From: Candidatus Sericytochromatia bacterium
Lineage (GTDB): Bacteria > Cyanobacteriota > Sericytochromatia > S15B-MN24 > UBA4093
Reading direction: 5' to 3'
DNA: 64,000 nucleotides
NCBI GenBank assembly: GCA_036676495.1
Contig: JAKFCT010000047.1
Location: 43,879 to 107,878, forward strand
Part shown: piece by piece, positions 1 through 64,000 of the stretch
Position numbering within the stretch: the stretch's first letter is position 1
Layout of the letters: every line of letters starts with the position of its first letter
The notes under the pieces: model-generated
Told to the model about the DNA's origin: nothing
What the model saw: only the letters and a program-made list of their open reading frames with translations
Databases searched by the model: none
Made by a program: the position numbers and the translations under genes

Positions 1-243
1 GAAGCGGGTCACCCCATCACCGACCGACTCGACGACGCCCGAGAACTCGTTTCCCATGATGAGGGGCAGCTCCAAGTGCTGGATGGCTCTCAATTGCCCT
101 CGCCGGACCTTGTAGTCCAGCGGGTTGAGCCCCGCGGCATGCACCCGAACCCGGATCTCGCGGGGCCGAGGCTCGGGAAGCGGCATCTCTCGGAACTCGG
201 ATCGCTCCGGCCCGCCGTACTGGGTAAAGACAAAGGCGCGCAT
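1..243 (-). CDS. NADP-dependent oxidoreductase (MDR/quinone oxidoreductase-like), N-terminal part, runs off the window
   Basis: Manual translation from ATG at 243: MRAFVFTQYGGPE...VRVHAAGLNPLDYK...PLIMGNEFSGVVESVGDGVTRF, a GroES-like MDR N-terminus; SD-like AAGGGG upstream. Confidence 0.85.
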   Translation of the reverse strand, partial: MRAFVFTQYGGPERSEFREMPLPEPRPREIRVRVHAAGLNPLDYKVRRGQLRAIQHLELPLIMGNEFSGVVESVGDGVTRF

Positions 244-369
244 GGTTCCCCTTTCGTCTCGGCTCTACGCCGGGCTCCCGGTCTCCGGGCTTCCCGGCTC
301 TCTCGTCACGCCATCGTACTGGCTGACGTTCCCTCGGTCCAGGGACGAGACTGACGTCGGGGGGACGCG

Positions 370-1005
370 CTAGGAGACGCCCCCCGCCCGTCCCGCACAG
401 GAAGCCGATCCCAGCCATGTATGGGGGTTTCCCGCCCAGCACCAGCCGAGTTTCGGACGGCGATCGCTGATCCACAGGGCGGGAACGCGGCGATCGCCGG
501 AGCGGGAGCCGACCAGCGAGAAGCAATGGTTCTTCTTCAGGGCCTCGGGGTGATGGGTGAGCAGGGCGATCCCTTCCTCCACGGTCAAGGGCGTGCGCTG
601 CCGGGAGCGGATCGCGACCAGCGCGTCGTCCGGCGTGACGTTGCGAAACTCCGAGCCGGTCTCCAGGCCGAAGACCAGGTAGGCGGCGCCGGCGGGCACC
701 CCCAGCTCGTCGAGCGGCTTGAAGGTCTCGAGCCCGCCCGGACGGAAGTCGATGAACCCCGCGCGGTCTTTCAACTGGGTGATCGCCATCGCCGGCTCCA
801 GCGGCACCCAGTCCTGCGGGATGACGATGACGAACGGGAAGCCCCCGTCATCGGCCGGCCAAACGAGCCCTTCGAGGGCTTGCCTGAGGGGCTCGAGCCG
901 CGACGCGAAGGCCTCGGCGGTCATCCCGGCGATCGCCGGGTAACCTTTCTGGATCAGCGTTTGAACTTGCCGGTCGAATTCTTCCATGGGCGTGGGCGCG
1001 CGCAT
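370..1005 (-). CDS. DUF5701 family protein
   Basis: EFDRQV..L..KGYP start and C-terminal SRSGDRRVPALWIS..RPKLGWCWAGNPHTWLGSASC; AGGAGG before ATG 1005. Confidence 0.75.
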   Translation of the reverse strand: MRAPTPMEEFDRQVQTLIQKGYPAIAGMTAEAFASRLEPLRQALEGLVWPADDGGFPFVIVIPQDWVPLEPAMAITQLKDRAGFIDFRPGGLETFKPLDELGVPAGAAYLVFGLETGSEFRNVTPDDALVAIRSRQRTPLTVEEGIALLTHHPEALKKNHCFSLVGSRSGDRRVPALWISDRRPKLGWCWAGNPHTWLGSASCAGRAGGVS

Positions 1006-1178
1006 CGGGCCTCCTGACGGATCGACGGAACGGGCTGAACCTCTCCTATACCCGCCCGCGCCCAAGCGCGATCGGCGATCGGCCCGAAAGGGCGCCTTGA
1101 CAAGCTCCTTCCCCGATCTCTAAGGTGGAGCGAATGATGAGACGACCCGGTCTCGCGTCCGCCGAAAGCAGGTAGGCC

Positions 1179-2177
1179 ATGATCCCCGTTTCCATTCTCG
1201 ATCTCGCCCCCGTCGTCGAAGGCGGCACCGTCGCCCAGTCGCTGCACCACTCGCTCGACCTGGCGCAGCACGCCGAACGCTGGGGCTATCACCGCTACTG
1301 GGTGGCCGAGCACCACAACTTCCCGGGAGTCGCGAGCGCGGCCACCGCGCTCGTGATCGGCTACCTCGCCGGAGGCACCTCGACCCTGCGCGTCGGGGCC
1401 GGCGGCATCATGCTGCCCAACCACGCGCCGCTGGTGGTCGCCGAGCAGTTCGGCACGCTGGAGTCCCTTTACCCCGGCCGGATCGACCTCGGTCTGGGCC
1501 GCGCGCCCGGCACGGATCAGCTCACGGCCCACGCCCTGCGCCGCACCCTCCGCGGCAGCTCCGACGACTTCCCGCAGGACGTCCTCGAGCTTCAGGGCTA
1601 CTTCCGCCCCGCGGTCCCCGGCCAGCGGGTCCAGGCCGTCCCGGGAGCCGGCACCCAGGTTCCCATCTGGCTGCTGGGCTCGAGCCTGTTCAGTGCGCGC
1701 CTGGCGGCCCACCTCGGCCTGCCCTACGCGTTCGCCTCGCACTTCGCCCCGGATTTCCTCCTGGCTGCGCTTCAGCTCTACCGCGCCGAGTTCCGGCCCT
1801 CCGAAACCCTGAGCAAGCCCCATACGATGGTGGCGGTCAACGTCTTCACGGCCGATACCGACGCCGAGGCCTGGCGGATCTCCACCTCGGTCCAGCAGAT
1901 GTTCGCGGCGCTGCGCCACGGCCGTCCCGGCCTACTGCAGCCTCCCCTCGACGGGCCGATCGTGCCCCTTGAGGAGCGGGCGGAAGCCCTCGCCAACGGG
2001 CCGCTCGCCGTCTCGGTCATCGGGACCGCGGAGACGGTTCGTTCCGGCCTGGAGGCCCTGATCGCGCGCACCGGCGCCGACGAGCTCATCGTGGCCGCCC
2101 AGATCTTCGATCATCAGGCCCGCCTGCGCTCGCATGAGATCGTCGCGCAGGTCATGCAGGCCTCCACCCCCGTCTAG
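1179..2177 (+). CDS. LLM-class flavin-dependent oxidoreductase (luciferase-like, YhbW type)
   Basis: [46 protein letters not shown] motifs. Confidence 0.92.
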
Positions 2178-2224
2178 CGGGAGCGCCCGCGCGCTAGCGC
2201 CTGCGGCTAGAGTTTGGAATGCGG

Positions 2225-3370
2225 CTAGGGTTGGGAGAGCGGCGCGTCGGAGCTCGGCGCGGCCGGGGCCGTCGGGTACGCGACGCACGGGATGCGCCGT
2301 TGAATCGCCTCGAACTCGGCTTCCTGCTCGGGCGTCACCAGCATGATCGTCTTGCCGACGTTGCCGTTCCGCGCCGTCCGGCCGCTCCGGTGGATGTAGG
2401 TGTCGACCACGGCCGGCAGGGAGTAATGGAAGACGTGGCTGAGCCCCTCGATATCGAGGCCGCGCGCCGCCAGATCGGTGGCCACGAGCAGGGTCACCTC
2501 CCCGTTGCGGAAGCGCGCGAGCACCTTGTTGCGATCCACCTGCGGCATGTTGCCGTTGAGGAAGGCGACCTTGAAATCGCCCTTCTGCGTGAGCCATTGC
2601 GCGAGGTGCTCGGTCTCATGCTTCATCTCCGTGAAGAGGATGGCGCGCTCGGGCTTCTCGGCCCGCAGCAGGGAGACCAGGCGAGCGAAACGCTTCTTTC
2701 GGGGAACGCGCAGGTACCAGTGACTGAGCTCGGCGGGAGCCTCCTCAGGGCCTGCGAGCGTCACCCGGACAGGGTTCGTCATCTGCTTGCGCACGAGCCG
2801 GGTGACCTCCGGAGACATGGTCGCCGAGAGGAGCAGCGTTTGCTCGCGCCTCCCGGTCTCGTGGAGCAGGAAGTCCATGTCCTTGCGAAAGCCCATGTCG
2901 ACCATGCGATCGGCCTCGTCGAGCACCAGGATGCGGATGCCGCTCAGGTCGAGGCTGTCGCGCTCGGCCAGGTCCTTGAGGCGTCCCGGCGTTCCCACGA
3001 TGAGGTCCTGGCCGCCTTGAACGGCCTTGCGCTGCTGGCGCAGGCTCATGCCTCCGTAGAGGGCGACGACGCGCAGGCCGCAGGCTTCGCCGGCCTTGGC
3101 GATCGCCTCGCTGATCTGCACCGCCAGCTCGCGCGTCGGGACCACCACCATGGCCTGGGGCCGGGGGCCCGGCTTCAGCAGGGAGAGCAGGGGCAAGCCG
3201 TAGGCCAGGGTCTTGCCCGAGCCCGTCTTGGCCTGGATGATGGCATCGCGGCGAGCCAGGATGTGCGGGATCGCCTCCCGCTGCACCGGGGTCGGCTCGG
3301 TGAAGCCCATGGCCGCGAGGCCCTCGAGGACGGCCGGCCGGAGCGCATGGGGTTCGAAGTGGAAAGTCAA
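2225..3370 (-). CDS. DEAD-box RNA helicase
   Basis: Q motif GFTEPTPVQ, AKTGSGKT, PTRELA, TPGR, DEAD, SAT, ARGLD, HRSGRTAR; probable TTG start at 3370 after GAAAGGA. Confidence 0.93.
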   Translation of the reverse strand: MTFHFEPHALRPAVLEGLAAMGFTEPTPVQREAIPHILARRDAIIQAKTGSGKTLAYGLPLLSLLKPGPRPQAMVVVPTRELAVQISEAIAKAGEACGLRVVALYGGMSLRQQRKAVQGGQDLIVGTPGRLKDLAERDSLDLSGIRILVLDEADRMVDMGFRKDMDFLLHETGRREQTLLLSATMSPEVTRLVRKQMTNPVRVTLAGPEEAPAELSHWYLRVPRKKRFARLVSLLRAEKPERAILFTEMKHETEHLAQWLTQKGDFKVAFLNGNMPQVDRNKVLARFRNGEVTLLVATDLAARGLDIEGLSHVFHYSLPAVVDTYIHRSGRTARNGNVGKTIMLVTPEQEAEFEAIQRRIPCVAYPTAPAAPSSDAPLSQP

Positions 3371-3555
3371 CGAGGGTCCTTTCGATCGGCAAACGGGGCT
3401 TGGAAAAATGAACGGGGACGAAGCGCGCTTCGTCCCCTCCTCCGATTCAATCAGGTCGCGGGTGGCGGGGTCAAGCCCCGGCCCCACCCAACGCATCGGC
3501 GCACGAAAAGGAAGAGGGCCTGATTGTAGCTTGGTTCTCAGAGGCGCAAACCCAG

Positions 3556-4104
3556 CTAGGCCAAGGTGCTGTAGAGCTTCACATCCCGGTAAGTCCCATG
3601 CTTGAACCAATAGCCCCTGAGGATCCCTTCGAAGGCCAGCCCGACCTTTTGCAGCACCCGCTCTGAGGCCACATTCTCCACCATGCACTTGGCCTCGATG
3701 CGATGGAGCCCCATGTCCCGAAACCCAAACTCGACGACGGCCTTGGCCGCTTCGGTCGCCAAGCCTTGCCCCCAATACCGACGAGACAACGAATAGCCGA
3801 ACTCAGCGCGCGCATGCGCGTCATCCCAAGCGTCGAAGCCCGTAGCCCCGATGAGCTGCTGCGTCTCCTTCAAGACGATCGCCCAAGGCACGGGCAGATT
3901 CATGCGAGCCTTCTCGATCAAGGCCTCGATGAGAGCCCTGGAATCCTCCGGTGCCTCCGGGGAGGACCATGTCGTGAACTGCGAAACCATGGGATCGGAG
4001 GCATAGTCGAAGACGTCCGGGACGTCCTCCCGCAGGAAGGGGCGGAGCATCAGACGGGGCGTCTCGAGTCTGGGTAGCGCCGTGAAAATCAAGGATCTAG
4101 GCAT
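3556..4104 (-). CDS. GNAT N-acetyltransferase, RimJ/RimL family
   Basis: LETPRLMLR, AEFGY.L.R.YWGQGLATEA, NVASERVLQKVG..FEG. Confidence 0.9.
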   Translation of the reverse strand: MPRSLIFTALPRLETPRLMLRPFLREDVPDVFDYASDPMVSQFTTWSSPEAPEDSRALIEALIEKARMNLPVPWAIVLKETQQLIGATGFDAWDDAHARAEFGYSLSRRYWGQGLATEAAKAVVEFGFRDMGLHRIEAKCMVENVASERVLQKVGLAFEGILRGYWFKHGTYRDVKLYSTLA

Positions 4105-4179
4105 TCAGAGGCCCCGTCGATTCATCGTCCCTCCTTGGGAAGTCCTGGCCGTGTGACAGCCAGGCAAGGCTGCAACGGA

Positions 4180-4527
4180 TCACTTCAGCTTGACGATGGC
4201 GCTTTCCAGCGTATCGGCGAAGATCACCTGGCCCCGCTGGTTGCTCTCGACGATGAAGTCCCGGAGGCTCCGGCTCTCCACCTCCGTGAAGTCCCCCAGG
4301 ATGATCAGCCGCATGCGGTAGTTGGAGACTTTCTGAAGCATGTCGCCCGCGACCCCGGTCCGCAGGTCGAAGAAGGGCTCGTCCAGGTCAGCGGCATCGA
4401 GGGCCACCGTGTCGCTCGGGCCGTTCATCAGGACCTCGAGCAGGTCAGAGCCCGTCCGAAGCGGAGCAGGGAGTTCCGCGATCCGGGAGATGTCGCCCTT
4501 CGGACTCGCCACGAGCGTTGCCTTCAT
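4180..4527 (-). CDS. DUF4180 domain protein
   Basis: FFDLRTGVAGDMLQKVSNYRMRL.I.GDF....SRSLRDFIVESN. Confidence 0.85.
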   Translation of the reverse strand: MKATLVASPKGDISRIAELPAPLRTGSDLLEVLMNGPSDTVALDAADLDEPFFDLRTGVAGDMLQKVSNYRMRLIILGDFTEVESRSLRDFIVESNQRGQVIFADTLESAIVKLK

Positions 4528-4572
4528 GCAGTCTCCTTCGATTCGAGGCGGAGTCGCTCCGCCCTGGCCGTC

Positions 4573-5073
4573 CTAGCCCCGCGAGAGTTGCCGGGAGCGC
4601 TTCTCGGACAGGTAGGTCTGCAGGATGAGCAGCGCGGCCCCGACGTTCACGGCAATATCGGCGACGTTGAAGATGGGGAAGATGTTCTGCCCCTGCCAGC
4701 GGAGGTCGAACATGTCCCGCACGTAGCCCAGCATCAGGCGATCCACCGCGTTACCCAGCGCTCCGCCAAGAAAGAGCCCCATGGCGAGGATGAGGAGCAA
4801 GTCCTTGGGTTTGGTCTTTCCCTGGTAGACCATCACGCCGATGGCCACCAGGATCGCCAGAAGCCCCAGTTTCTCGGGGTGCCCGGAGAATAAACTGAAG
4901 GCGGCCCCCGTGTTCTGAACGTACGTGAGGTTCAAGACGCCATCCAGGAGCGGCTGGGAATGGCCCAGGGCAAGGGCCGCCACGATGCCAACCTTGGTCA
5001 ATTGGTCCAAGAGCAAGGCAACGGCCGCCGTCAGGTAGAAGGTAAGGGTTTCGTACGGGGTCTTCTTGATCAC
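4573..5073 (-). CDS. lspA: Lipoprotein signal peptidase II
   Basis: DQLTK, NTGAAFS, GGALGNAVDR, VRDMF, FNVAD motifs; GTG start after GGAGGAG. Confidence 0.93.
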   Translation of the reverse strand: MIKKTPYETLTFYLTAAVALLLDQLTKVGIVAALALGHSQPLLDGVLNLTYVQNTGAAFSLFSGHPEKLGLLAILVAIGVMVYQGKTKPKDLLLILAMGLFLGGALGNAVDRLMLGYVRDMFDLRWQGQNIFPIFNVADIAVNVGAALLILQTYLSEKRSRQLSRG

Positions 5074-5248
5074 GGCTCCTCCTGCGTTCTCATCATGGCC
5101 GACCACTCGATTCTGTATACCCCAGCGAGGCTCCGGCCGCTCTGCGGGAAGTCGCGCTCCCATGTGAGCATTCGAAAACGCGCCAGCCGGGTATAGTCCC
5201 GGAGTCAACGCCCGAAGCCCTTGCCCAGAAACGGTAGAACCCGCCCGA

Positions 5249-6007
5249 ATGCCCGGTTACGAAGTCTTGCTCTACGGCCTGCCGCTCGCGTTCCTGGCCG
5301 GCTTCGTGGACGCCATCGCCGGTGGCGGCGGCGTGATCACCCTACCCACCTTGCTGATGATGGGCCTCTCGCCGGGACAGGCGGTCGCCACGAACAAGCT
5401 GCTCGCGATCTTCGGGTCGACGACCAGCGCCGCCGCGTTCTGGCGCAAGGGCGCGGTCGATAAGCCCCTGCTCGCCCGCATCGTGCCCCTGGCACTGCTG
5501 GGAAGTGCGCTGGGCGCCCTGCTCGTCAGCCACCTGAAGGACGCGGAAGCGTTTCGCCTCTTCATCGCCGGGCTGATCCTGCTCGTCGGCACCCTGGTGA
5601 TCGCGAACCGCTCGCTCGGCCTTGAGAACCGGTTTCCCGGCCTCACGCCGCGCACCCTGACGATCGGGCTGAGCGCGGCCTTCGTCATCGGGGTGTATGA
5701 CGGGTTCATCGGGCCCGGCACGGGCACCTTCCTCATGTTCTGCTTCGTGAGCTTCCTGGGCTTCGACTTCGTGACCGGCAGCGGCAACGCCCGGGTCATC
5801 AACTTCGCGACCAACCTCGCGGCGGTCACGCTCTTCCTGTTCGCGGGCCAGATGATCTTCTGGCTTGGCTTGTCCATGGGGGTGGCCAATGCGCTCGGAG
5901 CCCAGCTTGGCGCCCGGATGGCCATGCTGCGCGGAAGCAAGTTCGTCAAGACGATCTACGTCATCATCGTGCTGGCGGTGGCCGTGCGGCTGGTGATCAT
6001 GCGCTGA
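5249..6007 (+). CDS. TSUP (TauE/SafE) family transporter
   Basis: [28 protein letters not shown] motifs; hydrophobic. Confidence 0.9.
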
Positions 6008-6073
6008 GACGCCTCCCCGCGGGCATGTGCTAGAGTAGGGCCTCGGAACCCGCGTCGATGGAAGGACCGCTCC

Positions 6074-6658
6074 ATGCCTGAAGCCAAGAAGTTTCCCTAC
6101 GGCGTCCATGCCTCCGTCCAGCACATGGCGGCGATCGCCGCCAACCTGCCCGCGAAGACCGGCAAGCGTCTGGAGGACTGGATCCAGCTCATGGAGGAGG
6201 CGGGCCCGACGGGCACCAAGGCCCGCATGGAATGGCTCAAGGTCGAGCATGGGCTGGGCCGCGACACCGCCCTGTCGATCGTGGAGATTGCCGAGGGTCG
6301 CGGCAACCCCGACCCCGAAGCCCAGGTCGAGGCCATGTTCGCAGGCCCCAAGGCGGGACTTCGGCCCCTCTACGACGCCGTGCTCGAGTTCGCCCTCGCG
6401 CTCGGAGAGGACGCCAAGGCGACGCCATGCTCGACCTACGTCCCCCTGCTACGCCGGAACACCTTCGCGATCGTCAAGCCCACCACCCGCACCCGGATTG
6501 ACCTGGGCCTCGCCCTTCCCGGCGTCGAGCCGACCGAACGTCTCAGCGTCGCCAAGGGACTGGGCAGCGCCCGGATCACCCACCTCGTCGGCCTGTCGAC
6601 CCTCGACGACTTCGACGACGCCGTAAAGGGTTGGCTGCGAACGGCCTACGAAGCCTAG
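6074..6658 (+). CDS. DUF4287/DUF5655-type protein
   Basis: NLPAKTGK.LEDW...WLKVEHGLG N-terminus; TYVPL.R..TFA.V.P.T.TRIDLGL and D..VKGWLRTAY C-terminus. Confidence 0.7.
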   Translation: MPEAKKFPYGVHASVQHMAAIAANLPAKTGKRLEDWIQLMEEAGPTGTKARMEWLKVEHGLGRDTALSIVEIAEGRGNPDPEAQVEAMFAGPKAGLRPLYDAVLEFALALGEDAKATPCSTYVPLLRRNTFAIVKPTTRTRIDLGLALPGVEPTERLSVAKGLGSARITHLVGLSTLDDFDDAVKGWLRTAYEA

Positions 6659-6665
6659 CGCCCGC

Positions 6666-6850
6666 GGCTGTTGCGAAAGGCAGCGCAGCTGTCCTGCAGC
6701 AACGAGAGGCTAGAAACAGTGGCTGTTGCGAAAGGCAGCGCAGCTGTCCTGCAGCAACGAGAGGCTAGAAACAGTGGCTGTTGCGAAAGGCAGCGCAGCT
6801 GTCCTGCAGCAACGAGAGGCTAGAAACAGCGGCGGTTGCGTAAGGCAGCG
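6666..6850. repeat. 55-bp tandem repeat, 3 near-identical units plus a degenerate partial fourth
   Basis: Unit GGCTGTTGCGAAAGGCAGCGCAGCTGTCCTGCAGCAACGAGAGGCTAGAAACAGT starts at 6666, 6721 and 6776; partial unit at 6831. Confidence 0.97.
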
Positions 6851-6955
6851 AGCGTTAACCGTGAACGGCATGAACAGGGGCAAAAATTCAAAGCTCGCCG
6901 ACCTGTAGCAACGTTTTTCACTCTCACGAACGCGCCGCAACCTGGCATTCGGGGT

Positions 6956-9079
6956 TCATTGCCGCTTTCGTCGCGGCGGAGCGTCATTTCCCGGCGCCTC
7001 CACGATGCCGGGGCAGGAGTCGGCGGCATCCTTCCGCCAGCGCACGCAGCCAAAGCCTTTGCCGGAGGGGAACTTCCGGGTCGGCGCTTTGCAAACGGGG
7101 CAGGGCGGGTTCGCCAGGGCCTCGACCTCCATGATGAAGCCGCAGGCCTCACGTCCCCGCGAGCAGCAGAAGTACTCACGCCCGTTCTTTTGGCTTAGAA
7201 CCCTGCGGGTGAGGGCTCCGCAGCGCAGGCAGGTCGGGTTCTCGAACATCGCCGCGACGTCCGCCTGAGCGACGGGAGCGGCGCTTGGGCGCTTGCGGCC
7301 GCCCCGAGGAGGCTTGCGCGCGGACGCCGTGGTTGGCCGGCTGGAGGCCGTGGTTGGCCGGCTCCGGGGGGAGAGGGGCCCCACCTGAGCGGCGTCGAGC
7401 ATGGGGGAAAAGCCGTCCCAAAAGACGGAGAGGAAGTGATCCCATGACTCCTCCGCCTCCGCGATCCGGTCGAGGTCCGCCTCCAGCTGGGCCGTGAACC
7501 CCTCGTGAATGATCGCCGCGAAGTGCTTGCGCAGTTCGGCATCGAGCCTTTCCCCGCGCTCCGTGCATGCGAGGAACTTCCGATCGACCTTGGCCACGAA
7601 CTCCTTGCGCAAGATGAGCGAGACCATCGAGGCAAAGGTACTCGGTCTCCCGATCCCCTTCTCTTCGAGGTACTTGATGAGGGTGGCCTCGGTGAAGCGG
7701 TCGGGCGGCTTGCTCCAGTGCTGCTTGGACGCCAAATGCAGCAGGGCGAGGACTTGATCGGCCGTGAGCGCGGGGAGCCGGGTCTCCTTGGCGTCCCGAT
7801 CGTCGAGGAGCTTGAGATAGCCGTGCTGCTTGAGGACGCGGCCGCTGGCCTTGAGCAGGGACTCGCCCGCCGAGATCCAGGCCTCCGTCGCGTCGAAGAG
7901 GGCGGGCCGGCACTGACTCGCCAGGTAGACCTTGGTGATGAGTTCGTAGAGCTGGCATGCGCGCGAATCGAGGCCGGATCCCGGCCTCTCGCCCAGCCGG
8001 GTGGGCCGGATGCACTCATGCGCGCCCTGGGCGCCGGCCGACTTCGCCTTGTGGAGGTTGGGTTTGGCGGGGACGACCTCGGCTCCATGGCGCTCCCGTA
8101 GGAAGTCGAGGGTCTCTTTCTGGAACTCGGGACTGACGGAGGGCTCGTCGGTGCGGATGTAGGTGACCAGGCCGGCCTCGAAAAGCGCCTTGGCATGGCG
8201 GGTGGTCTCGTCGGTGCCCATCTTGAGCTGACTCGAGGCTTGCTGGAGCATGGTGCTGGTGATCAGCGGAGCGGGGGGATTGCGCTTCACCTCCTTGCAG
8301 GAGAGGCGGGAAACGACGTGCGGCACGCCGCGCAGCGCCTGGGCGATCGCCTCCGCCTCCTCGCGCGTCGCGATCGTTTGCTTCCGGGGTAGCCGGCCCT
8401 CCGCAAGCTTGCCACCCGGGAGCTTGGCATAGAAATCCGCCTCGAAGCTCGCCTCCGCGGCCCCCGAGGGATCGCGGTAGCGCGCATGCACCGACCAGGA
8501 TTCCTCGGGCGTGAAGGTTCGAATCGCGTGCTCGCGATCGACCACGACCCGGAGGGCCACGGATTGCACGCGCCCCGCCGAGAGCTGCTGATCGCCGGGC
8601 AAGCGGTTGCGCACGATGGGACTGACCTTGTAGCCCACCAGGCGATCGAGGATGCGCCGCGCCTGCTGCGCGTAGACCAGATTCATGTCGAGGGCCCGGA
8701 TCCGCGCGAAGGCCCGGTCGAGTCCTTCACGGGTGATCTCGTGGAACTCGAGGCGCTGCACCTGGCGGCTCGACAGGCCGATGGTCTCGGCGATGTGCCA
8801 CCCGATCGCCTCTCCCTCGCGATCGGCGTCCGAGGCCACGAAGATCTGCTCGGGCCGGTAGCGGTTCTTGAGGGCCTTGAGCTTGGCCACCACGTCCTTG
8901 CGCTCCGAGGCATAGACGTAACTGGGTTCGAAGCGGCGATCGATGGCGACCCCCAGGTCTTTCTCCGGAAGGTCCCGGAAATGCCCCACGGTCGCGATGA
9001 CCTCGTAGGCGGACCCGAGCAGCTGTCGGATCGTCTTGGCCTTGTTGGGAGATTCGACGATGATGACCCGGTTTGCCAT
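6956..9079 (-). CDS. topA: Type IA DNA topoisomerase with C-terminal Cys-rich zinc-ribbon region
   Basis: IIVESPNKAKTI, GHFRDL, ASDADREGEAI (TOPRIM), SAGRVQS, TYIRTD catalytic Tyr, AHECIRPT, GIGRPST; C-terminal CxxC motifs. Confidence 0.92.
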   Translation of the reverse strand: MANRVIIVESPNKAKTIRQLLGSAYEVIATVGHFRDLPEKDLGVAIDRRFEPSYVYASERKDVVAKLKALKNRYRPEQIFVASDADREGEAIGWHIAETIGLSSRQVQRLEFHEITREGLDRAFARIRALDMNLVYAQQARRILDRLVGYKVSPIVRNRLPGDQQLSAGRVQSVALRVVVDREHAIRTFTPEESWSVHARYRDPSGAAEASFEADFYAKLPGGKLAEGRLPRKQTIATREEAEAIAQALRGVPHVVSRLSCKEVKRNPPAPLITSTMLQQASSQLKMGTDETTRHAKALFEAGLVTYIRTDEPSVSPEFQKETLDFLRERHGAEVVPAKPNLHKAKSAGAQGAHECIRPTRLGERPGSGLDSRACQLYELITKVYLASQCRPALFDATEAWISAGESLLKASGRVLKQHGYLKLLDDRDAKETRLPALTADQVLALLHLASKQHWSKPPDRFTEATLIKYLEEKGIGRPSTFASMVSLILRKEFVAKVDRKFLACTERGERLDAELRKHFAAIIHEGFTAQLEADLDRIAEAEESWDHFLSVFWDGFSPMLDAAQVGPLSPRSRPTTASSRPTTASARKPPRGGRKRPSAAPVAQADVAAMFENPTCLRCGALTRRVLSQKNGREYFCCSRGREACGFIMEVEALANPPCPVCKAPTRKFPSGKGFGCVRWRKDAADSCPGIVEAPGNDAPPRRKRQ

Positions 9080-9096
9080 GGGCGCCCTCCTGGTAA

Positions 9097-9114
9097 ATGG
9101 AACATATGTTCCAT
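9097..9114. promoter_or_regulatory. Perfect palindrome containing a GAAC-N4-GTTC LexA (Cheo-type) box upstream of topA
   Basis: ATGGAACATATGTTCCAT, 17 bp upstream of the topA ATG. Confidence 0.65.
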
Positions 9115-9153
9115 CCTACTGCATCGCGCGCGCTTCCACCAGCCGATCGATTC

Positions 9154-9167
9154 AGGACACATGTCCT
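9154..9167. promoter_or_regulatory. Palindromic operator, candidate site for the neighbouring Crp/Fnr regulator
   Basis: AGGACA-CA-TGTCCT about 60 bp upstream of the DMT-Crp/Fnr-DMT block. Confidence 0.5.
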
Positions 9168-9226
9168 ATTCGCGCCGCGGGGATCGCGGCTTTAATCGAA
9201 GAGACACCCGAATCGAGGAGTTTTCC

Positions 9227-9652
9227 ATGCGAGGAATCTGGTTTGCGCTGCTGGCCGGCGCCTGCCTCACGCTGCAAAACGTGGCCAACGCGCAGATGGG
9301 CCGCGACATCGGCACCTGGCAAACCGCGACGCTGACGCAGTTGACCGGCGGCCTCGTGGCCCTGGCGATCGCGATCGCCCTACGAACCGGTGGGTGGCAA
9401 CCCTTCAAGCGAGTGAAGCCTCTGTATTTGACGGGGGGCGCCTTGGGGGCCGTGATCGTTTTCAGCTGCGTCACGGCGGTGCAACAAATCGGAGTTACCA
9501 TGGCGGTGGCGGTGCTGCTGATCGCCCAGCTGAGCATGACGGTCCTGGTCGATCGCAACGGCTGGTTCGGCATGGCGAAACAGGCGATCCGGCTCCCGCA
9601 GGTCGTCGGCCTCGGCCTGATGATCGCCGGCGTGGCGATCCTGCAGTCCTGA
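9227..9652 (+). CDS. DMT family transporter (YdcZ/DUF606-like)
   Basis: Five hydrophobic segments, YLTGGALG, AQL....VDRNGWFG; GAGGAG SD. Confidence 0.85.
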   Translation: MRGIWFALLAGACLTLQNVANAQMGRDIGTWQTATLTQLTGGLVALAIAIALRTGGWQPFKRVKPLYLTGGALGAVIVFSCVTAVQQIGVTMAVAVLLIAQLSMTVLVDRNGWFGMAKQAIRLPQVVGLGLMIAGVAILQS

Positions 9653-9701
9653 AGGCGGCGCCGGGGCCTCGCGGGGGGCTCGGCGAAGGGGTAAACGGTT
9701 C

Positions 9702-10400
9702 TTGAGAGACATCCACGATCGCGCGCAACTGGATCGCCACCTCCGGGCGTATGGCCTCGAGGCCCTCTTCCCCGAGGCCTTGCAGCCGTATCTCTCGCTC
9801 GTCGAGTTCGAGCCCGGGGATCTCATCTGCACCCAGGGCGCGCCCGCCGAGACCCTGTACCTCCTGGTCAAGGGCAAGGTGAAGGTGTATACCACCTCGG
9901 CGGAGGGCAAGTCGCTGATCCTCTCGTTCAAGAGGCCGCTCGACCTGTTCGGGGACATCGAGCACGTCCATCGGGCGACCATCCTCAACACGGTCGAGGC
10001 CGTGTCGCCCGTCTCGATGATCGCGGTGCATGACCGCTGGCTGAGGGCCCACGCGAGCGACCACGCGCCGTTGCTGCAGTTCATGCTGGAGACCATGGCC
10101 GGGAAGTTCTACCAGATGGCCAACGCCATGAGCTTCAACCTGATGCACCCCGTGGAGGTGCGCCTCGCGAGCTACCTGCTCTCCGTCTCGTTCGACGAGG
10201 TCGACTCCCCGCTCGGCGAGGCGAAGGGCGCCATCCCCTTGACCGACACGGCGAACCTGATCGGCACCAGCTACCGCCACCTGAACCGGGTCATCCGCCA
10301 GTTCTGCGCCGAGGACTTGATCGCGCGCCATCGCGGGGGGATCCGGATCAAGGACCGCGAGCGGTTGAGCGCGTTGGCCGGCCGCAACATCTACGAGTAG
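9702..10400 (+). CDS. Crp/Fnr family transcriptional regulator
   Basis: cNMP-like domain (LYLLVKGKVKVY, LFGDIE) and C-terminal HTH ANLIGTSYRHLNRVI. Confidence 0.9.
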   Translation: MRDIHDRAQLDRHLRAYGLEALFPEALQPYLSLVEFEPGDLICTQGAPAETLYLLVKGKVKVYTTSAEGKSLILSFKRPLDLFGDIEHVHRATILNTVEAVSPVSMIAVHDRWLRAHASDHAPLLQFMLETMAGKFYQMANAMSFNLMHPVEVRLASYLLSVSFDEVDSPLGEAKGAIPLTDTANLIGTSYRHLNRVIRQFCAEDLIARHRGGIRIKDRERLSALAGRNIYE

Positions 10401-10435
10401 CGTCATGCCGTCGCGCGTGATCGCATAAGGAGGGA

Positions 10436-10918
10436 ATGGGAATGGTATCGGGCCTCTTGTCGGCCCTCGTGGGCGGGGCGTTGGTCGCGCTGCAGAGTAT
10501 CTTCAACAGCAAGGTGAACGAGCACGTCAACGTCTGGGCCACCACGGCCTGGGTCCTGGGCCTGGGGGCCCTGGCGTCGCTGGCGCTCGGGCTGTTCATG
10601 GAAGGAGCCTCCCTGTTCACCCTGCGGGCCATGCAGCCCTGGTACTGGGGCAGCGGCATCCTCGGCATCGGGGTGACCATCGGCATGGTGCAGGGCATCC
10701 GGCGGCTCGGCCCCTCGTTCGCCGTCTCGATCGTGCTGGCCTCCCAGCTCGCGTTCGCCTCGTTCTGGGATGCCATGGGCTGGTTGGGCGTGGCGCAAAC
10801 CCCGCTATCGCCCAAGCGGCTGCTCGGGGTGCTGGTCATCACCGCTGGCGTGCTCGTCTTCAAGCTGGGCGGCGGGCGCGCCCCCGGGACGGCACCCGAG
10901 CCTGCCGGCGTCCGCTGA
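10436..10918 (+). CDS. DMT family transporter (YdcZ/DUF606-like)
   Basis: ALQSIFNSK, PWYWGSGILG, SQL....WDAMGWLG; paralog of 9227-9652. Confidence 0.85.
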   Translation: MGMVSGLLSALVGGALVALQSIFNSKVNEHVNVWATTAWVLGLGALASLALGLFMEGASLFTLRAMQPWYWGSGILGIGVTIGMVQGIRRLGPSFAVSIVLASQLAFASFWDAMGWLGVAQTPLSPKRLLGVLVITAGVLVFKLGGGRAPGTAPEPAGVR

Positions 10919-10978
10919 CGCCGCGCGCCCGGAGACCCCCATGAGACGACGTTCGACTTCTGCCCTGGAGAATGCCGC

Positions 10979-11701
10979 GTGAAACGTTACCGCAACTTGC
11001 TTTTTGACGTGGATGACACGCTGCTGGATTTCGGTGCGGCCGAGCGCCATGCCTTGCGCTTGCTGTTCGAGGAGCACGCGTTTCCCTTCACCCCGGAGAC
11101 CGAAGCCGCCTATCGGCGCATCAACCAGGAGCTCTGGCTTTCCTTCGAACGAGGGGCCATCTCGCGGGACGAGGTGCTGCACAGCCGCCACACGCGCCTT
11201 TTCGCGGAGTTCGGTCGCGAGGTCGACGGCGCGAAGCTGGACCGGATCTTCAGCCGTCACCTCGAAGCGGGACACCAGCTCGTGAACGGGGCGTTCGAGT
11301 TGATCGTCAGCCTGCAGGACGACTACGGCCTGTACCTCGTCACCAACGGCGTCTCCCGGATTCAGGACCAGCGCCTCCGGGGATCGGGCCTGCATCCGCT
11401 GTTCAAGGGCATCTTCGTGTCGGAGGACACGGGGTACCAAAAGCCGATGAAGCAGTATTTCGACTATGTCTTCGCCCGCATTCCGGGATTCTCGGCCCGC
11501 GAAACCCTGATCATCGGGGACTCGCTGAGCGCGGACATTCAGGGCGGTCACGGCGCGGGCCTGGACACCTGCTGGTTCAACCCCGGAGCGAAGCCCCATG
11601 GCCATGGCGTGACGCCCACCTACGAGATCCGGCGGCTCGACGACCTGCATCGGATTCTGAGATCGGCCCCTCCGCGCCAAACGACAAGCGGTCGCGCGTG
11701 A
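10979..11701 (+). CDS. YjjG-family HAD nucleotidase
   Basis: FDVDDTLLDF, LVTNG, GYQKP, IIGDSLSADIQGG. Confidence 0.9.
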   Translation: MKRYRNLLFDVDDTLLDFGAAERHALRLLFEEHAFPFTPETEAAYRRINQELWLSFERGAISRDEVLHSRHTRLFAEFGREVDGAKLDRIFSRHLEAGHQLVNGAFELIVSLQDDYGLYLVTNGVSRIQDQRLRGSGLHPLFKGIFVSEDTGYQKPMKQYFDYVFARIPGFSARETLIIGDSLSADIQGGHGAGLDTCWFNPGAKPHGHGVTPTYEIRRLDDLHRILRSAPPRQTTSGRA

Positions 11702-11758
11702 GCAACCTCGGCCCGTGACAGGCCCCGGATTCGCCGGATCAGGAACGGCCGCCCCCTC

Positions 11759-11820
11759 ACGTTCAAGTCTCCCCGCGCCGTGAGGCGCTTTCACGAGGCT
11801 CAACATCTCGAGTGGCCATT
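11759..11820. repeat. Degenerate att-like site D: partial ychF core plus conserved arm motif
   Basis: ACGTTCAAG (8/9 identical to ACGTTGAAG), then GCTCAA-CAT-CTCGAG-T-GGCCATT at the same +39 offset as in sites B and C. Confidence 0.55.
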
Positions 11821-11953
11821 GCCACGTCGAAAGGGAGCACCCTCTTGTTCCGTTTGGCCGTAATTCTTGCTCGCTTGCTTCTAGGTCAGGAGACGCTCCG
11901 ATTTGTAAGCTGTCGCCGTGACACAAAAACCCACCATCGACACGGAGACAAGC

Positions 11954-13627
11954 ATGAAAAATTTTCACCTGCTCCTCGCAACCACGGTAGCCACCACCCT
12001 CTTGGGGTGCCAGCAACTGGCACATCCCCCCATGACCTCCCCCATCTCCTCGGAGGGCCCTGACGGCAAGACAGGCTTCAACCTGCAGAGCACCGCAACG
12101 CAAGCAGGGGACATCGCGTGGAACCACCCGTTCGGAACAACTGCCCAAGACGAGGCCTTCGGGCTATCCGCCGCTGCCAACTTCCTGACGGTCGTCGGGC
12201 GCACGTACGGTACCTTTCCCGGACAAAATGCCTCGGGGGGTAGCGATGCTTACGCCCGAAAATACGACGACAACGGGAACGAGGTTTGGACCCGACAGTT
12301 CGGATCGACGTCCGATGATCGAGCCAATGGCGTCGTGACGGATGCCAGCGGGAACAGCTACGTGGTGGGAAGCGCCAACGCGGCATTACCCGGACAAACT
12401 CCCGTCGGGGGGAGCGACGCCTACGTCCGAAAATACGATATCAACGGCAACGAGGTTTGGACCCGACAATTTGGCACGCTCGATTTTGATGACGGCCTGA
12501 GCATCGCCCTCGACGATACCAACCATCTTTATGTCGTTGGACAGACGTTCGGGACTTTGCCTGGGCAAACGAAGTTCGGACTCTTCAGTGCCGATGCGTA
12601 CATTCGAAAATACGATGGCAATGGAAACGAAGTTTGGACCCGACAGTTCGGAACGGGCGGCTCCGAGGTCGCGTTTTCCGTAACCGTGGATAGCGGCAGC
12701 GTCTACGTTGCAGGAACCGTGAGCGGGGTCTTTCTTCCGGAGAGCAATTCGGGAGGGTTTGATGCCTTTGTCAGGAAGTATGACGCGAACGGCAATGCGC
12801 TCTGGACCCGGCAGTTCGGTTCTTCCGCTATGGACCAAGTGAGCGGTGTTGCAGCCGACGCGACCGGCGTGTACCTCGCAGGCGTCACCGATGGAATCTT
12901 GCCGGGGCAAAGTAGCTCAGGCGCTCAGGATGCCTTTGTAAGACGGTACGACGCAAGTGGCAACGAGGTTTGGACCCGGCAGTTCGGTTCTTCCTCCATG
13001 GACCGAGCAAACGGTATTGCCGTCGATGCCTCCGGCGTGTACCTCGCAGGCGTTGCAGGCAGCGCGTTACCCGGGCAAACGAGCTCAGGGGGGAACGATG
13101 CCTATGTACGAAAATATGATGTCGCCGGGAATGAGCGGTGGACCCGACAGTTTGGCACCGCATCTTTCGATGTGGCTGAAGGTATTGCCGTCCTGGCTTC
13201 AGGGATCTATGTCGCAGGAACCACCAGCGGACCAGGCGGGTTCGACGCCTTTGTCGCGAAGCTACTCAAGGAAGCGGCGATAGTCGAGGCCGTGATCGAC
13301 ATCAAGCCCGGGACCTTCCCCAATAGCCTCAATCTTAAATCTAACGGCAGCGAGCCTGTCGCCATCATGGGCAGTGGCGACGTCGACGCCTCCCAAATCA
13401 ACCTTTCGTCGGTTTCCCTGGCGGGGGCCGCCATATCCCGAAAGAAGAACGGAGCTTTCCATGTGTCTTTGCTGGATATCAATGGCGATGGCCGCCTCGA
13501 TCTCTTGGCCCAATTTCCCACGAAGGACTTGCAGCTCTCCCCGATGGATACCGCGGCCACGCTCGAAGGTCAATTCAACGATGGCACCGCGTTCGAAGGC
13601 ACTGATTCCGTCCGGATCGTGAACTAG
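11954..13627 (+). CDS. SBBP-repeat beta-propeller lipoprotein with C-terminal DIKPG-type domain
   Basis: Lipobox-like TLLGC; six ~52-aa repeats DAY(V)RKYDxxGNEVWTRQFG; C-terminal IDIKPG..PNSLN and DINGDGRLD. Confidence 0.8.
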   Translation: MKNFHLLLATTVATTLLGCQQLAHPPMTSPISSEGPDGKTGFNLQSTATQAGDIAWNHPFGTTAQDEAFGLSAAANFLTVVGRTYGTFPGQNASGGSDAYARKYDDNGNEVWTRQFGSTSDDRANGVVTDASGNSYVVGSANAALPGQTPVGGSDAYVRKYDINGNEVWTRQFGTLDFDDGLSIALDDTNHLYVVGQTFGTLPGQTKFGLFSADAYIRKYDGNGNEVWTRQFGTGGSEVAFSVTVDSGSVYVAGTVSGVFLPESNSGGFDAFVRKYDANGNALWTRQFGSSAMDQVSGVAADATGVYLAGVTDGILPGQSSSGAQDAFVRRYDASGNEVWTRQFGSSSMDRANGIAVDASGVYLAGVAGSALPGQTSSGGNDAYVRKYDVAGNERWTRQFGTASFDVAEGIAVLASGIYVAGTTSGPGGFDAFVAKLLKEAAIVEAVIDIKPGTFPNSLNLKSNGSEPVAIMGSGDVDASQINLSSVSLAGAAISRKKNGAFHVSLLDINGDGRLDLLAQFPTKDLQLSPMDTAATLEGQFNDGTAFEGTDSVRIVN

Positions 13628-13651
13628 ACGCAGCGATCGCGCCAGACAGCA

Positions 13652-13680
13652 AGAAGCCCAGGAACTCACCCTGGGCTTCT
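13652..13680 (+). terminator. Stem-loop terminator candidate
   Basis: AGAAGCCCAGG...CCTGGGCTTCT, 11-bp stem after the SBBP gene. Confidence 0.6.
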
Positions 13681-13921
13681 CGTTAAGGAACGCGCGATAA
13701 GCTGATTGCTTCTGGCACAGCCCTTCGCCAGGGGAGCGGCCTTCTCCAGGCTATCGCAACTGGCCGAAAAACCCTTGACCCATGACCGAGGCCACTTCTC
13801 GAAATCCCCCCTATCATCGAGGCGATTGCCTCCCGAGCCGCGGGGCCTCTCGGATGGGAGGTCGGGCTATGGGCGGACGCTCGAGGCGCGAGCCCCAGCG
13901 GGCATGTGCGAGGGCCGTTCG

Positions 13922-14290
13922 ATGCCGGACAAGAGCAAGCAAGAGCTGGCCCTGGAGCGCACCGACCTGGCGATGGCGCGAACGTTGTTTGCCAAGCAGC
14001 GGACCTTCGCGGCGTGGGTCCGGACCGGCCTGTCCTCGATGAGCGTCGGCTTCGGCATCGTCAAGCTGCTCCCCGACGTGGAGCCCCGCTGGCTGGTCGT
14101 CACCCTGGGCTGCGTCATGATCGTCGTCGGCGGGTCCATGCAGGTCCTCGGCTTCGGCGGCTACTACCGCGCGCACATGCGCCTCGAGGCCGCCGGCACC
14201 CGGGGCCCGCGTCTCTGGATGCTGGCCATGATCGCCGGCGGCATGCTGCTTTGCGCGATCATCATGCTCGTGCTGGTCGCGCTGGCATGA
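13922..14290 (+). CDS. YidH/DUF202 membrane protein
   Basis: LALERTDLA..RT..A.QRTFAAWVRTGL plus three TM segments. Confidence 0.85.
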   Translation: MPDKSKQELALERTDLAMARTLFAKQRTFAAWVRTGLSSMSVGFGIVKLLPDVEPRWLVVTLGCVMIVVGGSMQVLGFGGYYRAHMRLEAAGTRGPRLWMLAMIAGGMLLCAIIMLVLVALA

Positions 14291-15171
14291 GCGCGCTGCT
14301 CGGCGCCCTCGCGCAGGTCTCGATCCTGGTCTTCGCGGTCGCCAGCATGCTGACGGTCGGCCTCAGCTACACGATCGCCCAGATCCTCGCGCCCCTGAGA
14401 GACGGCCGCGCCGTCCTGCGCACCCTGCTCGCCAACTTCGTCCTCGTGCCCCTCCTGGCCTATGTCCTCGTCCGGGCGCTCGCGCTCCCCGCGGGCGAGG
14501 CGATGGGGCTGATGCTGCTCGCGACGGCAGGGGGGGCGCCCTTCATGATCACGCTGACGGCGATCGCGGGGGGCAACATCGGGATGGCGGCGGGGCTGCT
14601 GGTCTTGCTGATCGTCGCGACCATGGCGATCATGCCGATCATCGTGCCGCTGCTCACGCCCGACGTCGCGGTGGATGCCATGGCGATCGCCCTCCCCCTC
14701 GTCCTGTCGATGCTGCTGCCCCTCGTCACCGGGCTGATCCTCGACTCGCGGCACCCGCGCCTGGCCGAGCGCTTGCGTCCCGTCACGAACACGCTCTCGA
14801 ACCTGGCGCTGATCGCGCTGGTCGCCTCCTTGGTGGCACTCCACCTGAACGCGATCCTGCCCCTCCTCACCGTGAAAAGCGTACTCGCCACGCTGGCCTT
14901 TCCCCTCGGCGCCCTCGGCATCGGGCACCTGCTGGAGAGGCGGGGGGTCATCACGGGCGAGGTCCTCGCGATCGGCACCGCGCAGCGCAACGTCGCGGCC
15001 GCCTTGGTGGTCGCCACCCAGAACTTCGACGATCGCGCGATCACCCTCATGATCATCTTCGTCGAGATCGTCACGTTGGCCCTGCTCTTCTCGTTCGCAT
15101 GGCTGATGCGCAAGCGAAGGCCGCCCGCCAAGACGGCGGCCCATGATCACGGCGCGCCCGGCGCGTCCTGA
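14287..15171 (+). CDS. Bile acid:sodium symporter (BASS) family transporter
   Basis: SML.VGL, LLANFVLVP, GGAPF, GTAQRNVAAAL; ATGA overlap with the upstream gene. Confidence 0.82.
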   Translation: MSALLGALAQVSILVFAVASMLTVGLSYTIAQILAPLRDGRAVLRTLLANFVLVPLLAYVLVRALALPAGEAMGLMLLATAGGAPFMITLTAIAGGNIGMAAGLLVLLIVATMAIMPIIVPLLTPDVAVDAMAIALPLVLSMLLPLVTGLILDSRHPRLAERLRPVTNTLSNLALIALVASLVALHLNAILPLLTVKSVLATLAFPLGALGIGHLLERRGVITGEVLAIGTAQRNVAAALVVATQNFDDRAITLMIIFVEIVTLALLFSFAWLMRKRRPPAKTAAHDHGAPGAS

Positions 15172-15186
15172 TCGGCTAGTAAAGGA

Positions 15187-16920
15187 GTGACCATGCCTCC
15201 GAACCTCCTGGTCCTGTGCGTCGATCAGTGGCAGCGCCACATGAAGTGGCCCCCCGGCTTTCGCTTACCGGCCGTCGAGCGCCTCGAGGCGCAAGGCGTC
15301 TCCTTCGATCGCTACTACTGCAACGTCCAGATCTGCACGCCCGCGCGGGCGACGATGTGGACGGGCCTCCATGCCAAGCAGGTCGGCCTCTGGGACAACA
15401 CCAACTTCGCCTGGATCCAGGAGCTGTCCCCCGAGATCGTGACCGTCGGGGACATGCTGCGCGAACAAGGCTACTACACCGCCTTCAAGGGGAAGTGGCA
15501 CCTCTCGAACCTGCCGCTCGACGAAAACGCGCTCGAGCCTTACGGCTTCTCGGACTACCAGCAATGGGGCGAGATGTACGGCAAGCCGCTGGAAGGGGAA
15601 CTCGCGGACGATACGGCCGCCTTCGAGACCATCGACTGGCTGGAGCACCGGGGCGCCCGGCTGAAAAAGCCTTGGATGCTCGTCTGCAGCCTGCTCAACC
15701 CCCACGACATCATGTTCCTCCAGTCGGATCCGCTCGAGACGCCGCACCCGAACGGGATGATCCACGGCATGCAGTCCCGCGTCCAGCAACTCGGGTGGTT
15801 CCAGAAGGACTGGGAGGTCGATTTGCCGGAGAATTTCGACGACGACCTCAGCCGCCAGCCCTATGGCGTCAGACACTTCAAGGAGTTCGTCGACCTCAAC
15901 TACGGGCGGATCCCCGATGAAAGGCCCGATCTCTGGCGGGTACGCCGGAACTACCTCCTCAACTCCATGCGGCTCGTCGATCGCGAGTTTCAGCGGATCC
16001 TGGAGACGCTCGATCGCCTCGACATGTGGAAGGACACAATCGTGATCCTGACGGGCGATCACGGCGAGATGAACGGCGCGCACCGGATGGCCCAGAAGGG
16101 CGCCATCACGTTCGACGAGGCCGGCATCGTCAACCTGACCGTCTGCGTTCCCGGCGGACCGCAGGGCCGGCGCACGGCCGCCGTCGGCTCGCACCTCGAT
16201 CTCGTCCCGACCCTGCTCGCCTTCGCGGGCATGACCCCGGAGGCGATCGCCGCACGCTACCCCCAGCTGAAAGGGCGCAGCCTGAAGGACGTGATCCTGA
16301 ACCCCGACCTCGACGGCCCGCACGGTAGCACCAAGCGGCCGGGCGACGGCGTGCTGCTGGGCTGGGAAGGCCTGCACCAGCTCGACAACGACTGGGCCAT
16401 CTCCGGCGCGCTGTGGGCCCTCACGGACCTGTCCCTGGTCGGACGCGACGAAACGCCGGAGGCGCTCCAAGCACGCCTGCGGGCCGCGGGCGAGCGGTAC
16501 GGCGCGCCTGACTTCAGCCGGCGAACCTTCTTCCGGGCCGTCATGGACGGTCGCTACAAGTTCGTGCGCTGGTTCAGCCCCCAGGAGTACACCCTGCCGA
16601 CCAGCATCGAGGCCTTGTACGCCACGAGCGACGTGGCCCTCTACGACCTCGCGGAGGATCCCGGTGAGCTGGAAAACCTGGGAGATCCCCGCCATTCCCG
16701 GCACGATCCGGAGCGCGTCACCCGCATGCTCGCCAAGCTGAACGCGCTGATCCGGCAAGAACTGGGGGAGGACCAAGCGCCGTTCGACCTCGATCTCTTC
16801 GGCACGCGCGAGGTGAAGTACCGCCAGCCGGACTCCTCGCTCCGGGTCTCCTGGGCTCCGCCGCAACCCGAACCCAGCCGCCACGAGGGGCGCCCCCCGC
16901 ATGAAAGGGCGGACGAATGA
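15187..16920 (+). CDS. Sulfatase-like hydrolase (Cys-type)
   Basis: CTPARATMWTG (CxPxR), GYYTAFKGKWHL, NPHD, GDHGEM. Confidence 0.9.
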   Translation: MTMPPNLLVLCVDQWQRHMKWPPGFRLPAVERLEAQGVSFDRYYCNVQICTPARATMWTGLHAKQVGLWDNTNFAWIQELSPEIVTVGDMLREQGYYTAFKGKWHLSNLPLDENALEPYGFSDYQQWGEMYGKPLEGELADDTAAFETIDWLEHRGARLKKPWMLVCSLLNPHDIMFLQSDPLETPHPNGMIHGMQSRVQQLGWFQKDWEVDLPENFDDDLSRQPYGVRHFKEFVDLNYGRIPDERPDLWRVRRNYLLNSMRLVDREFQRILETLDRLDMWKDTIVILTGDHGEMNGAHRMAQKGAITFDEAGIVNLTVCVPGGPQGRRTAAVGSHLDLVPTLLAFAGMTPEAIAARYPQLKGRSLKDVILNPDLDGPHGSTKRPGDGVLLGWEGLHQLDNDWAISGALWALTDLSLVGRDETPEALQARLRAAGERYGAPDFSRRTFFRAVMDGRYKFVRWFSPQEYTLPTSIEALYATSDVALYDLAEDPGELENLGDPRHSRHDPERVTRMLAKLNALIRQELGEDQAPFDLDLFGTREVKYRQPDSSLRVSWAPPQPEPSRHEGRPPHERADE

Positions 16921-16964
16921 GCACGGGAACCGCGGGGAGGGGCCGGCGGCGATCGCCCACCCGC

Positions 16965-16993
16965 TTGACGCCAAACACTGTTCGGCTTATAGT
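16965..16993 (+). promoter_or_regulatory. Sigma70-type promoter with TetR operator in its spacer
   Basis: TTGACG-17 bp-TATAGT; the spacer contains CCAAACACTGTTCGG. Confidence 0.8.
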
Positions 16994-17000
16994 CTGGAGT

Positions 17001-17606
17001 ATGGCAAACGAAGCACCGCGCGATCGAAAGCGCCACCGCAGCCGCTCCCACATCCTGGCCGCGGCGCGCGAACTCATCCTGGAGAAGGGGGCCGAGGCCC
17101 TCTCCTTGCGGGAGGTGGCGGCGCGCGCCGGCTACAGCCCCGCCAGCCTCTACGAGTATTTCGACGGCAAGGACGACCTCGTCGCGACCCTGGTCGCCGA
17201 GTCCCATGCGCGTCTCAATGCCCGCATGCGCGCCCTCCCCACGGCGCTTCCGCCCCCCCGACGGCTGATTCGCCTGGGCCAGGCCTACCTGGCCTTCGCG
17301 CGCGAGAACCCCGAGGACTTCGCCCTCTTCTTCGGACGCACCCCCTCGAAACGTCAGGCCGCAGCCGACCCCGTCACGGGAAGCGCCTACGAGGTCCTTC
17401 GCGACGCGGTGGTCGCGGGCCTGGAGGACGGCACCATGAGGCCCGAAGCGGGAGGGGATGCCGAGGAAATCGCCTACGGCTTCTGGGCCCTGGCCCATGG
17501 GCTGGCGACCCTGCAACTCACGCATCTGCGGGGCTTTCAGGCGGACTTCGAGGCCGCGGACCTCCGGGCCCTGGAAACCTACGTGGCCGGCCTCATGCCG
17601 CGCTAG
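17001..17606 (+). CDS. TetR/AcrR family regulator (WHG-like C-terminus)
   Basis: ILAAARELILEKG..ALSLREVAARAGYSPASLYEYFDGKDDL; FWALAHGLATL. Confidence 0.92.
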   Translation: MANEAPRDRKRHRSRSHILAAARELILEKGAEALSLREVAARAGYSPASLYEYFDGKDDLVATLVAESHARLNARMRALPTALPPPRRLIRLGQAYLAFARENPEDFALFFGRTPSKRQAAADPVTGSAYEVLRDAVVAGLEDGTMRPEAGGDAEEIAYGFWALAHGLATLQLTHLRGFQADFEAADLRALETYVAGLMPR

Positions 17607-17631
17607 GACGGCTCTTTTTATTTACGCAAAA

Positions 17632-17646
17632 CCGAACACTGTTCGG
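17632..17646. promoter_or_regulatory. Second TetR operator, perfect palindrome
   Basis: CCGAACA-C-TGTTCGG just before the SD of the next gene; 14/15 identical to 16971-16985. Confidence 0.8.
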
Positions 17647-17659
17647 AGAAAGGACCGGT

Positions 17660-19165
17660 ATGACCCCGACCTGGTTTCGTTTCTGGTTGTTCCTGGGCGC
17701 AGGCCTGCTGATCGCCGCCCAAATGCGCTGGCCCGTCTTCCTCGCAGGCTGGCTCGCTCCGCTGCCCTTCCTGATCGCCCTGCGGCACCGCCGCACGGCT
17801 CGACAGGGCTGGGAATGGGTAGCCGTCTACATGCTCGCCTGGGTTGCGGCGACGCTCAAGATCATCACCCCGCCCCTATCCCCCTTCATGGCCTTGGGCT
17901 TCGCCCTGCCCATCGGCCTGATTCACATGCCCGCCTTCTGGCTCTGGGATCGCCTGGTCCGCAAGGGGCAGCACGCCTGGGCGATCCTGGCGTTCGCGAG
18001 CGCCACCGCGGTGCTGGAATGGCTGCAAGCGACCTTCACCCCGCTGACGTCTTGGGGAGCGAGCGCCCTCACCCAGCTGGACAACCTGCCGCTCCTGCAA
18101 CTCGCCGCACTCGGTGGCCTCCCCCTGCTGGCCCTCCTGTTGAATGCGCTCCCCGCCACGCTGGAGTGGGCCGGTTCGCGCGCCTTCGATCGGCGTAGCC
18201 GCTGGGCGCTGGCCCTGTTTGGCCTGCTGTTCCTGGTCGCCCATGGCTGGGGAACGCTGCGCCTGGCGACGCCGCTTGCCGGCCCTCAGGTGCGCGTGGC
18301 CGCCGTGGCCACTGACGCGCGCTTCTCGGGCCCGCCCTTACCCGGTGCCGCCGAGGTGAAGCAATTCGAGCGCACCCTCTTCGAGCGGACCGAAAAGGCG
18401 GCAGGAATGGGCGCGCGGCTGGTGGTCTGGCCCGAAGGCTCCACCTTGGTCCAGACTTCCCAAGAAGCCGAGTTCCTGGCTCGGGTCTCCGAACTGGCCC
18501 GCCGCCTGCATGTCGAGCTGATCGCCGCTTACGTCGTCCCGCTCTCGGATCAGCCCTTCCGGTACGAGAACAAATACCACTGGTTCGACGCCGAAGGGCG
18601 GGACCGCGAAACCTACTTCAAGCACGTGCCGGTGCCTGGCGAGCCCGCGGTGGCCGGCACGAGCCCACATAGGGCCCACCAGGCTCCATGGGGGCGCATG
18701 GCCGGGGCCATCTGCTACGACTACGACGTGCCGCCTCTCGCCCGAACGCATGCACGCCTTGGAGTGGACCTGGTCGCCCTACCCTCCTCCGACTGGGCCG
18801 GGATCGATCCGATTCACACCCAGATGGCCGGGATCCGGGCCATCGAAGGAGGCTTCTCGCTGCTTCGCTCGACCCGCTTGGGCCTCTCCGCAGGGATGGA
18901 TGCCCATGGCCGCATGCGTGCATGGATGACGGACCTTGAGCCGAACGAGGGAGTCATGCTGGCCTCCTTACCCATGCAGCGGCTGGCGACCCCCTACAGT
19001 CGCTTGGGCGATTGGGTGATCGTGCCGAGCCTCGCCGTGCTCACCCTCGTCTTCGGACGGCTCTGGACCATGCGGCGGCGCCGGTGGGGGGCACGCGTCG
19101 CGGATCTGGCCCCTGAGCGCGCCGCCCTGGAGCCCGCCCAAGGCGGACGGCGCCCATCCGTTTAG
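17660..19165 (+). CDS. Membrane-bound carbon-nitrogen hydrolase, apolipoprotein N-acyltransferase (Lnt)-like
   Basis: N-terminal TM bundle; nitrilase triad motifs VWPEG, YFKHVPVP, ICYD. Confidence 0.8.
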   Translation: MTPTWFRFWLFLGAGLLIAAQMRWPVFLAGWLAPLPFLIALRHRRTARQGWEWVAVYMLAWVAATLKIITPPLSPFMALGFALPIGLIHMPAFWLWDRLVRKGQHAWAILAFASATAVLEWLQATFTPLTSWGASALTQLDNLPLLQLAALGGLPLLALLLNALPATLEWAGSRAFDRRSRWALALFGLLFLVAHGWGTLRLATPLAGPQVRVAAVATDARFSGPPLPGAAEVKQFERTLFERTEKAAGMGARLVVWPEGSTLVQTSQEAEFLARVSELARRLHVELIAAYVVPLSDQPFRYENKYHWFDAEGRDRETYFKHVPVPGEPAVAGTSPHRAHQAPWGRMAGAICYDYDVPPLARTHARLGVDLVALPSSDWAGIDPIHTQMAGIRAIEGGFSLLRSTRLGLSAGMDAHGRMRAWMTDLEPNEGVMLASLPMQRLATPYSRLGDWVIVPSLAVLTLVFGRLWTMRRRRWGARVADLAPERAALEPAQGGRRPSV

Positions 19166-19187
19166 AAGCCCGTCACCTCAGCCCCCT

Positions 19188-19235
19188 CGAGACAGAGCCA
19201 CCGACCTTGAGTTTAGGGTCGGTGGCTCTGTCTCG
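19188..19235. terminator. 19-bp perfect stem-loop
   Basis: CGAGACAGAGCCACCGACC ... GGTCGGTGGCTCTGTCTCG. Confidence 0.6.
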
Positions 19236-19282
19236 TGCGCACGCTTGCTTCGAACTTGCCTCTTTCCCACCCATGTATTACG

Positions 19283-19300
19283 ATTCACCATATAGTGAAT
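19283..19300. promoter_or_regulatory. ArsR/SmtB-type operator
   Basis: ATTCAC-CATATA-GTGAAT inverted repeat in an AT-rich patch upstream of the methyltransferase-SmtB-ATPase genes. Confidence 0.65.
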
Positions 19301-19339
19301 TGATTGATTCGTGTCACCATGTCGAGCAGAGGTTTCTCG

Positions 19340-19981
19340 ATGAAGAACCAGACCAACGTGACCAAGTACCGCATCCTTGCCCCCATATACGACCGCCTCA
19401 TGGGGCATCGCCTCTTTCGTGCGGCCAGACGGCGCGCGATCGGCCTCCTGGCGATCGCCCCCCGCGATCGCGTTCTGCTTGTCGGGGTTGGTACGGGCGA
19501 GGACTTGCCGTTTCTTCCTCCGACGGCCAGCGTCGTCGGGATCGACCTCTCCGAGGAGATGCTCGCGGTCGCGCGCGCGAAGTCCCCCGCCGTCGAGTTG
19601 CGGGTCATGAACGCCGAAAAGCTGGAGTATCCGGAGTCCTCGTTCGATAAAGTCGTCCTCAACTTGGTGCTGAGCGTCGTCGAACATCCCGAGCAAGCTC
19701 TGGCGGAGGCCCTGCGCGTCCTCAAGCCGGATGGCCGGATCGTCGTTTTCGACAAGTTCCTTCCGGCGGGCGAAACGCCCCCATGGGCCCGGCGGATGCT
19801 CAATGTCATCACCTCATGGGTAGGAACCGACATCAATCGGCGCTTTGATGACCTGAGTAGAGGGCTGCCACTGCAGAAGGTGTCGAGCGAACCCTCCGTC
19901 TTCGGGGGAAGCTACCAGCTCATCCTGCTTGGTAAGCGCAACACCCCGGTCTCACGACCTGAAGCCACGTCCCCTCGCTAG
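19340..19981 (+). CDS. Class I SAM methyltransferase (PmtA-like)
   Basis: VLLVGVGTGEDL, GIDLSEEML, EALRVLKPDG, GTDINRRF. Confidence 0.82.
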   Translation: MKNQTNVTKYRILAPIYDRLMGHRLFRAARRRAIGLLAIAPRDRVLLVGVGTGEDLPFLPPTASVVGIDLSEEMLAVARAKSPAVELRVMNAEKLEYPESSFDKVVLNLVLSVVEHPEQALAEALRVLKPDGRIVVFDKFLPAGETPPWARRMLNVITSWVGTDINRRFDDLSRGLPLQKVSSEPSVFGGSYQLILLGKRNTPVSRPEATSPR

Positions 19982-20002
19982 GGCGCGATCAAGGAGCGGA
20001 TC

Positions 20003-20371
20003 ATGCAAGACACCAAACCCAGCGCGGATAGCTGCGAGATCTCCTACGTCCACGGGGAGACCGTCGAAGCGATCACCGCCGACATGCCCCCTCGAGAAGC
20101 CGTCTTCGCGATGGCCGAGACCTTCAAGCTATTGAGCGATCCCACGCGCCTCAAGCTCGTCCACGCCCTTTCGCGCGGCGAGCTCTGCGTCTGCGACCTG
20201 GCCGCAATGCTGGGGGTGGGCAGCACCGCAGTCTCGAACCATCTCCGGCTGCTTCGGGGCATGCGGCTGGTCAACTACCGGCGCCAAGGCAAGATGGCCT
20301 ACTACTCACTCGCCGATGGGCACATCACCCGCCTGCTGGCCGAATGCCTGGACCACGTCCAGGAACTTTGA
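20003..20371 (+). CDS. ArsR/SmtB metal-sensing repressor (CadC/ZiaR-like)
   Basis: FKLLSDPTRLK, ELCVCDL, VSNHLRLLR; alpha5 site DGH-x10-H-x2-E. Confidence 0.92.
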   Translation: MQDTKPSADSCEISYVHGETVEAITADMPPREAVFAMAETFKLLSDPTRLKLVHALSRGELCVCDLAAMLGVGSTAVSNHLRLLRGMRLVNYRRQGKMAYYSLADGHITRLLAECLDHVQEL

Positions 20372-20391
20372 CGCATCGGAGTAAACAACCT

Positions 20392-22518
20392 ATGGCAACG
20401 ACGTCCACCACGACCCGCTTCCATCTCAAGGGGGTTTGCTGCGCAAACGAGGTCTCTCAGGTCGAGCGGAAGCTCTCGACGTTGGAAGGCATCGGCCTGG
20501 TCAAGGTCAACCCCGTGAGCTTCCAGATGACGGTCACCCATGAGACGCCCGTCGAAACCATCCAGCAGGCGATCGGCGACCTCGGCTACACGGCCGAGCC
20601 TCTGCGAGGCCAACCGATCGAGCAAACCGCTCCCCCCAGCTTCTGGTCGCAGCATGGCCAAAAACTGGCGACCGTCATCTCGGGCCTGGCCGCGCTCGCG
20701 GGCTGGCTCACCTCCCTTCGGTGGGGCGAGTCCCATGCCGGGGTCATCGGGCTTTTCGCCCTGGCGACCGGGGTGGGCGGCTTCCAGACCTTCCGACAGG
20801 GACTGCGCTCGATCCGGGCGCTGAGCTTCGACATGAACGCCCTGATGACCATCGGGGTCACCGGAGCCATCTTGATCGGGGAGTGGGCCGAGGCGGGGGC
20901 GATCGCCTTCCTGTACGCGGTCAGCAACGGGCTTGAAGCCGCCGCCATGGAGCGGACGCGGACCTCCATCCGTGGGCTCATCGAGATGGCTCCCAAGACC
21001 GCTCGAATCAAGGGGTGCAGCGGCGAAGCCGAGGTGCCGGTCGAAGAGATCGACCTCGACGACATCCTCGTGGTGCGGCCCGGCGAAAAGATCGCCATGG
21101 ACGGCGTTGTCCTCGAAGGCCAATCCTCCGTCAACCAGGCCCCCATCACGGGCGAGTCGATTCCCGTTGCGAAGACATCCGGCTCCGAGGTCTTCGCCGG
21201 CTCCGTCAACGGGGCAGGGGCGCTGGAAGTCCGCGTGACCAAGCGCGTGGAGGATACGACCCTCGCGCGCATCATCCACATGGTGGAGGATGCTCAAAGC
21301 GAGCGTGCGTCGGTTCAATCCTTCGTCGATCGCTTCGCCATGCGCTATACGCCGGTCGTCATGGGGCTCGCTCTGCTGGTCGCCCTCGTCCCGCCCCTCT
21401 TCGGCCAACCCTTGGATGTCTGGATTTACCGCGCCTTGGCCCTCATCGTGCTGGCCTGCCCCTGCGCGTTGGTTGTCTCGACCCCCGTCGCCCTGGTGGC
21501 AGGCATCGGAAATGCCGCCCGCCATGGCGTCCTCATCAAGGGTGGGACGCACCTGGAGCAGGGGGCGAGTATCCGCGTGCTGGCCTTCGATAAGACGGGC
21601 ACGCTGACCCAGGGGCGCCCAGAGGTTCAGAGCGTCATCGCGCTGGGAGGGCGTAGCGACGCGGAGGTCCTGCGCCTCGCGGCATCCGTCGAAGCACGCT
21701 CCGAGCACCCGCTCGCGGCGGCCATCCTGCGCCATGCGGAGCGTACGATCGGCTCGCCTCAAGCAGGACAGGCCTTCGAGGCCATCATCGGACATGGCGC
21801 GAAGGCGGAGGTCGACGGACGCCTCCTCTTCGTGGGCAGTCCCCGCTTCTTCGAGCAGCGGGGAACGGCGCTCGGGGAAGCCGGCGCCCATGTCACGCGC
21901 CTTCAAGCGGCCGGAAACACGGTCGTGCTCCTGGGCGACGAACATTCAGTTTACGGTCTCATCGCCATCGCCGACCCCGTGCGTCCCGAAAGCCGAGCGA
22001 TCGTGGCGGAGCTCAAGCGAATGGGGATCGCCCGGGTGGCCATGTTGACGGGGGACAACGCCCGCACCGCCCAGGAGATCGCGACGCAAATCGGGGTGGA
22101 CGAGGTCCGGGCCAACCTGCTGCCCGAAGACAAGGTCGCTGCCGTCAAGGACCTCGAAGCCCGATTCGGGCGCGTGGCCATGGTCGGAGATGGCGTCAAC
22201 GACGCCCCGGCGCTCGCAACAGCAAACCTGGGCATCGCCATGGGAGCGGTCGGCACCGACGTCGCCATCGAAACGGCCGACGTGGCGCTCATGAGCGACA
22301 ATGTCCGACGCATCCCGTTCACGATGCACCTGAGTCGCCGGACGATGCGGATCATCCGCCAGAACATCGCCTTCTCCCTGGTGGTGAAGTTCGTCGCCAC
22401 GGTGCTGGTTTTCCCGGGCTTGCTCACGCTCTGGATGGCGGTCCTCTCCGACATGGGGGCGACGATTCTGGTCGTGCTCAACGCCCTGCGACTCCTCGCC
22501 ATCAAACCCGCGGAATAG
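20392..22518 (+). CDS. cadA: P1B-type heavy-metal (Zn/Cd/Pb) translocating ATPase
   Basis: ITGES, CPC, DKTGTLT, SEHPL, GDGVNDAP; N-terminal HMA domain GVCCANE. Confidence 0.92.
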   Translation: MATTSTTTRFHLKGVCCANEVSQVERKLSTLEGIGLVKVNPVSFQMTVTHETPVETIQQAIGDLGYTAEPLRGQPIEQTAPPSFWSQHGQKLATVISGLAALAGWLTSLRWGESHAGVIGLFALATGVGGFQTFRQGLRSIRALSFDMNALMTIGVTGAILIGEWAEAGAIAFLYAVSNGLEAAAMERTRTSIRGLIEMAPKTARIKGCSGEAEVPVEEIDLDDILVVRPGEKIAMDGVVLEGQSSVNQAPITGESIPVAKTSGSEVFAGSVNGAGALEVRVTKRVEDTTLARIIHMVEDAQSERASVQSFVDRFAMRYTPVVMGLALLVALVPPLFGQPLDVWIYRALALIVLACPCALVVSTPVALVAGIGNAARHGVLIKGGTHLEQGASIRVLAFDKTGTLTQGRPEVQSVIALGGRSDAEVLRLAASVEARSEHPLAAAILRHAERTIGSPQAGQAFEAIIGHGAKAEVDGRLLFVGSPRFFEQRGTALGEAGAHVTRLQAAGNTVVLLGDEHSVYGLIAIADPVRPESRAIVAELKRMGIARVAMLTGDNARTAQEIATQIGVDEVRANLLPEDKVAAVKDLEARFGRVAMVGDGVNDAPALATANLGIAMGAVGTDVAIETADVALMSDNVRRIPFTMHLSRRTMRIIRQNIAFSLVVKFVATVLVFPGLLTLWMAVLSDMGATILVVLNALRLLAIKPAE

Positions 22519-22663
22519 GGCCATGACCTGCGGCTGTACCGCCCCCCTGGCGGCAAGGCCCTCGAGGACGGCGGAACAAAGCGCGAGGAGATCCCTTCGC
22601 TAGTCGGACGGAGGGTGGCTCAAGCCTTCGAGCGGGAGCTACCGCAGACGTCGCCCAGTCGCG

Positions 22664-23701
22664 CTAGGCCTTCAGGAAGGCAGAAAACGCCTTGAAGAGT
22701 AGGGTTTGAGCAGCATTGGGAATCGATTGATTGATCATGCAAGCGCCCGAGATCCGATGGCCTTCTGCGGTGAAGGACCAACACGCGACCGAATAGCCCG
22801 GTCCTTCCCCGTTGTGGCCGACAACCCGGCCAAATGGCATGGTCTCGACCATCAGGCCGAGGCCATAGCGAGGGTCTCGGCCCAGGGAAACCGCCCCTGG
22901 AACCGGGACCGCGGAGAGCATCTGCCCCAGCCAGAAGTCACCCAGCAAGCTGCCATTCGTCACTCCCTCCATGAGCCTGGCAAGCTCCAGGGCGGTCGAG
23001 CGAACAACCCCATGGGAGACCCAGCCTGGATCGTAGCGCGCAATGAGGTTCTCTCGGTCAGGGCCCCCCTCAAACCCGGGAGTCAAGTCGCTGGCATCGG
23101 CACGGCGAGAGGCGAACCGTGTCTCGGTCAAGCCGAGGGGAACCACGATCCGGGAAGCCAAGCTCTCGTCAGGGGTTTGGCCACCGGCCGCCTCGATGAT
23201 CCGGCGGATCAGCATGTAGCCGAGGTTCGAATAGCTCCAACCCTGCCCCGGCGCGAACAACAGCGTCGCGTCCGACAGCAACTCCATGAAACGGCTCGGC
23301 TCCCAAGCCGTCTCTGGAGATGTCCGAACCGCTTGTCGGTAGCGCGACATCCCACCGTAATCCGGCATGCCACTTGTGTGGTTAAGCAGCTGGCGCACGG
23401 TAATGGGGGCTAGGACATGTAAATCGGGAAGCCAGGCGCGGATAGGACTATCGAGTTCGAGGCGGCCCGCTTCCGACAACTGCAGCGCGAGGGTGGCCAG
23501 CACCGACTTAGTGACGCTGTAGGCATAGAACTTGGCATCGGGTCGTTCCGCCAGCTCGCCAATCCCCACCCTGAACTTGGCCTCGCCATCGACGAGCAAG
23601 GCCACGGTGGCTCCAAGCGCGCCCGTCTCGACCAGCGACTGTTCGAGGAGCGCGTGAAGCGGGATGCTCGATGGATTTACGCGCGGAAACTCGGGGGGCA
23701 T
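22664..23701 (-). CDS. Serine hydrolase, beta-lactamase/D-Ala-D-Ala peptidase family
   Basis: YSVTK (SxxK), LLNHTSG, YSN, GHNG; GAGGAG before ATG 23701. Confidence 0.85.
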   Translation of the reverse strand: MPPEFPRVNPSSIPLHALLEQSLVETGALGATVALLVDGEAKFRVGIGELAERPDAKFYAYSVTKSVLATLALQLSEAGRLELDSPIRAWLPDLHVLAPITVRQLLNHTSGMPDYGGMSRYRQAVRTSPETAWEPSRFMELLSDATLLFAPGQGWSYSNLGYMLIRRIIEAAGGQTPDESLASRIVVPLGLTETRFASRRADASDLTPGFEGGPDRENLIARYDPGWVSHGVVRSTALELARLMEGVTNGSLLGDFWLGQMLSAVPVPGAVSLGRDPRYGLGLMVETMPFGRVVGHNGEGPGYSVACWSFTAEGHRISGACMINQSIPNAAQTLLFKAFSAFLKA

Positions 23702-23810
23702 CAAGAACTCCTCGAGGACCAAACTACGACCGGATACCTGGGTGCCGAATACGCGGCTCCCCTGTCGGTGGGCAAGGGCACCGAGGAAGGGATGGGATAA
23801 CCGGTGTTGA

Positions 23811-23872
23811 ACGTTGAACCGGAAGTGCATGACGTTGCACGTATTGTCGGTTCAATGGTTCGAGGGGCCACT
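23811..23872. repeat. att-like site C: ychF 3'-end copy plus arm motif
   Basis: ACGTTGAACCGGAAGTGCATGACGT is 24/25 identical to ychF 28363-28387; GTTCAA-TGG-TTCGAG-G-GGCCACT starts at 23850. Confidence 0.85.
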
Positions 23873-24013
23873 GTTTTGACCGTGAACGATCCGGCGAATG
23901 AGGCTCGCGCCATGGGGCCCTTCGCGAGCTACAAGCTGCCGAGCCTTGGGGGAGGGGACCATGATAGAATGCGGGGGCGCGCATTCGTGGTATCGGTGTG
24001 ATTTTGGGGAAAA

Positions 24014-26299
24014 GTGGCTCTGCAGCATGGGACATGGCTTAGGTTCCTGAGGTCGGTCCTACCCCGGGAGGCTCGTGGCGGCCGGGGGGGCTGGTCACTT
24101 AGCCTTCGCTCTCGCCTGTTGTTACTGGTCCTCTTTTCGGTCGTGCCGGCCATGGGGCTGATGGTCCGCTCGGCCGCCGAGCAGCGCCAGATGGCGCTGA
24201 ACGAGGCCCGCCAGAGCGCCTTTGCCCTCATACGACCCGCTTCTTTTCAATACGACCGCATCATCCAGGAGACTCGGCAGTTGCTGGTGCTCTTGGCGGC
24301 ACATCCCCAGTTGCTCGATCCGCGAAAGCCGGACTGTCACGAGTTCCTGGCCTCCGTGCGGGACAAGTACCCCTACTATGCCAACATCGCCATGCTCAAT
24401 CGCCAAGGGGAAGTCACGTGCAGTGCCATCCCGTTCTCCGGCAAGCTCGATTTGAGGCGATTGCCGCACGCCGAGCGCGCCATGCGCACCGGAGAGCTCG
24501 CCATCGGCGACTATGAGATCGGCCCCATCTCGAATCAGGCGGTGCTAGGCTTCATGTACCCGATTCGCGAGGCCGATGGGCGAATCACGGGGGTTCTGGG
24601 CGCCACGGTGCAATTGTCGTGGCTCAGTCAGCTGGCGGCGCAGGCCCACTTGCCGCCCGGATCAGCCGTGATGCTGGTGGATCACAACGGCAAGGTGCTC
24701 GCAGTCCAACCGCATCCGGAAGCGTGGGTCGGGAAGAACGTCGCCCGCTTGCCGGTCGTCCGGACGATCCTCGAACAGAAGTCCGGGGTGGTCGAGGGGC
24801 TGGGGCCGGATGATCAAGAGCGACTCTATTCGTTTTCCCCCTTGGGAGGGGATCCCGACGTCCCCAGCGCCTACCTGGCGGTCGGAATTCCCCGTCAAGT
24901 GGCCTTCGCCAAGGCCGACGCGATGCTCGGCCGCAACCTGGCAGGCATGGGGTTGATCGGCTTGTTCAGTTTGCTCGTGGCCTGGATCATGGGCGATTGG
25001 TTCGTGTTACGCAAGGTTCAGACGCTGATCAATGCCACCAAACGCCTGGCGAGCGGAGACTTGAGCGTTCGGACCGGCATGCCCCGAGGGGGCGATGAGT
25101 TTGCGCGGCTGGCCTTCTCGTTCGACGAGATGGCCGAGGCCCTCGAAGGCCTCACGCAACGCTACGAGCTGATCCTGAATTCGGCGGGAGAGGGAATCTA
25201 CGGCGGCGATCGCGACGGCGTCATCCAGTTCATCAATCCGACCGCCGCACACATGGTCGGCTACGAAGTCGAGGAGTTGGTCGGCCGGAACGGACATGCG
25301 CTGCTTCATCACTCCCGACCGGACGGGTGCCCCTATCCTGCCTCCGAGTGTCCGGTGCTTCAAACGGTGCAGGACGGCCGGGTCCGTTCGGTGACAGACG
25401 AGGTATTCTGGCGCAAGGACGGCTCCATGTGTCCAATCGAATACCTCGTCTCCCCCATCCGCAAGGGCGGTCACATCGTGGGCGTCGTGCTCCTCATCAA
25501 GGATCTCAGCGAGCGGAGGAAAGCCGAGCTGGAGCAAACCCGGCTCAAGAGGCGCGAAGAGGCCGCCCACGCCGAGCTTGAGGCGGTCAAGCAGCTTGAT
25601 GCCATGAAGAACAACTTCGTCAACGCCGTCTCCCACGATCTCCGGACGCCCCTGACCTCCATCATGGGCTATGCCGAGTTCCTCGACGAGGAGATTGCGG
25701 GGCCTCTGACGCCCCAGCAGCGCGACTTCATCACCCAGATCGAGCGAGGCGCCAAGCGGCTCGAGTTCCTGGTCAACGATCTCCTCGACTTCGCCCGCCT
25801 GGACGCCGGGACCTTCGCGCTGCGACGGGAACCCATCGACCTGCGTACCGCCATTCAAGCAATCAGCGAGAGCGCCCAACCGCAAGCGGCGGACGCCCAC
25901 GTCGCCATCCAGGTCGATTTGCCGGACGAGTCTTTGGTCGCCATGCTGGATGCGCCCCGCATCGAACGCGTGCTGTCCAATCTCCTCAGCAATGCCCTCA
26001 AATTCTCGCCAGCCGGCGGTACGATCCGGATCCGGGCCTACAACGAGGCCGGTTCGCTGTATGCCGAGGTGGTGGATCAGGGCCCCGGCATCATTCCTGA
26101 GGACCTACCGAAGTTGTTCCATCGCTTTGCTCAGCTTGCGGATGGCCAGCGCAAGGGTGGGACGGGCCTCGGCTTGAGCATCAGCAAGGCGATCATCGAG
26201 GCGCATGGCGGCCAAATTGGGGTGCGCAGCCAGGTGGGCGTCGGCAGCACGTTCTGGTTCCGGGTACCGCTCGATGTGGCGGACAAGGGGGCCGCGTGA
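24014..26299 (+). CDS. Sensor histidine kinase (Cache-HAMP-PAS-HisKA-HATPase)
   Basis: Two TMs flanking a Cache-like domain, HAMP (GDLSVR..DEF..LA.SF.EM), PAS (FWRKDGS..PIEY), SHDLRTPLT, NLLSNALKF, GGTGLGLSI. Confidence 0.92.
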   Translation: MALQHGTWLRFLRSVLPREARGGRGGWSLSLRSRLLLLVLFSVVPAMGLMVRSAAEQRQMALNEARQSAFALIRPASFQYDRIIQETRQLLVLLAAHPQLLDPRKPDCHEFLASVRDKYPYYANIAMLNRQGEVTCSAIPFSGKLDLRRLPHAERAMRTGELAIGDYEIGPISNQAVLGFMYPIREADGRITGVLGATVQLSWLSQLAAQAHLPPGSAVMLVDHNGKVLAVQPHPEAWVGKNVARLPVVRTILEQKSGVVEGLGPDDQERLYSFSPLGGDPDVPSAYLAVGIPRQVAFAKADAMLGRNLAGMGLIGLFSLLVAWIMGDWFVLRKVQTLINATKRLASGDLSVRTGMPRGGDEFARLAFSFDEMAEALEGLTQRYELILNSAGEGIYGGDRDGVIQFINPTAAHMVGYEVEELVGRNGHALLHHSRPDGCPYPASECPVLQTVQDGRVRSVTDEVFWRKDGSMCPIEYLVSPIRKGGHIVGVVLLIKDLSERRKAELEQTRLKRREEAAHAELEAVKQLDAMKNNFVNAVSHDLRTPLTSIMGYAEFLDEEIAGPLTPQQRDFITQIERGAKRLEFLVNDLLDFARLDAGTFALRREPIDLRTAIQAISESAQPQAADAHVAIQVDLPDESLVAMLDAPRIERVLSNLLSNALKFSPAGGTIRIRAYNEAGSLYAEVVDQGPGIIPEDLPKLFHRFAQLADGQRKGGTGLGLSISKAIIEAHGGQIGVRSQVGVGSTFWFRVPLDVADKGAA

Positions 26300-26759
26300 G
26301 CCCGTGACGGTGACATCCCTTGATCCTCGAGGCCAAAGCCCATGCGTCCTCTTCCCCATGAGCACGGGTTCGAAGGTGTGGAATTCCAGCTCGCGAACCG
26401 AACCGCATGGGGTTCCAGAGCAGTTTGAAGAGACCGCGCAGGCCAGCGCGCTGCCGTACGAGGCGGATTCCTTCGGCGACGATGCCCATGGCCGTTCCAT
26501 CATGCGGCCGTCCCGCGGGGACCTCAAGCGGCACCTGACTTTCCTCAAGGGCGAGTCCCGGCGTGCGCGCTTCGCGAAAGAAACATCCTGGGCTGAGTTC
26601 CTGCTTAGCCTGCCCGCCAAGTAAGTAGAGGGACAAGTAACGAGAGCCTGACGTGAAGCCGAGTTCCCGTTTGGTTCGCGGGTCGCCACGGCTCGGAGCC
26701 ATGCAAAGCGGGCAGAGCATCCAGCCACTCTGACCGCTTTGCATTGGGCTGCAGTTTAG

Positions 26760-26821
26760 ACGTTGAAGCGGAAGTGCATGACAACACCCTTTCGTACCGT
26801 TCAACACTTCGAGTGGCCACT
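26760..26821. repeat. att-like site B: exact ychF 3'-end copy plus arm motif
   Basis: ACGTTGAAGCGGAAGTGCATGAC is 23/23 identical to ychF 28363-28385 and reads VMHFRFNV-TAA on the minus strand; GTTCAA-CAC-TTCGAG-T-GGCCACT starts at 26799. Confidence 0.9.
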
Positions 26822-27053
26822 TCCCCTCGTAACGACGCCAACCCTCCTAGGCTCCAAGGGGTAGGGCGACGCAACGCTTCCTGGTACGTCGGCTCCTACG
26901 CAAACGGGTATCCGGCGCTCAAGCGATAGAACGCACGCCCCCGTTGTCCCAGAGGAATATGCCTAGCCCTAGGCGAAGCGGCGCAGATCGGTGGAGGGTA
27001 CGGGCGCGTGACTCCAGGCGGAACACTACAATGGCTATGCGAGGAGGGGACAT

Positions 27054-27509
27054 ATGCCTGAATCACGAGTCTCACGAACAACGGATACCCCGAAGGGTTC
27101 GCGAAGCATCCAGCTGGGCCTGCTGGTCCTGCATGTTTTCGTTTCGCTGGGAGCCCTCTATGGCGGAGGCCTCCTTAGCCTGTTTCCAGACGGCTCGGCC
27201 TTGGGCACGCCGCTGGAGATGCTGCGCTACACGCCCTTTCCGGACTTCCGGATACCCGGCTTGATTCTCTTCTGGGTCATCGGGGTCGGCCACATGGTCG
27301 CCGGCATTGCGATCATGCGGCATCCTGCAAGGGCTTGGTTGCTGACGGCGGTCATGGGGCTCGTGCTCATGGGCTGGATCGTGATCCAGGTCCTCTTGAT
27401 TCGCGGATCTCACGGAGTCCACTTCCTGTACTTCGGGCTTGGGCTTGTGATTTGCGGGGCAGGCGTCTCGCTTTGGCCGCGGATGAAAAGTCGGAGCAGG
27501 CGGGGATAA
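27054..27509 (+). CDS. Hypothetical 4-TM membrane protein
   Basis: GALYGG..L...PDGS.LG.P...L..TPF.DF.IPGLIL pattern; strong SD GAGGAGG. Confidence 0.7.
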   Translation: MPESRVSRTTDTPKGSRSIQLGLLVLHVFVSLGALYGGGLLSLFPDGSALGTPLEMLRYTPFPDFRIPGLILFWVIGVGHMVAGIAIMRHPARAWLLTAVMGLVLMGWIVIQVLLIRGSHGVHFLYFGLGLVICGAGVSLWPRMKSRSRRG

Positions 27510-27787
27510 GAGCGTCTTGCCGTACGTTGAGCCCCAAAGAGAAGGGCTCCGCCTCCTACGCCCACGCAATCGCGTGAGGGCGTTCCTCGTCGTTCGCCCA
27601 GATCGGGCCTCGAAACACGGCTGCCCCATGAACGCCGATAACGGCCGATCCCTCAGCCTGAGCACCACACTCCGAACAACACCCCCTTCGTTTTCGGGTG
27701 GTCGAGATTAGACGCAGAAATCGCGACGCCCTTTAGGCTGATCCGAAAAGGATTCGTGGCTCAACTCGTCGACGGGAGGCACTTAGG

Positions 27788-28345
27788 TTGAAGGAAACCA
27801 TTGATTCCGAGCTTCTGATTACGGCGCTCAAAACCGCCGGAGTCAAACTGGACCCAGGTCTAACCGACGCCGAAGTAGCCGCTATTGAACGCACCTTCGG
27901 GATACGCTTCCCACACGACCTCAAGAGGTTGCTACAACATGCCCTTCCGGTCGGCGACCGCTTTCCCAACTGGCGTCAGGATTCCCAAGAGCTTCGGGAC
28001 CAGCTCAATTGGCCGATTCAAGGGATCTTCTTCGATATCGAGCAGAGTGACTTTTGGTGGCCCGGCTGGGGAGCGAAGCCAGCGTCACTAACGGAAGCAT
28101 TGAGCATTGCAGCCGGTGAGTTGTGGCGCGTTCCAATCTTGATCCCGATCTACGGGCACCGCTACATTCCGATGGAACCCCAGGAATCGGGAAACCCCAT
28201 CTTCTCTGTGTACCAAACCGACATCATCTACCATGGTTGCAACCTCGCGGACTACCTTCACAACGAGTTTGCCTTGGATACTCCGACCGTCCCAAAGACA
28301 TCACCTCGCCCCATACGGTTCTGGGACGAGGTGATCGAGCGCTAA
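27788..28345 (+). CDS. SMI1/KNR4 (SUKH) family protein
   Basis: GLTDAEVAAIERTFGIRFPHDL, FPNWR, P.LIPIYGHRYIP, GNPIFSVYQTDIIYHG. Confidence 0.78.
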   Translation: MKETIDSELLITALKTAGVKLDPGLTDAEVAAIERTFGIRFPHDLKRLLQHALPVGDRFPNWRQDSQELRDQLNWPIQGIFFDIEQSDFWWPGWGAKPASLTEALSIAAGELWRVPILIPIYGHRYIPMEPQESGNPIFSVYQTDIIYHGCNLADYLHNEFALDTPTVPKTSPRPIRFWDEVIER

Positions 28346-28358
28346 TCGATATTGATAT

Positions 28359-29456
28359 CTATACGTTGAAGCGGAAGTGCATGACGTCGCCGTCCTTGAC
28401 CTCGTAGGTCTTCCCTTCGAGGCGAAGGAGGCCCTTCTCCTTGGCGGCGGTTTCCGAGCCGCAGGTGACCAGGTCATGGTAGGCGGTGACCTCGGCCCGG
28501 ATGAAGCCGCGCTCGAAGTCGGTGTGGATGACGCCGGCGGCGCCCGGAGCGAGCGTTCCGCGGGTGATGGTCCAGGCCCGCACCTCCTTGACCCCGGCGG
28601 TGAAGTAGGTGATGAGGTCGAGGATCCGGTAGGTCGAGCGGATCAGCTTATTCAGGCCGCTCTCGGCGACGCCCAGGTCCGAAAGGTACTCGACGGCTTC
28701 CTCGGGGCTGAGCTGGGCGAGCTCGGACTCGATCTGCGCCGAGATGGTGACGACCTCGGCCTTCTCGGAGGCCGCGAACTCCTTGACCTTCTGGACCAGG
28801 GGGAGGTTCTCGGCGTCGGCCAGGTCTCCCTCGGCCACGTTGGCGGCGTAGATCACGGGCTTGTTGGTGAGCAGGGGAACCTGCTTCATGATGACCAGCT
28901 CCTCGGGGGAGAGATCCGCCGTGCGCGCCCACTTGCCCTCATCGAGCTGGGCTTTGATCTTCTCGAGGACGTCGACCAGGGCGGCCGCCGCCTTGTCGCC
29001 GGACTTGGCAGGCTTGCGGTTGCGCTCGAGGATCTTCTCGACGGTGCCGAGGTCCGCGAGGGCCAGCTCGAGGTTGATGGTCTCGATGTCGCGGATCGGA
29101 TCGACTCCGCCCTCGACGTGGGTGATGTTGCCGTCCTCGAAGCAGCGGACCACCTCGACGATGGCATCCACCTCGCGGATATGCGCGAGGAACTGGTTGC
29201 CGAGCCCCTCGCCCTGGCTGGCGCCGCGCACCAGGCCGGCGATGTCCACGAACTCGATGGCGGTCGGGATGACGGTCGTGGTCTTGACGATGCCCTGGAG
29301 CACGCCGAGCCGCTCGTCCGGCACCGTGACGACGCCGACGTTCGGGTCGATGGTGGCGAAGGGGTAGTTCGCAGCGAGGGCGCCCGCCCGGGTCAATGCG
29401 TTAAAAAGGGTCGATTTGCCGACGTTGGGAAGGCCGACGATTCCTGCGCGAAGCAA
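28359..29456 (-). CDS. ychF: Ribosome-binding ATPase YchF
   Basis: GIVGLPNVGKST, ANYPFATIDPN, DIAGLV, GEGLGNQFL, IHTDFERGFIRAE, C-terminal DGDVMHFRFNV. Confidence 0.98.
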   Translation of the reverse strand: MLRAGIVGLPNVGKSTLFNALTRAGALAANYPFATIDPNVGVVTVPDERLGVLQGIVKTTTVIPTAIEFVDIAGLVRGASQGEGLGNQFLAHIREVDAIVEVVRCFEDGNITHVEGGVDPIRDIETINLELALADLGTVEKILERNRKPAKSGDKAAAALVDVLEKIKAQLDEGKWARTADLSPEELVIMKQVPLLTNKPVIYAANVAEGDLADAENLPLVQKVKEFAASEKAEVVTISAQIESELAQLSPEEAVEYLSDLGVAESGLNKLIRSTYRILDLITYFTAGVKEVRAWTITRGTLAPGAAGVIHTDFERGFIRAEVTAYHDLVTCGSETAAKEKGLLRLEGKTYEVKDGDVMHFRFNV

Positions 29457-29518
29457 CGGGTATACCTCCTGGGATGATCGAAGCTGGACGGCCGCGCCAC
29501 GCGGGCCGAACCGCTAGT

Positions 29519-29827
29519 TTACCACCCCGGAAGCCCCGAGACAAAGGGGCGCACCTCGTGATCGATCCGATCCGCCATGGCGTCCTCGGCCACGCTCAGG
29601 TCGTAGCGCTGCTGGAGATTGAGCCAGAGGGCGGGGGTGAGGCCGAAGAACCGGCCCAGACGCAGGGCCAGCTCGGCGGTGACGGGAGCGCGCCCCGCCA
29701 GGACGGCGCGGACGCGCGAGGCCGGGACTCCCAGTTCGCGGGCGAGCTGGGAAGCCGCGAGGCCGTAGGGGCGCATCAGCTCCTCGCGCAGGATCGCTCC
29801 GGGATGGAGAGGGGGCAGGCGCGTCAC
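29519..29827 (-). CDS. higA: HigA family antitoxin
   Basis: HPGAILREE, HTH, VTAELALRLGRFFG..P..WLNLQ..YDL. Confidence 0.9.
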   Translation of the reverse strand: MTRLPPLHPGAILREELMRPYGLAASQLARELGVPASRVRAVLAGRAPVTAELALRLGRFFGLTPALWLNLQQRYDLSVAEDAMADRIDHEVRPFVSGLPGW

Positions 29828-30120
29828 GGAGCGCCGTGCCCCGGAGCGACCAGCTCCACCTGGTAGGCGTCCCCGTCCATCCAGCGGAAGCGCAGGGTCC
29901 AGCCGTCGGCGATCGCCACCTCATGCTGCCCCTTATGCGATCCCCCCGCCAAGGTATGCAGCCGATTCTCCGGCAGGCGCTGGAGATCGGAAAGCCGCAC
30001 GGCGCTGTCGAGCAGCGCGAGCTTGCGCCGCGCGACGCGCATGATCTCAGGGGGCAGGTTCTGCGGGGGCCTCCGCTGAAACAGCGCCTCGGCCTCCGGA
30101 TCCCGAAAGGTCCTCAGCAT
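29824..30120 (-). CDS. higB: HigB/RelE-like toxin, possibly attenuated
   Basis: MLRTFRD....[16 protein letters not shown]...P.NRLH.L; upstream of higA with a 4-nt overlap. Confidence 0.75.
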
Positions 30121-30412
30121 GCTCCGAGTCTACGGAAACGGCGCCCAGGGCACCAAGCTCGGGAGGGAGGATCCCCTTGGCGATGAGGGCCTGCTTCTGG
30201 GGGAGGCGCAGGTGGCGGATCCGGTACTCGGCGGAGAGGGCCTGGCCCTTGGTGGGAAACTCCCAGGCGGCGACGGCCGTGACCGGGAGGCGGGCGCGGG
30301 TGTACTTGGCGCCCTTGCCGGCGTTATGCGCGCGGAGGCGGCGGGGGAGATCGGTGGTATAGCCGGTGTAGAGCGTGCCATCGGCGCAGCGCAGCAGGTA
30401 GACCAGGTGCAT
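30047..30412 (-). CDS. GIY-YIG nuclease family protein (UPF0213/YazA-like)
   Basis: [35 protein letters not shown]. Confidence 0.9.
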
Positions 30413-30503
30413 GCCTGTAGCCTAGCGGCCCGGGGCGGGGGAATCAAGCCGCATGCCCTGAAACGACGAAAGGCGCCCTCTGCGGGCGCCGGAAAGGTCC
30501 GGG

Positions 30504-31004
30504 CTAGTGGCGGCCGGAGGATCGCATGCCCATCTGCGCCCAGATCAGGGAGATGGACTCCAGCATGAGGATGCCGTTGCGGTTGCCCGGCTGCGCCAGG
30601 AGGCAGAGGCGCCAGCGGCGCTCCAGGGCCATGAGATCCTCGTGGCTGTAGGCCGTCGGATCGAGGCGGGTGATCACCTGGCGCAGATCGAGATCCAGGG
30701 TCTCGGCCAGCTGGACCAGGACGAAGATCGACGGCTGGGAGACCAGGTTATGCTCGAGTTTGACCAGGTAGGTGGCGTTGATGCCGGTCACGGTCTGAAG
30801 CTGCAAGAGGCTCAGGCCCTTGCTGATGCGGGCCTGACTGAGCACGAAGCCCAAGGACTGGCTGTTGCGCGCCTGCTGCCAGGCGCTGATCAGCTGCGTC
30901 GGGCTCTCGGGCACCCAGCTCGAAGGGATCGCGTCAACGGGCGACGGCGAAGGACGCCTCAAGGCTCTCAAGGCACGGATCAGGGCGTTGAACCACTTCA
31001 ACAT
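30504..31004 (-). CDS. XRE-family helix-turn-helix protein
   Basis: LG..L.QARISKGLSL.QL...TGINATYLVKLE......PS...L.QLA..L. Confidence 0.7.
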   Translation of the reverse strand: MLKWFNALIRALRALRRPSPSPVDAIPSSWVPESPTQLISAWQQARNSQSLGFVLSQARISKGLSLLQLQTVTGINATYLVKLEHNLVSQPSIFVLVQLAETLDLDLRQVITRLDPTAYSHEDLMALERRWRLCLLAQPGNRNGILMLESISLIWAQMGMRSSGRH

Positions 31005-31469
31005 GGGTACCGTCCTTTGGTAGACAGCGCGGGCAGACCTCGGCAGCGTAAAGACCCTTCACAAAAATTATGAATCATCGCCGAGGCCTTGGCAAGACGT
31101 TTAATCGAGAATTCACAGAAGTCTCACCCAAGCTTACCTGGGCTTAACGCAGGATAACCGCTCCCCGCCTCGCACAGCGCCCTGCGGCGCCCGAGCGCAA
31201 AGGAGTCTCAGCCTCCCGAAAACCGCCCCGAACGGCATGCGGGGAAACGGTCATGCTCCAGCCTAACAAGAACGCCCCCCTCTCGGGTTAGCTCCCTTGG
31301 ATGAAGGAATTCAGCAGGCCGGCGCCGGCCCGCCCCCCCACCCGCGATCGGACGCCCGGCCCCCGCAAGCCCCCCCGCCCCGGGCCAATTTCCCGCTTGA
31401 CAAAGCCGAATTTCCGGCGTTCTAGACAAGCGAATCTAGTGGATGCTACAGTGAGTTTCGACGCTGACT

Positions 31470-31485
31470 ACACTACATCTAGTGT
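31470..31485. promoter_or_regulatory. NrdR box (weaker half-matching site at 31427-31442)
   Basis: ACACTACATCTAGTGT fits the acaCwAtATaTwGtg consensus; upstream of nrdJ; TTGACA at 31397. Confidence 0.85.
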
Positions 31486-31620
31486 GAGGCGAACGCCTGG
31501 TTGTTAAATCTTAACAAACCGCCCTTAACTTCTCTGATCGCCAACCGGGACGCCCTTCTCGGCTCATGCCCCAGGATTCTTACCACTCATTCTCGATTCG
31601 ATAGGACACGGAGATTTCGC

Positions 31621-34050
31621 ATGCTCAGTCAGAATGCCTTGACGGTTTTGGACAAGCGCTACCTTCAGAAGGATGAACAGGGCCGCGTCTGCGAGACGCC
31701 GGACGACCTCTTCTGGCGCGTCTCCAACACCCTCGCCCAGATCGACGGCCAGTACGGCGCCACCGCGGCCGAAATCCAGGCGACGGCCCAGCGCTTCCAC
31801 GATCTGATGGCAGGCCTGGACTTCCTCCCCAACTCCCCCACCCTCGCCAACGCCGGCACCCGCACCGGGCAGCTCTCCGCATGCTTCGTCCTGCCCGTCC
31901 AGGACGACCTCGCCGGCATCTTCGAGACCATCAAGCACGCCGCCCTCATCCACCAGACCGGCGGCGGCACCGGCTTCGCCTTCAGCCGCCTGCGCCCCAA
32001 GAACGACCTCGTCGCCTCCACCAAGGGCGTCTCCTCCGGCCCCGTCTCCTTCATGGACGTCTTCAACGCCGCCACCGAATCCATCAAGCAGGGCGGCATG
32101 CGCCGCGGCGCCAACATGGGCATCCTCAAGGTCGACCACCCGGACATCATGGACTTCATCCGGCACAAGGAAGACCTCAGCAAGCTCACCAACTTCAACA
32201 TCTCCGTCGCCGTCACCGACGCCTTCATGGAAGCCGTCGAGCAGGGCAAGCCCTATGATCTCTTGAATCCCCGCTCGGGTGAGGCCGTCGGCCAGCTCGA
32301 CGCCCGCACCGTCTGGGGCGAGATCATCCGCCGCGCCTGGAACACCGGCGAGCCCGGAGTGGTCTTCATCGACCGCATGAACCGCTACTGCCCCGTCTGG
32401 TGGATGGGCCAGTACGAATCCACCAACCCCTGCGGCGAACAGCCCCTCATCCCCTACGAGTCCTGCAACCTCGGCTCGATCAACCTCGAGCGCTTCGTGG
32501 TCGAAGCCCACGGCAAGCCCCAGATCGACTACGCCCGCCTGCGCCACGCCGTCCACCTCTCCACCCACCTCCTCGACAACGTCATCGACGCCAACGTCTA
32601 CCCCATCCCCCAGATCCGCGAGGTCACCCTCGCCACCCGCAAGATCGGCCTGGGCGTCATGGGCTTCGCCCGCATGCTCTTCCGCATGGGCGTCGGCTAC
32701 GGCACCGAAGCCTCCTTCAAGCTGGCCGAGGAAGTCTTCTCGTTCATCGACTTCGAGTCCAAGGTCGCTTCCGTCGAGCTGGCCAAGACCCGCGGCCAGT
32801 TCCCCGGCCGTGACGGCCACGAGGCCGAGTCCAACGTCTTCTTCGAGCGCCTCATGATCGAGCGTGACCGCAACCCCAACCGCCATCCCGAGGCCAACTA
32901 CGCCGCGCTGATCCGCGAGATCGAGGCCTACGGCATCCGCAACTCCACCACCACCACCATCGCCCCCACCGGCACCCTGTCCATCATCGCGGACACCTCC
33001 GGCGGCTGCGAGCCGGTCTTCGCCCTCGCCTTCAAGCGCTGGCAGGCCGACACCCACATGGTGGACGTGGACAAGATCTTCCTCGAAACCGCCAAGGCCC
33101 GCGGCTTCTACTCGGACGCCCTCATGGAGGCCGTCGAGGCCAACCACGGCAGCCTGGTGAACCTCGAGGGCTACGACCTCCCCACCGACGTGCTCACCAC
33201 CTTCGCCACCGCCCACGACATCACCCCCAACGAGCACGTCCTCATCCAGGCCGCCTTCCAGCGCTACAACGACTCGGCCACCTCCAAGACCATCAACTTC
33301 TCCAACCACGCCACGGTCGAGGACGTATCCATCGCCTATCAGCTTGCCTGGGAAACCGGCTGCAAGGGCATCACCATCTACCGCGACGGCTCGCGCCAGT
33401 TCCAGCCCCTCTCCACCCCCAAGGCGGAGCCCAAGGCCGAGCCCAAGGTCGAGGCCAAGCCCGTGGCCGTGGACATGCGCGACCACAAGGTCAAGCCCCG
33501 CACCCGCCCCGAGGACCTTTACGGCTTCACCCGGGTCACCACCACCGGCGACGGGAAGCTCTACACCACCGTCAACTACGACGAGCGCGGCATGCGCGAG
33601 GTGGTGAGCAACATCGGTCGCTCGGGCGGCACGCTGAACTCGCTCTCGGAAGCCATCGGCCGCCTGATCAGCCTCAGCCTGCAGTACAACGTGCCCGCCG
33701 ACGAACTGGCCCAGCAGCTCATCGGCATCCGGTCGGCGAACCCCTACGGCTTCGGCCCCAACCAGGTGCTGTCGATCCCGGACGCCATCGGCAAGGTCCT
33801 CAAGGACTCGCCCCGCCAGCTCGGCCAGATGATGGCCATGCAGCCCCAGGGTCCTGAGCTCCAGCCCCTGACCGTGCCCCAGCCCCAGACCGTGATCGTC
33901 GCGGAGGCCGCCGGCGCCATCAACCGTCACGGCGTCCACGCTGTCGAGGTCTACGGCGAATCCCCCGAGTGCCCCGAGTGCGGCCACTCGCTCGAATTCG
34001 GCGAAGGCTGCGCGGTCTGCCGCGGCTGCGGCTACTCCCGCTGCTCCTAG
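31621..34050 (+). CDS. nrdJ: Class II (adenosylcobalamin-dependent) ribonucleotide reductase
   Basis: PNSPTL.NAG, LSACFV, GGGTG, QGGMRRGANM, TNPCGEQ, CNLGSINL, TIAPTGT, C-terminal SIPD and CPECG...CRGCGYSRC. Confidence 0.96.
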   Translation: MLSQNALTVLDKRYLQKDEQGRVCETPDDLFWRVSNTLAQIDGQYGATAAEIQATAQRFHDLMAGLDFLPNSPTLANAGTRTGQLSACFVLPVQDDLAGIFETIKHAALIHQTGGGTGFAFSRLRPKNDLVASTKGVSSGPVSFMDVFNAATESIKQGGMRRGANMGILKVDHPDIMDFIRHKEDLSKLTNFNISVAVTDAFMEAVEQGKPYDLLNPRSGEAVGQLDARTVWGEIIRRAWNTGEPGVVFIDRMNRYCPVWWMGQYESTNPCGEQPLIPYESCNLGSINLERFVVEAHGKPQIDYARLRHAVHLSTHLLDNVIDANVYPIPQIREVTLATRKIGLGVMGFARMLFRMGVGYGTEASFKLAEEVFSFIDFESKVASVELAKTRGQFPGRDGHEAESNVFFERLMIERDRNPNRHPEANYAALIREIEAYGIRNSTTTTIAPTGTLSIIADTSGGCEPVFALAFKRWQADTHMVDVDKIFLETAKARGFYSDALMEAVEANHGSLVNLEGYDLPTDVLTTFATAHDITPNEHVLIQAAFQRYNDSATSKTINFSNHATVEDVSIAYQLAWETGCKGITIYRDGSRQFQPLSTPKAEPKAEPKVEAKPVAVDMRDHKVKPRTRPEDLYGFTRVTTTGDGKLYTTVNYDERGMREVVSNIGRSGGTLNSLSEAIGRLISLSLQYNVPADELAQQLIGIRSANPYGFGPNQVLSIPDAIGKVLKDSPRQLGQMMAMQPQGPELQPLTVPQPQTVIVAEAAGAINRHGVHAVEVYGESPECPECGHSLEFGEGCAVCRGCGYSRCS

Positions 34051-34091
34051 CGCGAAAGCCGCTTCAACGGCCTGACGCGAAAGACCCGAAC

Positions 34092-34122
34092 GAGGGCCCG
34101 GCTGGTGCCGGGCCCTCCTTTT
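34092..34122 (+). terminator. Intrinsic terminator after nrdJ
   Basis: GAGGGCCCGGC-TGGT-GCCGGGCCCTC-CTTTT. Confidence 0.8.
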
Positions 34123-34318
34123 CGGCTATGATGCTTAAGAACGCGTTATCGACCCGTTCAAGTCCAAGATCGGCTGCGGAGAAGAGTCGCCCTCAAGGTC
34201 GTGACTCCCCGCCTTGATTTGTCTTCCGGTCTTGGATAGCGTGGACGAGGGCCCTGGGCCGAGAGGCCGGACGAAAACGCCGGCGTGCGCCGAGACGAAG
34301 ACGATGGGTAGGGTGACA

Positions 34319-34810
34319 ATGGGTAAAGAGACTGGGAAATCGACGACCGTGGACAAGCCAGACGAAAAAGCCAAGCAGACCGACGACCGCTACACGTTCA
34401 GCATCTTCATCGATGCTCCGCATGATCGGGTCTGGATGGCCATCAAGGATCAGGTCGAGCACCCGAAGCGCGACCCCAAGCAGATCAAGGGCGTCCAGGT
34501 GATCGAGCGCACCCGCAACACGCTCATTCGCGAGCTCAAGCCGAAGCGCGGCCGCGCCATCCGCGAGACCATCACCTTCTTCCCCAATAAGAAGGCCCTG
34601 CGTACCGAGATGAGCCGCGGCCCCTACTCCAGCATCTCCCAGGAGGTCACCAAGGAGAAGGGCCGCACCAAGCTGACCGTCTCCTTCATGCCGCGCCGCA
34701 TGACCCGCCTCTTCCTCAAGATGAAGCAGTGGGCCAAGAAGCGCCCCCTGGAGCTCGACGACCTCATGAACCTCGCCAAGATGCCCACTCCCGCGGGCAA
34801 GAGCAAGTAA
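34319..34810 (+). CDS. SRPBCC/START-like domain protein
   Basis: FSIFIDAPHDRVW pattern followed by beta strands; start uncertain (34304 or 34319). Confidence 0.55.
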   Translation: MGKETGKSTTVDKPDEKAKQTDDRYTFSIFIDAPHDRVWMAIKDQVEHPKRDPKQIKGVQVIERTRNTLIRELKPKRGRAIRETITFFPNKKALRTEMSRGPYSSISQEVTKEKGRTKLTVSFMPRRMTRLFLKMKQWAKKRPLELDDLMNLAKMPTPAGKSK

Positions 34811-34875
34811 GGGAACAAGCCCCCGATCGATCCCGTCCCATGGGTTGTCCCCCTCTTTTGTAGAAAGGTACCCCC

Positions 34876-35442
34876 ATGTTCAAACCCTTGATCGCAGCCC
34901 TGGCCCTGACCCTCACCCTCGCCCCCCTGGCGGAGGCCAAGCCCTGGCGCGACCCGGCGACGCTCGATTTCTCCAAGGCCAACCAGGACCTCTCCAAGGG
35001 CGGCCCCGCCGTCAAGGCCCTCTTCCCCGCCGGTGGGAACGTCGGCTACATGTTCGGCGGCCACGGTGCCGGCTACCTCACCGAGAACCTCTATCTCGGC
35101 GGCGCGGGCTACGGCGGCACGTTCTCCTCGGGCAACACCGTCTCCGGGGGCCTCGGCTACGGCGGCATGCTGATCGGCATGGAGCAGAAGCTCGGAGAGG
35201 CGACCCTCCTCGACCTCAGCCTGCTCGCCGGCGGCGGCGGCGGCGGCCTCGCCCCGGGCGGCGGCGGCAGCTTCGTCCTCGAGCCCAGCGTCTCGATGAG
35301 CCGCCGCTTCGGCGGAGGCGTCCGGGGAACCCTCAGCCTCGGCTACCTCTACATGCCCACGGCCAACACCCTCTCGGGAGCCACCGTCGGGCTCAGCCTC
35401 GCCTTCAAGACCCTGACCTTCACCTTCCCCATCGACGACTAG
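34876..35442 (+). CDS. Secreted Gly/aromatic-rich protein, probable small outer-membrane beta-barrel
   Basis: Signal peptide ending AEA; alternating amphipathic strands (LYLGGAGYGG, LGYGGMLIG, LSLGYLY). Confidence 0.6.
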   Translation: MFKPLIAALALTLTLAPLAEAKPWRDPATLDFSKANQDLSKGGPAVKALFPAGGNVGYMFGGHGAGYLTENLYLGGAGYGGTFSSGNTVSGGLGYGGMLIGMEQKLGEATLLDLSLLAGGGGGGLAPGGGGSFVLEPSVSMSRRFGGGVRGTLSLGYLYMPTANTLSGATVGLSLAFKTLTFTFPIDD

Positions 35443-35455
35443 CCTCTCCCATGCG

Positions 35456-35483
35456 CGAGGCCCCCGGAGTTCCGGGGGCCTCG
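35456..35483. terminator. Hairpin between convergent genes
   Basis: CGAGGCCCCCGGA-GT-TCCGGGGGCCTCG. Confidence 0.6.
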
Positions 35484-35520
35484 TCACGTTTGCGGGAAAA
35501 GCGGCTAGCGCCGTCCGGCC

Positions 35521-36087
35521 TCAGCCCACCCGGCGCGGCCAGGTCTGGGTCTTTTCGAGATGGGCCTGGATCTCCTTCCAGCCCCCCACGCGCACCACCC
35601 GGTGCTCATGCTCGCCGAAGCGGCTCTCCCGGTTGTACGGCCAGTCCATGAGGTAGGTCATGGCGCCGGAAGCGGCCAGGTCCAACGCGTTCTGGGGAGC
35701 GTCGTCGATGAAGAAGTCGAAGGGGCCCGCCGCGGATTTGTAACCCTTGGCGAAGACGATCCCATCGTAGCGGATGCCATGCCGGCGCAGCCACTCCTTG
35801 GTGGTCTCCTCGGCCGCTTCCGCCGGGCGATGCGTCACGATGGTGACCGTGCCGGGAAGCTCGTTGACCAGGTGGTAATCCGCCATGGGCGGCAAATCCA
35901 TCGCGCATTCCATGCAGCGCTCGAAAACCCGCTCCATCAGATCGCGCGAGACCAGGCCCGCGAAGTAGTAGTCCGTCACCTGATCCGGGCTCACCGTCAG
36001 GCCCGTGAGCTCCGTGACGATCTCCAGCATGGCCGGAAAATGGTGGGCCAGGACTCCGTCGACGTCGACGCCAAAATGGGGCTTCAT
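35521..36087 (-). CDS. HAD 5'(3')-deoxyribonucleotidase, NT5C family
   Basis: GVDVDGVL, IVTHR, T.EWL..H, FIDDAPQN, PYN, V.GWKEI. Confidence 0.85.
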   Translation of the reverse strand: MKPHFGVDVDGVLAHHFPAMLEIVTELTGLTVSPDQVTDYYFAGLVSRDLMERVFERCMECAMDLPPMADYHLVNELPGTVTIVTHRPAEAAEETTKEWLRRHGIRYDGIVFAKGYKSAAGPFDFFIDDAPQNALDLAASGAMTYLMDWPYNRESRFGEHEHRVVRVGGWKEIQAHLEKTQTWPRRVG

Positions 36088-36215
36088 GCTTCACTCCTTG
36101 ACTGTTCAGGAGCTTCTTATACCCCGGAAACGGGCCGCACAATCCGCTCGAGGAGGGGTCTCCACGGCGAAACCCCGGAACCGCTCGGGTCCCGGGGTGA
36201 AGGCGTCACGGCGAT

Positions 36216-37082
36216 CTAGGCGACGCCGAAGAAGAAGGGGCCCTGGGAGATGGGTTTATGGAGAATCTCGGCCTTCCGCTCGATGGGAAGCGCCTTCCAG
36301 TAGCTCTCGAAGCGCTTGATGTAGGCAATCTTGGCCTTCTGGCCGGCGTCGTGGAAGCCGTGGGAGTGAAGTTCTTCGATGGCCTGGTCGGCCGTCCAGC
36401 CGTCCCGGGCGATCCGCAGGGCGGCCGCCATGGTCCCCGTGCGGTCCACGCCGTGGAAGCAATGGAAGAAGACCTTGCCGTTCGCCGGATCCAGGGCCGT
36501 CTTCAGGAAGGAAAGCGTCTCGGCATGCGTGGGAGCGCCCAGCGGGGGCAGCGGCAGGTAAATGGCCTTCATCCCGAGGCCTTCCAGGATCTCGGCCTCG
36601 CGGTTGTCCTCGGGGCGCAGGTTGATCACGGTCTTCACGCCGAGCGCCTTCAGCTGGCGGAAGCCTTCCTCAGTCGGCTGAGCCCCGCGCAGCAGCTTCT
36701 CCCCCACCGGGGCCAGCTTCTCCACGTTCGGTCCGTCCGCCTGGCGGGTCATGAGGCCGTAAATCTGATGGCCGGTCTTGGCGATCGCCGGGTGCAAATC
36801 CCCCAGCCAGATCAGCGCCTCGGCGCCCTTGTCCACCGCCTTCACGCGGATGGCCTCGATCGTCCCCTGCCAGGTCTCGGGCAAGGGAGCCTGCGTGGCC
36901 TTGGGAAGCGCCCGATCCAGCGCCACATGAGCGCGGGTCCGAAGCGTGTCCCCCGCGAGCTGCGCCTTGGACCCGGCCGCAGGCGTGGCCTGAGGCGAGG
37001 TTTCGGGGCGCTGCCGGATGGCCAGATCCAGGTGATCGGCGGGGCGGCGTTGAATTGGGGAAGCGGCGCGTGAAATCTGCAT
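36216..37082 (-). CDS. Cys-based dual-specificity/tyrosine phosphatase with low-complexity N-terminus
   Basis: RGAQP, VKTVINLR, FHCFHGVDRTG (HCx5R); AAGGGAGG SD. Confidence 0.85.
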   Translation of the reverse strand: MQISRAASPIQRRPADHLDLAIRQRPETSPQATPAAGSKAQLAGDTLRTRAHVALDRALPKATQAPLPETWQGTIEAIRVKAVDKGAEALIWLGDLHPAIAKTGHQIYGLMTRQADGPNVEKLAPVGEKLLRGAQPTEEGFRQLKALGVKTVINLRPEDNREAEILEGLGMKAIYLPLPPLGAPTHAETLSFLKTALDPANGKVFFHCFHGVDRTGTMAAALRIARDGWTADQAIEELHSHGFHDAGQKAKIAYIKRFESYWKALPIERKAEILHKPISQGPFFFGVA

Positions 37083-37384
37083 GCCTCCCTTATCCGCCAT
37101 GCGGGAGGCGAACTTGACCAAGACCCGGTTAAATTCGCCTAATTCTTTGCCAGTTTCGATCGGCCGATCGGAGGGCCCCCTTGGTAGCGAGGCCTCATTC
37201 CGGGTACAATGCTGAAAGCCGCTCCAAGCAGGTCGTCGTGCGGTCCATGGCCCCGTCGCCTTCGAAATTCCGAGCCGCCGGCGTGTCCAAAGCCCCCGTT
37301 CGGGCTGCCACGACGCCCGTAGGGCCCGTTCCAGGTCGGCTGGCCGCATCCGCATCCCCGTTCGTGACCGTGAGGACCCCCCGC

Positions 37385-38149
37385 ATGATGACCTACCTCG
37401 AAGCCGCCCACCTGATCCTCGCCGAGGCCGGAGCGGCCCTGAGCGAGGAGGAGATGGTCGCCCGCGCGATCGCCAAGGGGCTCATCAAGCCTTCGGGCAA
37501 GTCGCCAGTGAAGTCGATCGGCGTGGTCCTCCGGCGCGCCTCCCAGAACCCCGCCTCGGCCTTCGAGAACGCCGGTCCTCGCCTCTGGCAGCTCAAGCCC
37601 TCCTCGGAGACCGACCAGCCCGTCTCCATGCGCGAGGCCGCCCACCAGATCCTCAAGAAGGCCGGCCGTCCCCTCCATTACCGGGAGATCACCCGCCGGG
37701 CCATCCGCCTCGGCATGATCCGCCCCGAGGGCCGCACGCCCGCCCTCACCCTGCGCGCCCGCATGGGCGACGACATGAACCGCAACCCCGAGACCCCCTT
37801 CGTCCGGGTCGGAGACGGCACCTACGCCCTCAAGGAATGGCCCCTCACCCCCAAGGCGCCCGCCAAGAAGCGCCAGGACTGCGCGTGCTGCGGCTTCAAC
37901 CCCTCGAAGGCCTACGGAGACCTCGGAGAGGATGCGCTGGTCAAGCATAAGGAAAATGGTTCGAAGGACTCCGTGCTGGTCTGCGGCAACTGCCAGATCA
38001 TGCTGAAGCGGACCAGCATGAGCGAGCTGAAGGCCGTGCTCGCCGAGCGCAAGCCGGCCGTCGTGAAGGCCGTGGCCGTGCGCAAAGTCCCACAGGGCAA
38101 AAGCCAGCAGGGTAAGCCCCAGCAGGGCAAGCCCGCCAAGACCCGCTAA
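37385..38149 (+). CDS. Tandem HARE-HTH (HB1/ASXL-like) protein with degenerate McrA-like HNH/Zn domain
   Basis: Two repeats of (T/S)..EAA..IL..AG..L...E....AI..G.I.P.G..P; then CACCGF...YG.LG and LVCGNC; start uncertain. Confidence 0.7.
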   Translation: MMTYLEAAHLILAEAGAALSEEEMVARAIAKGLIKPSGKSPVKSIGVVLRRASQNPASAFENAGPRLWQLKPSSETDQPVSMREAAHQILKKAGRPLHYREITRRAIRLGMIRPEGRTPALTLRARMGDDMNRNPETPFVRVGDGTYALKEWPLTPKAPAKKRQDCACCGFNPSKAYGDLGEDALVKHKENGSKDSVLVCGNCQIMLKRTSMSELKAVLAERKPAVVKAVAVRKVPQGKSQQGKPQQGKPAKTR

Positions 38150-38188
38150 CCCATCACCGCGCCCCCGGCCTTGCGAGGTCGAGGGGCG

Positions 38189-39322
38189 TTAGCTTTTGGG
38201 GGAAAGCGCCAGGAACTCCCGGATCCGGCTCAGGCCGGCGGCGACCGTCTCGGGAGGAGCCACCCACGAGATCCGCAGCCAGCCCTCGGCGCCGAAGGCC
38301 GCCCCCGGAATCGCCACGACGTTCTTGCGCTCCAAGAGCGCGAACGCCGCCTTGGTCGAATCTCCCGACCAGGGGCCCGTCAGACGAATCATCGCGTAGA
38401 AGCCGCCTTCGGGCAGCACCGCCCCCAGGCCGACGCGATCGAGCTGCTCCAAGAGGCTCTCCCGCTGCGACGCGTAATGCCCGCGGTGCTGGTCCAGCAA
38501 GTCCTGCCGGAAGACTTCGAGCGCCACGCGCTGGGAGTAGGTGCTCGCGCACGAGACGGCGAACTGATGCACCTTCAAGGCTCCGGCCATGACCTCGGCG
38601 GGGGCCATGAGCCAGCCCAGACGCAAGCCCGTGAGCGCGTTGCTCTTGGAGAGCGAGTTGACCACGATCGTCCGCGGGTAGACCTCGGCCATCGAGGTCG
38701 GAGGCGCCTCGCCGTAGTAAAGCTCGCGGTAGACCTCGTCCGAGAGCACGTAAACGGGCTCGTCGCGCTCCATGAGAGCTGCCGCCAGAATCTCCAGCTC
38801 TTCGCGCGGCCAGACCCGGCCGGTCGGGTTGCTGGGAGTCGCCAGGACCAGGACCCGGGTCTTCGGGCCCAGGCTTGCTATCACCCGGCGGGCGTCGGGC
38901 CGGAAGCCCTGGTAAGGATCGAGCATCACCTCGCGCGACGCAATCCCCTCCATCTGGCAGAGCTTGGCGTAGAGCGGGTAGCTGGGGCCGACGATCAGGG
39001 CCTCGTCATGCGCAGGGTCCAGGAGGGCCTTGAGGGCGACGAAGAGGGCTTCCTGGCTGCCGACCGTGACGCAGACGTTGGCGGCCTGGTCGAGGCCCGG
39101 GTAGGCGTAGTGGCGGGCGATCGCCCCCCGAAGCTCGCTGAAGCCCGGATTCGGCGAGTAAGGACAGCCATGCTCGGCCACCCAGGCCGTCGCCGCCTCG
39201 AAGGGCGCCATGTCCGGACGCAGGGCCGGCTCTCCCAGCCCCAGGTCGATGGAGTCGGGCCGCTTGCGGCTGTTGAGCTCCCGGATGAGGGACGGAGCAA
39301 TCTCGGATAGCAACGGGTTCAT
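38189..39322 (-). CDS. PLP-dependent class I/II aminotransferase (candidate DapC)
   Basis: DLGLGEP, TVGSQEAL, PSNPTG, SDEVY, NSLSKS..LTGLRLG; overlaps the dapE stop. Confidence 0.85.
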   Translation of the reverse strand: MNPLLSEIAPSLIRELNSRKRPDSIDLGLGEPALRPDMAPFEAATAWVAEHGCPYSPNPGFSELRGAIARHYAYPGLDQAANVCVTVGSQEALFVALKALLDPAHDEALIVGPSYPLYAKLCQMEGIASREVMLDPYQGFRPDARRVIASLGPKTRVLVLATPSNPTGRVWPREELEILAAALMERDEPVYVLSDEVYRELYYGEAPPTSMAEVYPRTIVVNSLSKSNALTGLRLGWLMAPAEVMAGALKVHQFAVSCASTYSQRVALEVFRQDLLDQHRGHYASQRESLLEQLDRVGLGAVLPEGGFYAMIRLTGPWSGDSTKAAFALLERKNVVAIPGAAFGAEGWLRISWVAPPETVAAGLSRIREFLALSPKS

Positions 39323-40383
39323 GCGAAAAGCCTCCTGAGGGCCTTGTACCCGGCCTCCAGGTACTCCACCGGGATCGATTCCCGGGCCTGATGCGCCTGG
39401 GCCGTCTCGCCGGGCCCGAAGTTGATGGCCGGGATCCCGCGGGCCGTCAGGCGCGCCACGTCGGTCCAGGCCTGCTTGGCTTCCACCTCCAGCGGCTCGC
39501 CAAGCCGGGCCTGCTCCGCTTGCCAGGCCGCCACCAGCGGATGATCCAGGCAGACCTCCCCCGAGGGAGCCTCGTCGATCACCGTGACCTCCGCCTCCCC
39601 CGCCACGAGCTCCCGCAACTCCTGGGCCGCGACGGCGAGCGGCTTGCCGGGAGCGAAGCGATAGTTGACGTTGAGGGCGAAGGCGTCCGGGATCACGTTG
39701 CGGGAGTTGGAAGTCGACGCCATGGTGGCGTTCATGACCTCGTAGAACGTCAGGGGGCCGACCTGGACCTCCCGGCGCCCGAAGGCCTTCAAGCGCTCCA
39801 GCATGCCGATGGCCTTGTAGATGGCGTTCTCTCCCTGCCAGGGACGGGCGCTATGGGCGCGGCGGCCGTGGAAGGTGAGGGTGGCATGCAGGCCTCCCAC
39901 GCAGCCCGCCTGGATCCGGTTGTCCGTGGGCTCCAGGCAGATGCCGAGATCCATCGCGGGGATGGCGCCGGAAGCGAAGAGGGGCTCGAGGCCGTTGTCC
40001 ACGGCGGGGCCCTCTTCCTTGTCGTAGAAGACGGCGATCAGATTTCGGCCCAGCGTGTCGGCTTCGGCCAGCAATTCGAGCATGAGGGCGAGGCCGCCCT
40101 TCATGTCGCTCGCGCCGCAGCCGAAGACCCGGCCGTCCCGGATCTCCAGGGGCTGGTCGGCGGCGGGCTTCACGGTGTCGCTATGGCCGAAGAGCCCGAG
40201 GGTCGCGCGGCCTTCGTGCTGGGGGCCCCAGGCCACGACGGAGTTGCCGACCCGCCGGACGCGTTCGGGGCCGACGAGCGCACGGCAGCGGGCTTCGAGG
40301 TCGTCGGCGATCGCCGCCTCCGAGCCCGTCTCGCTATCGATCCCGCAGAGCTCGAGGGTGAGCTCCGCCAAATTTGCCCCCAT
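39319..40383 (-). CDS. dapE: Succinyl-diaminopimelate desuccinylase
   Basis: GHSDTV, GCGASDMKGG, KEEG, EPT, AHSARPW.GENAI, WTDVAR, GPG...QAH. Confidence 0.9.
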   Translation of the reverse strand: MGANLAELTLELCGIDSETGSEAAIADDLEARCRALVGPERVRRVGNSVVAWGPQHEGRATLGLFGHSDTVKPAADQPLEIRDGRVFGCGASDMKGGLALMLELLAEADTLGRNLIAVFYDKEEGPAVDNGLEPLFASGAIPAMDLGICLEPTDNRIQAGCVGGLHATLTFHGRRAHSARPWQGENAIYKAIGMLERLKAFGRREVQVGPLTFYEVMNATMASTSNSRNVIPDAFALNVNYRFAPGKPLAVAAQELRELVAGEAEVTVIDEAPSGEVCLDHPLVAAWQAEQARLGEPLEVEAKQAWTDVARLTARGIPAINFGPGETAQAHQARESIPVEYLEAGYKALRRLFA

Positions 40384-40391
40384 GGTGCTCC

Positions 40392-41219
40392 CTAGACCTG
40401 CACGTTGAAGGTGCGCAGCACGTCGTTGAGCGAGGTCTTCTTATCGGTGGAGGCCTTGCGCTGGCCGATGATCAGGGCGCAGGGCACCTGGAAGGTGCCG
40501 GCGGGAAACTCCTTCGGCATGGTGCCAGGGATGACGACCGAGCGCGCGGGCACCCGTCCCTTGGTGATCACGGGCTCGGAGCCGGTGACGTCCACGATGG
40601 GAGTGCTGGAGGTCAGGACGACGTTGGCGCCCAGAACGGCCTCCTCCTCGACGACGACTCCCTCGACCACGATGCAGCGCGAGCCGATGAAGGCGCCGTC
40701 CTCGATGATGACGGGAGAGGCCGAGGGCGGCTCGAGCACTCCACCAATCCCCACTCCGCCCGAAAGGTGCACGTTTTGACCGATCTGCGCGCACGATCCG
40801 ACCGTCGCCCAGGTGTCGACCATGGTTCCGGCTCCGACGTAGGCGCCAATGTTGACGTAGCTGGGCATCATGATGGCGCCGGCTTCCAGGAACGAGCCGT
40901 AACGGGCGATTCCGGGGGGGACGACCCGGATGCCGGCCTTGGCGAGGTCGCGCTTGACGGGGACCTTGTCGTGGAATTCGAGGCTGCAGACCTCCATGGT
41001 CTCCATGGGCCGGATGGCGAAGTAGAGGAGGATGGCTTCCTTGACCCAGGCGTTGACCTGCCAGGTGCCGTCGATCTTCTGGGCGACCCGCAGCTCGCCG
41101 CGGTCGAGGCGGGCGATGGTTTCCTCGACGGCCGCACGGGTGGCGGGCTCCTTGAGGAGGTCGCGATTCTGGAAAGCGGACTGGACGAGGGTTTGCAGGT
41201 CTTGGGCGGTGGTAGTCAT
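40392..41219 (-). CDS. dapD: Tetrahydrodipicolinate N-succinyltransferase
   Basis: LDRGELRVA, WVKEAILLYF, MPSYVNIGAYV, DTWATVGSCAQIG, HLSGGVGIGGVLEP. Confidence 0.96.
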   Translation of the reverse strand: MTTTAQDLQTLVQSAFQNRDLLKEPATRAAVEETIARLDRGELRVAQKIDGTWQVNAWVKEAILLYFAIRPMETMEVCSLEFHDKVPVKRDLAKAGIRVVPPGIARYGSFLEAGAIMMPSYVNIGAYVGAGTMVDTWATVGSCAQIGQNVHLSGGVGIGGVLEPPSASPVIIEDGAFIGSRCIVVEGVVVEEEAVLGANVVLTSSTPIVDVTGSEPVITKGRVPARSVVIPGTMPKEFPAGTFQVPCALIIGQRKASTDKKTSLNDVLRTFNVQV

Positions 41220-41508
41220 CGTTCCTCCGAGCATCTGGGGGCACGCTTCCATTATAGCCAGATCCGAGGCGCCAGGGGGATGTGCGCCATCTCACGCCGG
41301 CGCCGTGCCCCGGCTCACACGCTCCGAGCCGGCCTCCGGGAATAAGATCATTACCGTCCGCCCGCCCGGTGGCCCTCCGCGGGGCCTCGGGACGGAGCCG
41401 GGCACGGTGTCGGCAATCCGCCTGGAATCTGCCATAATGCCAGCTGATCATCCTCCCGAACATCAAGCAAGCAATCTAGCGAGTGTCATGCCACGAAAGG
41501 AGCCTCCG

Positions 41509-42813
41509 ATGAAGCCCACGCCCCTCCGATTCGGAGCCTTGTCACTCGCATCCCTACTCCTGGGAACCGCCTGCACGCCCCCCGCCACCACCTCCTCCAC
41601 TCCGGCTCCTCTCCAGGCCGGCCAGACCATCCCGATCAGCATGTCGCAGGACGGCAAGGAGGTCTACCGGGCGACCATGACCGTCCGCAACCTCGAGGAT
41701 CCCGCGGCCCGCAAGAAGGACAGCCAGGGGATGGAGACCGATCTGGTGGCGTTGCTGGAAACGGAAGACTTCGTCGACTCGGAGTACGCCAAGCAGCGCG
41801 GCGTCGCCGCCCCCCCGGTCCCCTTCGACGAGGTCGTCGCCTTCCTCGATCAGCACTGGGACGCAGCCTTCGGGGACAAGGACGATCCGGGCCGCAACGC
41901 CGAGGAGTTTCTCGCGCTGCTCAAGGACATGGCGATCGACGTCCCCATGTTCTTCGCCGAGTACAAGAAACTGGGCCTCTCGCTCAAAGACTACCTGACG
42001 CTCATCAGCTACATCGACGCCTACGACGACCTGCTGGGCGGCCAGGGCTTCGCCGAGATCGTCGAGACGCTGGCGGAGCGCGGGCTGACGCTCAAGGACT
42101 TCCTGCTCTACATCGAAAATGCCGAGTTGACGACCCTGGAAGTCTTCGCGGCCCTCATCGGGAAGCAGCAGACCCTCACGGACTTCCTCGCAGAGAGCGC
42201 CGCCGCCGAGCGGACGCTTCAGGAGAGCCTGAAGGCTCTCGTCCAGCCCACGATCCAGGCGAGTGAGAACTACCACCTCGTGGATCCGTTCATCTACACT
42301 CGGAGCTGGACCATCCTGGATCACGGAAAAGCGACCGGCATCAAGGGCCATGTCCTCAACAGCCGCTACGGCCACCCGTCCTGGTACACGGAAGGCCAGA
42401 TCGCGACGTCGGGGACGCGCAGCCTGATCCTCGGCGCTCCCTCCAATCCCCTGGTCCACTGCGAATGGGAAGTCACGTGTCGCTACGGCGTGACGGCGAC
42501 GGGAGCCTCCATCGGAGGCAAGTACGTCAAGGACATCGAGGTCAAATTCTCCAAGATCCACACCATCCTGGGCTGGCAAGTCAACGGCCGGGTCGACAAC
42601 CCCGGCGTCTTCAACCAGGGCTGGGCGGATAAGGCGCCCGATCCGATAACCAGCCACCGGGTCTTCATCCTGGCCAACTTCCTGATGGATTCGGGGTTCC
42701 TCGTCAAGGAGTCCTACCGGTTCACCGGAAGCAAGGGCATCCAGGGCTTCGGGACCACGGGGCCCGAATTCAAGTGGACCCCGTTCGCGTCGGTGCTCAT
42801 CACCCTTCCCTGA
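41509..42813 (+). CDS. Hypothetical lipoprotein, paralog 1
   Basis: AAGGAG SD; signal peptide with LGTAC lipobox-like motif; paralogous to the next gene. Confidence 0.8.
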   Translation: MKPTPLRFGALSLASLLLGTACTPPATTSSTPAPLQAGQTIPISMSQDGKEVYRATMTVRNLEDPAARKKDSQGMETDLVALLETEDFVDSEYAKQRGVAAPPVPFDEVVAFLDQHWDAAFGDKDDPGRNAEEFLALLKDMAIDVPMFFAEYKKLGLSLKDYLTLISYIDAYDDLLGGQGFAEIVETLAERGLTLKDFLLYIENAELTTLEVFAALIGKQQTLTDFLAESAAAERTLQESLKALVQPTIQASENYHLVDPFIYTRSWTILDHGKATGIKGHVLNSRYGHPSWYTEGQIATSGTRSLILGAPSNPLVHCEWEVTCRYGVTATGASIGGKYVKDIEVKFSKIHTILGWQVNGRVDNPGVFNQGWADKAPDPITSHRVFILANFLMDSGFLVKESYRFTGSKGIQGFGTTGPEFKWTPFASVLITLP

Positions 42814-42854
42814 GCGAGCGCCAAAACCGCCACCCCATCGACAAGGAGCCCCCA

Positions 42855-44192
42855 TTGAAGCATTCGACGATCCGGCACAGCGGCTGTGCCCTCGCCGCCC
42901 TGTTGCTGGCGACCGCCTGCACGCCTCCCACCACCACCGCGGACGAGCAAGAGGGCCCGAAGGCGGGCCAGACGCTCCCCCTCACCATCCTGGAAGGCGA
43001 CCAGGAGGTCTACCGGGCGACCATGGTCCTTCGGAACCTGGAGGTGCCGGAAGCCCGCACGCGCAATGCCGAGGGGATCGAAGAGGACCTGATCGCGCTC
43101 GTGCAGGCCGAGGATCTCGTGGATTCGGCCTACGCCGCGCGCCGAGGCGTCGTGGCCCCCCTCGTCTCCGAGGAGGAGATCGTCGCCTTCCTCGACCAGC
43201 ACTGGGACGCCGCCATCGGAGGCAAGGACGATCCCGGCCGCAACGCTTCGGAGTTCCTGGACCAGTTGACCGATATGGGCATCGACGCCCCCACCTTCCT
43301 TGCCGAGTTCAAGAAGCTGGGCCTGCCGCTCGCGGAGTACCTGAAACTCATCGCGCTCATCGACGCCTACGACGACCCGACGGGCGACGACGGCTTCCAC
43401 GAGTTCGTGCAGACGCTCGCATGGTACAAGCTCACCCTCAAGGACTTCCTGCTCTACGTCCAAGACGCCGGCCTGACGACCGCCCAGTTCTTCGAGGCCC
43501 TGCGCGCGAAGAACCAGAGCCTCAGCGCCTTCCTCGCCGAGAGCGCGGACGCCGAGCAGTCCCTCCAGGACAGCCTGAAAGCCTTCGTGGCGTCGAGCAG
43601 CAAGCTGAGATTACAGGCGGGACCGAGCCTCCAGACGCGTCCCCACAACGACGTCATGCAGCGCCCGCTCATTCACTCCTCACACTGGAAACTCATCCGG
43701 GACAACCGCGTGATCGGGGAAAAAGGCGCCGTCCTCTCGGAACGCGCCTGGGACCTCGAGCGCTACACCGAGGGAAAGACCGTGACCTCGGAGAAACGAT
43801 CCATGATCATCGGATCGAAGGCGCATCCCTTGGTCCATGTCGACTGGCAGCTCAGCTTGCGACACGACGTCCGGGGCAACGACGGCTCCCCCCGCGGCGC
43901 CTTCCTGCGCGACATCGAGGTGATCTTCCCCAAGAAACACGTCAGCGCCGGCTGGAAGGTCAGCGGCACGGCCCGGCCCTCGAAGGTGACTTACGCGGGT
44001 TCGGCAGATGCGCCGGACGCCGAGGTCGGACTGGACGTCGGCTTCGCGGTCCACTTTCTGCCGCGAATCGGGCACACGTACCACAGCCATTTCCGGCTTT
44101 CCGGTACGGAGGGCATCACTTACGCGACGCACAGCCCCCGGAGATTCTACATCGACCCCCTGGGCAACTCGATCCTGACCGAGCTGCCCTAG
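42855..44192 (+). CDS. Hypothetical lipoprotein, paralog 2
   Basis: AAGGAG SD then TTG; LLATAC lipobox-like motif; shares EVYRATM..RNLE, AFLDQHWDAA.G.KDDPGRNA, LTLKDFLLY with paralog 1. Confidence 0.8.
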   Translation: MKHSTIRHSGCALAALLLATACTPPTTTADEQEGPKAGQTLPLTILEGDQEVYRATMVLRNLEVPEARTRNAEGIEEDLIALVQAEDLVDSAYAARRGVVAPLVSEEEIVAFLDQHWDAAIGGKDDPGRNASEFLDQLTDMGIDAPTFLAEFKKLGLPLAEYLKLIALIDAYDDPTGDDGFHEFVQTLAWYKLTLKDFLLYVQDAGLTTAQFFEALRAKNQSLSAFLAESADAEQSLQDSLKAFVASSSKLRLQAGPSLQTRPHNDVMQRPLIHSSHWKLIRDNRVIGEKGAVLSERAWDLERYTEGKTVTSEKRSMIIGSKAHPLVHVDWQLSLRHDVRGNDGSPRGAFLRDIEVIFPKKHVSAGWKVSGTARPSKVTYAGSADAPDAEVGLDVGFAVHFLPRIGHTYHSHFRLSGTEGITYATHSPRRFYIDPLGNSILTELP

Positions 44193-44323
44193 CCGGCCAC
44201 GTGCCTCCTCCCGCCTGCGCGCCCGACGAGACGAGCAAGCGTTCCGTCGGGCACCCTCCAGAAAGTTAACCTCCGACCGATAACCTTCTTGATGGATCAC
44301 ATCTTGGCTCAAGGAGGAGTCGC

Positions 44324-45412
44324 ATGCGTATTCAATCATCCACCGTGGCCATGGCCAGCAGCCATGCGCTGAGCATCGAGCATCAACGAACCGAGCGCCT
44401 GGAGGCCTGGGTCGATCCCCCGGCGCCGAGCACGCCAAGCGCGCCGCCGGTCCGGCCGACCCCACCGGCCGTCACCGCCCCAGCAGAAGTGCCCCCCGCC
44501 GAAGCGACGGAAGGAGGGCTCTCTTTCGAACCGAGCCCCATGGACAAGCTGAAGCTGGCCGTCGTCGAACGATTGCTGGAAAGCCTCATGGGAAAACCCA
44601 TCAAGATCGACGTCCCCGAAGACCTCCACGATCCCGCGGAGGTCAACGAGCTGCGCAAGAAGCTCCAGGCGCTCGTCGCGAACGCCCAAAAGCTGCGCCC
44701 CGCCCAGGAAGGACGCCCGGGCGCTTCGACGCCCGAACGCCAAGGCTGGGGCTTGCGCTACGACTACCACGAACGCTATTACGAGCAAGAGCGGAGCAGC
44801 TTCTCGGCCGCCGGCGTGATCAAGACCCAGGACGGCAAGGAGATCGCCTTCTCCGTCGACCTCCACATGCAACGCGAGTTCCTGCGCGAGGAGTCCATCC
44901 TCATCGAAGCCGGAGACCGCAAGCTCAAGGACCCGCTGGTGGTGAACTTCGACGCCCCGGCGGCCCAGCTCACGCAGACCAAGTTCCAGTTCGATCTCGA
45001 CGCGGACGGCGAGGAGGATCAGATCTCCTTCCTGCGGCCCGGCTCGGGCTTCCTCACGCAGGACCTCGACGGAGACGGCGTCATCAACGATGGCCGCGAG
45101 GTCTTCGGGGCCCTCTCGGGCGATGCGTACGCCGATCTGGCCGCCCACGACGAGGACGGGAACGGCTGGCTGGACGAAGGGGACGCGATCTTCGACAAGC
45201 TCCGGATCTGGACCAAGGACGCGCAGGGGCGCGATCAGCTCTTCGCCCTGGGAGAAAAAGGCATTGGCGCCCTCTTCCTGGGCTCGACGCTGAGCCCGTA
45301 CTCCCTGAAGGACACGGATAACGCACTGCACGGGCAAGTGAGGCGAACGGGCGTCTTCCTCCGCGAGGATGGGAGCGCCGGCACGCTCCAGCAGATCGAT
45401 CTCGCCGTATAA
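44324..45412 (+). CDS. Protein with C-terminal FrpC-like Ca2+-dependent self-processing module (Asp-Pro)
   Basis: KDPLVVNFD followed by FDLDADG, GFL.QDLDGDGVINDGREVFG, AYADLAAHDEDGNG.LDEGDAIFDKLRIW. Confidence 0.7.
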   Translation: MRIQSSTVAMASSHALSIEHQRTERLEAWVDPPAPSTPSAPPVRPTPPAVTAPAEVPPAEATEGGLSFEPSPMDKLKLAVVERLLESLMGKPIKIDVPEDLHDPAEVNELRKKLQALVANAQKLRPAQEGRPGASTPERQGWGLRYDYHERYYEQERSSFSAAGVIKTQDGKEIAFSVDLHMQREFLREESILIEAGDRKLKDPLVVNFDAPAAQLTQTKFQFDLDADGEEDQISFLRPGSGFLTQDLDGDGVINDGREVFGALSGDAYADLAAHDEDGNGWLDEGDAIFDKLRIWTKDAQGRDQLFALGEKGIGALFLGSTLSPYSLKDTDNALHGQVRRTGVFLREDGSAGTLQQIDLAV

Positions 45413-45509
45413 GGCCCCCATCGACCTCCGATCAGCGGCGCTTTGAGGCTGGCAAAGCGCCGCTGATCGCGCTAAAATGCCCTAAACACGTGTTTAAGAG
45501 GCATTCTAG

Positions 45510-45857
45510 ATGTACAAGCTCACCAAGCGGCTCAAGTTCGAAGCCGCGCACCGCATTCCCGGCCATCCCGGCAAGTGTGACAACCTCCATGGCCACACGT
45601 ACCTGGTCGACGTGGAGGTCGCGGGCGAAGACCTGGACGAACTGGGAATCCTGATCGACTTCAACCGGATCAAGGAACTGGAGAAGCTGATCCCCGACCA
45701 TACCTACCTGAACGAATCCCTGCCCGCGGGGACGGCGACCACCGCCGAAGGGCTCAGCGCCTACTTCTACCGCGCCTTCAAGGCCGACCTGCCCCAGGTC
45801 GTCTCCGTCACCGTCCACGAGGGGCCCAACTCCTGGTGCCGCTTCGAGGAGGCCTAG
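45510..45857 (+). CDS. queD: 6-carboxytetrahydropterin synthase
   Basis: FEAAH, GKCDNLHGHTY, IDF, DHTYLN, TAEGL. Confidence 0.93.
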   Translation: MYKLTKRLKFEAAHRIPGHPGKCDNLHGHTYLVDVEVAGEDLDELGILIDFNRIKELEKLIPDHTYLNESLPAGTATTAEGLSAYFYRAFKADLPQVVSVTVHEGPNSWCRFEEA

Positions 45858-45858
45858 C

Positions 45859-46557
45859 TTGACGGCGCCGGCGGCCGTGGCCACCTACGAGGTCACCGAG
45901 ATCTTCACCTCGCTGCAGGGAGAGGGCACGCGAATCGGCATGCCCTCGACCTTCGTGCGCCTGAGCCGTTGCAACCTTTCATGCCGCTGGTGCGATACGA
46001 CGTACTCCTGGAAGGCCGGCGAGATGGTGGAGCCGACGGTGATGACGCCCGAGCAGATCATCGCGGAGGTGCATGCCCCGGACGTGGTGTTGACGGGCGG
46101 CGAGCCCATGCTCCAGAAGCTGGAGCCCTTGCTCGACCTCCTGGAAGGGCGCTTCGTAACGGTGGAGACCAACGGGACCATGTTCCGGCCGGATCCGCGG
46201 GTGGGCCTGTGGAGCGTGAGTCCCAAGCTCGGCAGCTCCCAGCAGAAGCCCAACAAGCGGGTGCTGAGCGAGTACGTCCGCCAGGTGCCCGATCGGCTTC
46301 AATTGAAGTTCGTGGTGGGCGGCCGGGAGGACCTGGACGCGGTCAAGGCATTGCTTTCGGAGCTCGACGGGGCGACGGAGGTGCCGATCGTCCTCCAGCC
46401 GGTGGGACATCCGGGGGAGAGCCGGGACGCGTACTCCGAGCGACTGGCCAGGCTGTTCGAGGAGGAGATCATGCCGGACGGGTTCTGGCAGGCCTACGCG
46501 CTGCGGGTGCTTCCGCAGTACCACAAGCTGCTATGGGGGGAGAAGCGAGGCATATGA
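45859..46557 (+). CDS. queE: 7-carboxy-7-deazaguanine synthase (radical SAM)
   Basis: [38 protein letters not shown]. Confidence 0.93.
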
Positions 46558-47231
46558 AGAAAGCGGTCGTTCTGCTCAGCGGGGGGCTGGACTCCACCAC
46601 CTGCGCCTACGTCGCCAAGTCCGAGGGTTACGAGGTTTACGCGCTCTCCTTCGATTACGGTCAGCGCCTGAAGCGGGAGCTGGACTCCGCGCGCGCGGTC
46701 GCCAAGGCGGTCGGGGCCAAGGAGCACGTGGTGATGAAATTCGACCTGACGCGCTGGGGCGGCTCGGCTCTGACCGACGCTTCGCTCGACGTGCCCACGG
46801 GGCGCGAGGCCTCCGAGATGGAGGAGTCGATCCCGGTCACCTACGTGCCGGGGCGCAACACGCTCTTTCTGAGTTTCGGGCTCTCCTACGCGGAGGCGAT
46901 CGGAGCGGAGGCGATCTTCATCGGGGTGAACGCCTACGATTACTCGGGCTACCCGGATTGCCGACCGGAGTTCATCGCGGCGTACCAGGAGATGGCGCGG
47001 CTGGGGACCAAGGCCGGCGTCGAGGGGAACCCCATCCGGATTGAGACTCCCTTGCTGCACCTGAACAAGGCGGGCATCGTCACGCTAGGGCAAAGCGTCG
47101 GGGCGGATTACGGCCTGACCTGGTCCTGCTACCAGGGCGGCGAGACGCCTTGCGGGGTCTGCGACGCCTGCGTCCTGCGGGCCAAGGGCTTCTCCGAGGC
47201 GGGCGCCATGGATCCGGCGCTGAGCCGCTAG
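46554..47231 (+). CDS. queC: 7-cyano-7-deazaguanine synthase
   Basis: [44 protein letters not shown]. Confidence 0.96.
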
Positions 47232-47239
47232 CCGCTCAT

Positions 47240-47353
47240 CGTCACTCTCGCGCTCACCCCCGTCACTCCCGCTTCCGCGGGAGTCCAGTGGATTCCCGCC
47301 GTCACCCCCGTGAAAACGGGGGGCGGGAATGACGGAAGGGCGCGGGAATGACG
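47240..47353. repeat. Nested REP-like palindromic element (GTCAY-CCCGC...GCGGGAATGAC type)
   Basis: Three CGTCAC(T/C)C-type left ends, two GCGGGAATGACG right ends and a central GGGAGTCCA-G-TGGATTCCC. Confidence 0.7.
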
Positions 47354-47378
47354 GAAAGGGCGACAGACCCTCCCCTGG

Positions 47379-47404
47379 AGCTCCCCCGTCCGGGGGAGCT
47401 TTTT
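47379..47404 (+). terminator. Intrinsic terminator after queC
   Basis: AGCTCCCCC-GTCC-GGGGGAGCT-TTTT. Confidence 0.8.
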
Positions 47405-48528
47405 CAATGGGACGGCAGGATGAAGAAGAGGACGATCTCGAGGGCGATCAGGATGATGATGGTCCATTCGAGGAAGACCGAGCGTCCGATGTCCAGGCTG
47501 TCGGTGAGGACCTCGTAGATGGAGCGGGCGCTGCGGAGCTTGCCGTCGATCGATTCTTCCCATTCCTTGAGGCGGAGGCGTTCGGAGATGGCGCGGTAGA
47601 CGCGCGCGGAGTAGAGATCTCCGATGATCTTGAGGGAGTTCTCGATCTGGTCCTTGAGGTCGATGACGTCGACCATGAGGGCCAGGAGGCGGTGGGAGGT
47701 CGGGCGGTAGCGGTTGTGGAGCCAGTACTTCCAGCCCGAGGCGGGGCCGGCCTCGACCTCGTGGTAGATCTGGTCGAGCTCGCGGTCCAAGAGGGCGTCG
47801 TAGTAGCGCAACTCCAGCAGCTCGCAGTTGGCGAACTCCAGGATGTCGACGTGCTCGCTGGAGCCCTCGTGATCGTAGACCAGGGCGGCGTTCCAGTCGA
47901 TGACGACCAGGTCGTCGTCGAAGTAGGAGATGCGCTGGCGCAGGGTCTCGGCTTGTTCGGAAGGGGAGAGGGCTTTCGCTTCGCCGCGGATGAGCTGGGC
48001 GATGTCGGCGCCGTAGTCGTCGAGGAGGTTTCGCGCGGAGAGGGGCTCGGCGCCGTCGAAGGCCTCGACGTAGAAGATGGTGTAGTCCTCTTCGAGGGTT
48101 TCGCGGTAGGGGTTCTTCAGGCCGGGCTCGAGCTTGGGGCGGATCTCCTCGAGCAGTTGGCGGGAGAGGACCTCGATGGCGGCGTTGTCGACGAAGCAGG
48201 GGGCCTGCTGGACGAGGTCGGCCCAGGCATGGGGGAGGTCGGCTTCCCAGCGGATGGAGACGACGCCGAAGTCGAAGACCTTGGCGGTGACGCGGGCGAG
48301 GATCTGGGTTTCGGGCTTGGGGTAGAGGGGGCGATCGCCCAAGGAGAGGGTGACGGGGGGATTGAGGAACTGGATGTAGGCGGGCGCGGCGCGGCGGGAG
48401 ATGAGGCGGGTGGTCTTGGATTGGCCCTCCCAGAGTTTGCGGACATGGTCGAGGTCGATCATGTCTGCCACCGCGAAGAGGTGGTAGACGAGAATGCGAC
48501 CTGAGCTGAGCAGCAAGGGCGTGGCCAT
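47404..48528 (-). CDS. Conserved hypothetical protein with C-terminal TM (RMD1/DUF155-like)
   Basis: FDFGVVS, DDLVVIDWNAA, LEFANCELLELRYYD, LEWTIIILIALEI. Confidence 0.65.
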   Translation of the reverse strand: MATPLLLSSGRILVYHLFAVADMIDLDHVRKLWEGQSKTTRLISRRAAPAYIQFLNPPVTLSLGDRPLYPKPETQILARVTAKVFDFGVVSIRWEADLPHAWADLVQQAPCFVDNAAIEVLSRQLLEEIRPKLEPGLKNPYRETLEEDYTIFYVEAFDGAEPLSARNLLDDYGADIAQLIRGEAKALSPSEQAETLRQRISYFDDDLVVIDWNAALVYDHEGSSEHVDILEFANCELLELRYYDALLDRELDQIYHEVEAGPASGWKYWLHNRYRPTSHRLLALMVDVIDLKDQIENSLKIIGDLYSARVYRAISERLRLKEWEESIDGKLRSARSIYEVLTDSLDIGRSVFLEWTIIILIALEIVLFFILPSH

Positions 48529-48669
48529 GTCATCAGCATAATCGAGGGGGCCGAGCTTGTCGATCGCTCTCGTCCAGGATGCCCAGCCGGCTTCGCCAGC
48601 AGTCATTTGCCAGCCTCAGTCTCGACCCCCTATAATGACGCAACCCTAAACACTAGAAAGGTCCGAACC

Positions 48670-50604
48670 ATGACCGAAAACCGGAACGCCCGCGAAACGG
48701 CCCTCCTGAACGCCCCCTCGTCGATGCGCGGGAGGCGGGCGCTTCCGCTCGCGGCGGCGGCCCTGGCCTGGGGGCTGCTGGCTCCGGAATCCGCCATGGC
48801 GCAGGCCCCGAGCCCGGCACCGGCCGTGCCGGAACCCGCTCCGGCGGCGACGGGATCCGTCGTGCCACCCGCTCCGGTGGATCAGGGGCCGAAGATCCGT
48901 GTCCGGGACATCGAGATCCGCGGCAACCGGACGGTTTCGGATGAGACGATCCTCCTGACGCTTCCGATTCACCGGGGCGAAGAGGTGACGCGCCAGCAGG
49001 TGCTGGAGTCGCTGCAGCGGATCTACGGGCTGGGGTACTTCATGGACGTGAAGGCGTCGACCGAGCCGGTTCCCGGCGGCGAGCGCCTGATTTTCCATGT
49101 GGTGGAGAACCCGCCCCTCAAGGGCGTCACCATCGTAGGCGAGACGGTCTTCCCCGAATCGGAGCTTGCGGCCCCCTTCGCGGAGATGAAGGGGAAGGTC
49201 ATCAACTTCCGGGACGTCCAGCAGATCATCAAGGACATCGAGAAGCGGTACGCCGACAAGGGCTACGTGCTGGCGCGGGTGATCGACCTGGTGCCCAGCC
49301 CTGACGGGACCTTGACCATCAAGCTGGCGGAAGGGACGATCTCGGCGATCCGGATCGAGGGCAACGAGGAGACCCAGGAGTACGTGATCCGGCGGGAGCT
49401 GACCCAGAAGCCGGGCGAGCTCTTCAACATGAAGACCATGGAAGAGGACCTGCGCCGGGTCTACAACCTCAACTTCTTCGAGGACATCGGCATCCGTTAC
49501 GAGCCGGGGACGACTCCCGACCAGGTCACCGTGGTGATCAACGTCAAGGAGAAGCAGACGGGCTCGTTCAACCTGTCGGCGGGCTGGAGCAACCGGGACG
49601 GCCTGCTGGGGGTGATCGGGCTGCGCAAGGAGAACTTCCTGGGGCGGGCGCAGTCGGTCTCGACGGATCTGACGATCTCGCAGCGCAACTGGGCGGCGGA
49701 GATCAGCTACTTCAACCCCTGGGTCGACGCCCAGAAGACCAGCTTCGGGACGAACCTCTACGCGCGGCGGTTCTGGAACTTCTTCGGGCAGGTGACGGAG
49801 CCGGACGGGACGCAGCATAACAGCTTCCTCGAGGAGCGTCGGGGCGGCGTGCTTTCGTTCGGGCGGCCGCTCTTCGGGGATCCGGTGACGGCGCAGTGGC
49901 GCGGCGCCCTGCGCTTCCGGGCGGAGAGCATCGGGCTCTTGACCACCGATCAGAATGCGCGCAGCCTGGGAGGGCCGGGGATCTTCGCGTCGGGGGGCAC
50001 GTCGGACTTCGCGACGACCGCGGGGTTCACGGCGACCTTCGACTCGCGGGACTTCGTGATCAACCCGACCCGGGGCTGGTTCAACACCTACGCGGTGGAG
50101 CAGTACCTGCCGGGGCTGAGCACGCTCAACCTCTCGCGGGTGCAGCTGGACGTGAACCATTACTTCCCGCTCTGGGCCAACCATACCTTGGCAGCGGGCT
50201 GGAAGCTGGGTACGCTGTTCTCGGCGACGGGTGGGTTCGTGCCGCCCTACGAGCGGTTCTTCTCGACGGGCAGCAACCTGATCCGGGGCTGGCCGGAGAA
50301 CCCGTCGGGTCCGGGCGCGCTGGGGCAGTTCCCCTACGGCAGCTTCTCGGGAGACTCGTTCACGCTGGCGAGCGTCGAGTACCGCTTCCCGATCGTGAAC
50401 ATCCTCTCGGGGGTGGTCTTCGGGGACTCGGGGATCTTCTGGGATCAGAGCCGCAACAACTTCGCGCTGGACCGGACCCGCTCGGGGTACGGCGTGGGCC
50501 TGCGGATCAACACGCCGCTGGGGCCGTTGCGCCTGGATTACGGCCTGCGGGAGTGGAGCCTCAACACGGGCGTGGTCCACTTCTCGATCGGCCAGAAGTT
50601 CTAG
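48670..50604 (+). CDS. bamA: Omp85/BamA outer-membrane assembly factor (three POTRA domains)
   Basis: POTRA repeats, ENFLGRAQ, IRGW, GVGLRINTPLGPLRLDYG, C-terminal FSIGQKF. Confidence 0.92.
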   Translation: MTENRNARETALLNAPSSMRGRRALPLAAAALAWGLLAPESAMAQAPSPAPAVPEPAPAATGSVVPPAPVDQGPKIRVRDIEIRGNRTVSDETILLTLPIHRGEEVTRQQVLESLQRIYGLGYFMDVKASTEPVPGGERLIFHVVENPPLKGVTIVGETVFPESELAAPFAEMKGKVINFRDVQQIIKDIEKRYADKGYVLARVIDLVPSPDGTLTIKLAEGTISAIRIEGNEETQEYVIRRELTQKPGELFNMKTMEEDLRRVYNLNFFEDIGIRYEPGTTPDQVTVVINVKEKQTGSFNLSAGWSNRDGLLGVIGLRKENFLGRAQSVSTDLTISQRNWAAEISYFNPWVDAQKTSFGTNLYARRFWNFFGQVTEPDGTQHNSFLEERRGGVLSFGRPLFGDPVTAQWRGALRFRAESIGLLTTDQNARSLGGPGIFASGGTSDFATTAGFTATFDSRDFVINPTRGWFNTYAVEQYLPGLSTLNLSRVQLDVNHYFPLWANHTLAAGWKLGTLFSATGGFVPPYERFFSTGSNLIRGWPENPSGPGALGQFPYGSFSGDSFTLASVEYRFPIVNILSGVVFGDSGIFWDQSRNNFALDRTRSGYGVGLRINTPLGPLRLDYGLREWSLNTGVVHFSIGQKF

Positions 50605-50796
50605 CGCCAGGTCGCGACAGTCGGGAGGCGACGGAACCCCGCAGGCGGGAAAGCCGTCCCCTCCATGGGAAAACGATCCGTCCGGGGCGGCGCGTTCGCG
50701 CAGGCGAGTCCGCAAGTGGTGCCCAAGCTCACGGCACCGCCCGCCTTCTCTCGCTAGCCTGGAGAGAATCGGATGACGATAGAAAGAGGAGAGTTC

Positions 50797-51258
50797 ATGA
50801 AGAAGCTTTTGGCATTGGGCCTCGCCGCCGTCACGGCGGGGATCGTGTCCACTCAGTCGGCCATGGCCGCGGCGCCGAGCTTGGGCTATGTGGATACGGC
50901 GAAGGTTTTCAGCTCCTACGGAGAGGCCAAGCGCGCCCAGGATCAGTTCCGCCAGAAGGCGGAGGATTACCAGGAAGAGCTCGCCAAGCGCCAGAAGCAG
51001 ATCGAGGATGCCCGTAAGGCCGGCAAGTCCGACGCGGACCTCCAGAAGATGATGAAGGACGCCGAGCAGGATCTGATGCCGCAGAAGAAGGCCGTCGAGG
51101 AGCTCGACCGGAAGCTCTCGACCCAGATCAAGGGCAAGATCGAGTCGGCGATCGCCGCGGCCGCCAAGGCCAAGGGCATCAGCGCCGTGGTCGACAAGCA
51201 GGTCATCCTGTACGGCGGCACGGATCTCACCAACGACGTCGTCAAGCGCCTGAAGTAA
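50797..51258 (+). CDS. skp: OmpH/Skp periplasmic chaperone
   Basis: Signal peptide, GYVD..KVF, coiled coil, VVDK..ILYGG.DLT..V. Confidence 0.88.
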   Translation: MKKLLALGLAAVTAGIVSTQSAMAAAPSLGYVDTAKVFSSYGEAKRAQDQFRQKAEDYQEELAKRQKQIEDARKAGKSDADLQKMMKDAEQDLMPQKKAVEELDRKLSTQIKGKIESAIAAAAKAKGISAVVDKQVILYGGTDLTNDVVKRLK

Positions 51259-51259
51259 G

Positions 51260-52303
51260 ATGCGTTCCTACAGCCTCCAGGAAATCGCCCAGCACGTGGG
51301 CGGACAGGTCGTGGGAGACGGCGCGTTCGTCGTGACGGGCCCCGCCAACCCCGAGTGGGCCGAGGCCCAGCACCTGGTCTTCGTGATCGAGGACAAGTAC
51401 CGGGAGCCGGCGATGGCTTCCGGGGCCGGGGCGGCGATCGCCAAGGATGCGCTTCCCGATCGCCCGACCATCACCGTCTCCAATCCCCGGCTGGCCATGG
51501 CCAAGGCCCTGGAGCTCTGGGCTCCGGAGCGTCCCGCGGCCGGCATCCATCCCAGCGCGTGGGTGGATCCGACGGCGGAGCTGGGTGAAGGGGTCTCGAT
51601 CGGGCCCCACTGCGCCGTCGGCGCCCGCGTCCGGATCGGCAGCCGCACGGTGCTGCAGGCCGGCGTGGTGCTCGGCGACGACGTCCGGGTCGGCGAGGAC
51701 GGCCTCCTGCATGCCCGTACGGTCGTGCGCGAGGGCTGCATCCTGGGCGACCGGGTGATCGTGCAGCCGGGGGCCGTGATCGGCTCCGACGGGTACGGGT
51801 TCGTGCCCTCGGGGGGCAAGCACCTCAAGGTGCCGCAGATCGGCAACGTGCGCATCGGAGACGACGTGGAGATCGGCGCGAACGTCACGATCGACCGGGC
51901 AACGATTGGCCAGACGATGATCGGGCAAGGAACCAAAATTGACAACCTGGTCCACGTCGGACATAATGTGGTAATCGGGGAAAACGTTCTCCTGGTCAGT
52001 CAGGTCGGCATCTCGGGGTCGTCGCGCATCGGCGACCGCAGTACGCTCGCCGGGCAGGTCGGGGTCGCGGGGCACCTGGAGATCGGCGCGGACAGCCTGG
52101 TCTTGGCGCGCACCGGGGTCACCAAGGACGTTCCGACCCGTGCGGTGGTCTCGGGCTTTCCGGCACGACCCCACCGCGAGGAGCTGCGCCGTCAGGCCGC
52201 CGTCGACAAGTTACCGCAACTCGCTCGCGAGCTGCGCGAGCTGGCTCAACGGGTGGAATCCCTGTCCCCCGCGGGGACGGAGACCGAGCGCGCGCAAGCT
52301 TAG
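51260..52303 (+). CDS. lpxD: UDP-3-O-acyl-glucosamine N-acyltransferase
   Basis: Hexapeptide repeats, GSDGYGF, KVPQIG, DDVEIGAN.TIDRA, TKIDNLVHVGHN. Confidence 0.96.
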   Translation: MRSYSLQEIAQHVGGQVVGDGAFVVTGPANPEWAEAQHLVFVIEDKYREPAMASGAGAAIAKDALPDRPTITVSNPRLAMAKALELWAPERPAAGIHPSAWVDPTAELGEGVSIGPHCAVGARVRIGSRTVLQAGVVLGDDVRVGEDGLLHARTVVREGCILGDRVIVQPGAVIGSDGYGFVPSGGKHLKVPQIGNVRIGDDVEIGANVTIDRATIGQTMIGQGTKIDNLVHVGHNVVIGENVLLVSQVGISGSSRIGDRSTLAGQVGVAGHLEIGADSLVLARTGVTKDVPTRAVVSGFPARPHREELRRQAAVDKLPQLARELRELAQRVESLSPAGTETERAQA

Positions 52304-52325
52304 GGGGGAGAGTCCGGAGGGGCGC

Positions 52326-52760
52326 ATGCGGAGAACGCTGGCGGGAATCCTGATTCTAGGGGTACTTTCTGGCGCTCCCGCTTGGGCGGCGCCTCCGAAC
52401 GTTCAGAGCCTTCCCTACGGAGAGATCCGCTGGGGGGAGGCCCTTCGCATCTCAGCCATCGGATTGCCGCCCTTCGGGACGCCCGGCACCCTGAAGGCCC
52501 GCGAAGTCGCCCGCCAAAACGCCCTGGGCTTGGCCCAGAAGCGCCTGTTGGCCGCGATTCTGGCGCTACCGGTCGGGAAGTCCACCGTGCAGGAACGGAC
52601 CGCCGAGAACCCCGCCGTCCGCAACCGGCTGAGGACCTTGATCATGGGCGCCAAGGTCACCGGCAAGGAACTGGCCGATGGATCGGTCGAGATCACCCTG
52701 GAAGTGCCGTTCGCCGGAGCGAACGGTCTGCAAGCCCTCTTGAACGAGCTCGGGAACTAG
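52326..52760 (+). CDS. Hypothetical exported protein (LPP20-like)
   Basis: Signal peptide ending AWA; I.A.G.PP, AREVA..NA...A.KRL; lies within the lpx operon. Confidence 0.55.
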   Translation: MRRTLAGILILGVLSGAPAWAAPPNVQSLPYGEIRWGEALRISAIGLPPFGTPGTLKAREVARQNALGLAQKRLLAAILALPVGKSTVQERTAENPAVRNRLRTLIMGAKVTGKELADGSVEITLEVPFAGANGLQALLNELGN

Positions 52761-52777
52761 CCTGGACTGAGGAACGC

Positions 52778-53656
52778 ATGAGCCTGGACCCCTCCTCCCA
52801 ATGGACGCTTGCCCGCTCTTTCGAGCTCGAAGGAATCGGGCTCCATTCCGGCAAAGCCGTTCACCTCACCCTCCATCCCGCCCCTGAAAATACGGGGATC
52901 CGCTTCGTCCGCTCCGATCTCCCCGGAGCCCCCGAGATTCCCGCCCTGGCCGAGTTCGTGGTCGAAACCACCCTCTCCACCACCCTGGGCATCGGAGAAG
53001 CGAAGGTCCAGACCGTCGAGCACCTCATGGCCGCCCTCTGGAGCCTCGGCATCGCCAACGCCTACGTGGTGGTGGACGGCGCCGAGATGCCCGCCCTCGA
53101 CGGCTCCGCCCGCATCTACGTCGACAGCATCCACCAGGCCGGCCGCGTCGCCCAGGATGCCCCGCGCCCGATGCTCGAGTTCGACTCCAAGATCGAGCTC
53201 GACTGGGGCGAAAAGTCCATCTTCATCCAGCCCGCCCCCCGCCCCGAAGTCACCTACGTCGTCGACTACGGCCATCCCCTGGCCGGTCCGCAACTCTTCG
53301 AGGGCCCCCTGTCCGAGGCCGTCTTCGAATCGGAAATCGCCTCGGCGCGCACGTTCTGCCTCCTCTCCGAAGTCGAGGCCATGCGCAAGATGGGCCTTGC
53401 CAAGGGCGGGACCACCGACAACGCCGTCGTCATCGCCGACTACCGCTACCTTTCCCCCCTGCGCTTCCCCAACGAGTTCGTGCGCCACAAGGTGCTCGAC
53501 CTGCTGGGGGATCTGGCCCTCACCGGGAGCTGGTGGGTCGGTCAGGTGGTGGCCGCCAAGGCGGGCCACGCGCTGCACGTCGCGCTCGCCCGAAAGTTGA
53601 GAGAGCGTGCGCTCTCGCGCAAGGAGAATCATCATGCCCCATCCCGAGTCCGCTAG
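52778..53656 (+). CDS. lpxC: UDP-3-O-acyl-GlcNAc deacetylase
   Basis: GIGLHSG, TVEHLMAAL, DGSA, ARTF, EFVRHKVLDLLGDL, KAGHALH. Confidence 0.96.
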   Translation: MSLDPSSQWTLARSFELEGIGLHSGKAVHLTLHPAPENTGIRFVRSDLPGAPEIPALAEFVVETTLSTTLGIGEAKVQTVEHLMAALWSLGIANAYVVVDGAEMPALDGSARIYVDSIHQAGRVAQDAPRPMLEFDSKIELDWGEKSIFIQPAPRPEVTYVVDYGHPLAGPQLFEGPLSEAVFESEIASARTFCLLSEVEAMRKMGLAKGGTTDNAVVIADYRYLSPLRFPNEFVRHKVLDLLGDLALTGSWWVGQVVAAKAGHALHVALARKLRERALSRKENHHAPSRVR

Positions 53657-54125
53657 CGCGATCGCCGAGCCTCCCACCAACGAGGTCCCCATGCCCCAGT
53701 CCATGAACATCCAGCAGATCCTCAAGATCCTGCCCCACCGCTTCCCCTTCCTCTTGGTGGACCGCATCCTGGAGGTCGAGCCCGGCAAGCGCGTCGTCGG
53801 CATCAAGAACGTCTCGGTCAACGAACCCCAGTTCACCGGGCACTTCCCGGAGCGCCCCGTCATGCCGGGCGTCCTCATGCTCGAGGCCATGGCCCAGGTC
53901 AGCGCCATCATCCTGCTGCATTACGAGCAGCACCAGGGCAAGCTCGCCGTTCTGACGGGCGTCGACGGAGTCCGCTTCCGCCGGATCGTCGAACCCGGCG
54001 ACCAACTGGTGATGACCTCCGAGCTCATCAAGGTGCGCGGCGCCTTTGGCCGGGTCAAGGCGGAATGCAGAGTCAAGGATCAACTCGTCGCCGAAGGCGA
54101 GCTGATGTTCAGCTTGGTGGACTAA
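53634..54125 (+). CDS. fabZ: 3-hydroxyacyl-ACP dehydratase
   Basis: LPHRFPFLLVD, KNVSVNE..FTGHFP..PVMPGVL.LEAMAQ; start uncertain. Confidence 0.96.
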   Translation: MPHPESASAIAEPPTNEVPMPQSMNIQQILKILPHRFPFLLVDRILEVEPGKRVVGIKNVSVNEPQFTGHFPERPVMPGVLMLEAMAQVSAIILLHYEQHQGKLAVLTGVDGVRFRRIVEPGDQLVMTSELIKVRGAFGRVKAECRVKDQLVAEGELMFSLVD

Positions 54126-54130
54126 CCCTC

Positions 54131-54952
54131 ATGATCGATATCCACGCGACGGCCGTCATTCACCCCAGCGCCAAGCTGGGAGAGGGGGTGCAGGTCGGTC
54201 CCTATGCCGTGATCGGCGCCCATACCCACATCGGAGACGGTACGAGCATCGGCTCGCACGCCGTGATCGAGAGCTTCACCTCGATCGGCCGCGACTGCCA
54301 GATCTTCCCCCATGCCGTGATCGGCGGAGTCCCCCAGGACCTCAAGTACGCCGGCGAAGAATCCCTCACCCTGATCGGCGATCGCAACGTCATCCGCGAA
54401 TTCGCCACCATCAACCGCGCCACCGGCGAGGGAGAGGTGACCCGGATCGGCGACGACAACCTGATCATGGCCTACGTCCACGTCGCGCATAACTGCCTCG
54501 TGGGCTCCGGCATCGTGCTCGCCAACAACGTCACCCTGGCCGGCCACGTCGAGATCGAGGACTTCGTCACCGTGGGCGGCCTCACGGGCATCCACCAGTT
54601 CTGCCGGGTGGGCACCATGGCGATGGTCGGGGCCATGAGCCGCATCGTCCAGGACTGCCCTCCCTACATGACCACCGAGGGCAACCCGCCCAAGGTCTTC
54701 GGCCCCAATACCATCGGCCTGCGGCGCCGGGGCCTCTCGGCCGAGACCCGCACCGCCATCAAGCGGGCCTTCCGCCTCCTCTACCGCTCGGAGCTCAACG
54801 CCTCGCAGGCCGTCGCCGAGATGGAGGCCATGGCCGAGGTCCCCGAGGTGCGCCACCTCATGAACTTCGTGCGCACGAACCAGCGCGGCCTCGTCGGCCT
54901 CACCGCCAAGAACGCCACCCCGGGCGCTTCAAAGGAGGAGGCTGAGGCTTGA
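54131..54952 (+). CDS. lpxA: UDP-GlcNAc O-acyltransferase
   Basis: IHATAVI, PQDLKY.GE, IREF.TINRAT, MAYVHVAHNC, LAGHV, HQFC. Confidence 0.96.
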   Translation: MIDIHATAVIHPSAKLGEGVQVGPYAVIGAHTHIGDGTSIGSHAVIESFTSIGRDCQIFPHAVIGGVPQDLKYAGEESLTLIGDRNVIREFATINRATGEGEVTRIGDDNLIMAYVHVAHNCLVGSGIVLANNVTLAGHVEIEDFVTVGGLTGIHQFCRVGTMAMVGAMSRIVQDCPPYMTTEGNPPKVFGPNTIGLRRRGLSAETRTAIKRAFRLLYRSELNASQAVAEMEAMAEVPEVRHLMNFVRTNQRGLVGLTAKNATPGASKEEAEA

Positions 54953-56115
54953 AGCCCCGCCTCTTCCTCTCGGCCGGAGAAGTCTCGGGAGACATCCACG
55001 GCGCCAACCTGGCGCGCGAGCTGCTCGCGTGCCGGCCCGATCTCGAACTCGTCGGCTGGGGCTCCCACCGCATGAAGGCCGCAGGCGTCAAGCTGCTGGC
55101 CGATCTGACCCCCTATTCCGCCGTCGGCCTCACCGAGCACCTGCCGGGCCTGAAGCCCATCTCCAAGGCCACCCAGGAAGCGAAAGCCTATTTCGCGGCC
55201 CAGCGCCCCGACGCGGTCGTCTGCATCGACTACCAGGGCGCCAACATGGTGCTCGCCCAGGCCGCCAAGTCCCTGGGCATCCCTGCCGCCTATTACATCG
55301 CCCCCCAGGAATGGATCTGGGGCCTGCGCGGAGGCACCCGCAAGGTGGCCCAGGCCCTGGACATGATCCTTTGCATCTTCGAGAAGGAAGCGCAGGCGTA
55401 CCGGGAAGCCGGGGGCAACGTGCGCTTCATCGGGCATCCCCTGCTCGACATGGTGCCGGGCCCGGACGTGAAACAGGCGGTCGCCTTGAAGGCGGGCCTG
55501 GATCCGCAGCAGCCCGTGATCGCGCTCTTCCCCGGGTCGCGCCCCATGGAAGTCGATCGCCTGCTCGAGCCCATGCTGCAAGCCTGCCTGCAGGTCCGCC
55601 GGGAGCTTCCCGGCGTGCAGGTGGTCATGCCCGTGGCCACCCCGGATCTCGCCTCGCGCCTGCAAGCCGTGCTCGCGCGGGTGCCGCAGCCGATCACGGT
55701 GATCGCGGACGCCCCGGGCATGGCGGTCATGCAGCTGGCCGACGTCGTCCTGGCCGCCTCGGGAACGACCATCCTGGAAGCCGCGGTGGTCGGGACCCCG
55801 GTGATCGCGACCTACCGCATCTCGGGCCTGGCGGGCTTCGTGGCCCGGCGCCTGCTCAAGATCCCCTACGTCACGCTTCCCAACATCGTGGCCGGCGAAC
55901 CGATCGTTCCGGAGCTGCTGCAGCAGGATGCTTGCCCCGAGCGGATGGCGAACGAAGTCTTGGCCCTCCTTCAGGATGCCGATCGCCGCGAGCAGCAGCT
56001 CGCCGGCCTCTCGCGGGTGCGCGCTCAGCTGGGCGAGCCCGGAGCGGTGAGCCGGGGGGCCGAAGCGATCCTCGAACTGGCGAAGCTGTCTTCCGAAAGC
56101 ATGGTTCACGCGTGA
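54949..56115 (+). CDS. lpxB: Lipid-A-disaccharide synthase
   Basis: SAGEVSGDIHG, IDY.G.N, YYIAPQEW.W, GHPL, FPGSR, ASGT..LE, LPNI. Confidence 0.95.
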   Translation: MKPRLFLSAGEVSGDIHGANLARELLACRPDLELVGWGSHRMKAAGVKLLADLTPYSAVGLTEHLPGLKPISKATQEAKAYFAAQRPDAVVCIDYQGANMVLAQAAKSLGIPAAYYIAPQEWIWGLRGGTRKVAQALDMILCIFEKEAQAYREAGGNVRFIGHPLLDMVPGPDVKQAVALKAGLDPQQPVIALFPGSRPMEVDRLLEPMLQACLQVRRELPGVQVVMPVATPDLASRLQAVLARVPQPITVIADAPGMAVMQLADVVLAASGTTILEAAVVGTPVIATYRISGLAGFVARRLLKIPYVTLPNIVAGEPIVPELLQQDACPERMANEVLALLQDADRREQQLAGLSRVRAQLGEPGAVSRGAEAILELAKLSSESMVHA

Positions 56116-57032
56116 ACGTCTTCATCACCGGCATCAGCGGCTGCGTCGGCCATTACGTCTTCGACGCCCTGGCCGATCTTCCCGATCTCCATCTCACTCT
56201 CCTGGTCCGCGACCCCGCGAAGCTTCGCTTCGATACCGATCGCCCCAACGTGACACTGCTACGCGGCGACGCCGAGGACCTCACGCCGCATGCCGAGGTC
56301 CTCAAGACCATGGACGCCATGGTCCACATCGCGGCGGGCTGGGGCGAGGAAGCCGCCTACCGGGTCAACCGGGACGCCACCTTCGCCATGCTCGATATGG
56401 CCGACCCGGCTCGGCTCTCGAAGTTCTTGCTCTTCTCGACGGCGAGCGTGCTCGACCGCGAGAACCAGCTCCTGGAAGCGGCCGGGACGGACGGCACGGA
56501 CTACATCAAGAGCAAGTATCAATGCCTGCGGGATCTGCCGGCCCATCCCCTGGCCGATCGCGTGATCACGCTCTTCCCGACCCTGGTCTTCGGGGGCGAC
56601 GCGCAGCATCCGTCGTCGCACCTCAACGGGGGACTCCCCGACGCCTTGAAATGGGTGGGTCTCGCCCGCTGGCTATCGCTCGACGCGTCGTTCCACTTCG
56701 TGCACGGCCAGGACATCGCCCAGGTGGTGAAGCATGTCTTGCTGAACGCGGTCTCCGAGCGCCGCCTGGTGCTGGGCGGACGGGAGACGACGATCCGCGA
56801 GATGCTGGAGACGCTCTCGGCGCATGCCGGGAGGCGCTACCGGGGCTGGATCGGGCTGGATCCGCTGCTCGAGCTGGTGGCGATCGCCTTCCGGAACAGG
56901 ATGAACGCCTGGGACCGCTTCTGCATGCGCTACCGGTACTTCCGCTACCGGGTGGTGAACCCGGAGACGTTCGGCATGACGTCGGCGTACCCGACCCTGA
57001 AGGAGATCCTTCGGGGGGCGGCCGGCAACTAG
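56112..57032 (+). CDS. NAD(P)-dependent epimerase/dehydratase-like oxidoreductase
   Basis: FITGISGCVGHY, FSTASVLD, DYIKSK, FPTLVFGG, FHFVH..DIA. Confidence 0.82.
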   Translation: MNVFITGISGCVGHYVFDALADLPDLHLTLLVRDPAKLRFDTDRPNVTLLRGDAEDLTPHAEVLKTMDAMVHIAAGWGEEAAYRVNRDATFAMLDMADPARLSKFLLFSTASVLDRENQLLEAAGTDGTDYIKSKYQCLRDLPAHPLADRVITLFPTLVFGGDAQHPSSHLNGGLPDALKWVGLARWLSLDASFHFVHGQDIAQVVKHVLLNAVSERRLVLGGRETTIREMLETLSAHAGRRYRGWIGLDPLLELVAIAFRNRMNAWDRFCMRYRYFRYRVVNPETFGMTSAYPTLKEILRGAAGN

Positions 57033-57043
57033 GGACCATCCGC

Positions 57044-57646
57044 ATGAAAGTCATCGGGCTGACCGGGGGGATTGCGAGCGGCAAGACCACGGTGGCGAAC
57101 CTGCTGGCCCGGCATGGCGGCGCGCTCATCGACGCGGACGTCGCGGCGCGGGAAGTGGTGGAGCCGGGCGAGCCGGCGCTCGCCGAAATTGCCGAGGCCT
57201 TCGGCCCCGAGGTGCTCGGAGCGGACGGTAAGCTGAACCGGCCGGCCCTGGCCGGCATCATCTTCAACGACGAGGCGGCCCGCCAGCAGCTCAACGCCAT
57301 CGTTCACCCGCGCGTCCGCGAACGGATGCTCCGGCAGCTGGACGCACTGCGCCGGCAGCCCACGCCTCCGCGCTTCGCGGTGCTGGTGGTTCCCTTGCTG
57401 CTCGAATCGGGCCATGACTGGAAAATCGATCAGATCTGGGTGGTGGCGGTGCCGGAGGACGTGCAGCGCGAGCGCCTGATGCGGCGGGACCAGCTGGCCC
57501 CGGAAGCGGCGCAGGCCCGGATTCAGGCCCAGATGCCGCTTTCCGAGAAGCTGCAAAGAGCCGATCGAGTGATTGAGAACACGGGTGACCTTGCCGAGGT
57601 GGAAAAGGCGGTCGTGGAGCTACTCCGAGACGAGCAGCTTCTCTAG
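57044..57646 (+). CDS. coaE: Dephospho-CoA kinase
   Basis: IGLTGGIASGKT, IDAD, IVHP.V, PLLLE, RIQAQMP. Confidence 0.95.
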   Translation: MKVIGLTGGIASGKTTVANLLARHGGALIDADVAAREVVEPGEPALAEIAEAFGPEVLGADGKLNRPALAGIIFNDEAARQQLNAIVHPRVRERMLRQLDALRRQPTPPRFAVLVVPLLLESGHDWKIDQIWVVAVPEDVQRERLMRRDQLAPEAAQARIQAQMPLSEKLQRADRVIENTGDLAEVEKAVVELLRDEQLL

Positions 57647-57743
57647 AGCTAACGTCGTTTCTACAGGTCAGCTACGCTTTCCCAAGCCTAGCCGCAGGCG
57701 CTTCGAAACAGCCGCGGGCGCTAGTCCGTGCTAGCATAGAGGC

Positions 57744-58400
57744 ATGTCGAATTCCCTGCTCCCGCGGTCCCCGGCCCGCCCCAAACGCGTTCGGCCGCGA
57801 GGTCGTGCGCCGTGGCTCACGTTCCTGGCGATCGCCCTGATCCTCGCCGTCTTCCATCGCCCGATCCTGGTGGGGTTCGGTCGCCTGGTGTACCCGTTCC
57901 CGTACCGCGAATTCGTCGAACGCCATGCCGAGCGTCATGGGCTCGATCCCTTGCTCGTGGCGGCGGTGATCCGCGAGGAGTCGGGCTTCGACCCGCGGGC
58001 CCGCTCCGGGGTGGGCGCGCGGGGCCTGATGCAGCTCATGCCGCGCACGGCCCGCTGGGCGGCCCCCAAGGCGGGAGTCCGGCGCTTCGGCGTGGACGAC
58101 CTCGAGGATCCCGAGACCAACATCCGGTTGGGCTGCTGGTACCTCGCCTACCTCTCGCGGCAGTTCGACGGGGATCTCCCCCTGATGCTCGCCGCCTACA
58201 ACGGCGGGGAGGGCAACGTCGCGCGCTGGCGCCGGGCCCATGGCCATGAGGCCGAGCAGTTCTTGACCGCGGCCTTCCCCGAGACCCGCCGCTACGTGAC
58301 GCGCGGGATCACCACCTACCGCAACTACCGCTTCCTGTACCGGGACTGGGCGGAAGGGTTCTGGGGCGGCACGCCCTGGGGGGGCACATGGAACGATTGA
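57744..58400 (+). CDS. SLT-domain lytic transglycosylase
   Basis: AVIREESGF, GARGLMQLMP.TA, AAYNGG.GNV, FPETRRYV. Confidence 0.92.
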   Translation: MSNSLLPRSPARPKRVRPRGRAPWLTFLAIALILAVFHRPILVGFGRLVYPFPYREFVERHAERHGLDPLLVAAVIREESGFDPRARSGVGARGLMQLMPRTARWAAPKAGVRRFGVDDLEDPETNIRLGCWYLAYLSRQFDGDLPLMLAAYNGGEGNVARWRRAHGHEAEQFLTAAFPETRRYVTRGITTYRNYRFLYRDWAEGFWGGTPWGGTWND

Positions 58401-58957
58401 AGTTCTTCCTGGAGAAAAGCCTCAAGGGCCTGAACCTGGAGGGCACCTACCAGGTGAGCAAGGTCTTCGGGATCTGGAGCGAACTGGTGGGCCCCTTGAT
58501 CGCCCAGAACACCAAGCCGCGCTTCTTCCGGCAGGGCGTCCTGATCGTCGAGGTGGCCTCCGCGGCATGGGCCAACGAGCTGAACCTCCTCAAACCCGGC
58601 ATCATGCATGCCCTGGAAAAGCGCCTCGGAAAGGGACTCGTCCGGGACATCCGCTGGCAGGTGGCGCCGCCGTACCGGCCGGGAACTCCCTACGCGGGGC
58701 CGGAGATGCCGACCGATCTCGTGCGCAAGGGCATCCAGCTGCCGGAGCTGGCGACCACCGAGCGCGAGGCGATCGCCCAGGACGTGGGCGGGAAGGTGAA
58801 GGATCCGGAGCTGGCCGAAACGGTGGCGGGCTTCCTGGAGACGCTGGCCCGCCGCAAGAAAGCCCGCGAGAAGGAAGGGGCCAAGGCCTGCCGGGAATGC
58901 GGCTGTATGCACCGGGGAGAAGGCGATCGCTGCCCCATCTGTCGTCTGAAGACCTAA
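58388..58957 (+). CDS. DUF721/DciA-like protein with C-terminal Zn ribbon
   Basis: W.ELVG..IA.NT.P, L.VEV.SAAWANEL, C-terminal CRECG...CPIC. Confidence 0.8.
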   Translation: MERLKFFLEKSLKGLNLEGTYQVSKVFGIWSELVGPLIAQNTKPRFFRQGVLIVEVASAAWANELNLLKPGIMHALEKRLGKGLVRDIRWQVAPPYRPGTPYAGPEMPTDLVRKGIQLPELATTEREAIAQDVGGKVKDPELAETVAGFLETLARRKKAREKEGAKACRECGCMHRGEGDRCPICRLKT

Positions 58958-59025
58958 CGTAGCTCATTGACAGCAAACCGCCAAGCGATAAGGATAGGAA
59001 ACGTCCTAGTTGTTTGGAGCCTGAG

Positions 59026-62000
59026 ATGCCGGTCCTACGCGAGACTCTCCAGAGCTACGTTCCTCGGATCCTCCTGCGCCGCGGGGAACACGATCCCAGC
59101 ACCTTCCAAAGGCCTTTCGAAGCGCGCTTCGAAGGGGCCGTCCTCTTTGCGGACATCTCGGGATTCACCGCGCTCGCCGAGCAGCTCACCGCCGAGGGAG
59201 CCGCCGGGACCGAGGAGCTGATCCGGATTCTCAACTCCTGCTTCAGCGACCTGATCGAGCGGGTCCACGCCCATGGCGGAGACGTCGTGAAGTTCGCCGG
59301 GGACGCCCTGCTCGCCATCTGGCCCGAAGGCGACGAAGCCGGGACGGAGCTCGAGGCGATGGCCCTGCGGGCGGCGGCCTGCGGCCTGGAGATGCAGGAA
59401 GCCCTGAGCGATCGCCCCATGGGCACCGGCGTCCAGCTCTCCATGCGCATCGGGATGGGCGTCGGGGAGATCGCCCTGATCCACGGCGGCGGGCATGGCG
59501 GCGCCTGGGAGTTCTTCGTGGTCGGCGAGCCGTTGCTTCAACTCGCCCGCCTCCAGCGCCAGATCGTCCCGGGAGAGCTGCGCCTCACGGCCCCGGCCTG
59601 GAACCTCTTGCAAGGCCACGGTCATGGCAGCCCGCAGCCGGGAGGCGGCGTTCGGCTGGAGGCCCTGGATACCCTCCCCCCGGCGCTGACACTTCCCGAG
59701 CCGACGCTTCCGAGCGAGGCGGAAACAGCCCTGCAGGCTTGGGTTCCGGGCGCGGTGCGACGCCGCTTGCTCGCAGGACAGACCGGCTGGCTGGCCGAAC
59801 TGCGCCGGGTCACGGTGGTCTTCGTCAACGTCCCCGCCTTGAATCACTACACCTCCCTGGAGCGCGCCCAGCAGATCATGGAGGTGCTACAGCGGGAGGT
59901 GGAGCGCTTCGGCGGCAGCATCAACAAGCTCAGCGTCGACGAGAAGGGCGTGTCCTTGCTGGCGGCCTTCGGCTTGCCTCCCCGCTCGCATGCGGACGAT
60001 CCCTGGCGGGCCCTGCAGGCGGCGATCGCCCTGCGCCTGGAGCTGGCGACCATGGGGGCCGCCTCGGGCATCGGCATCGCCACCGGACGGGTCTTCTGCG
60101 GAGAGGTGGGCAACGCCCGGCGGCGCGAGTACACGGTGATCGGAGACCCCGTCAACCTGGCCGCCCGCCTCATGCAGCTGGCCCCCGGCGAGATCCTCTG
60201 CGACGCCGAAACCACCCTCCAGCTCCAGAACCGCTACGAATTCGAATCGTCCAGCCCCACGTCCGTGAAGGGAAAGACGGCTCCCATCCTGGCGTTCCGC
60301 CCCAAAGCCGAGCTGGCCCGAGAAGAAGCGGCGCCGGAGCTGATCGGCCGCCAGCGCGAGAAGACCCAGCTCTTCGACGCCCTGGAAAGGCTCTCAGAAA
60401 CGGGCCATGGCAGCGCCTTCCTCATCGAAGCCGAGGTCGGCCTGGGCAAATCCCAGCTGGTCGCCGCCGCCATGGCCCAGGCCCAAGCGCTGGGGATGCG
60501 GATCCTGCAAGGAGAAGGGGAAGCCGTCGGCCGCGCGGTCCCCCACCATGCCTGGGGGCCCGTATTCAAGCGCCTCCTGGGCCAGGAGGGCCTGCCTTCT
60601 GCCCCGCGCCTCCAGGACTTCCTCGATCGGGAGCTGGGGGAAGGCCGACTCACCCCCCTCCTCGCCCCGGTCCTGGGCTTGGAACTCCCTGAAACGGCGG
60701 ATACGGCCCAGTTGCACGGGAAGGTGAGGGCGGATAACACGCACGATCTGCTGCTTCGCCTGATCGCACGCGAGGCGGAGCGCCATCCGCTCCTGATCGT
60801 GATCGAGGATCTGCACTGGCTGGACTCCGCCTCCGTGGCCTTGCTTCAGCAAGCATGCCAGCGGTCGCTCCCCATCCTCTGGCTCCTGACGGCGAGTCCG
60901 CATGGAGAGCATGCCGACCTTGCGGCGATTCGAGGCTTGCCCGGAGTGAAGCGGGTCGAGCTGGGGCCGCTTTCCCGTGAGGAGGCCGCAGCGCTGGCTT
61001 GCCGTGCGCTGGACGTCGCGGACCTGCCCCCGCCGGTGGAGCGCTTCATCTTCGAGATGGCGGAAGGGCATCCGTTCGTCACCGAGGAGCTGGCCTACGC
61101 GGTCCGGGATGCGGGTCTTCTGGAGATCGAGGACGGGAAGAGCCGCCTCGTGGCCGAGAGCGCGAGCCTCAGCTCCCAGGACCTTCCCACGACGATCCAG
61201 GGGCTGATCACGAGTCGCGTGGACCGGCTCCCGCAGTCCCAGCAGCTCTCCTTGAAGGTGGCGAGCATCATCGGGCGCAGCTTCGCCTACCGGACGCTGC
61301 GGGACGTGCATCCCATCGAGGCCGATCGGCCGCGGCTGGAGGGGCAGCTGCGGGATCTGACGAACAAGGGGCTGACCATGCTGGAAGCGCCCGCTCCGGA
61401 CTCGACGTATGCGTTCCGGCACGTCGTCACGCACGAGGTGACGTACAACCTCTTGCTGAATTCGCAGCGCGAGCAGCTTCACCGGGAGGTGGCGTCCTGG
61501 TACGAGCAGGCCCACTCCGGGGCGCTGGCGCCGGTCTACCCGATCCTGGCGCATCACTGGGAGCGCGGCGGGGATGCGGGCCAGGCGATCGGCTACCTCA
61601 CGAAGGCCGGCATCCAGGCCTTGAAGGGCGGGGCCTACCAGGAGGCGATCGCCTCCTACCAGCGCGCGCTGACGCTGGCCGAGAAGGTGCCGTTCGGCAC
61701 CCGGGAACGAGGGGCCTGGCATCAAGGCCTCGGGGAAGCTTACCTGGGGCTGGGACGCCTCGAGGAGGGAGAGCATCACCTCCGGATCGCCGCTCAGGCG
61801 CTGGGCGTTCCGGTTCCCACGAGCACCGCCACGCGGATCCTGGCCATCCTGAAGGAGGTGGGGATCCAGGCCTGGCATCGTTTCGGGTGGGGCATGCGGC
61901 GGGGCGACCCGGAGGAGCGGCGGGAGGGGGCCCGGCTGTACCAGCAGCTGAGCTTGGTTCATTACTTCGCCGGAGAGAGCCTTCCCGTGGTGCTGGATTG

Positions 62001-62943
62001 CTTCCGGGCGTTGAACCTGGCCGAGCAGGCGGGCGCCAGCCGGGAGGAATCAGGGGCCCTGGCGGACATGGCCGTCCTGATGGGGGTGGTCCCGGTGCAT
62101 GCCTTCGCGCGGTTCTACCTGAAGCAAGCCCTGCGGGCGCTGCGGGGGGTGGAGGATCTGAGCGTCCGAGCGAAGGTTCTGACGCGCACGAGCCTCTACG
62201 AGATGGGCTGCGGGAACTGGCAGGGAGTGCGGGAATCCTTGCGGGAGGCCATGGCCCTGAGCGAGCGCCTGGGCGATCGCCGCATGTACGGGGAGAGCCT
62301 GGTGGTGCTGGCGCTCTCCTACCGTTATGCCGGGGATTTCGAGGAGGCGCTGGGGCTCTACGATCAGCTCCACGACTCGGCCCTGCGTCGGGGCAACGAT
62401 CAGGAGCGGAGCTGGGCGCTGAACGGGAAGGGGATGATCCTGCTGAGGCAAGGGGAAATCGAGGAAGCCTCGCGGCTCTTCGACGAGGCGGAGAGCCTGG
62501 TCGCGGCGAGTCCGGACGAGACCGAGCGGCTCAACACGCTGAGCCAGCGGGCGTTGATCCATCTCCGGAAGGGCGAGCGAGAGGCGGCATGGGAAGCGGC
62601 ACAGGAAGCGCTGGCGATGATCGCCCGCAAACCCCCGATAGCCGGCCATGCGATCGATGGGATCTCCGGAGCAGCCGAAGTTTTCCTGGGCTTGTGGGAG
62701 CAAAGTGCCGAGCGGCGCTATCGGGAAGCGGCCAAGAGGGCATGTCGGGCCATGCGGCGCTTCGCCACGCTGTTTCCGATGGCGGAGTCGCGAGCCTGGC
62801 TTTGGCGAGGGGAGTTCGCATGGCTGGACGGATCGCATGCCAAGGCGCGCAGGGCCTTGCAGCGGAGCCTGAAATTGGCCCAAGGGCTGGAGATGCGCTA
62901 CGACGTGGAGCGGATCTCGGAGGTGATTGCCCGGCGCGGGTAG
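59026..62943 (+). CDS. Tandem class III cyclase + STAND/AAA ATPase + TPR protein (soluble adenylyl cyclase-like architecture)
   Basis: LFADISGFT, KFAGDA, EYTVIGDPVNLAARLM, AEVGLGKS, IEDLHWLD, GHPF..EEL, TPR-like helices. Confidence 0.9.
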   Translation: MPVLRETLQSYVPRILLRRGEHDPSTFQRPFEARFEGAVLFADISGFTALAEQLTAEGAAGTEELIRILNSCFSDLIERVHAHGGDVVKFAGDALLAIWPEGDEAGTELEAMALRAAACGLEMQEALSDRPMGTGVQLSMRIGMGVGEIALIHGGGHGGAWEFFVVGEPLLQLARLQRQIVPGELRLTAPAWNLLQGHGHGSPQPGGGVRLEALDTLPPALTLPEPTLPSEAETALQAWVPGAVRRRLLAGQTGWLAELRRVTVVFVNVPALNHYTSLERAQQIMEVLQREVERFGGSINKLSVDEKGVSLLAAFGLPPRSHADDPWRALQAAIALRLELATMGAASGIGIATGRVFCGEVGNARRREYTVIGDPVNLAARLMQLAPGEILCDAETTLQLQNRYEFESSSPTSVKGKTAPILAFRPKAELAREEAAPELIGRQREKTQLFDALERLSETGHGSAFLIEAEVGLGKSQLVAAAMAQAQALGMRILQGEGEAVGRAVPHHAWGPVFKRLLGQEGLPSAPRLQDFLDRELGEGRLTPLLAPVLGLELPETADTAQLHGKVRADNTHDLLLRLIAREAERHPLLIVIEDLHWLDSASVALLQQACQRSLPILWLLTASPHGEHADLAAIRGLPGVKRVELGPLSREEAAALACRALDVADLPPPVERFIFEMAEGHPFVTEELAYAVRDAGLLEIEDGKSRLVAESASLSSQDLPTTIQGLITSRVDRLPQSQQLSLKVASIIGRSFAYRTLRDVHPIEADRPRLEGQLRDLTNKGLTMLEAPAPDSTYAFRHVVTHEVTYNLLLNSQREQLHREVASWYEQAHSGALAPVYPILAHHWERGGDAGQAIGYLTKAGIQALKGGAYQEAIASYQRALTLAEKVPFGTRERGAWHQGLGEAYLGLGRLEEGEHHLRIAAQALGVPVPTSTATRILAILKEVGIQAWHRFGWGMRRGDPEERREGARLYQQLSLVHYFAGESLPVVLDCFRALNLAEQAGASREESGALADMAVLMGVVPVHAFARFYLKQALRALRGVEDLSVRAKVLTRTSLYEMGCGNWQGVRESLREAMALSERLGDRRMYGESLVVLALSYRYAGDFEEALGLYDQLHDSALRRGNDQERSWALNGKGMILLRQGEIEEASRLFDEAESLVAASPDETERLNTLSQRALIHLRKGEREAAWEAAQEALAMIARKPPIAGHAIDGISGAAEVFLGLWEQSAERRYREAAKRACRAMRRFATLFPMAESRAWLWRGEFAWLDGSHAKARRALQRSLKLAQGLEMRYDVERISEVIARRG

Positions 62944-62983
62944 CGCCCGCGGATGGCGCAGGCAGAGACGCCTGCGCCACGCG

Positions 62984-63493
62984 TTAGGAGAGGGCGTCGC
63001 GGAAGAGACGGGTCATCTGGTCGGTGAAGTAGGTGAGCTTCTGGTCCATGAGGGCGTCGCCGGTGGTCTTGACGAGGCTGCGCGGGGCGAAGCGCAGGAT
63101 GGAGGGGACGGGCAGCTGGACCTGGACATCCATGGAATGGGTGAGGGCGGTTCCCTCCGGCGTAGGGTGGAGGCAGGTTTCGGAGGTGTAGTGAGCGAGC
63201 AGGATGCCCTCTCCGATCCAGGCGTCCTGGGGGTCGAACGGCAAGGAGCGGGCGACGAGGCGCGCATGGGGCTCATGCTGGAGCTCGAGGTCGTAGGCGA
63301 GGTGGACGCCGTAGCCCATGGCTCCGATCCGCTTGAGGATGACGCGGACGACGCCTCCGGGGTAGTGTTCGACGGTTTCGACATCCGGCAGCTTGGCGAA
63401 GAGGTCGACGAAGTTTTCCACCACTCCCCAGGCGCGGTCGAGACCGGCGGAGACGTGGGTGGTACGGGCGGAGGATCCGGAGAGCACGAGCAT
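62984..63493 (-). CDS. SRPBCC-like (CoxG/DUF1997-like) protein
   Basis: Coherent ORF with C-rich codon usage; V.LP.P..LRF.P.SLVKTTGD.LM helix pattern. Confidence 0.55.
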   Translation of the reverse strand: MLVLSGSSARTTHVSAGLDRAWGVVENFVDLFAKLPDVETVEHYPGGVVRVILKRIGAMGYGVHLAYDLELQHEPHARLVARSLPFDPQDAWIGEGILLAHYTSETCLHPTPEGTALTHSMDVQVQLPVPSILRFAPRSLVKTTGDALMDQKLTYFTDQMTRLFRDALS

Positions 63494-63619
63494 GGGGCGG
63501 CCTTTCTACGGGAGGGGGCAACTCCTTTCTACCCGAAATGCGCCATGCGAACCGGGTCTCGTCTCCCGTTGCATGGGGGGGGATTCGGAGGTATACTTTC
63601 GGTACAACGCTATCATCAC

Positions 63620-64000
63620 GGGGATGTCACGGTTTCGACCAGGAGTGTGGTGGTAGGGGTTGCGAGCCGGGAGTGTCGTCCGATCCCGTAAAATCCGATG
63701 GCAACATGATAAGTGCGAAAACCTTTGCACTTCCCTCGGTTGGTGGCCGTCAGGCCGCTGCCCTCGCTGCCTAACCTCAGCGAGTGAAGGGACACTCACG
63801 GGCCTCCGTCGGTCGGGTTCGTGGGTCACTTTGACCGGCTGCTCGCGGCGGATCGCTAACTAAGCCGCGCTAAGACGAGTTGGATAGTTTTCTGGGAGCT
63901 GCGCCGAGGAGGGTCCCAGAGAGCGAAATCGATTCCCAGGCTACGCTCGTAGAAGCCTCTATGGCTGCCTTTTGGGACGTGGGTTCAATTCCCACCATCT
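63620..64000 (+). ncRNA. ssrA: tmRNA, truncated at the window end within the acceptor stem
   Basis: 5' GGGGATGTCACGGTTTCGAC; ATAAGT then tag ORF 63715-63774 ending ALAA-stop; 3' GGACGTGGGTTCAATTCCCACCATCT with T-arm, pairing with the 5' end including G3-U. Confidence 0.95.

Follow-up and report, generated by a model that had tools for sequence, protein, structure and literature searches.

A putative array of accessory cassettes at the 3′ end of ychF in Candidatus Sericytochromatia

Introduction

In integrons, every compact cassette terminates in an imperfectly palindromic site, and CALINs are clusters of such attC sites without an integrase. Xer-dependent elements, such as IMEX and the pdif modules of Acinetobacter, are small cargo units devoid of a recombinase, on which a host enzyme acts at short dyad sites. 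The nearest known parallels of the array described here are the ssrA islands of Dehalococcoides and the CIMEs. In the parts of the Dehalococcoides report drawn on here, 16 of the 31 ssrA islands have a serine-recombinase integration module beside attL, and the 15 without one are discussed by its authors as cis-mobilizable elements (McMurdie et al. 2011, PMC3146451). CIMEs, in the sections of the review drawn on, lack integration and transfer genes, keep their att sites and are thought to be moved by the integrase of a related element (PMC5704250). The ychF gene is itself a recorded target: it receives some pipolins equipped with large serine recombinases (bioRxiv 10.1101/2024.05.22.595293) and a pneumococcal satellite prophage integrates upstream of it (PMC10383233). 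Unlike the locus considered here, these elements encode their own recombinases, come from other phyla and, in the portions of the two reports consulted, are not described as arrays.

Here we analyze a window of 64,000 nucleotides from the metagenome-assembled genome of a soil-dwelling Candidatus Sericytochromatia bacterium (GCA_036676495.1; G000 below), in which the end of ychF is repeated in tandem.

Copies of the ychF terminus

The anchor gene ychF (28359..29456, minus strand; 365 aa; Pfam YchF-GTPase_C 4.3e-39, MMR_HSR1 1.4e-22) ends in VMHFRFNV followed by a TAG stop, as read from the sequence. The 23-mer ACGTTGAAGCGGAAGTGCATGAC matches the true ychF end at 28363-28385 and a second copy (B) at 26760-26782 without mismatch, and a third copy (A) at 23811-23833 with one; these are the only three matches in the window at up to 3 mismatches, against a mean of 0.00 over 100 dinucleotide-preserving shuffles. 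The original prediction had reported both extra copies, and its details hold: B is exact and directly followed by an in-frame TAA stop, and A is identical at 24 of 25 positions over 23811-23835, its single change (CGC>CGG) being synonymous. Unlike B and the true end, A has no stop behind it. A search of the whole genome (4,135,875 bases) returned no fourth match, so that the 23-mer is absent from unrelated loci.

Comparison of the copies delimits an attB-like site in the last 9–10 codons and stop of ychF (28359..28390, minus strand). Three features set the ychF copy apart from the others, namely the wobble base of its last codon (GTA), its stop and its AT-rich flank; these were therefore assigned to the adjoining cassette. 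The last wobble base and the stop vary among copies in general, which bears on the position of the crossover; this would lie in or near GACGTCAT, with GCACTTCCGCTTCAACGT as the right half-site.

We give next to no credence to an assembly artefact. The genome does have 6.68% contamination, but the repeats, at 23–67 nt, are below read length, eight other genomes and one metagenome contig show this architecture too, and both internal copies are bridged, without a single difference, by a separate contig set from the probable source run (22000-25681 across A; 25774-28392 across B through the ychF core), though this set derives from the same data as the window and is not independent confirmation.

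Layout of the array

The tandem array that had been predicted proved larger than its earlier coordinates, extending from about 11.76 to 28.39 kb, since the copies at 22.6 and 11.8 kb, though degenerate, make the whole 11.8–28.4 kb stretch one array. Cassette 1 (26783..28362), closest to ychF, encodes a probable membrane protein with four hydrophobic stretches (27054-27509, plus strand), a 64-aa ORF (27517-27711, plus) and a protein (27788-28345, plus) whose match to SMI1_KNR4/SUKH is weak (23.6 bits, E 8.5e-5, under the Pfam cut-off of 25.4); the SUKH gene and membrane protein noticed earlier are thus present, the former by a sub-threshold match. No homologues of cassette 1 were found in the arrays of relatives. 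It is bounded by site B (26757..26823, minus), comprising a ~44-nt arm, the exact 23-nt ychF end and TAA (nhmmer E 7.3e-19 genome-wide). Cassette 2 (23834..26756) carries the Cache histidine kinase of the original prediction, which Pfam resolves as dCache-HAMP-PAS-HisKA-HATPase (24014-26299, plus), with a palindromic hairpin behind it (26695-26752); a groundwater-metagenome contig carries 23925-26300 of this cassette with 197 differences. Site A (23809..23873, minus; nhmmer E 6e-16) follows, with arm, one mismatch in the ychF end and the stop lost.

Beyond A lies an old cassette with a serine beta-lactamase-family/esterase gene (22664..23830, minus; Pfam Beta-lactamase 1.2e-50). Its 388-aa ORF starts inside copy A and is probably over-extended, judging from the 353 aa of its 80%-identical orthologue G005_12 in a relative; the true start would be about 35 codons further in. 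In that relative the gene is likewise followed by arm and core, and here a truncated arm remnant lies ~20 nt past the stop (22618..22642, minus; nhmmer E 0.22 on the region), which aligns pairwise with the complete arm of the relative until homology stops inside the arm. The older part of the array (11823..22617), in which nhmmer detected no internal site, codes for an SBBP beta-propeller protein (11918-13627), an SBF transporter (13906-15171), a sulfatase (15187-16920), an Lnt-like CN-hydrolase (16901-19165), a methyltransferase (19304-19981), ArsR (20003-20371) and a heavy-metal P-type ATPase (20344-22518). The far end is a decayed arm and core (11756..11822, minus; nhmmer E 0.17 genome-wide, 0.008 on the region), the best match in the genome outside the array copies to a model built without it. 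It sits at a synteny boundary, 55 nt from the conserved far flank (9702..11701, plus; Crp-like regulator, YdcZ exporter and HAD hydrolase by Pfam), which lies outside the array. In G002, G005 and G008, too, the variable region is closed on its far side by homologues of these genes. From ychF outward, GC runs 0.587 (cassette 1), 0.634 (cassette 2), 0.628 and 0.653 (older part), with flanks at 0.664–0.666.

As far as the parts of the Dehalococcoides report drawn on show, the ssrA islands likewise stand several in tandem downstream of one essential single-copy gene, bordered by 20-bp direct repeats of the 3′ end of that gene, with a short conserved non-gene motif immediately upstream of every repeat (15 bp, against the ~44-nt arm) and a content differing from strain to strain. 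Elements of the ICE-IME kind, including CIMEs, similarly pile up at the 3′ end of a regenerated target gene in the sections of the review drawn on (PMC5704250). Unlike the RNA gene ssrA, the target here is a coding end, so that each cassette has to supply codons and stop; the ychF cassettes are also often far smaller, at 0.7–3 kb.

Anatomy of the arm+core site

Every extra copy of the ychF end in the window is preceded by the conserved non-ychF arm of ~44 nt, and arm and core together form an imperfect inverted repeat (GAAGTGC-8 nt-GCACTTC) about 65–67 nt long. In an alignment of 15 non-ychF copies from five genomes plus G021, 14 have the common arm (GG)CCACTCGAA-N3-TTGAAC-N~6-GAAGTGC; the sole copy without it (G008 580343) was omitted from the arm+core model, whose significant matches in the G000 genome are the array copies only. 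Pairing across the dyad holds in 85.0% of cells (20 sequences) or 81.7% (23 sequences), and falls to 21–44% when the partner is slid.

The pairing is in part kept when the sequence changes. In a second family of the class (f3), the ychF C-terminus reads MEFRFNV rather than MHFRFNV and both core and arm differ, with full arm/core pairing in 2 of the 4 copies of this type: arm AAACTCC stands opposite core GGAGTTC in G019, and GAACGCC opposite GGCGTTC in G025. A counter-example is G021, where arm and core complement each other at no more than 4 of the 7 inner positions. When f3 is counted in, covariation scores 0.188, compared with 0.137 on average after shuffling (reached by 1 of 500 shuffles), and there are 12 double-change cells compared with 6.0 (reached by 3 of 500), statistics which relatedness of the sequences can inflate, as the tool itself warns. 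A variant core (GCCCTTTCG / ACCTTTCCG) goes with the downstream yebC-like gene and not with the upstream DUF1801 arm, which again bears on where the crossover would lie.

A conserved, element-derived arm in dyad with the core points to the anatomy of an attachment site and away from chance or a regulatory repeat. A cis-acting terminator, RNA-stability hairpin or REP/MITE-like repeat unrelated to mobility would fit the hairpin that is possible in 5 of 6 sense-strand copies tested (z-scores −0.35 to −3.3), and the frequent placement of the element 10–30 nt behind a stop codon. We nonetheless hold it to be extremely improbable: the element includes a ychF coding fragment with a stop, has no T-run and no Rfam match, bounds blocks of variable gene content and, apart from a solitary arm+core at another locus of G001 (C55) and one inverted relative to ychF in L042, is confined downstream of ychF and always on its strand, whatever the orientation of its neighbors.

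Chromosomal integrons and CALINs offer a similar picture of within-site pairing conserved above sequence, co-oriented sites running from one anchor, fast turnover and some integrase-less arrays. The ychF array differs in having no IntI-type gene beside its anchor, which lies inside a coding sequence, in a fixed arm+core length of about 67 nt, in the absence (judged by eye only) of the RYYYAAC...GTTRRRY order of attC, and in cassettes whose genes, numbering 1–5 or more, point either way and have upstream regions of their own. With IMEX and pdif modules it has in common small recombinase-less cargo at dyad sites. It differs in that relatives lacking an array have the Xer-like pair just as well, and in that the arm+core is unlike both the best dif-like candidate of the genome (C14:79631) and the canonical dif motifs searched.

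Distribution and cargo turnover in relatives

Comparison with relatives bore the original prediction out: in four other genomes of the same family (f1), several copies of the ychF end, as arm+core sites, lie downstream of ychF, are co-oriented with it and enclose nearly unrelated content. Such sites also occur in four f3 genomes and one metagenome contig. Of the 47 genomes of the class, 9 contain matches to a covariance model, 24 in total at E<=0.01 (five of genera g1 and g4 and four of f3, of which G019, G023 and G025 were outside its training set), and all 17 matches on ychF contigs lie on the ychF strand. Among 185,579 species genomes, a strict arm+core pattern was matched by only 4 stretches, all titled Candidatus Sericytochromatia; it was also matched by 1 metagenome contig and by 0 viral contigs.

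The cargo behind ychF is almost wholly different from genome to genome, and G000 has no orthologous cassette in common with its congeners G001 and G002. The ProRS of the G008 array occurs in that genome alone, and the array tgt duplicates the core tgt, with which it shares 73% identity. Many cassettes span 0.7–3 kb and hold one to three genes that closely abut the sites. An insertion polymorphism is visible in f3: in G025 ychF is directly followed by a RelE-like/HTH pair, ahead of which G019 has an MNT/HEPN cassette with arm+core. Across genera, a small number of old cassettes recur together with their arms (beta-lactamase-like, 80%; DUF1801, 73%; TetR+ADH, 92%).

The last of these observations would also suit homologous recombination alone, with strains swapping cassettes after DNA uptake, ychF and the ~65-nt arm+core as homology anchors and the repeats ancient and inactive: the common cassettes diverge about as much as ychF, which is 84–94% identical among array-bearing genomes, and the sites have 23–26 identical bases in common. 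Efficient RecA recombination usually requires a minimum of homology at or above that length. As this reading also leaves unexplained why the same arm ends unrelated cargo, why arm complementarity is kept when the core changes and why each cassette has its own version of last codon and stop, we regard it as very unlikely.

Some sites, the solitary one in G001 and the inverted one (L042) among them, depart from a simple order, which tells against the model given below. The four sites closest to ychF in G008 are the most degraded, so that decay does not always rise with distance, and in G001 and G002 the relation is not monotonic. A yebC-like gene comes immediately after ychF both in G005 and in genus g2, which has no array. 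Although seemingly ancestral, this gene has arm+core sites on its far side, for which simple insertion at ychF would be insufficient without extra rearrangements. Behind gene G008_16, an arm+core is present in G008 and absent in G002, and the proS cassette of G008 retains a core remnant with no recognizable arm.

Search for a recombinase

That no integrase or transposase would be visible in 11.7–28.4 kb was confirmed: a Pfam scan of 100 ORFs gave no independent domain of the integrase, resolvase or transposase type, and 0 of 10 ORFs of unknown function matched PHROGs. Six-frame searches, covering the whole of the G000 genome, with PF00589 (tyrosine recombinases) and PF00239 (serine recombinases) returned no match on this contig or any other ychF-array contig of the five f1 genomes, nor did PF00589 on the f3 array contigs; the tyrosine recombinase that the original prediction would look for beside the same core was not found on these contigs. 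Around 26 clear sites (nhmmer E<1e-5), spread over nine genomes and one metagenome contig, all lack a neighboring recombinase. Circle or deletion junctions at the cores were absent from the assembled contigs of 4 runs, which is weak evidence since contigs drop rare forms.

These results bear on the option that the original prediction named beside mobilization in trans, namely ordinary decay, by which self-integrating islands or prophages with their own ychF-specific integrase later lost it, leaving CIME-type remnants that need no present in-trans system. This is a documented route to tandem arrays in the sections of the review drawn on (PMC5704250), the 15 of 31 module-less ssrA islands (PMC3146451, in the parts drawn on) offer precedence, the distal sites in the window are decayed, and the genomes are incomplete (82–100% complete) metagenome assemblies, in which mobile elements are often unbinned. 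Against it, the absence of a recombinase extends to all of the clear sites and to the youngest, ychF-proximal, GC-deviant cassettes of G000, G001, G002 and G008; the many small, tightly packed cassettes leave neither space nor trace for a lost integrase; and six-frame searches found no integrase pseudogene fragment on array contigs, while picking up fragments of 86–102 aa elsewhere. Hence, we see decay as possible but rather unlikely.

By comparison with the ssrA islands in the parts of that report drawn on, no ychF-array site has an integration module; the site also differs in being a long, imperfect inverted repeat, with an arm that varies together with the host ychF allele. For CIMEs, the species concerned is known to harbor a functional ICE or IME whose integrase matches, in the sections of the review drawn on (PMC5704250); here no element with a matching integrase was found in the 9 genomes, by the site-pattern scan of 185,579 species genomes, or in viral or metagenome contigs.

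A model for the growth of the array

The landing-pad role first proposed for ychF is supported by the relatives, the arm+core dyad and the absence of recombinases, though the recombinase itself was not found, which leaves the model without its central actor and counts against it. We posit that the last codons of ychF contain an att site at which site-specific recombination takes place repeatedly. Each cassette would supply at one end its own ychF terminus, with the right half-site GCACTTCCGCTTCAACGT and a stop, and ychF would thereby remain intact; at the other end it would bring the conserved arm, whose inner GAAGTGC is the inverted partner of GCACTTCCGCTTCAACGT across the 8-nt spacer GACGTCAT. 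Each new insertion at the ychF end would shift older cassettes and their arm+core junctions outward, to decay there. The recombinase would most likely be supplied in trans, from the chromosome or an unsampled helper element. On balance, we consider it probable, if far from certain, that the 11.8–28.4 kb stretch is an accessory cassette array that grew by serial site-specific insertion at the last codons of ychF, with the recombinase acting in trans.

Repeats of the ychF End and the Extent of the Array

The ychF gene (28359-29456, minus strand; identified by Pfam) is intact and codes for a protein of 365 aa ending in VMHFRFNV-TAG. Its terminal 23-mer is found exactly at 28363-28385 and again at 26760-26782, and with one mismatch at 23811-23833. 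At up to 3 mismatches these are its only occurrences in the window (0.00 expected from 100 shuffles) and in the whole genome (4.14 Mb, 106 contigs), bearing out the original prediction of a repeated ychF end with no copies at unrelated loci of its own genome. The displaced copy nearer to ychF (copy B, 26757-26823 with its flanking arm) is directly followed by an in-frame TAA, and the farther one (copy A, 23809-23873) shows 24/25 identity with one synonymous change and loss of the stop. Both internal copies lie within contigs of the probable source run, which match the window there with 0 differences, and a groundwater contig carries the kinase gene of the second cassette with 197 differences over 23925-26300.

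The contents foreseen for the two intervening segments also hold. The cassette adjoining ychF (26783-28362) codes for a putative SUKH protein, detected as a weak match of 23.6 bits under the 25.4 cut-off, and for a probable membrane protein with four hydrophobic stretches, while the second (23834-26756) codes for a histidine kinase with a dCache-HAMP-PAS architecture by Pfam. Just past copy B lies a 58-nt near-perfect palindrome (26695-26752), probably acting as a bidirectional terminator; in Rfam it draws only a microRNA hit, far below threshold, on both strands. Otherwise, Rfam returned nothing relevant over 11-30 kb, and there is no tRNA in the window.

The array reaches further than the stretch first noted. 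An HMM built from 14 copies of the arm with its adjoining ychF-end core (hereinafter arm+core) recovers copy B (E 7e-19), copy A (E 6e-16) and the ychF end in this genome, with the next-best match at 11785-11822 (E 0.17). Read directly, 11756-11822 is a decayed arm and core located 55 nt from a HAD-hydrolase gene, which together with two neighbors forms the syntenic far flank in the congener G002 and in G005 and G008, two members of another genus of the family. A truncated arm is also present at 22618-22642, ~20 nt behind a beta-lactamase-family gene; in the alignment with G005, homology extends from upstream of this gene into the arm and ends there. The GC content rises with distance from ychF (0.587, 0.634, 0.628 and 0.653), as compared to 0.664-0.666 in the flanks. 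At 6956-9079 (minus strand), 2.7 kb past the far end of the array, we observed a 707-aa topoisomerase with Toprim and Topoisom_bac domains and a rubredoxin-like C-terminal match, which has no homologue in the regions fetched from relatives. The genes upstream of ychF code for HigBA, an HTH protein and ribonucleotide reductase; the HigB-like toxin and HTH antitoxin pair directly upstream (29519-30120, minus strand) is common to G002 and was not seen in G001, G005 or G008.

Structure of the Arm and Core Site

With all ychF-end copies of this genome and its relatives oriented in the ychF sense, a conserved arm of ~44 nt is seen 5′ of the non-ychF copies, with the consensus (GG)CCACTCGAA-N3-TTGAAC-N~6-GAAGTGC, followed by GAC or a variant, the core GTCATGCACTTCCGCTTCAACGT and usually a stop. 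The arm occurs in 14/15 of the non-ychF copies gathered, all but the last copy of G008, and further arm+core copies were recovered with the models. The inner arm element GAAGTGC and the GCACTTC of the core form an inverted repeat separated by 8 nt (GACGTCAT), and an outer pairing places TTGAAC opposite TTCAA with an offset of 4 nt. Across 20 copies, 85.0% of the cells pair as against 21-44% with a slid partner, with covariation in this set not being significant. Single-strand folding predicts a hairpin in 5/6 sense-strand copies and none at the true ychF end, and the predicted hairpin is modestly stable (z -0.35 to -3.3). The true ychF site has GGACGGC in place of the GAAGTGC of the arm; thus, it resembles an attB in which one half-site is good and the other poor. 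Two DUF4172-Fic genes of the congener G001 (L029:4227-5381 and L030:8592-9734), which are 80% identical, each lie right behind a core, and the ~60 nt from core to gene are almost identical, being conserved beyond the genes themselves.

In both G002 and G008, the core variant GCCCTTTCG / ACCTTTCCG is linked to the downstream yebC-like gene; the upstream DUF1801 arm is followed by the variant core in G002 and the canonical core in G008. Moreover, the last codon's wobble base and the stop vary from copy to copy and, like the flank, are specific to each cassette, with ychF itself remaining intact. From the linkage of the core variant and the variable wobble base and stop, we infer that exchange takes place no further right than the first core bases, in or near GACGTCAT, such that the 18-nt right half-site and the stop belong to the following cassette. 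The dyad is centered on the GT of the Val codon; an 8-bp spacer would be compatible with a tyrosine recombinase, and a central dinucleotide with a serine recombinase.

Co-variation of the Arm with the ychF Allele

In a second Sericytochromatia family (f3), the five ychF 3′ ends read have MEF where those of the window's family (f1) have MHF; four end in VMEFRFNV, and that of G015 ends differently. The core is changed at the MEF codon in 3/4 arm+core copies from f3, the fourth (G023) being degraded. In G019, an arm with AAACTCC stands opposite a core with GGAGTTC, whereas in G025 GAACGCC stands opposite GGCGTTC, forming a perfect 9+9 palindrome around two bases. The G025 core no longer encodes Glu, yet its palindrome is intact. 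G021 is complementary at only 4/7 inner positions. With these included, 81.7% of cells pair across 23 copies as compared to 23-42% when slid; the covariation score reaches 0.188, as compared to a mean of 0.137 in shuffles (1/500 of which attain it), and double-change cells number 12 against 6.0 (3/500 shuffles), although relatedness by itself can give such figures in 5-25% of unconstrained alignments. Accordingly, we count the covariation as moderate support.

The last residues of the f3 ychF genes (L055, L063, L064, L065) are specified by AT-rich codons (AGA, often TTT or AAT) in genes that are otherwise GC-rich, while the displaced f3 cores use CGG/CGC, TTC and AAC. A fresh replacement of the AT-rich last codons in G021 was considered and dropped, as AGA occupies that position in all f3 ychF genes; the AT-rich ends might be a record of an old gene-end replacement.

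Distribution and Exceptional Sites

The Sericytochromatia are a little-known non-photosynthetic sister group of Cyanobacteria. Several co-oriented copies are found downstream of ychF in G001, G002, G005 and G008, with largely different cargo, in keeping with what the original prediction anticipated for relatives; the HMM adds many decayed copies, with about ten in G008. A covariance model yields 24 matches at E<=0.01 in 9 of the 47 genomes of the class, namely these four, the window's own genome and the f3 genomes G019, G021, G023 and G025, three of the latter lying outside the training set of the model. No matches were obtained in g2 and g3, two other genera of the window's family. All 17 model matches on ychF contigs share the strand of ychF, and just 1 of the 24 class-wide matches is clearly away from a ychF array. 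A strict arm+core pattern retrieves 4 stretches, each bearing the title Candidatus Sericytochromatia bacterium, from 185,579 species genomes, as well as 1 metagenome contig (L042), and gives 0 matches in viral contigs.

Certain sites fit this picture poorly. In G008, the sites closest to ychF are the most decayed, and a core remnant without an arm is associated with proS. In G005 and in the array-less G003, ychF is directly followed by a yebC-like gene, and even so sites are located past this gene. One gene is followed by a site in G008, with no such site in G002. The match away from ychF is a solitary arm+core on a separate contig of G001 (C55). On L042, the arm+core at 504-590 runs opposite to ychF and contains the end of a DEAD-box helicase ORF, and the bases past its core resemble an inverted outer arm (GAGCGGCC..TCG..TTGAA). 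We dismissed a reading of this locus as two head-to-head arms in favor of a normal, inverted arm+core with some extra similarity past the core. Reshuffling, inversion and deletion between sites could account for all these cases.

Gene Content of the Cassettes

A Pfam survey of 100 ORF translations from arrays and flanks reveals a diverse cargo. Transporters include a Cu-type P-type ATPase, chromate, SBF, Kdp and TauE families; regulators include ArsR, TetR, PadR, Rrf2, ECF sigma, two-component systems and STAND/kinase proteins; and enzymes include GNAT, PLP enzymes, sulfatase, hydrolases and methyltransferases. Other domains found are Fic, HNH, DUF6883, Sel1, NHL/beta-propeller proteins and ferritin, and MNT/HEPN and RelE-like pairs were identified from the translations. 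A cassette has one to five or more genes, which may lie on either strand; the two cassettes of the window are antisense to ychF. The window's genome has zero orthologous cassettes in common with its congeners G001 and G002. A few old cassettes, each with its arm, are shared by different genera: these carry the beta-lactamase-like, DUF1801, 154-aa, TetR+ADH and yebC-like genes.

The apparent housekeeping genes in the G008 array (L034:8498-12279) are extras: the ProRS is of the archaeal/eukaryote type and was found in no other genome searched with that query, and the tgt is additional to the core tgt of G008, with which it shares 73% identity. Such spare translation-related enzymes may confer resistance to inhibitors. 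An insertion polymorphism is seen in f3, where ychF of G025 leads directly into a RelE-like/HTH pair, and in the congeneric G019 an MNT/HEPN cassette and an arm+core lie ahead of that pair; this fits the accretion model. An ORF that appeared to read into the G019 arm was dismissed, the actual genes being those of MNT/HEPN on the opposite strand.

Search for a Recombinase or Helper Element

The predicted lack of an integrase in the array is supported by both the Pfam analysis of ORFs and six-frame searches with PF00589 and PF00239. PF00589, searched in 14 genomes, has no match on any array contig, including those of f3, and PF00239, searched in the five array-bearing f1 genomes, has none on their ychF-array contigs. 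No genuine integrase, resolvase or transposase domain was detected in the 100 array and flank ORFs; the sole transposase-related name is an IstB_IS21 P-loop cross-match inside the ArsA ATPase at the solitary G001:C55 site, whose flanking ORFs code for ChrA, ArsA and NHL-repeat proteins. An IS5-like transposase, recognized by eye, lies ~7 kb from the arm+core site on G023:C289. PHROGs gave 0 matches to 10 array ORFs of unknown function.

Elsewhere in these genomes, the non-Xer tyrosine recombinases are not orthologous between genomes, showing 25-60% identity in scattered pairs. The G019 and G023 assemblies code for two Xer-like tyrosine recombinases only, and the Xer-like pair is likewise present in array-less genera. 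The best dif-like candidate of the window's genome (C14:79631) is unlike arm+core, which argues against Xer/dif. A cluster of three tyrosine recombinase genes within 10 kb (C67:20000-36000 of the same genome; L043), with a dif-like motif at C67:35353 near the third, may be a separate mobile element using that motif. The assembled genomes of G001 and G005 have zero large serine recombinases. A ~262-aa resolvase-like protein (G000:C22:19231-20019, minus strand, in the window's genome) is conserved in 5/5 array-bearing f1 genomes; it was rejected as a candidate recombinase since, by eye, His replaces the catalytic Ser, and it is probably not catalytic. The Y1 HUH transposase (PF01797) was also rejected: it was not found in G005, G008, G019, G021 and G025, all of which have sites, and it shows no correlation with arrays.

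The plasmid and phage collections gave no arm by blastn, their matches being complete ychF genes on misfiled contigs. In sum, no cognate recombinase or helper element of the kind that would catalyze excision and integration in CIME-type accretion was found in the species-genome, viral, metagenome, plasmid and phage sets. The assembled contigs of the runs examined have no joints at cores of the kind expected of circles or deletions; two long skips in the contig alignments have sides of 21-24 letters and lie away from the sites, and the many contigs from other runs that stop at 28363 do so at the end of a conserved gene.

Comparison with Known Systems and Implications

We interpret the array as a lineage-wide hotspot with a defined, dyad-symmetric and allele-tracking site and no recombinase in cis. 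Integrons have an IntI-type tyrosine recombinase adjoining the insertion point, which may be missing in CALINs; their attC sites have the form R″(RYYYAAC)-L″...L′-R′(GTTRRRY) with a variable length of 57-141 nt, and a typical cassette is a single promoterless ORF running with the array. In contrast, there is no IntI-type gene by ychF (no PF00589 on array contigs), and the cassettes range from 1 gene to 5 or more and include both gene orientations. The site, compared with attC by eye, is an imperfect palindrome with a bulge and outer boxes TTGAAC...TTCAAC at a fixed ~67 nt. In Xer-dependent elements (IMEX and dif modules), the site resembles the host dif, unlike arm+core, which does not resemble the best host dif candidate. 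Unlike REPs and MITEs, the significant copies in the window's genome are confined to the ychF array rather than being dispersed, and unlike IS200/IS605-type elements, PF01797 was not found in five site-bearing genomes. Prochlorococcus islands feature repeated tRNA ends.

The array shares more with tandem accretion and CIMEs: the segments are bounded by co-oriented direct repeats of the target 3′ end, the target gene is regenerated by element-borne sequence, the junctions retain an element-derived att arm beside the repeat, and the segments are without integrase or transfer genes within the scope of Pfam, PHROGs and the six-frame searches. Overall, the array holds as originally predicted. A review (PMC5704250) lays out how elements decay to CIMEs and accrete. 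The closest described system is the Dehalococcoides ssrA islands, which are arranged in tandem with a 20-bp repeat of the ssrA end and a 15-bp non-ssrA motif beside each repeat, a serine-recombinase module being present in 16/31 and absent in 15/31 (PMC3146451). Unlike in the islands that have the module, where it adjoins attL, there is no large serine recombinase adjacent to the site here (no PF00239 on f1 array contigs). Some pipolins with large serine recombinases have ychF as their integration locus, according to a preprint (bioRxiv 10.1101/2024.05.22.595293). Literature on ychF integration and islands and on Sericytochromatia mobile elements yielded no description of this locus, which is thin ground for claiming that it is unpublished.

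As a tentative and rather improbable reading, the array might constitute an integron-like capture platform of a new kind, in which insertion would occur inside the ychF end at a ~67-nt site read as a fold or dyad, with an unrecognized chromosomal recombinase inserting, excising and reshuffling one- to few-gene cassettes across a Sericytochromatia order. The folded or dyad structure is proposed as what works because the arm tracks the core even in the displaced G025 copy. Should a host enzyme run the array, it would count as more than a variant of known systems: integron-like gene capture would then have arisen a second time, independently, and the array might also offer a compact tool for site-specific integration into a conserved gene that is left undisrupted. 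The site provides a defined ~70-bp substrate for seeking the missing recombinase, and an arm beside the last codons of its target, with the arm tracking the host allele, is a searchable signature for such arrays. For the Sericytochromatia, the locus reveals how accessory genes are gained, with one hotspot behind a universal gene filling with metal/oxyanion transporters, toxin–antitoxin pairs, immunity-type genes, sensors and spare ProRS and Tgt.
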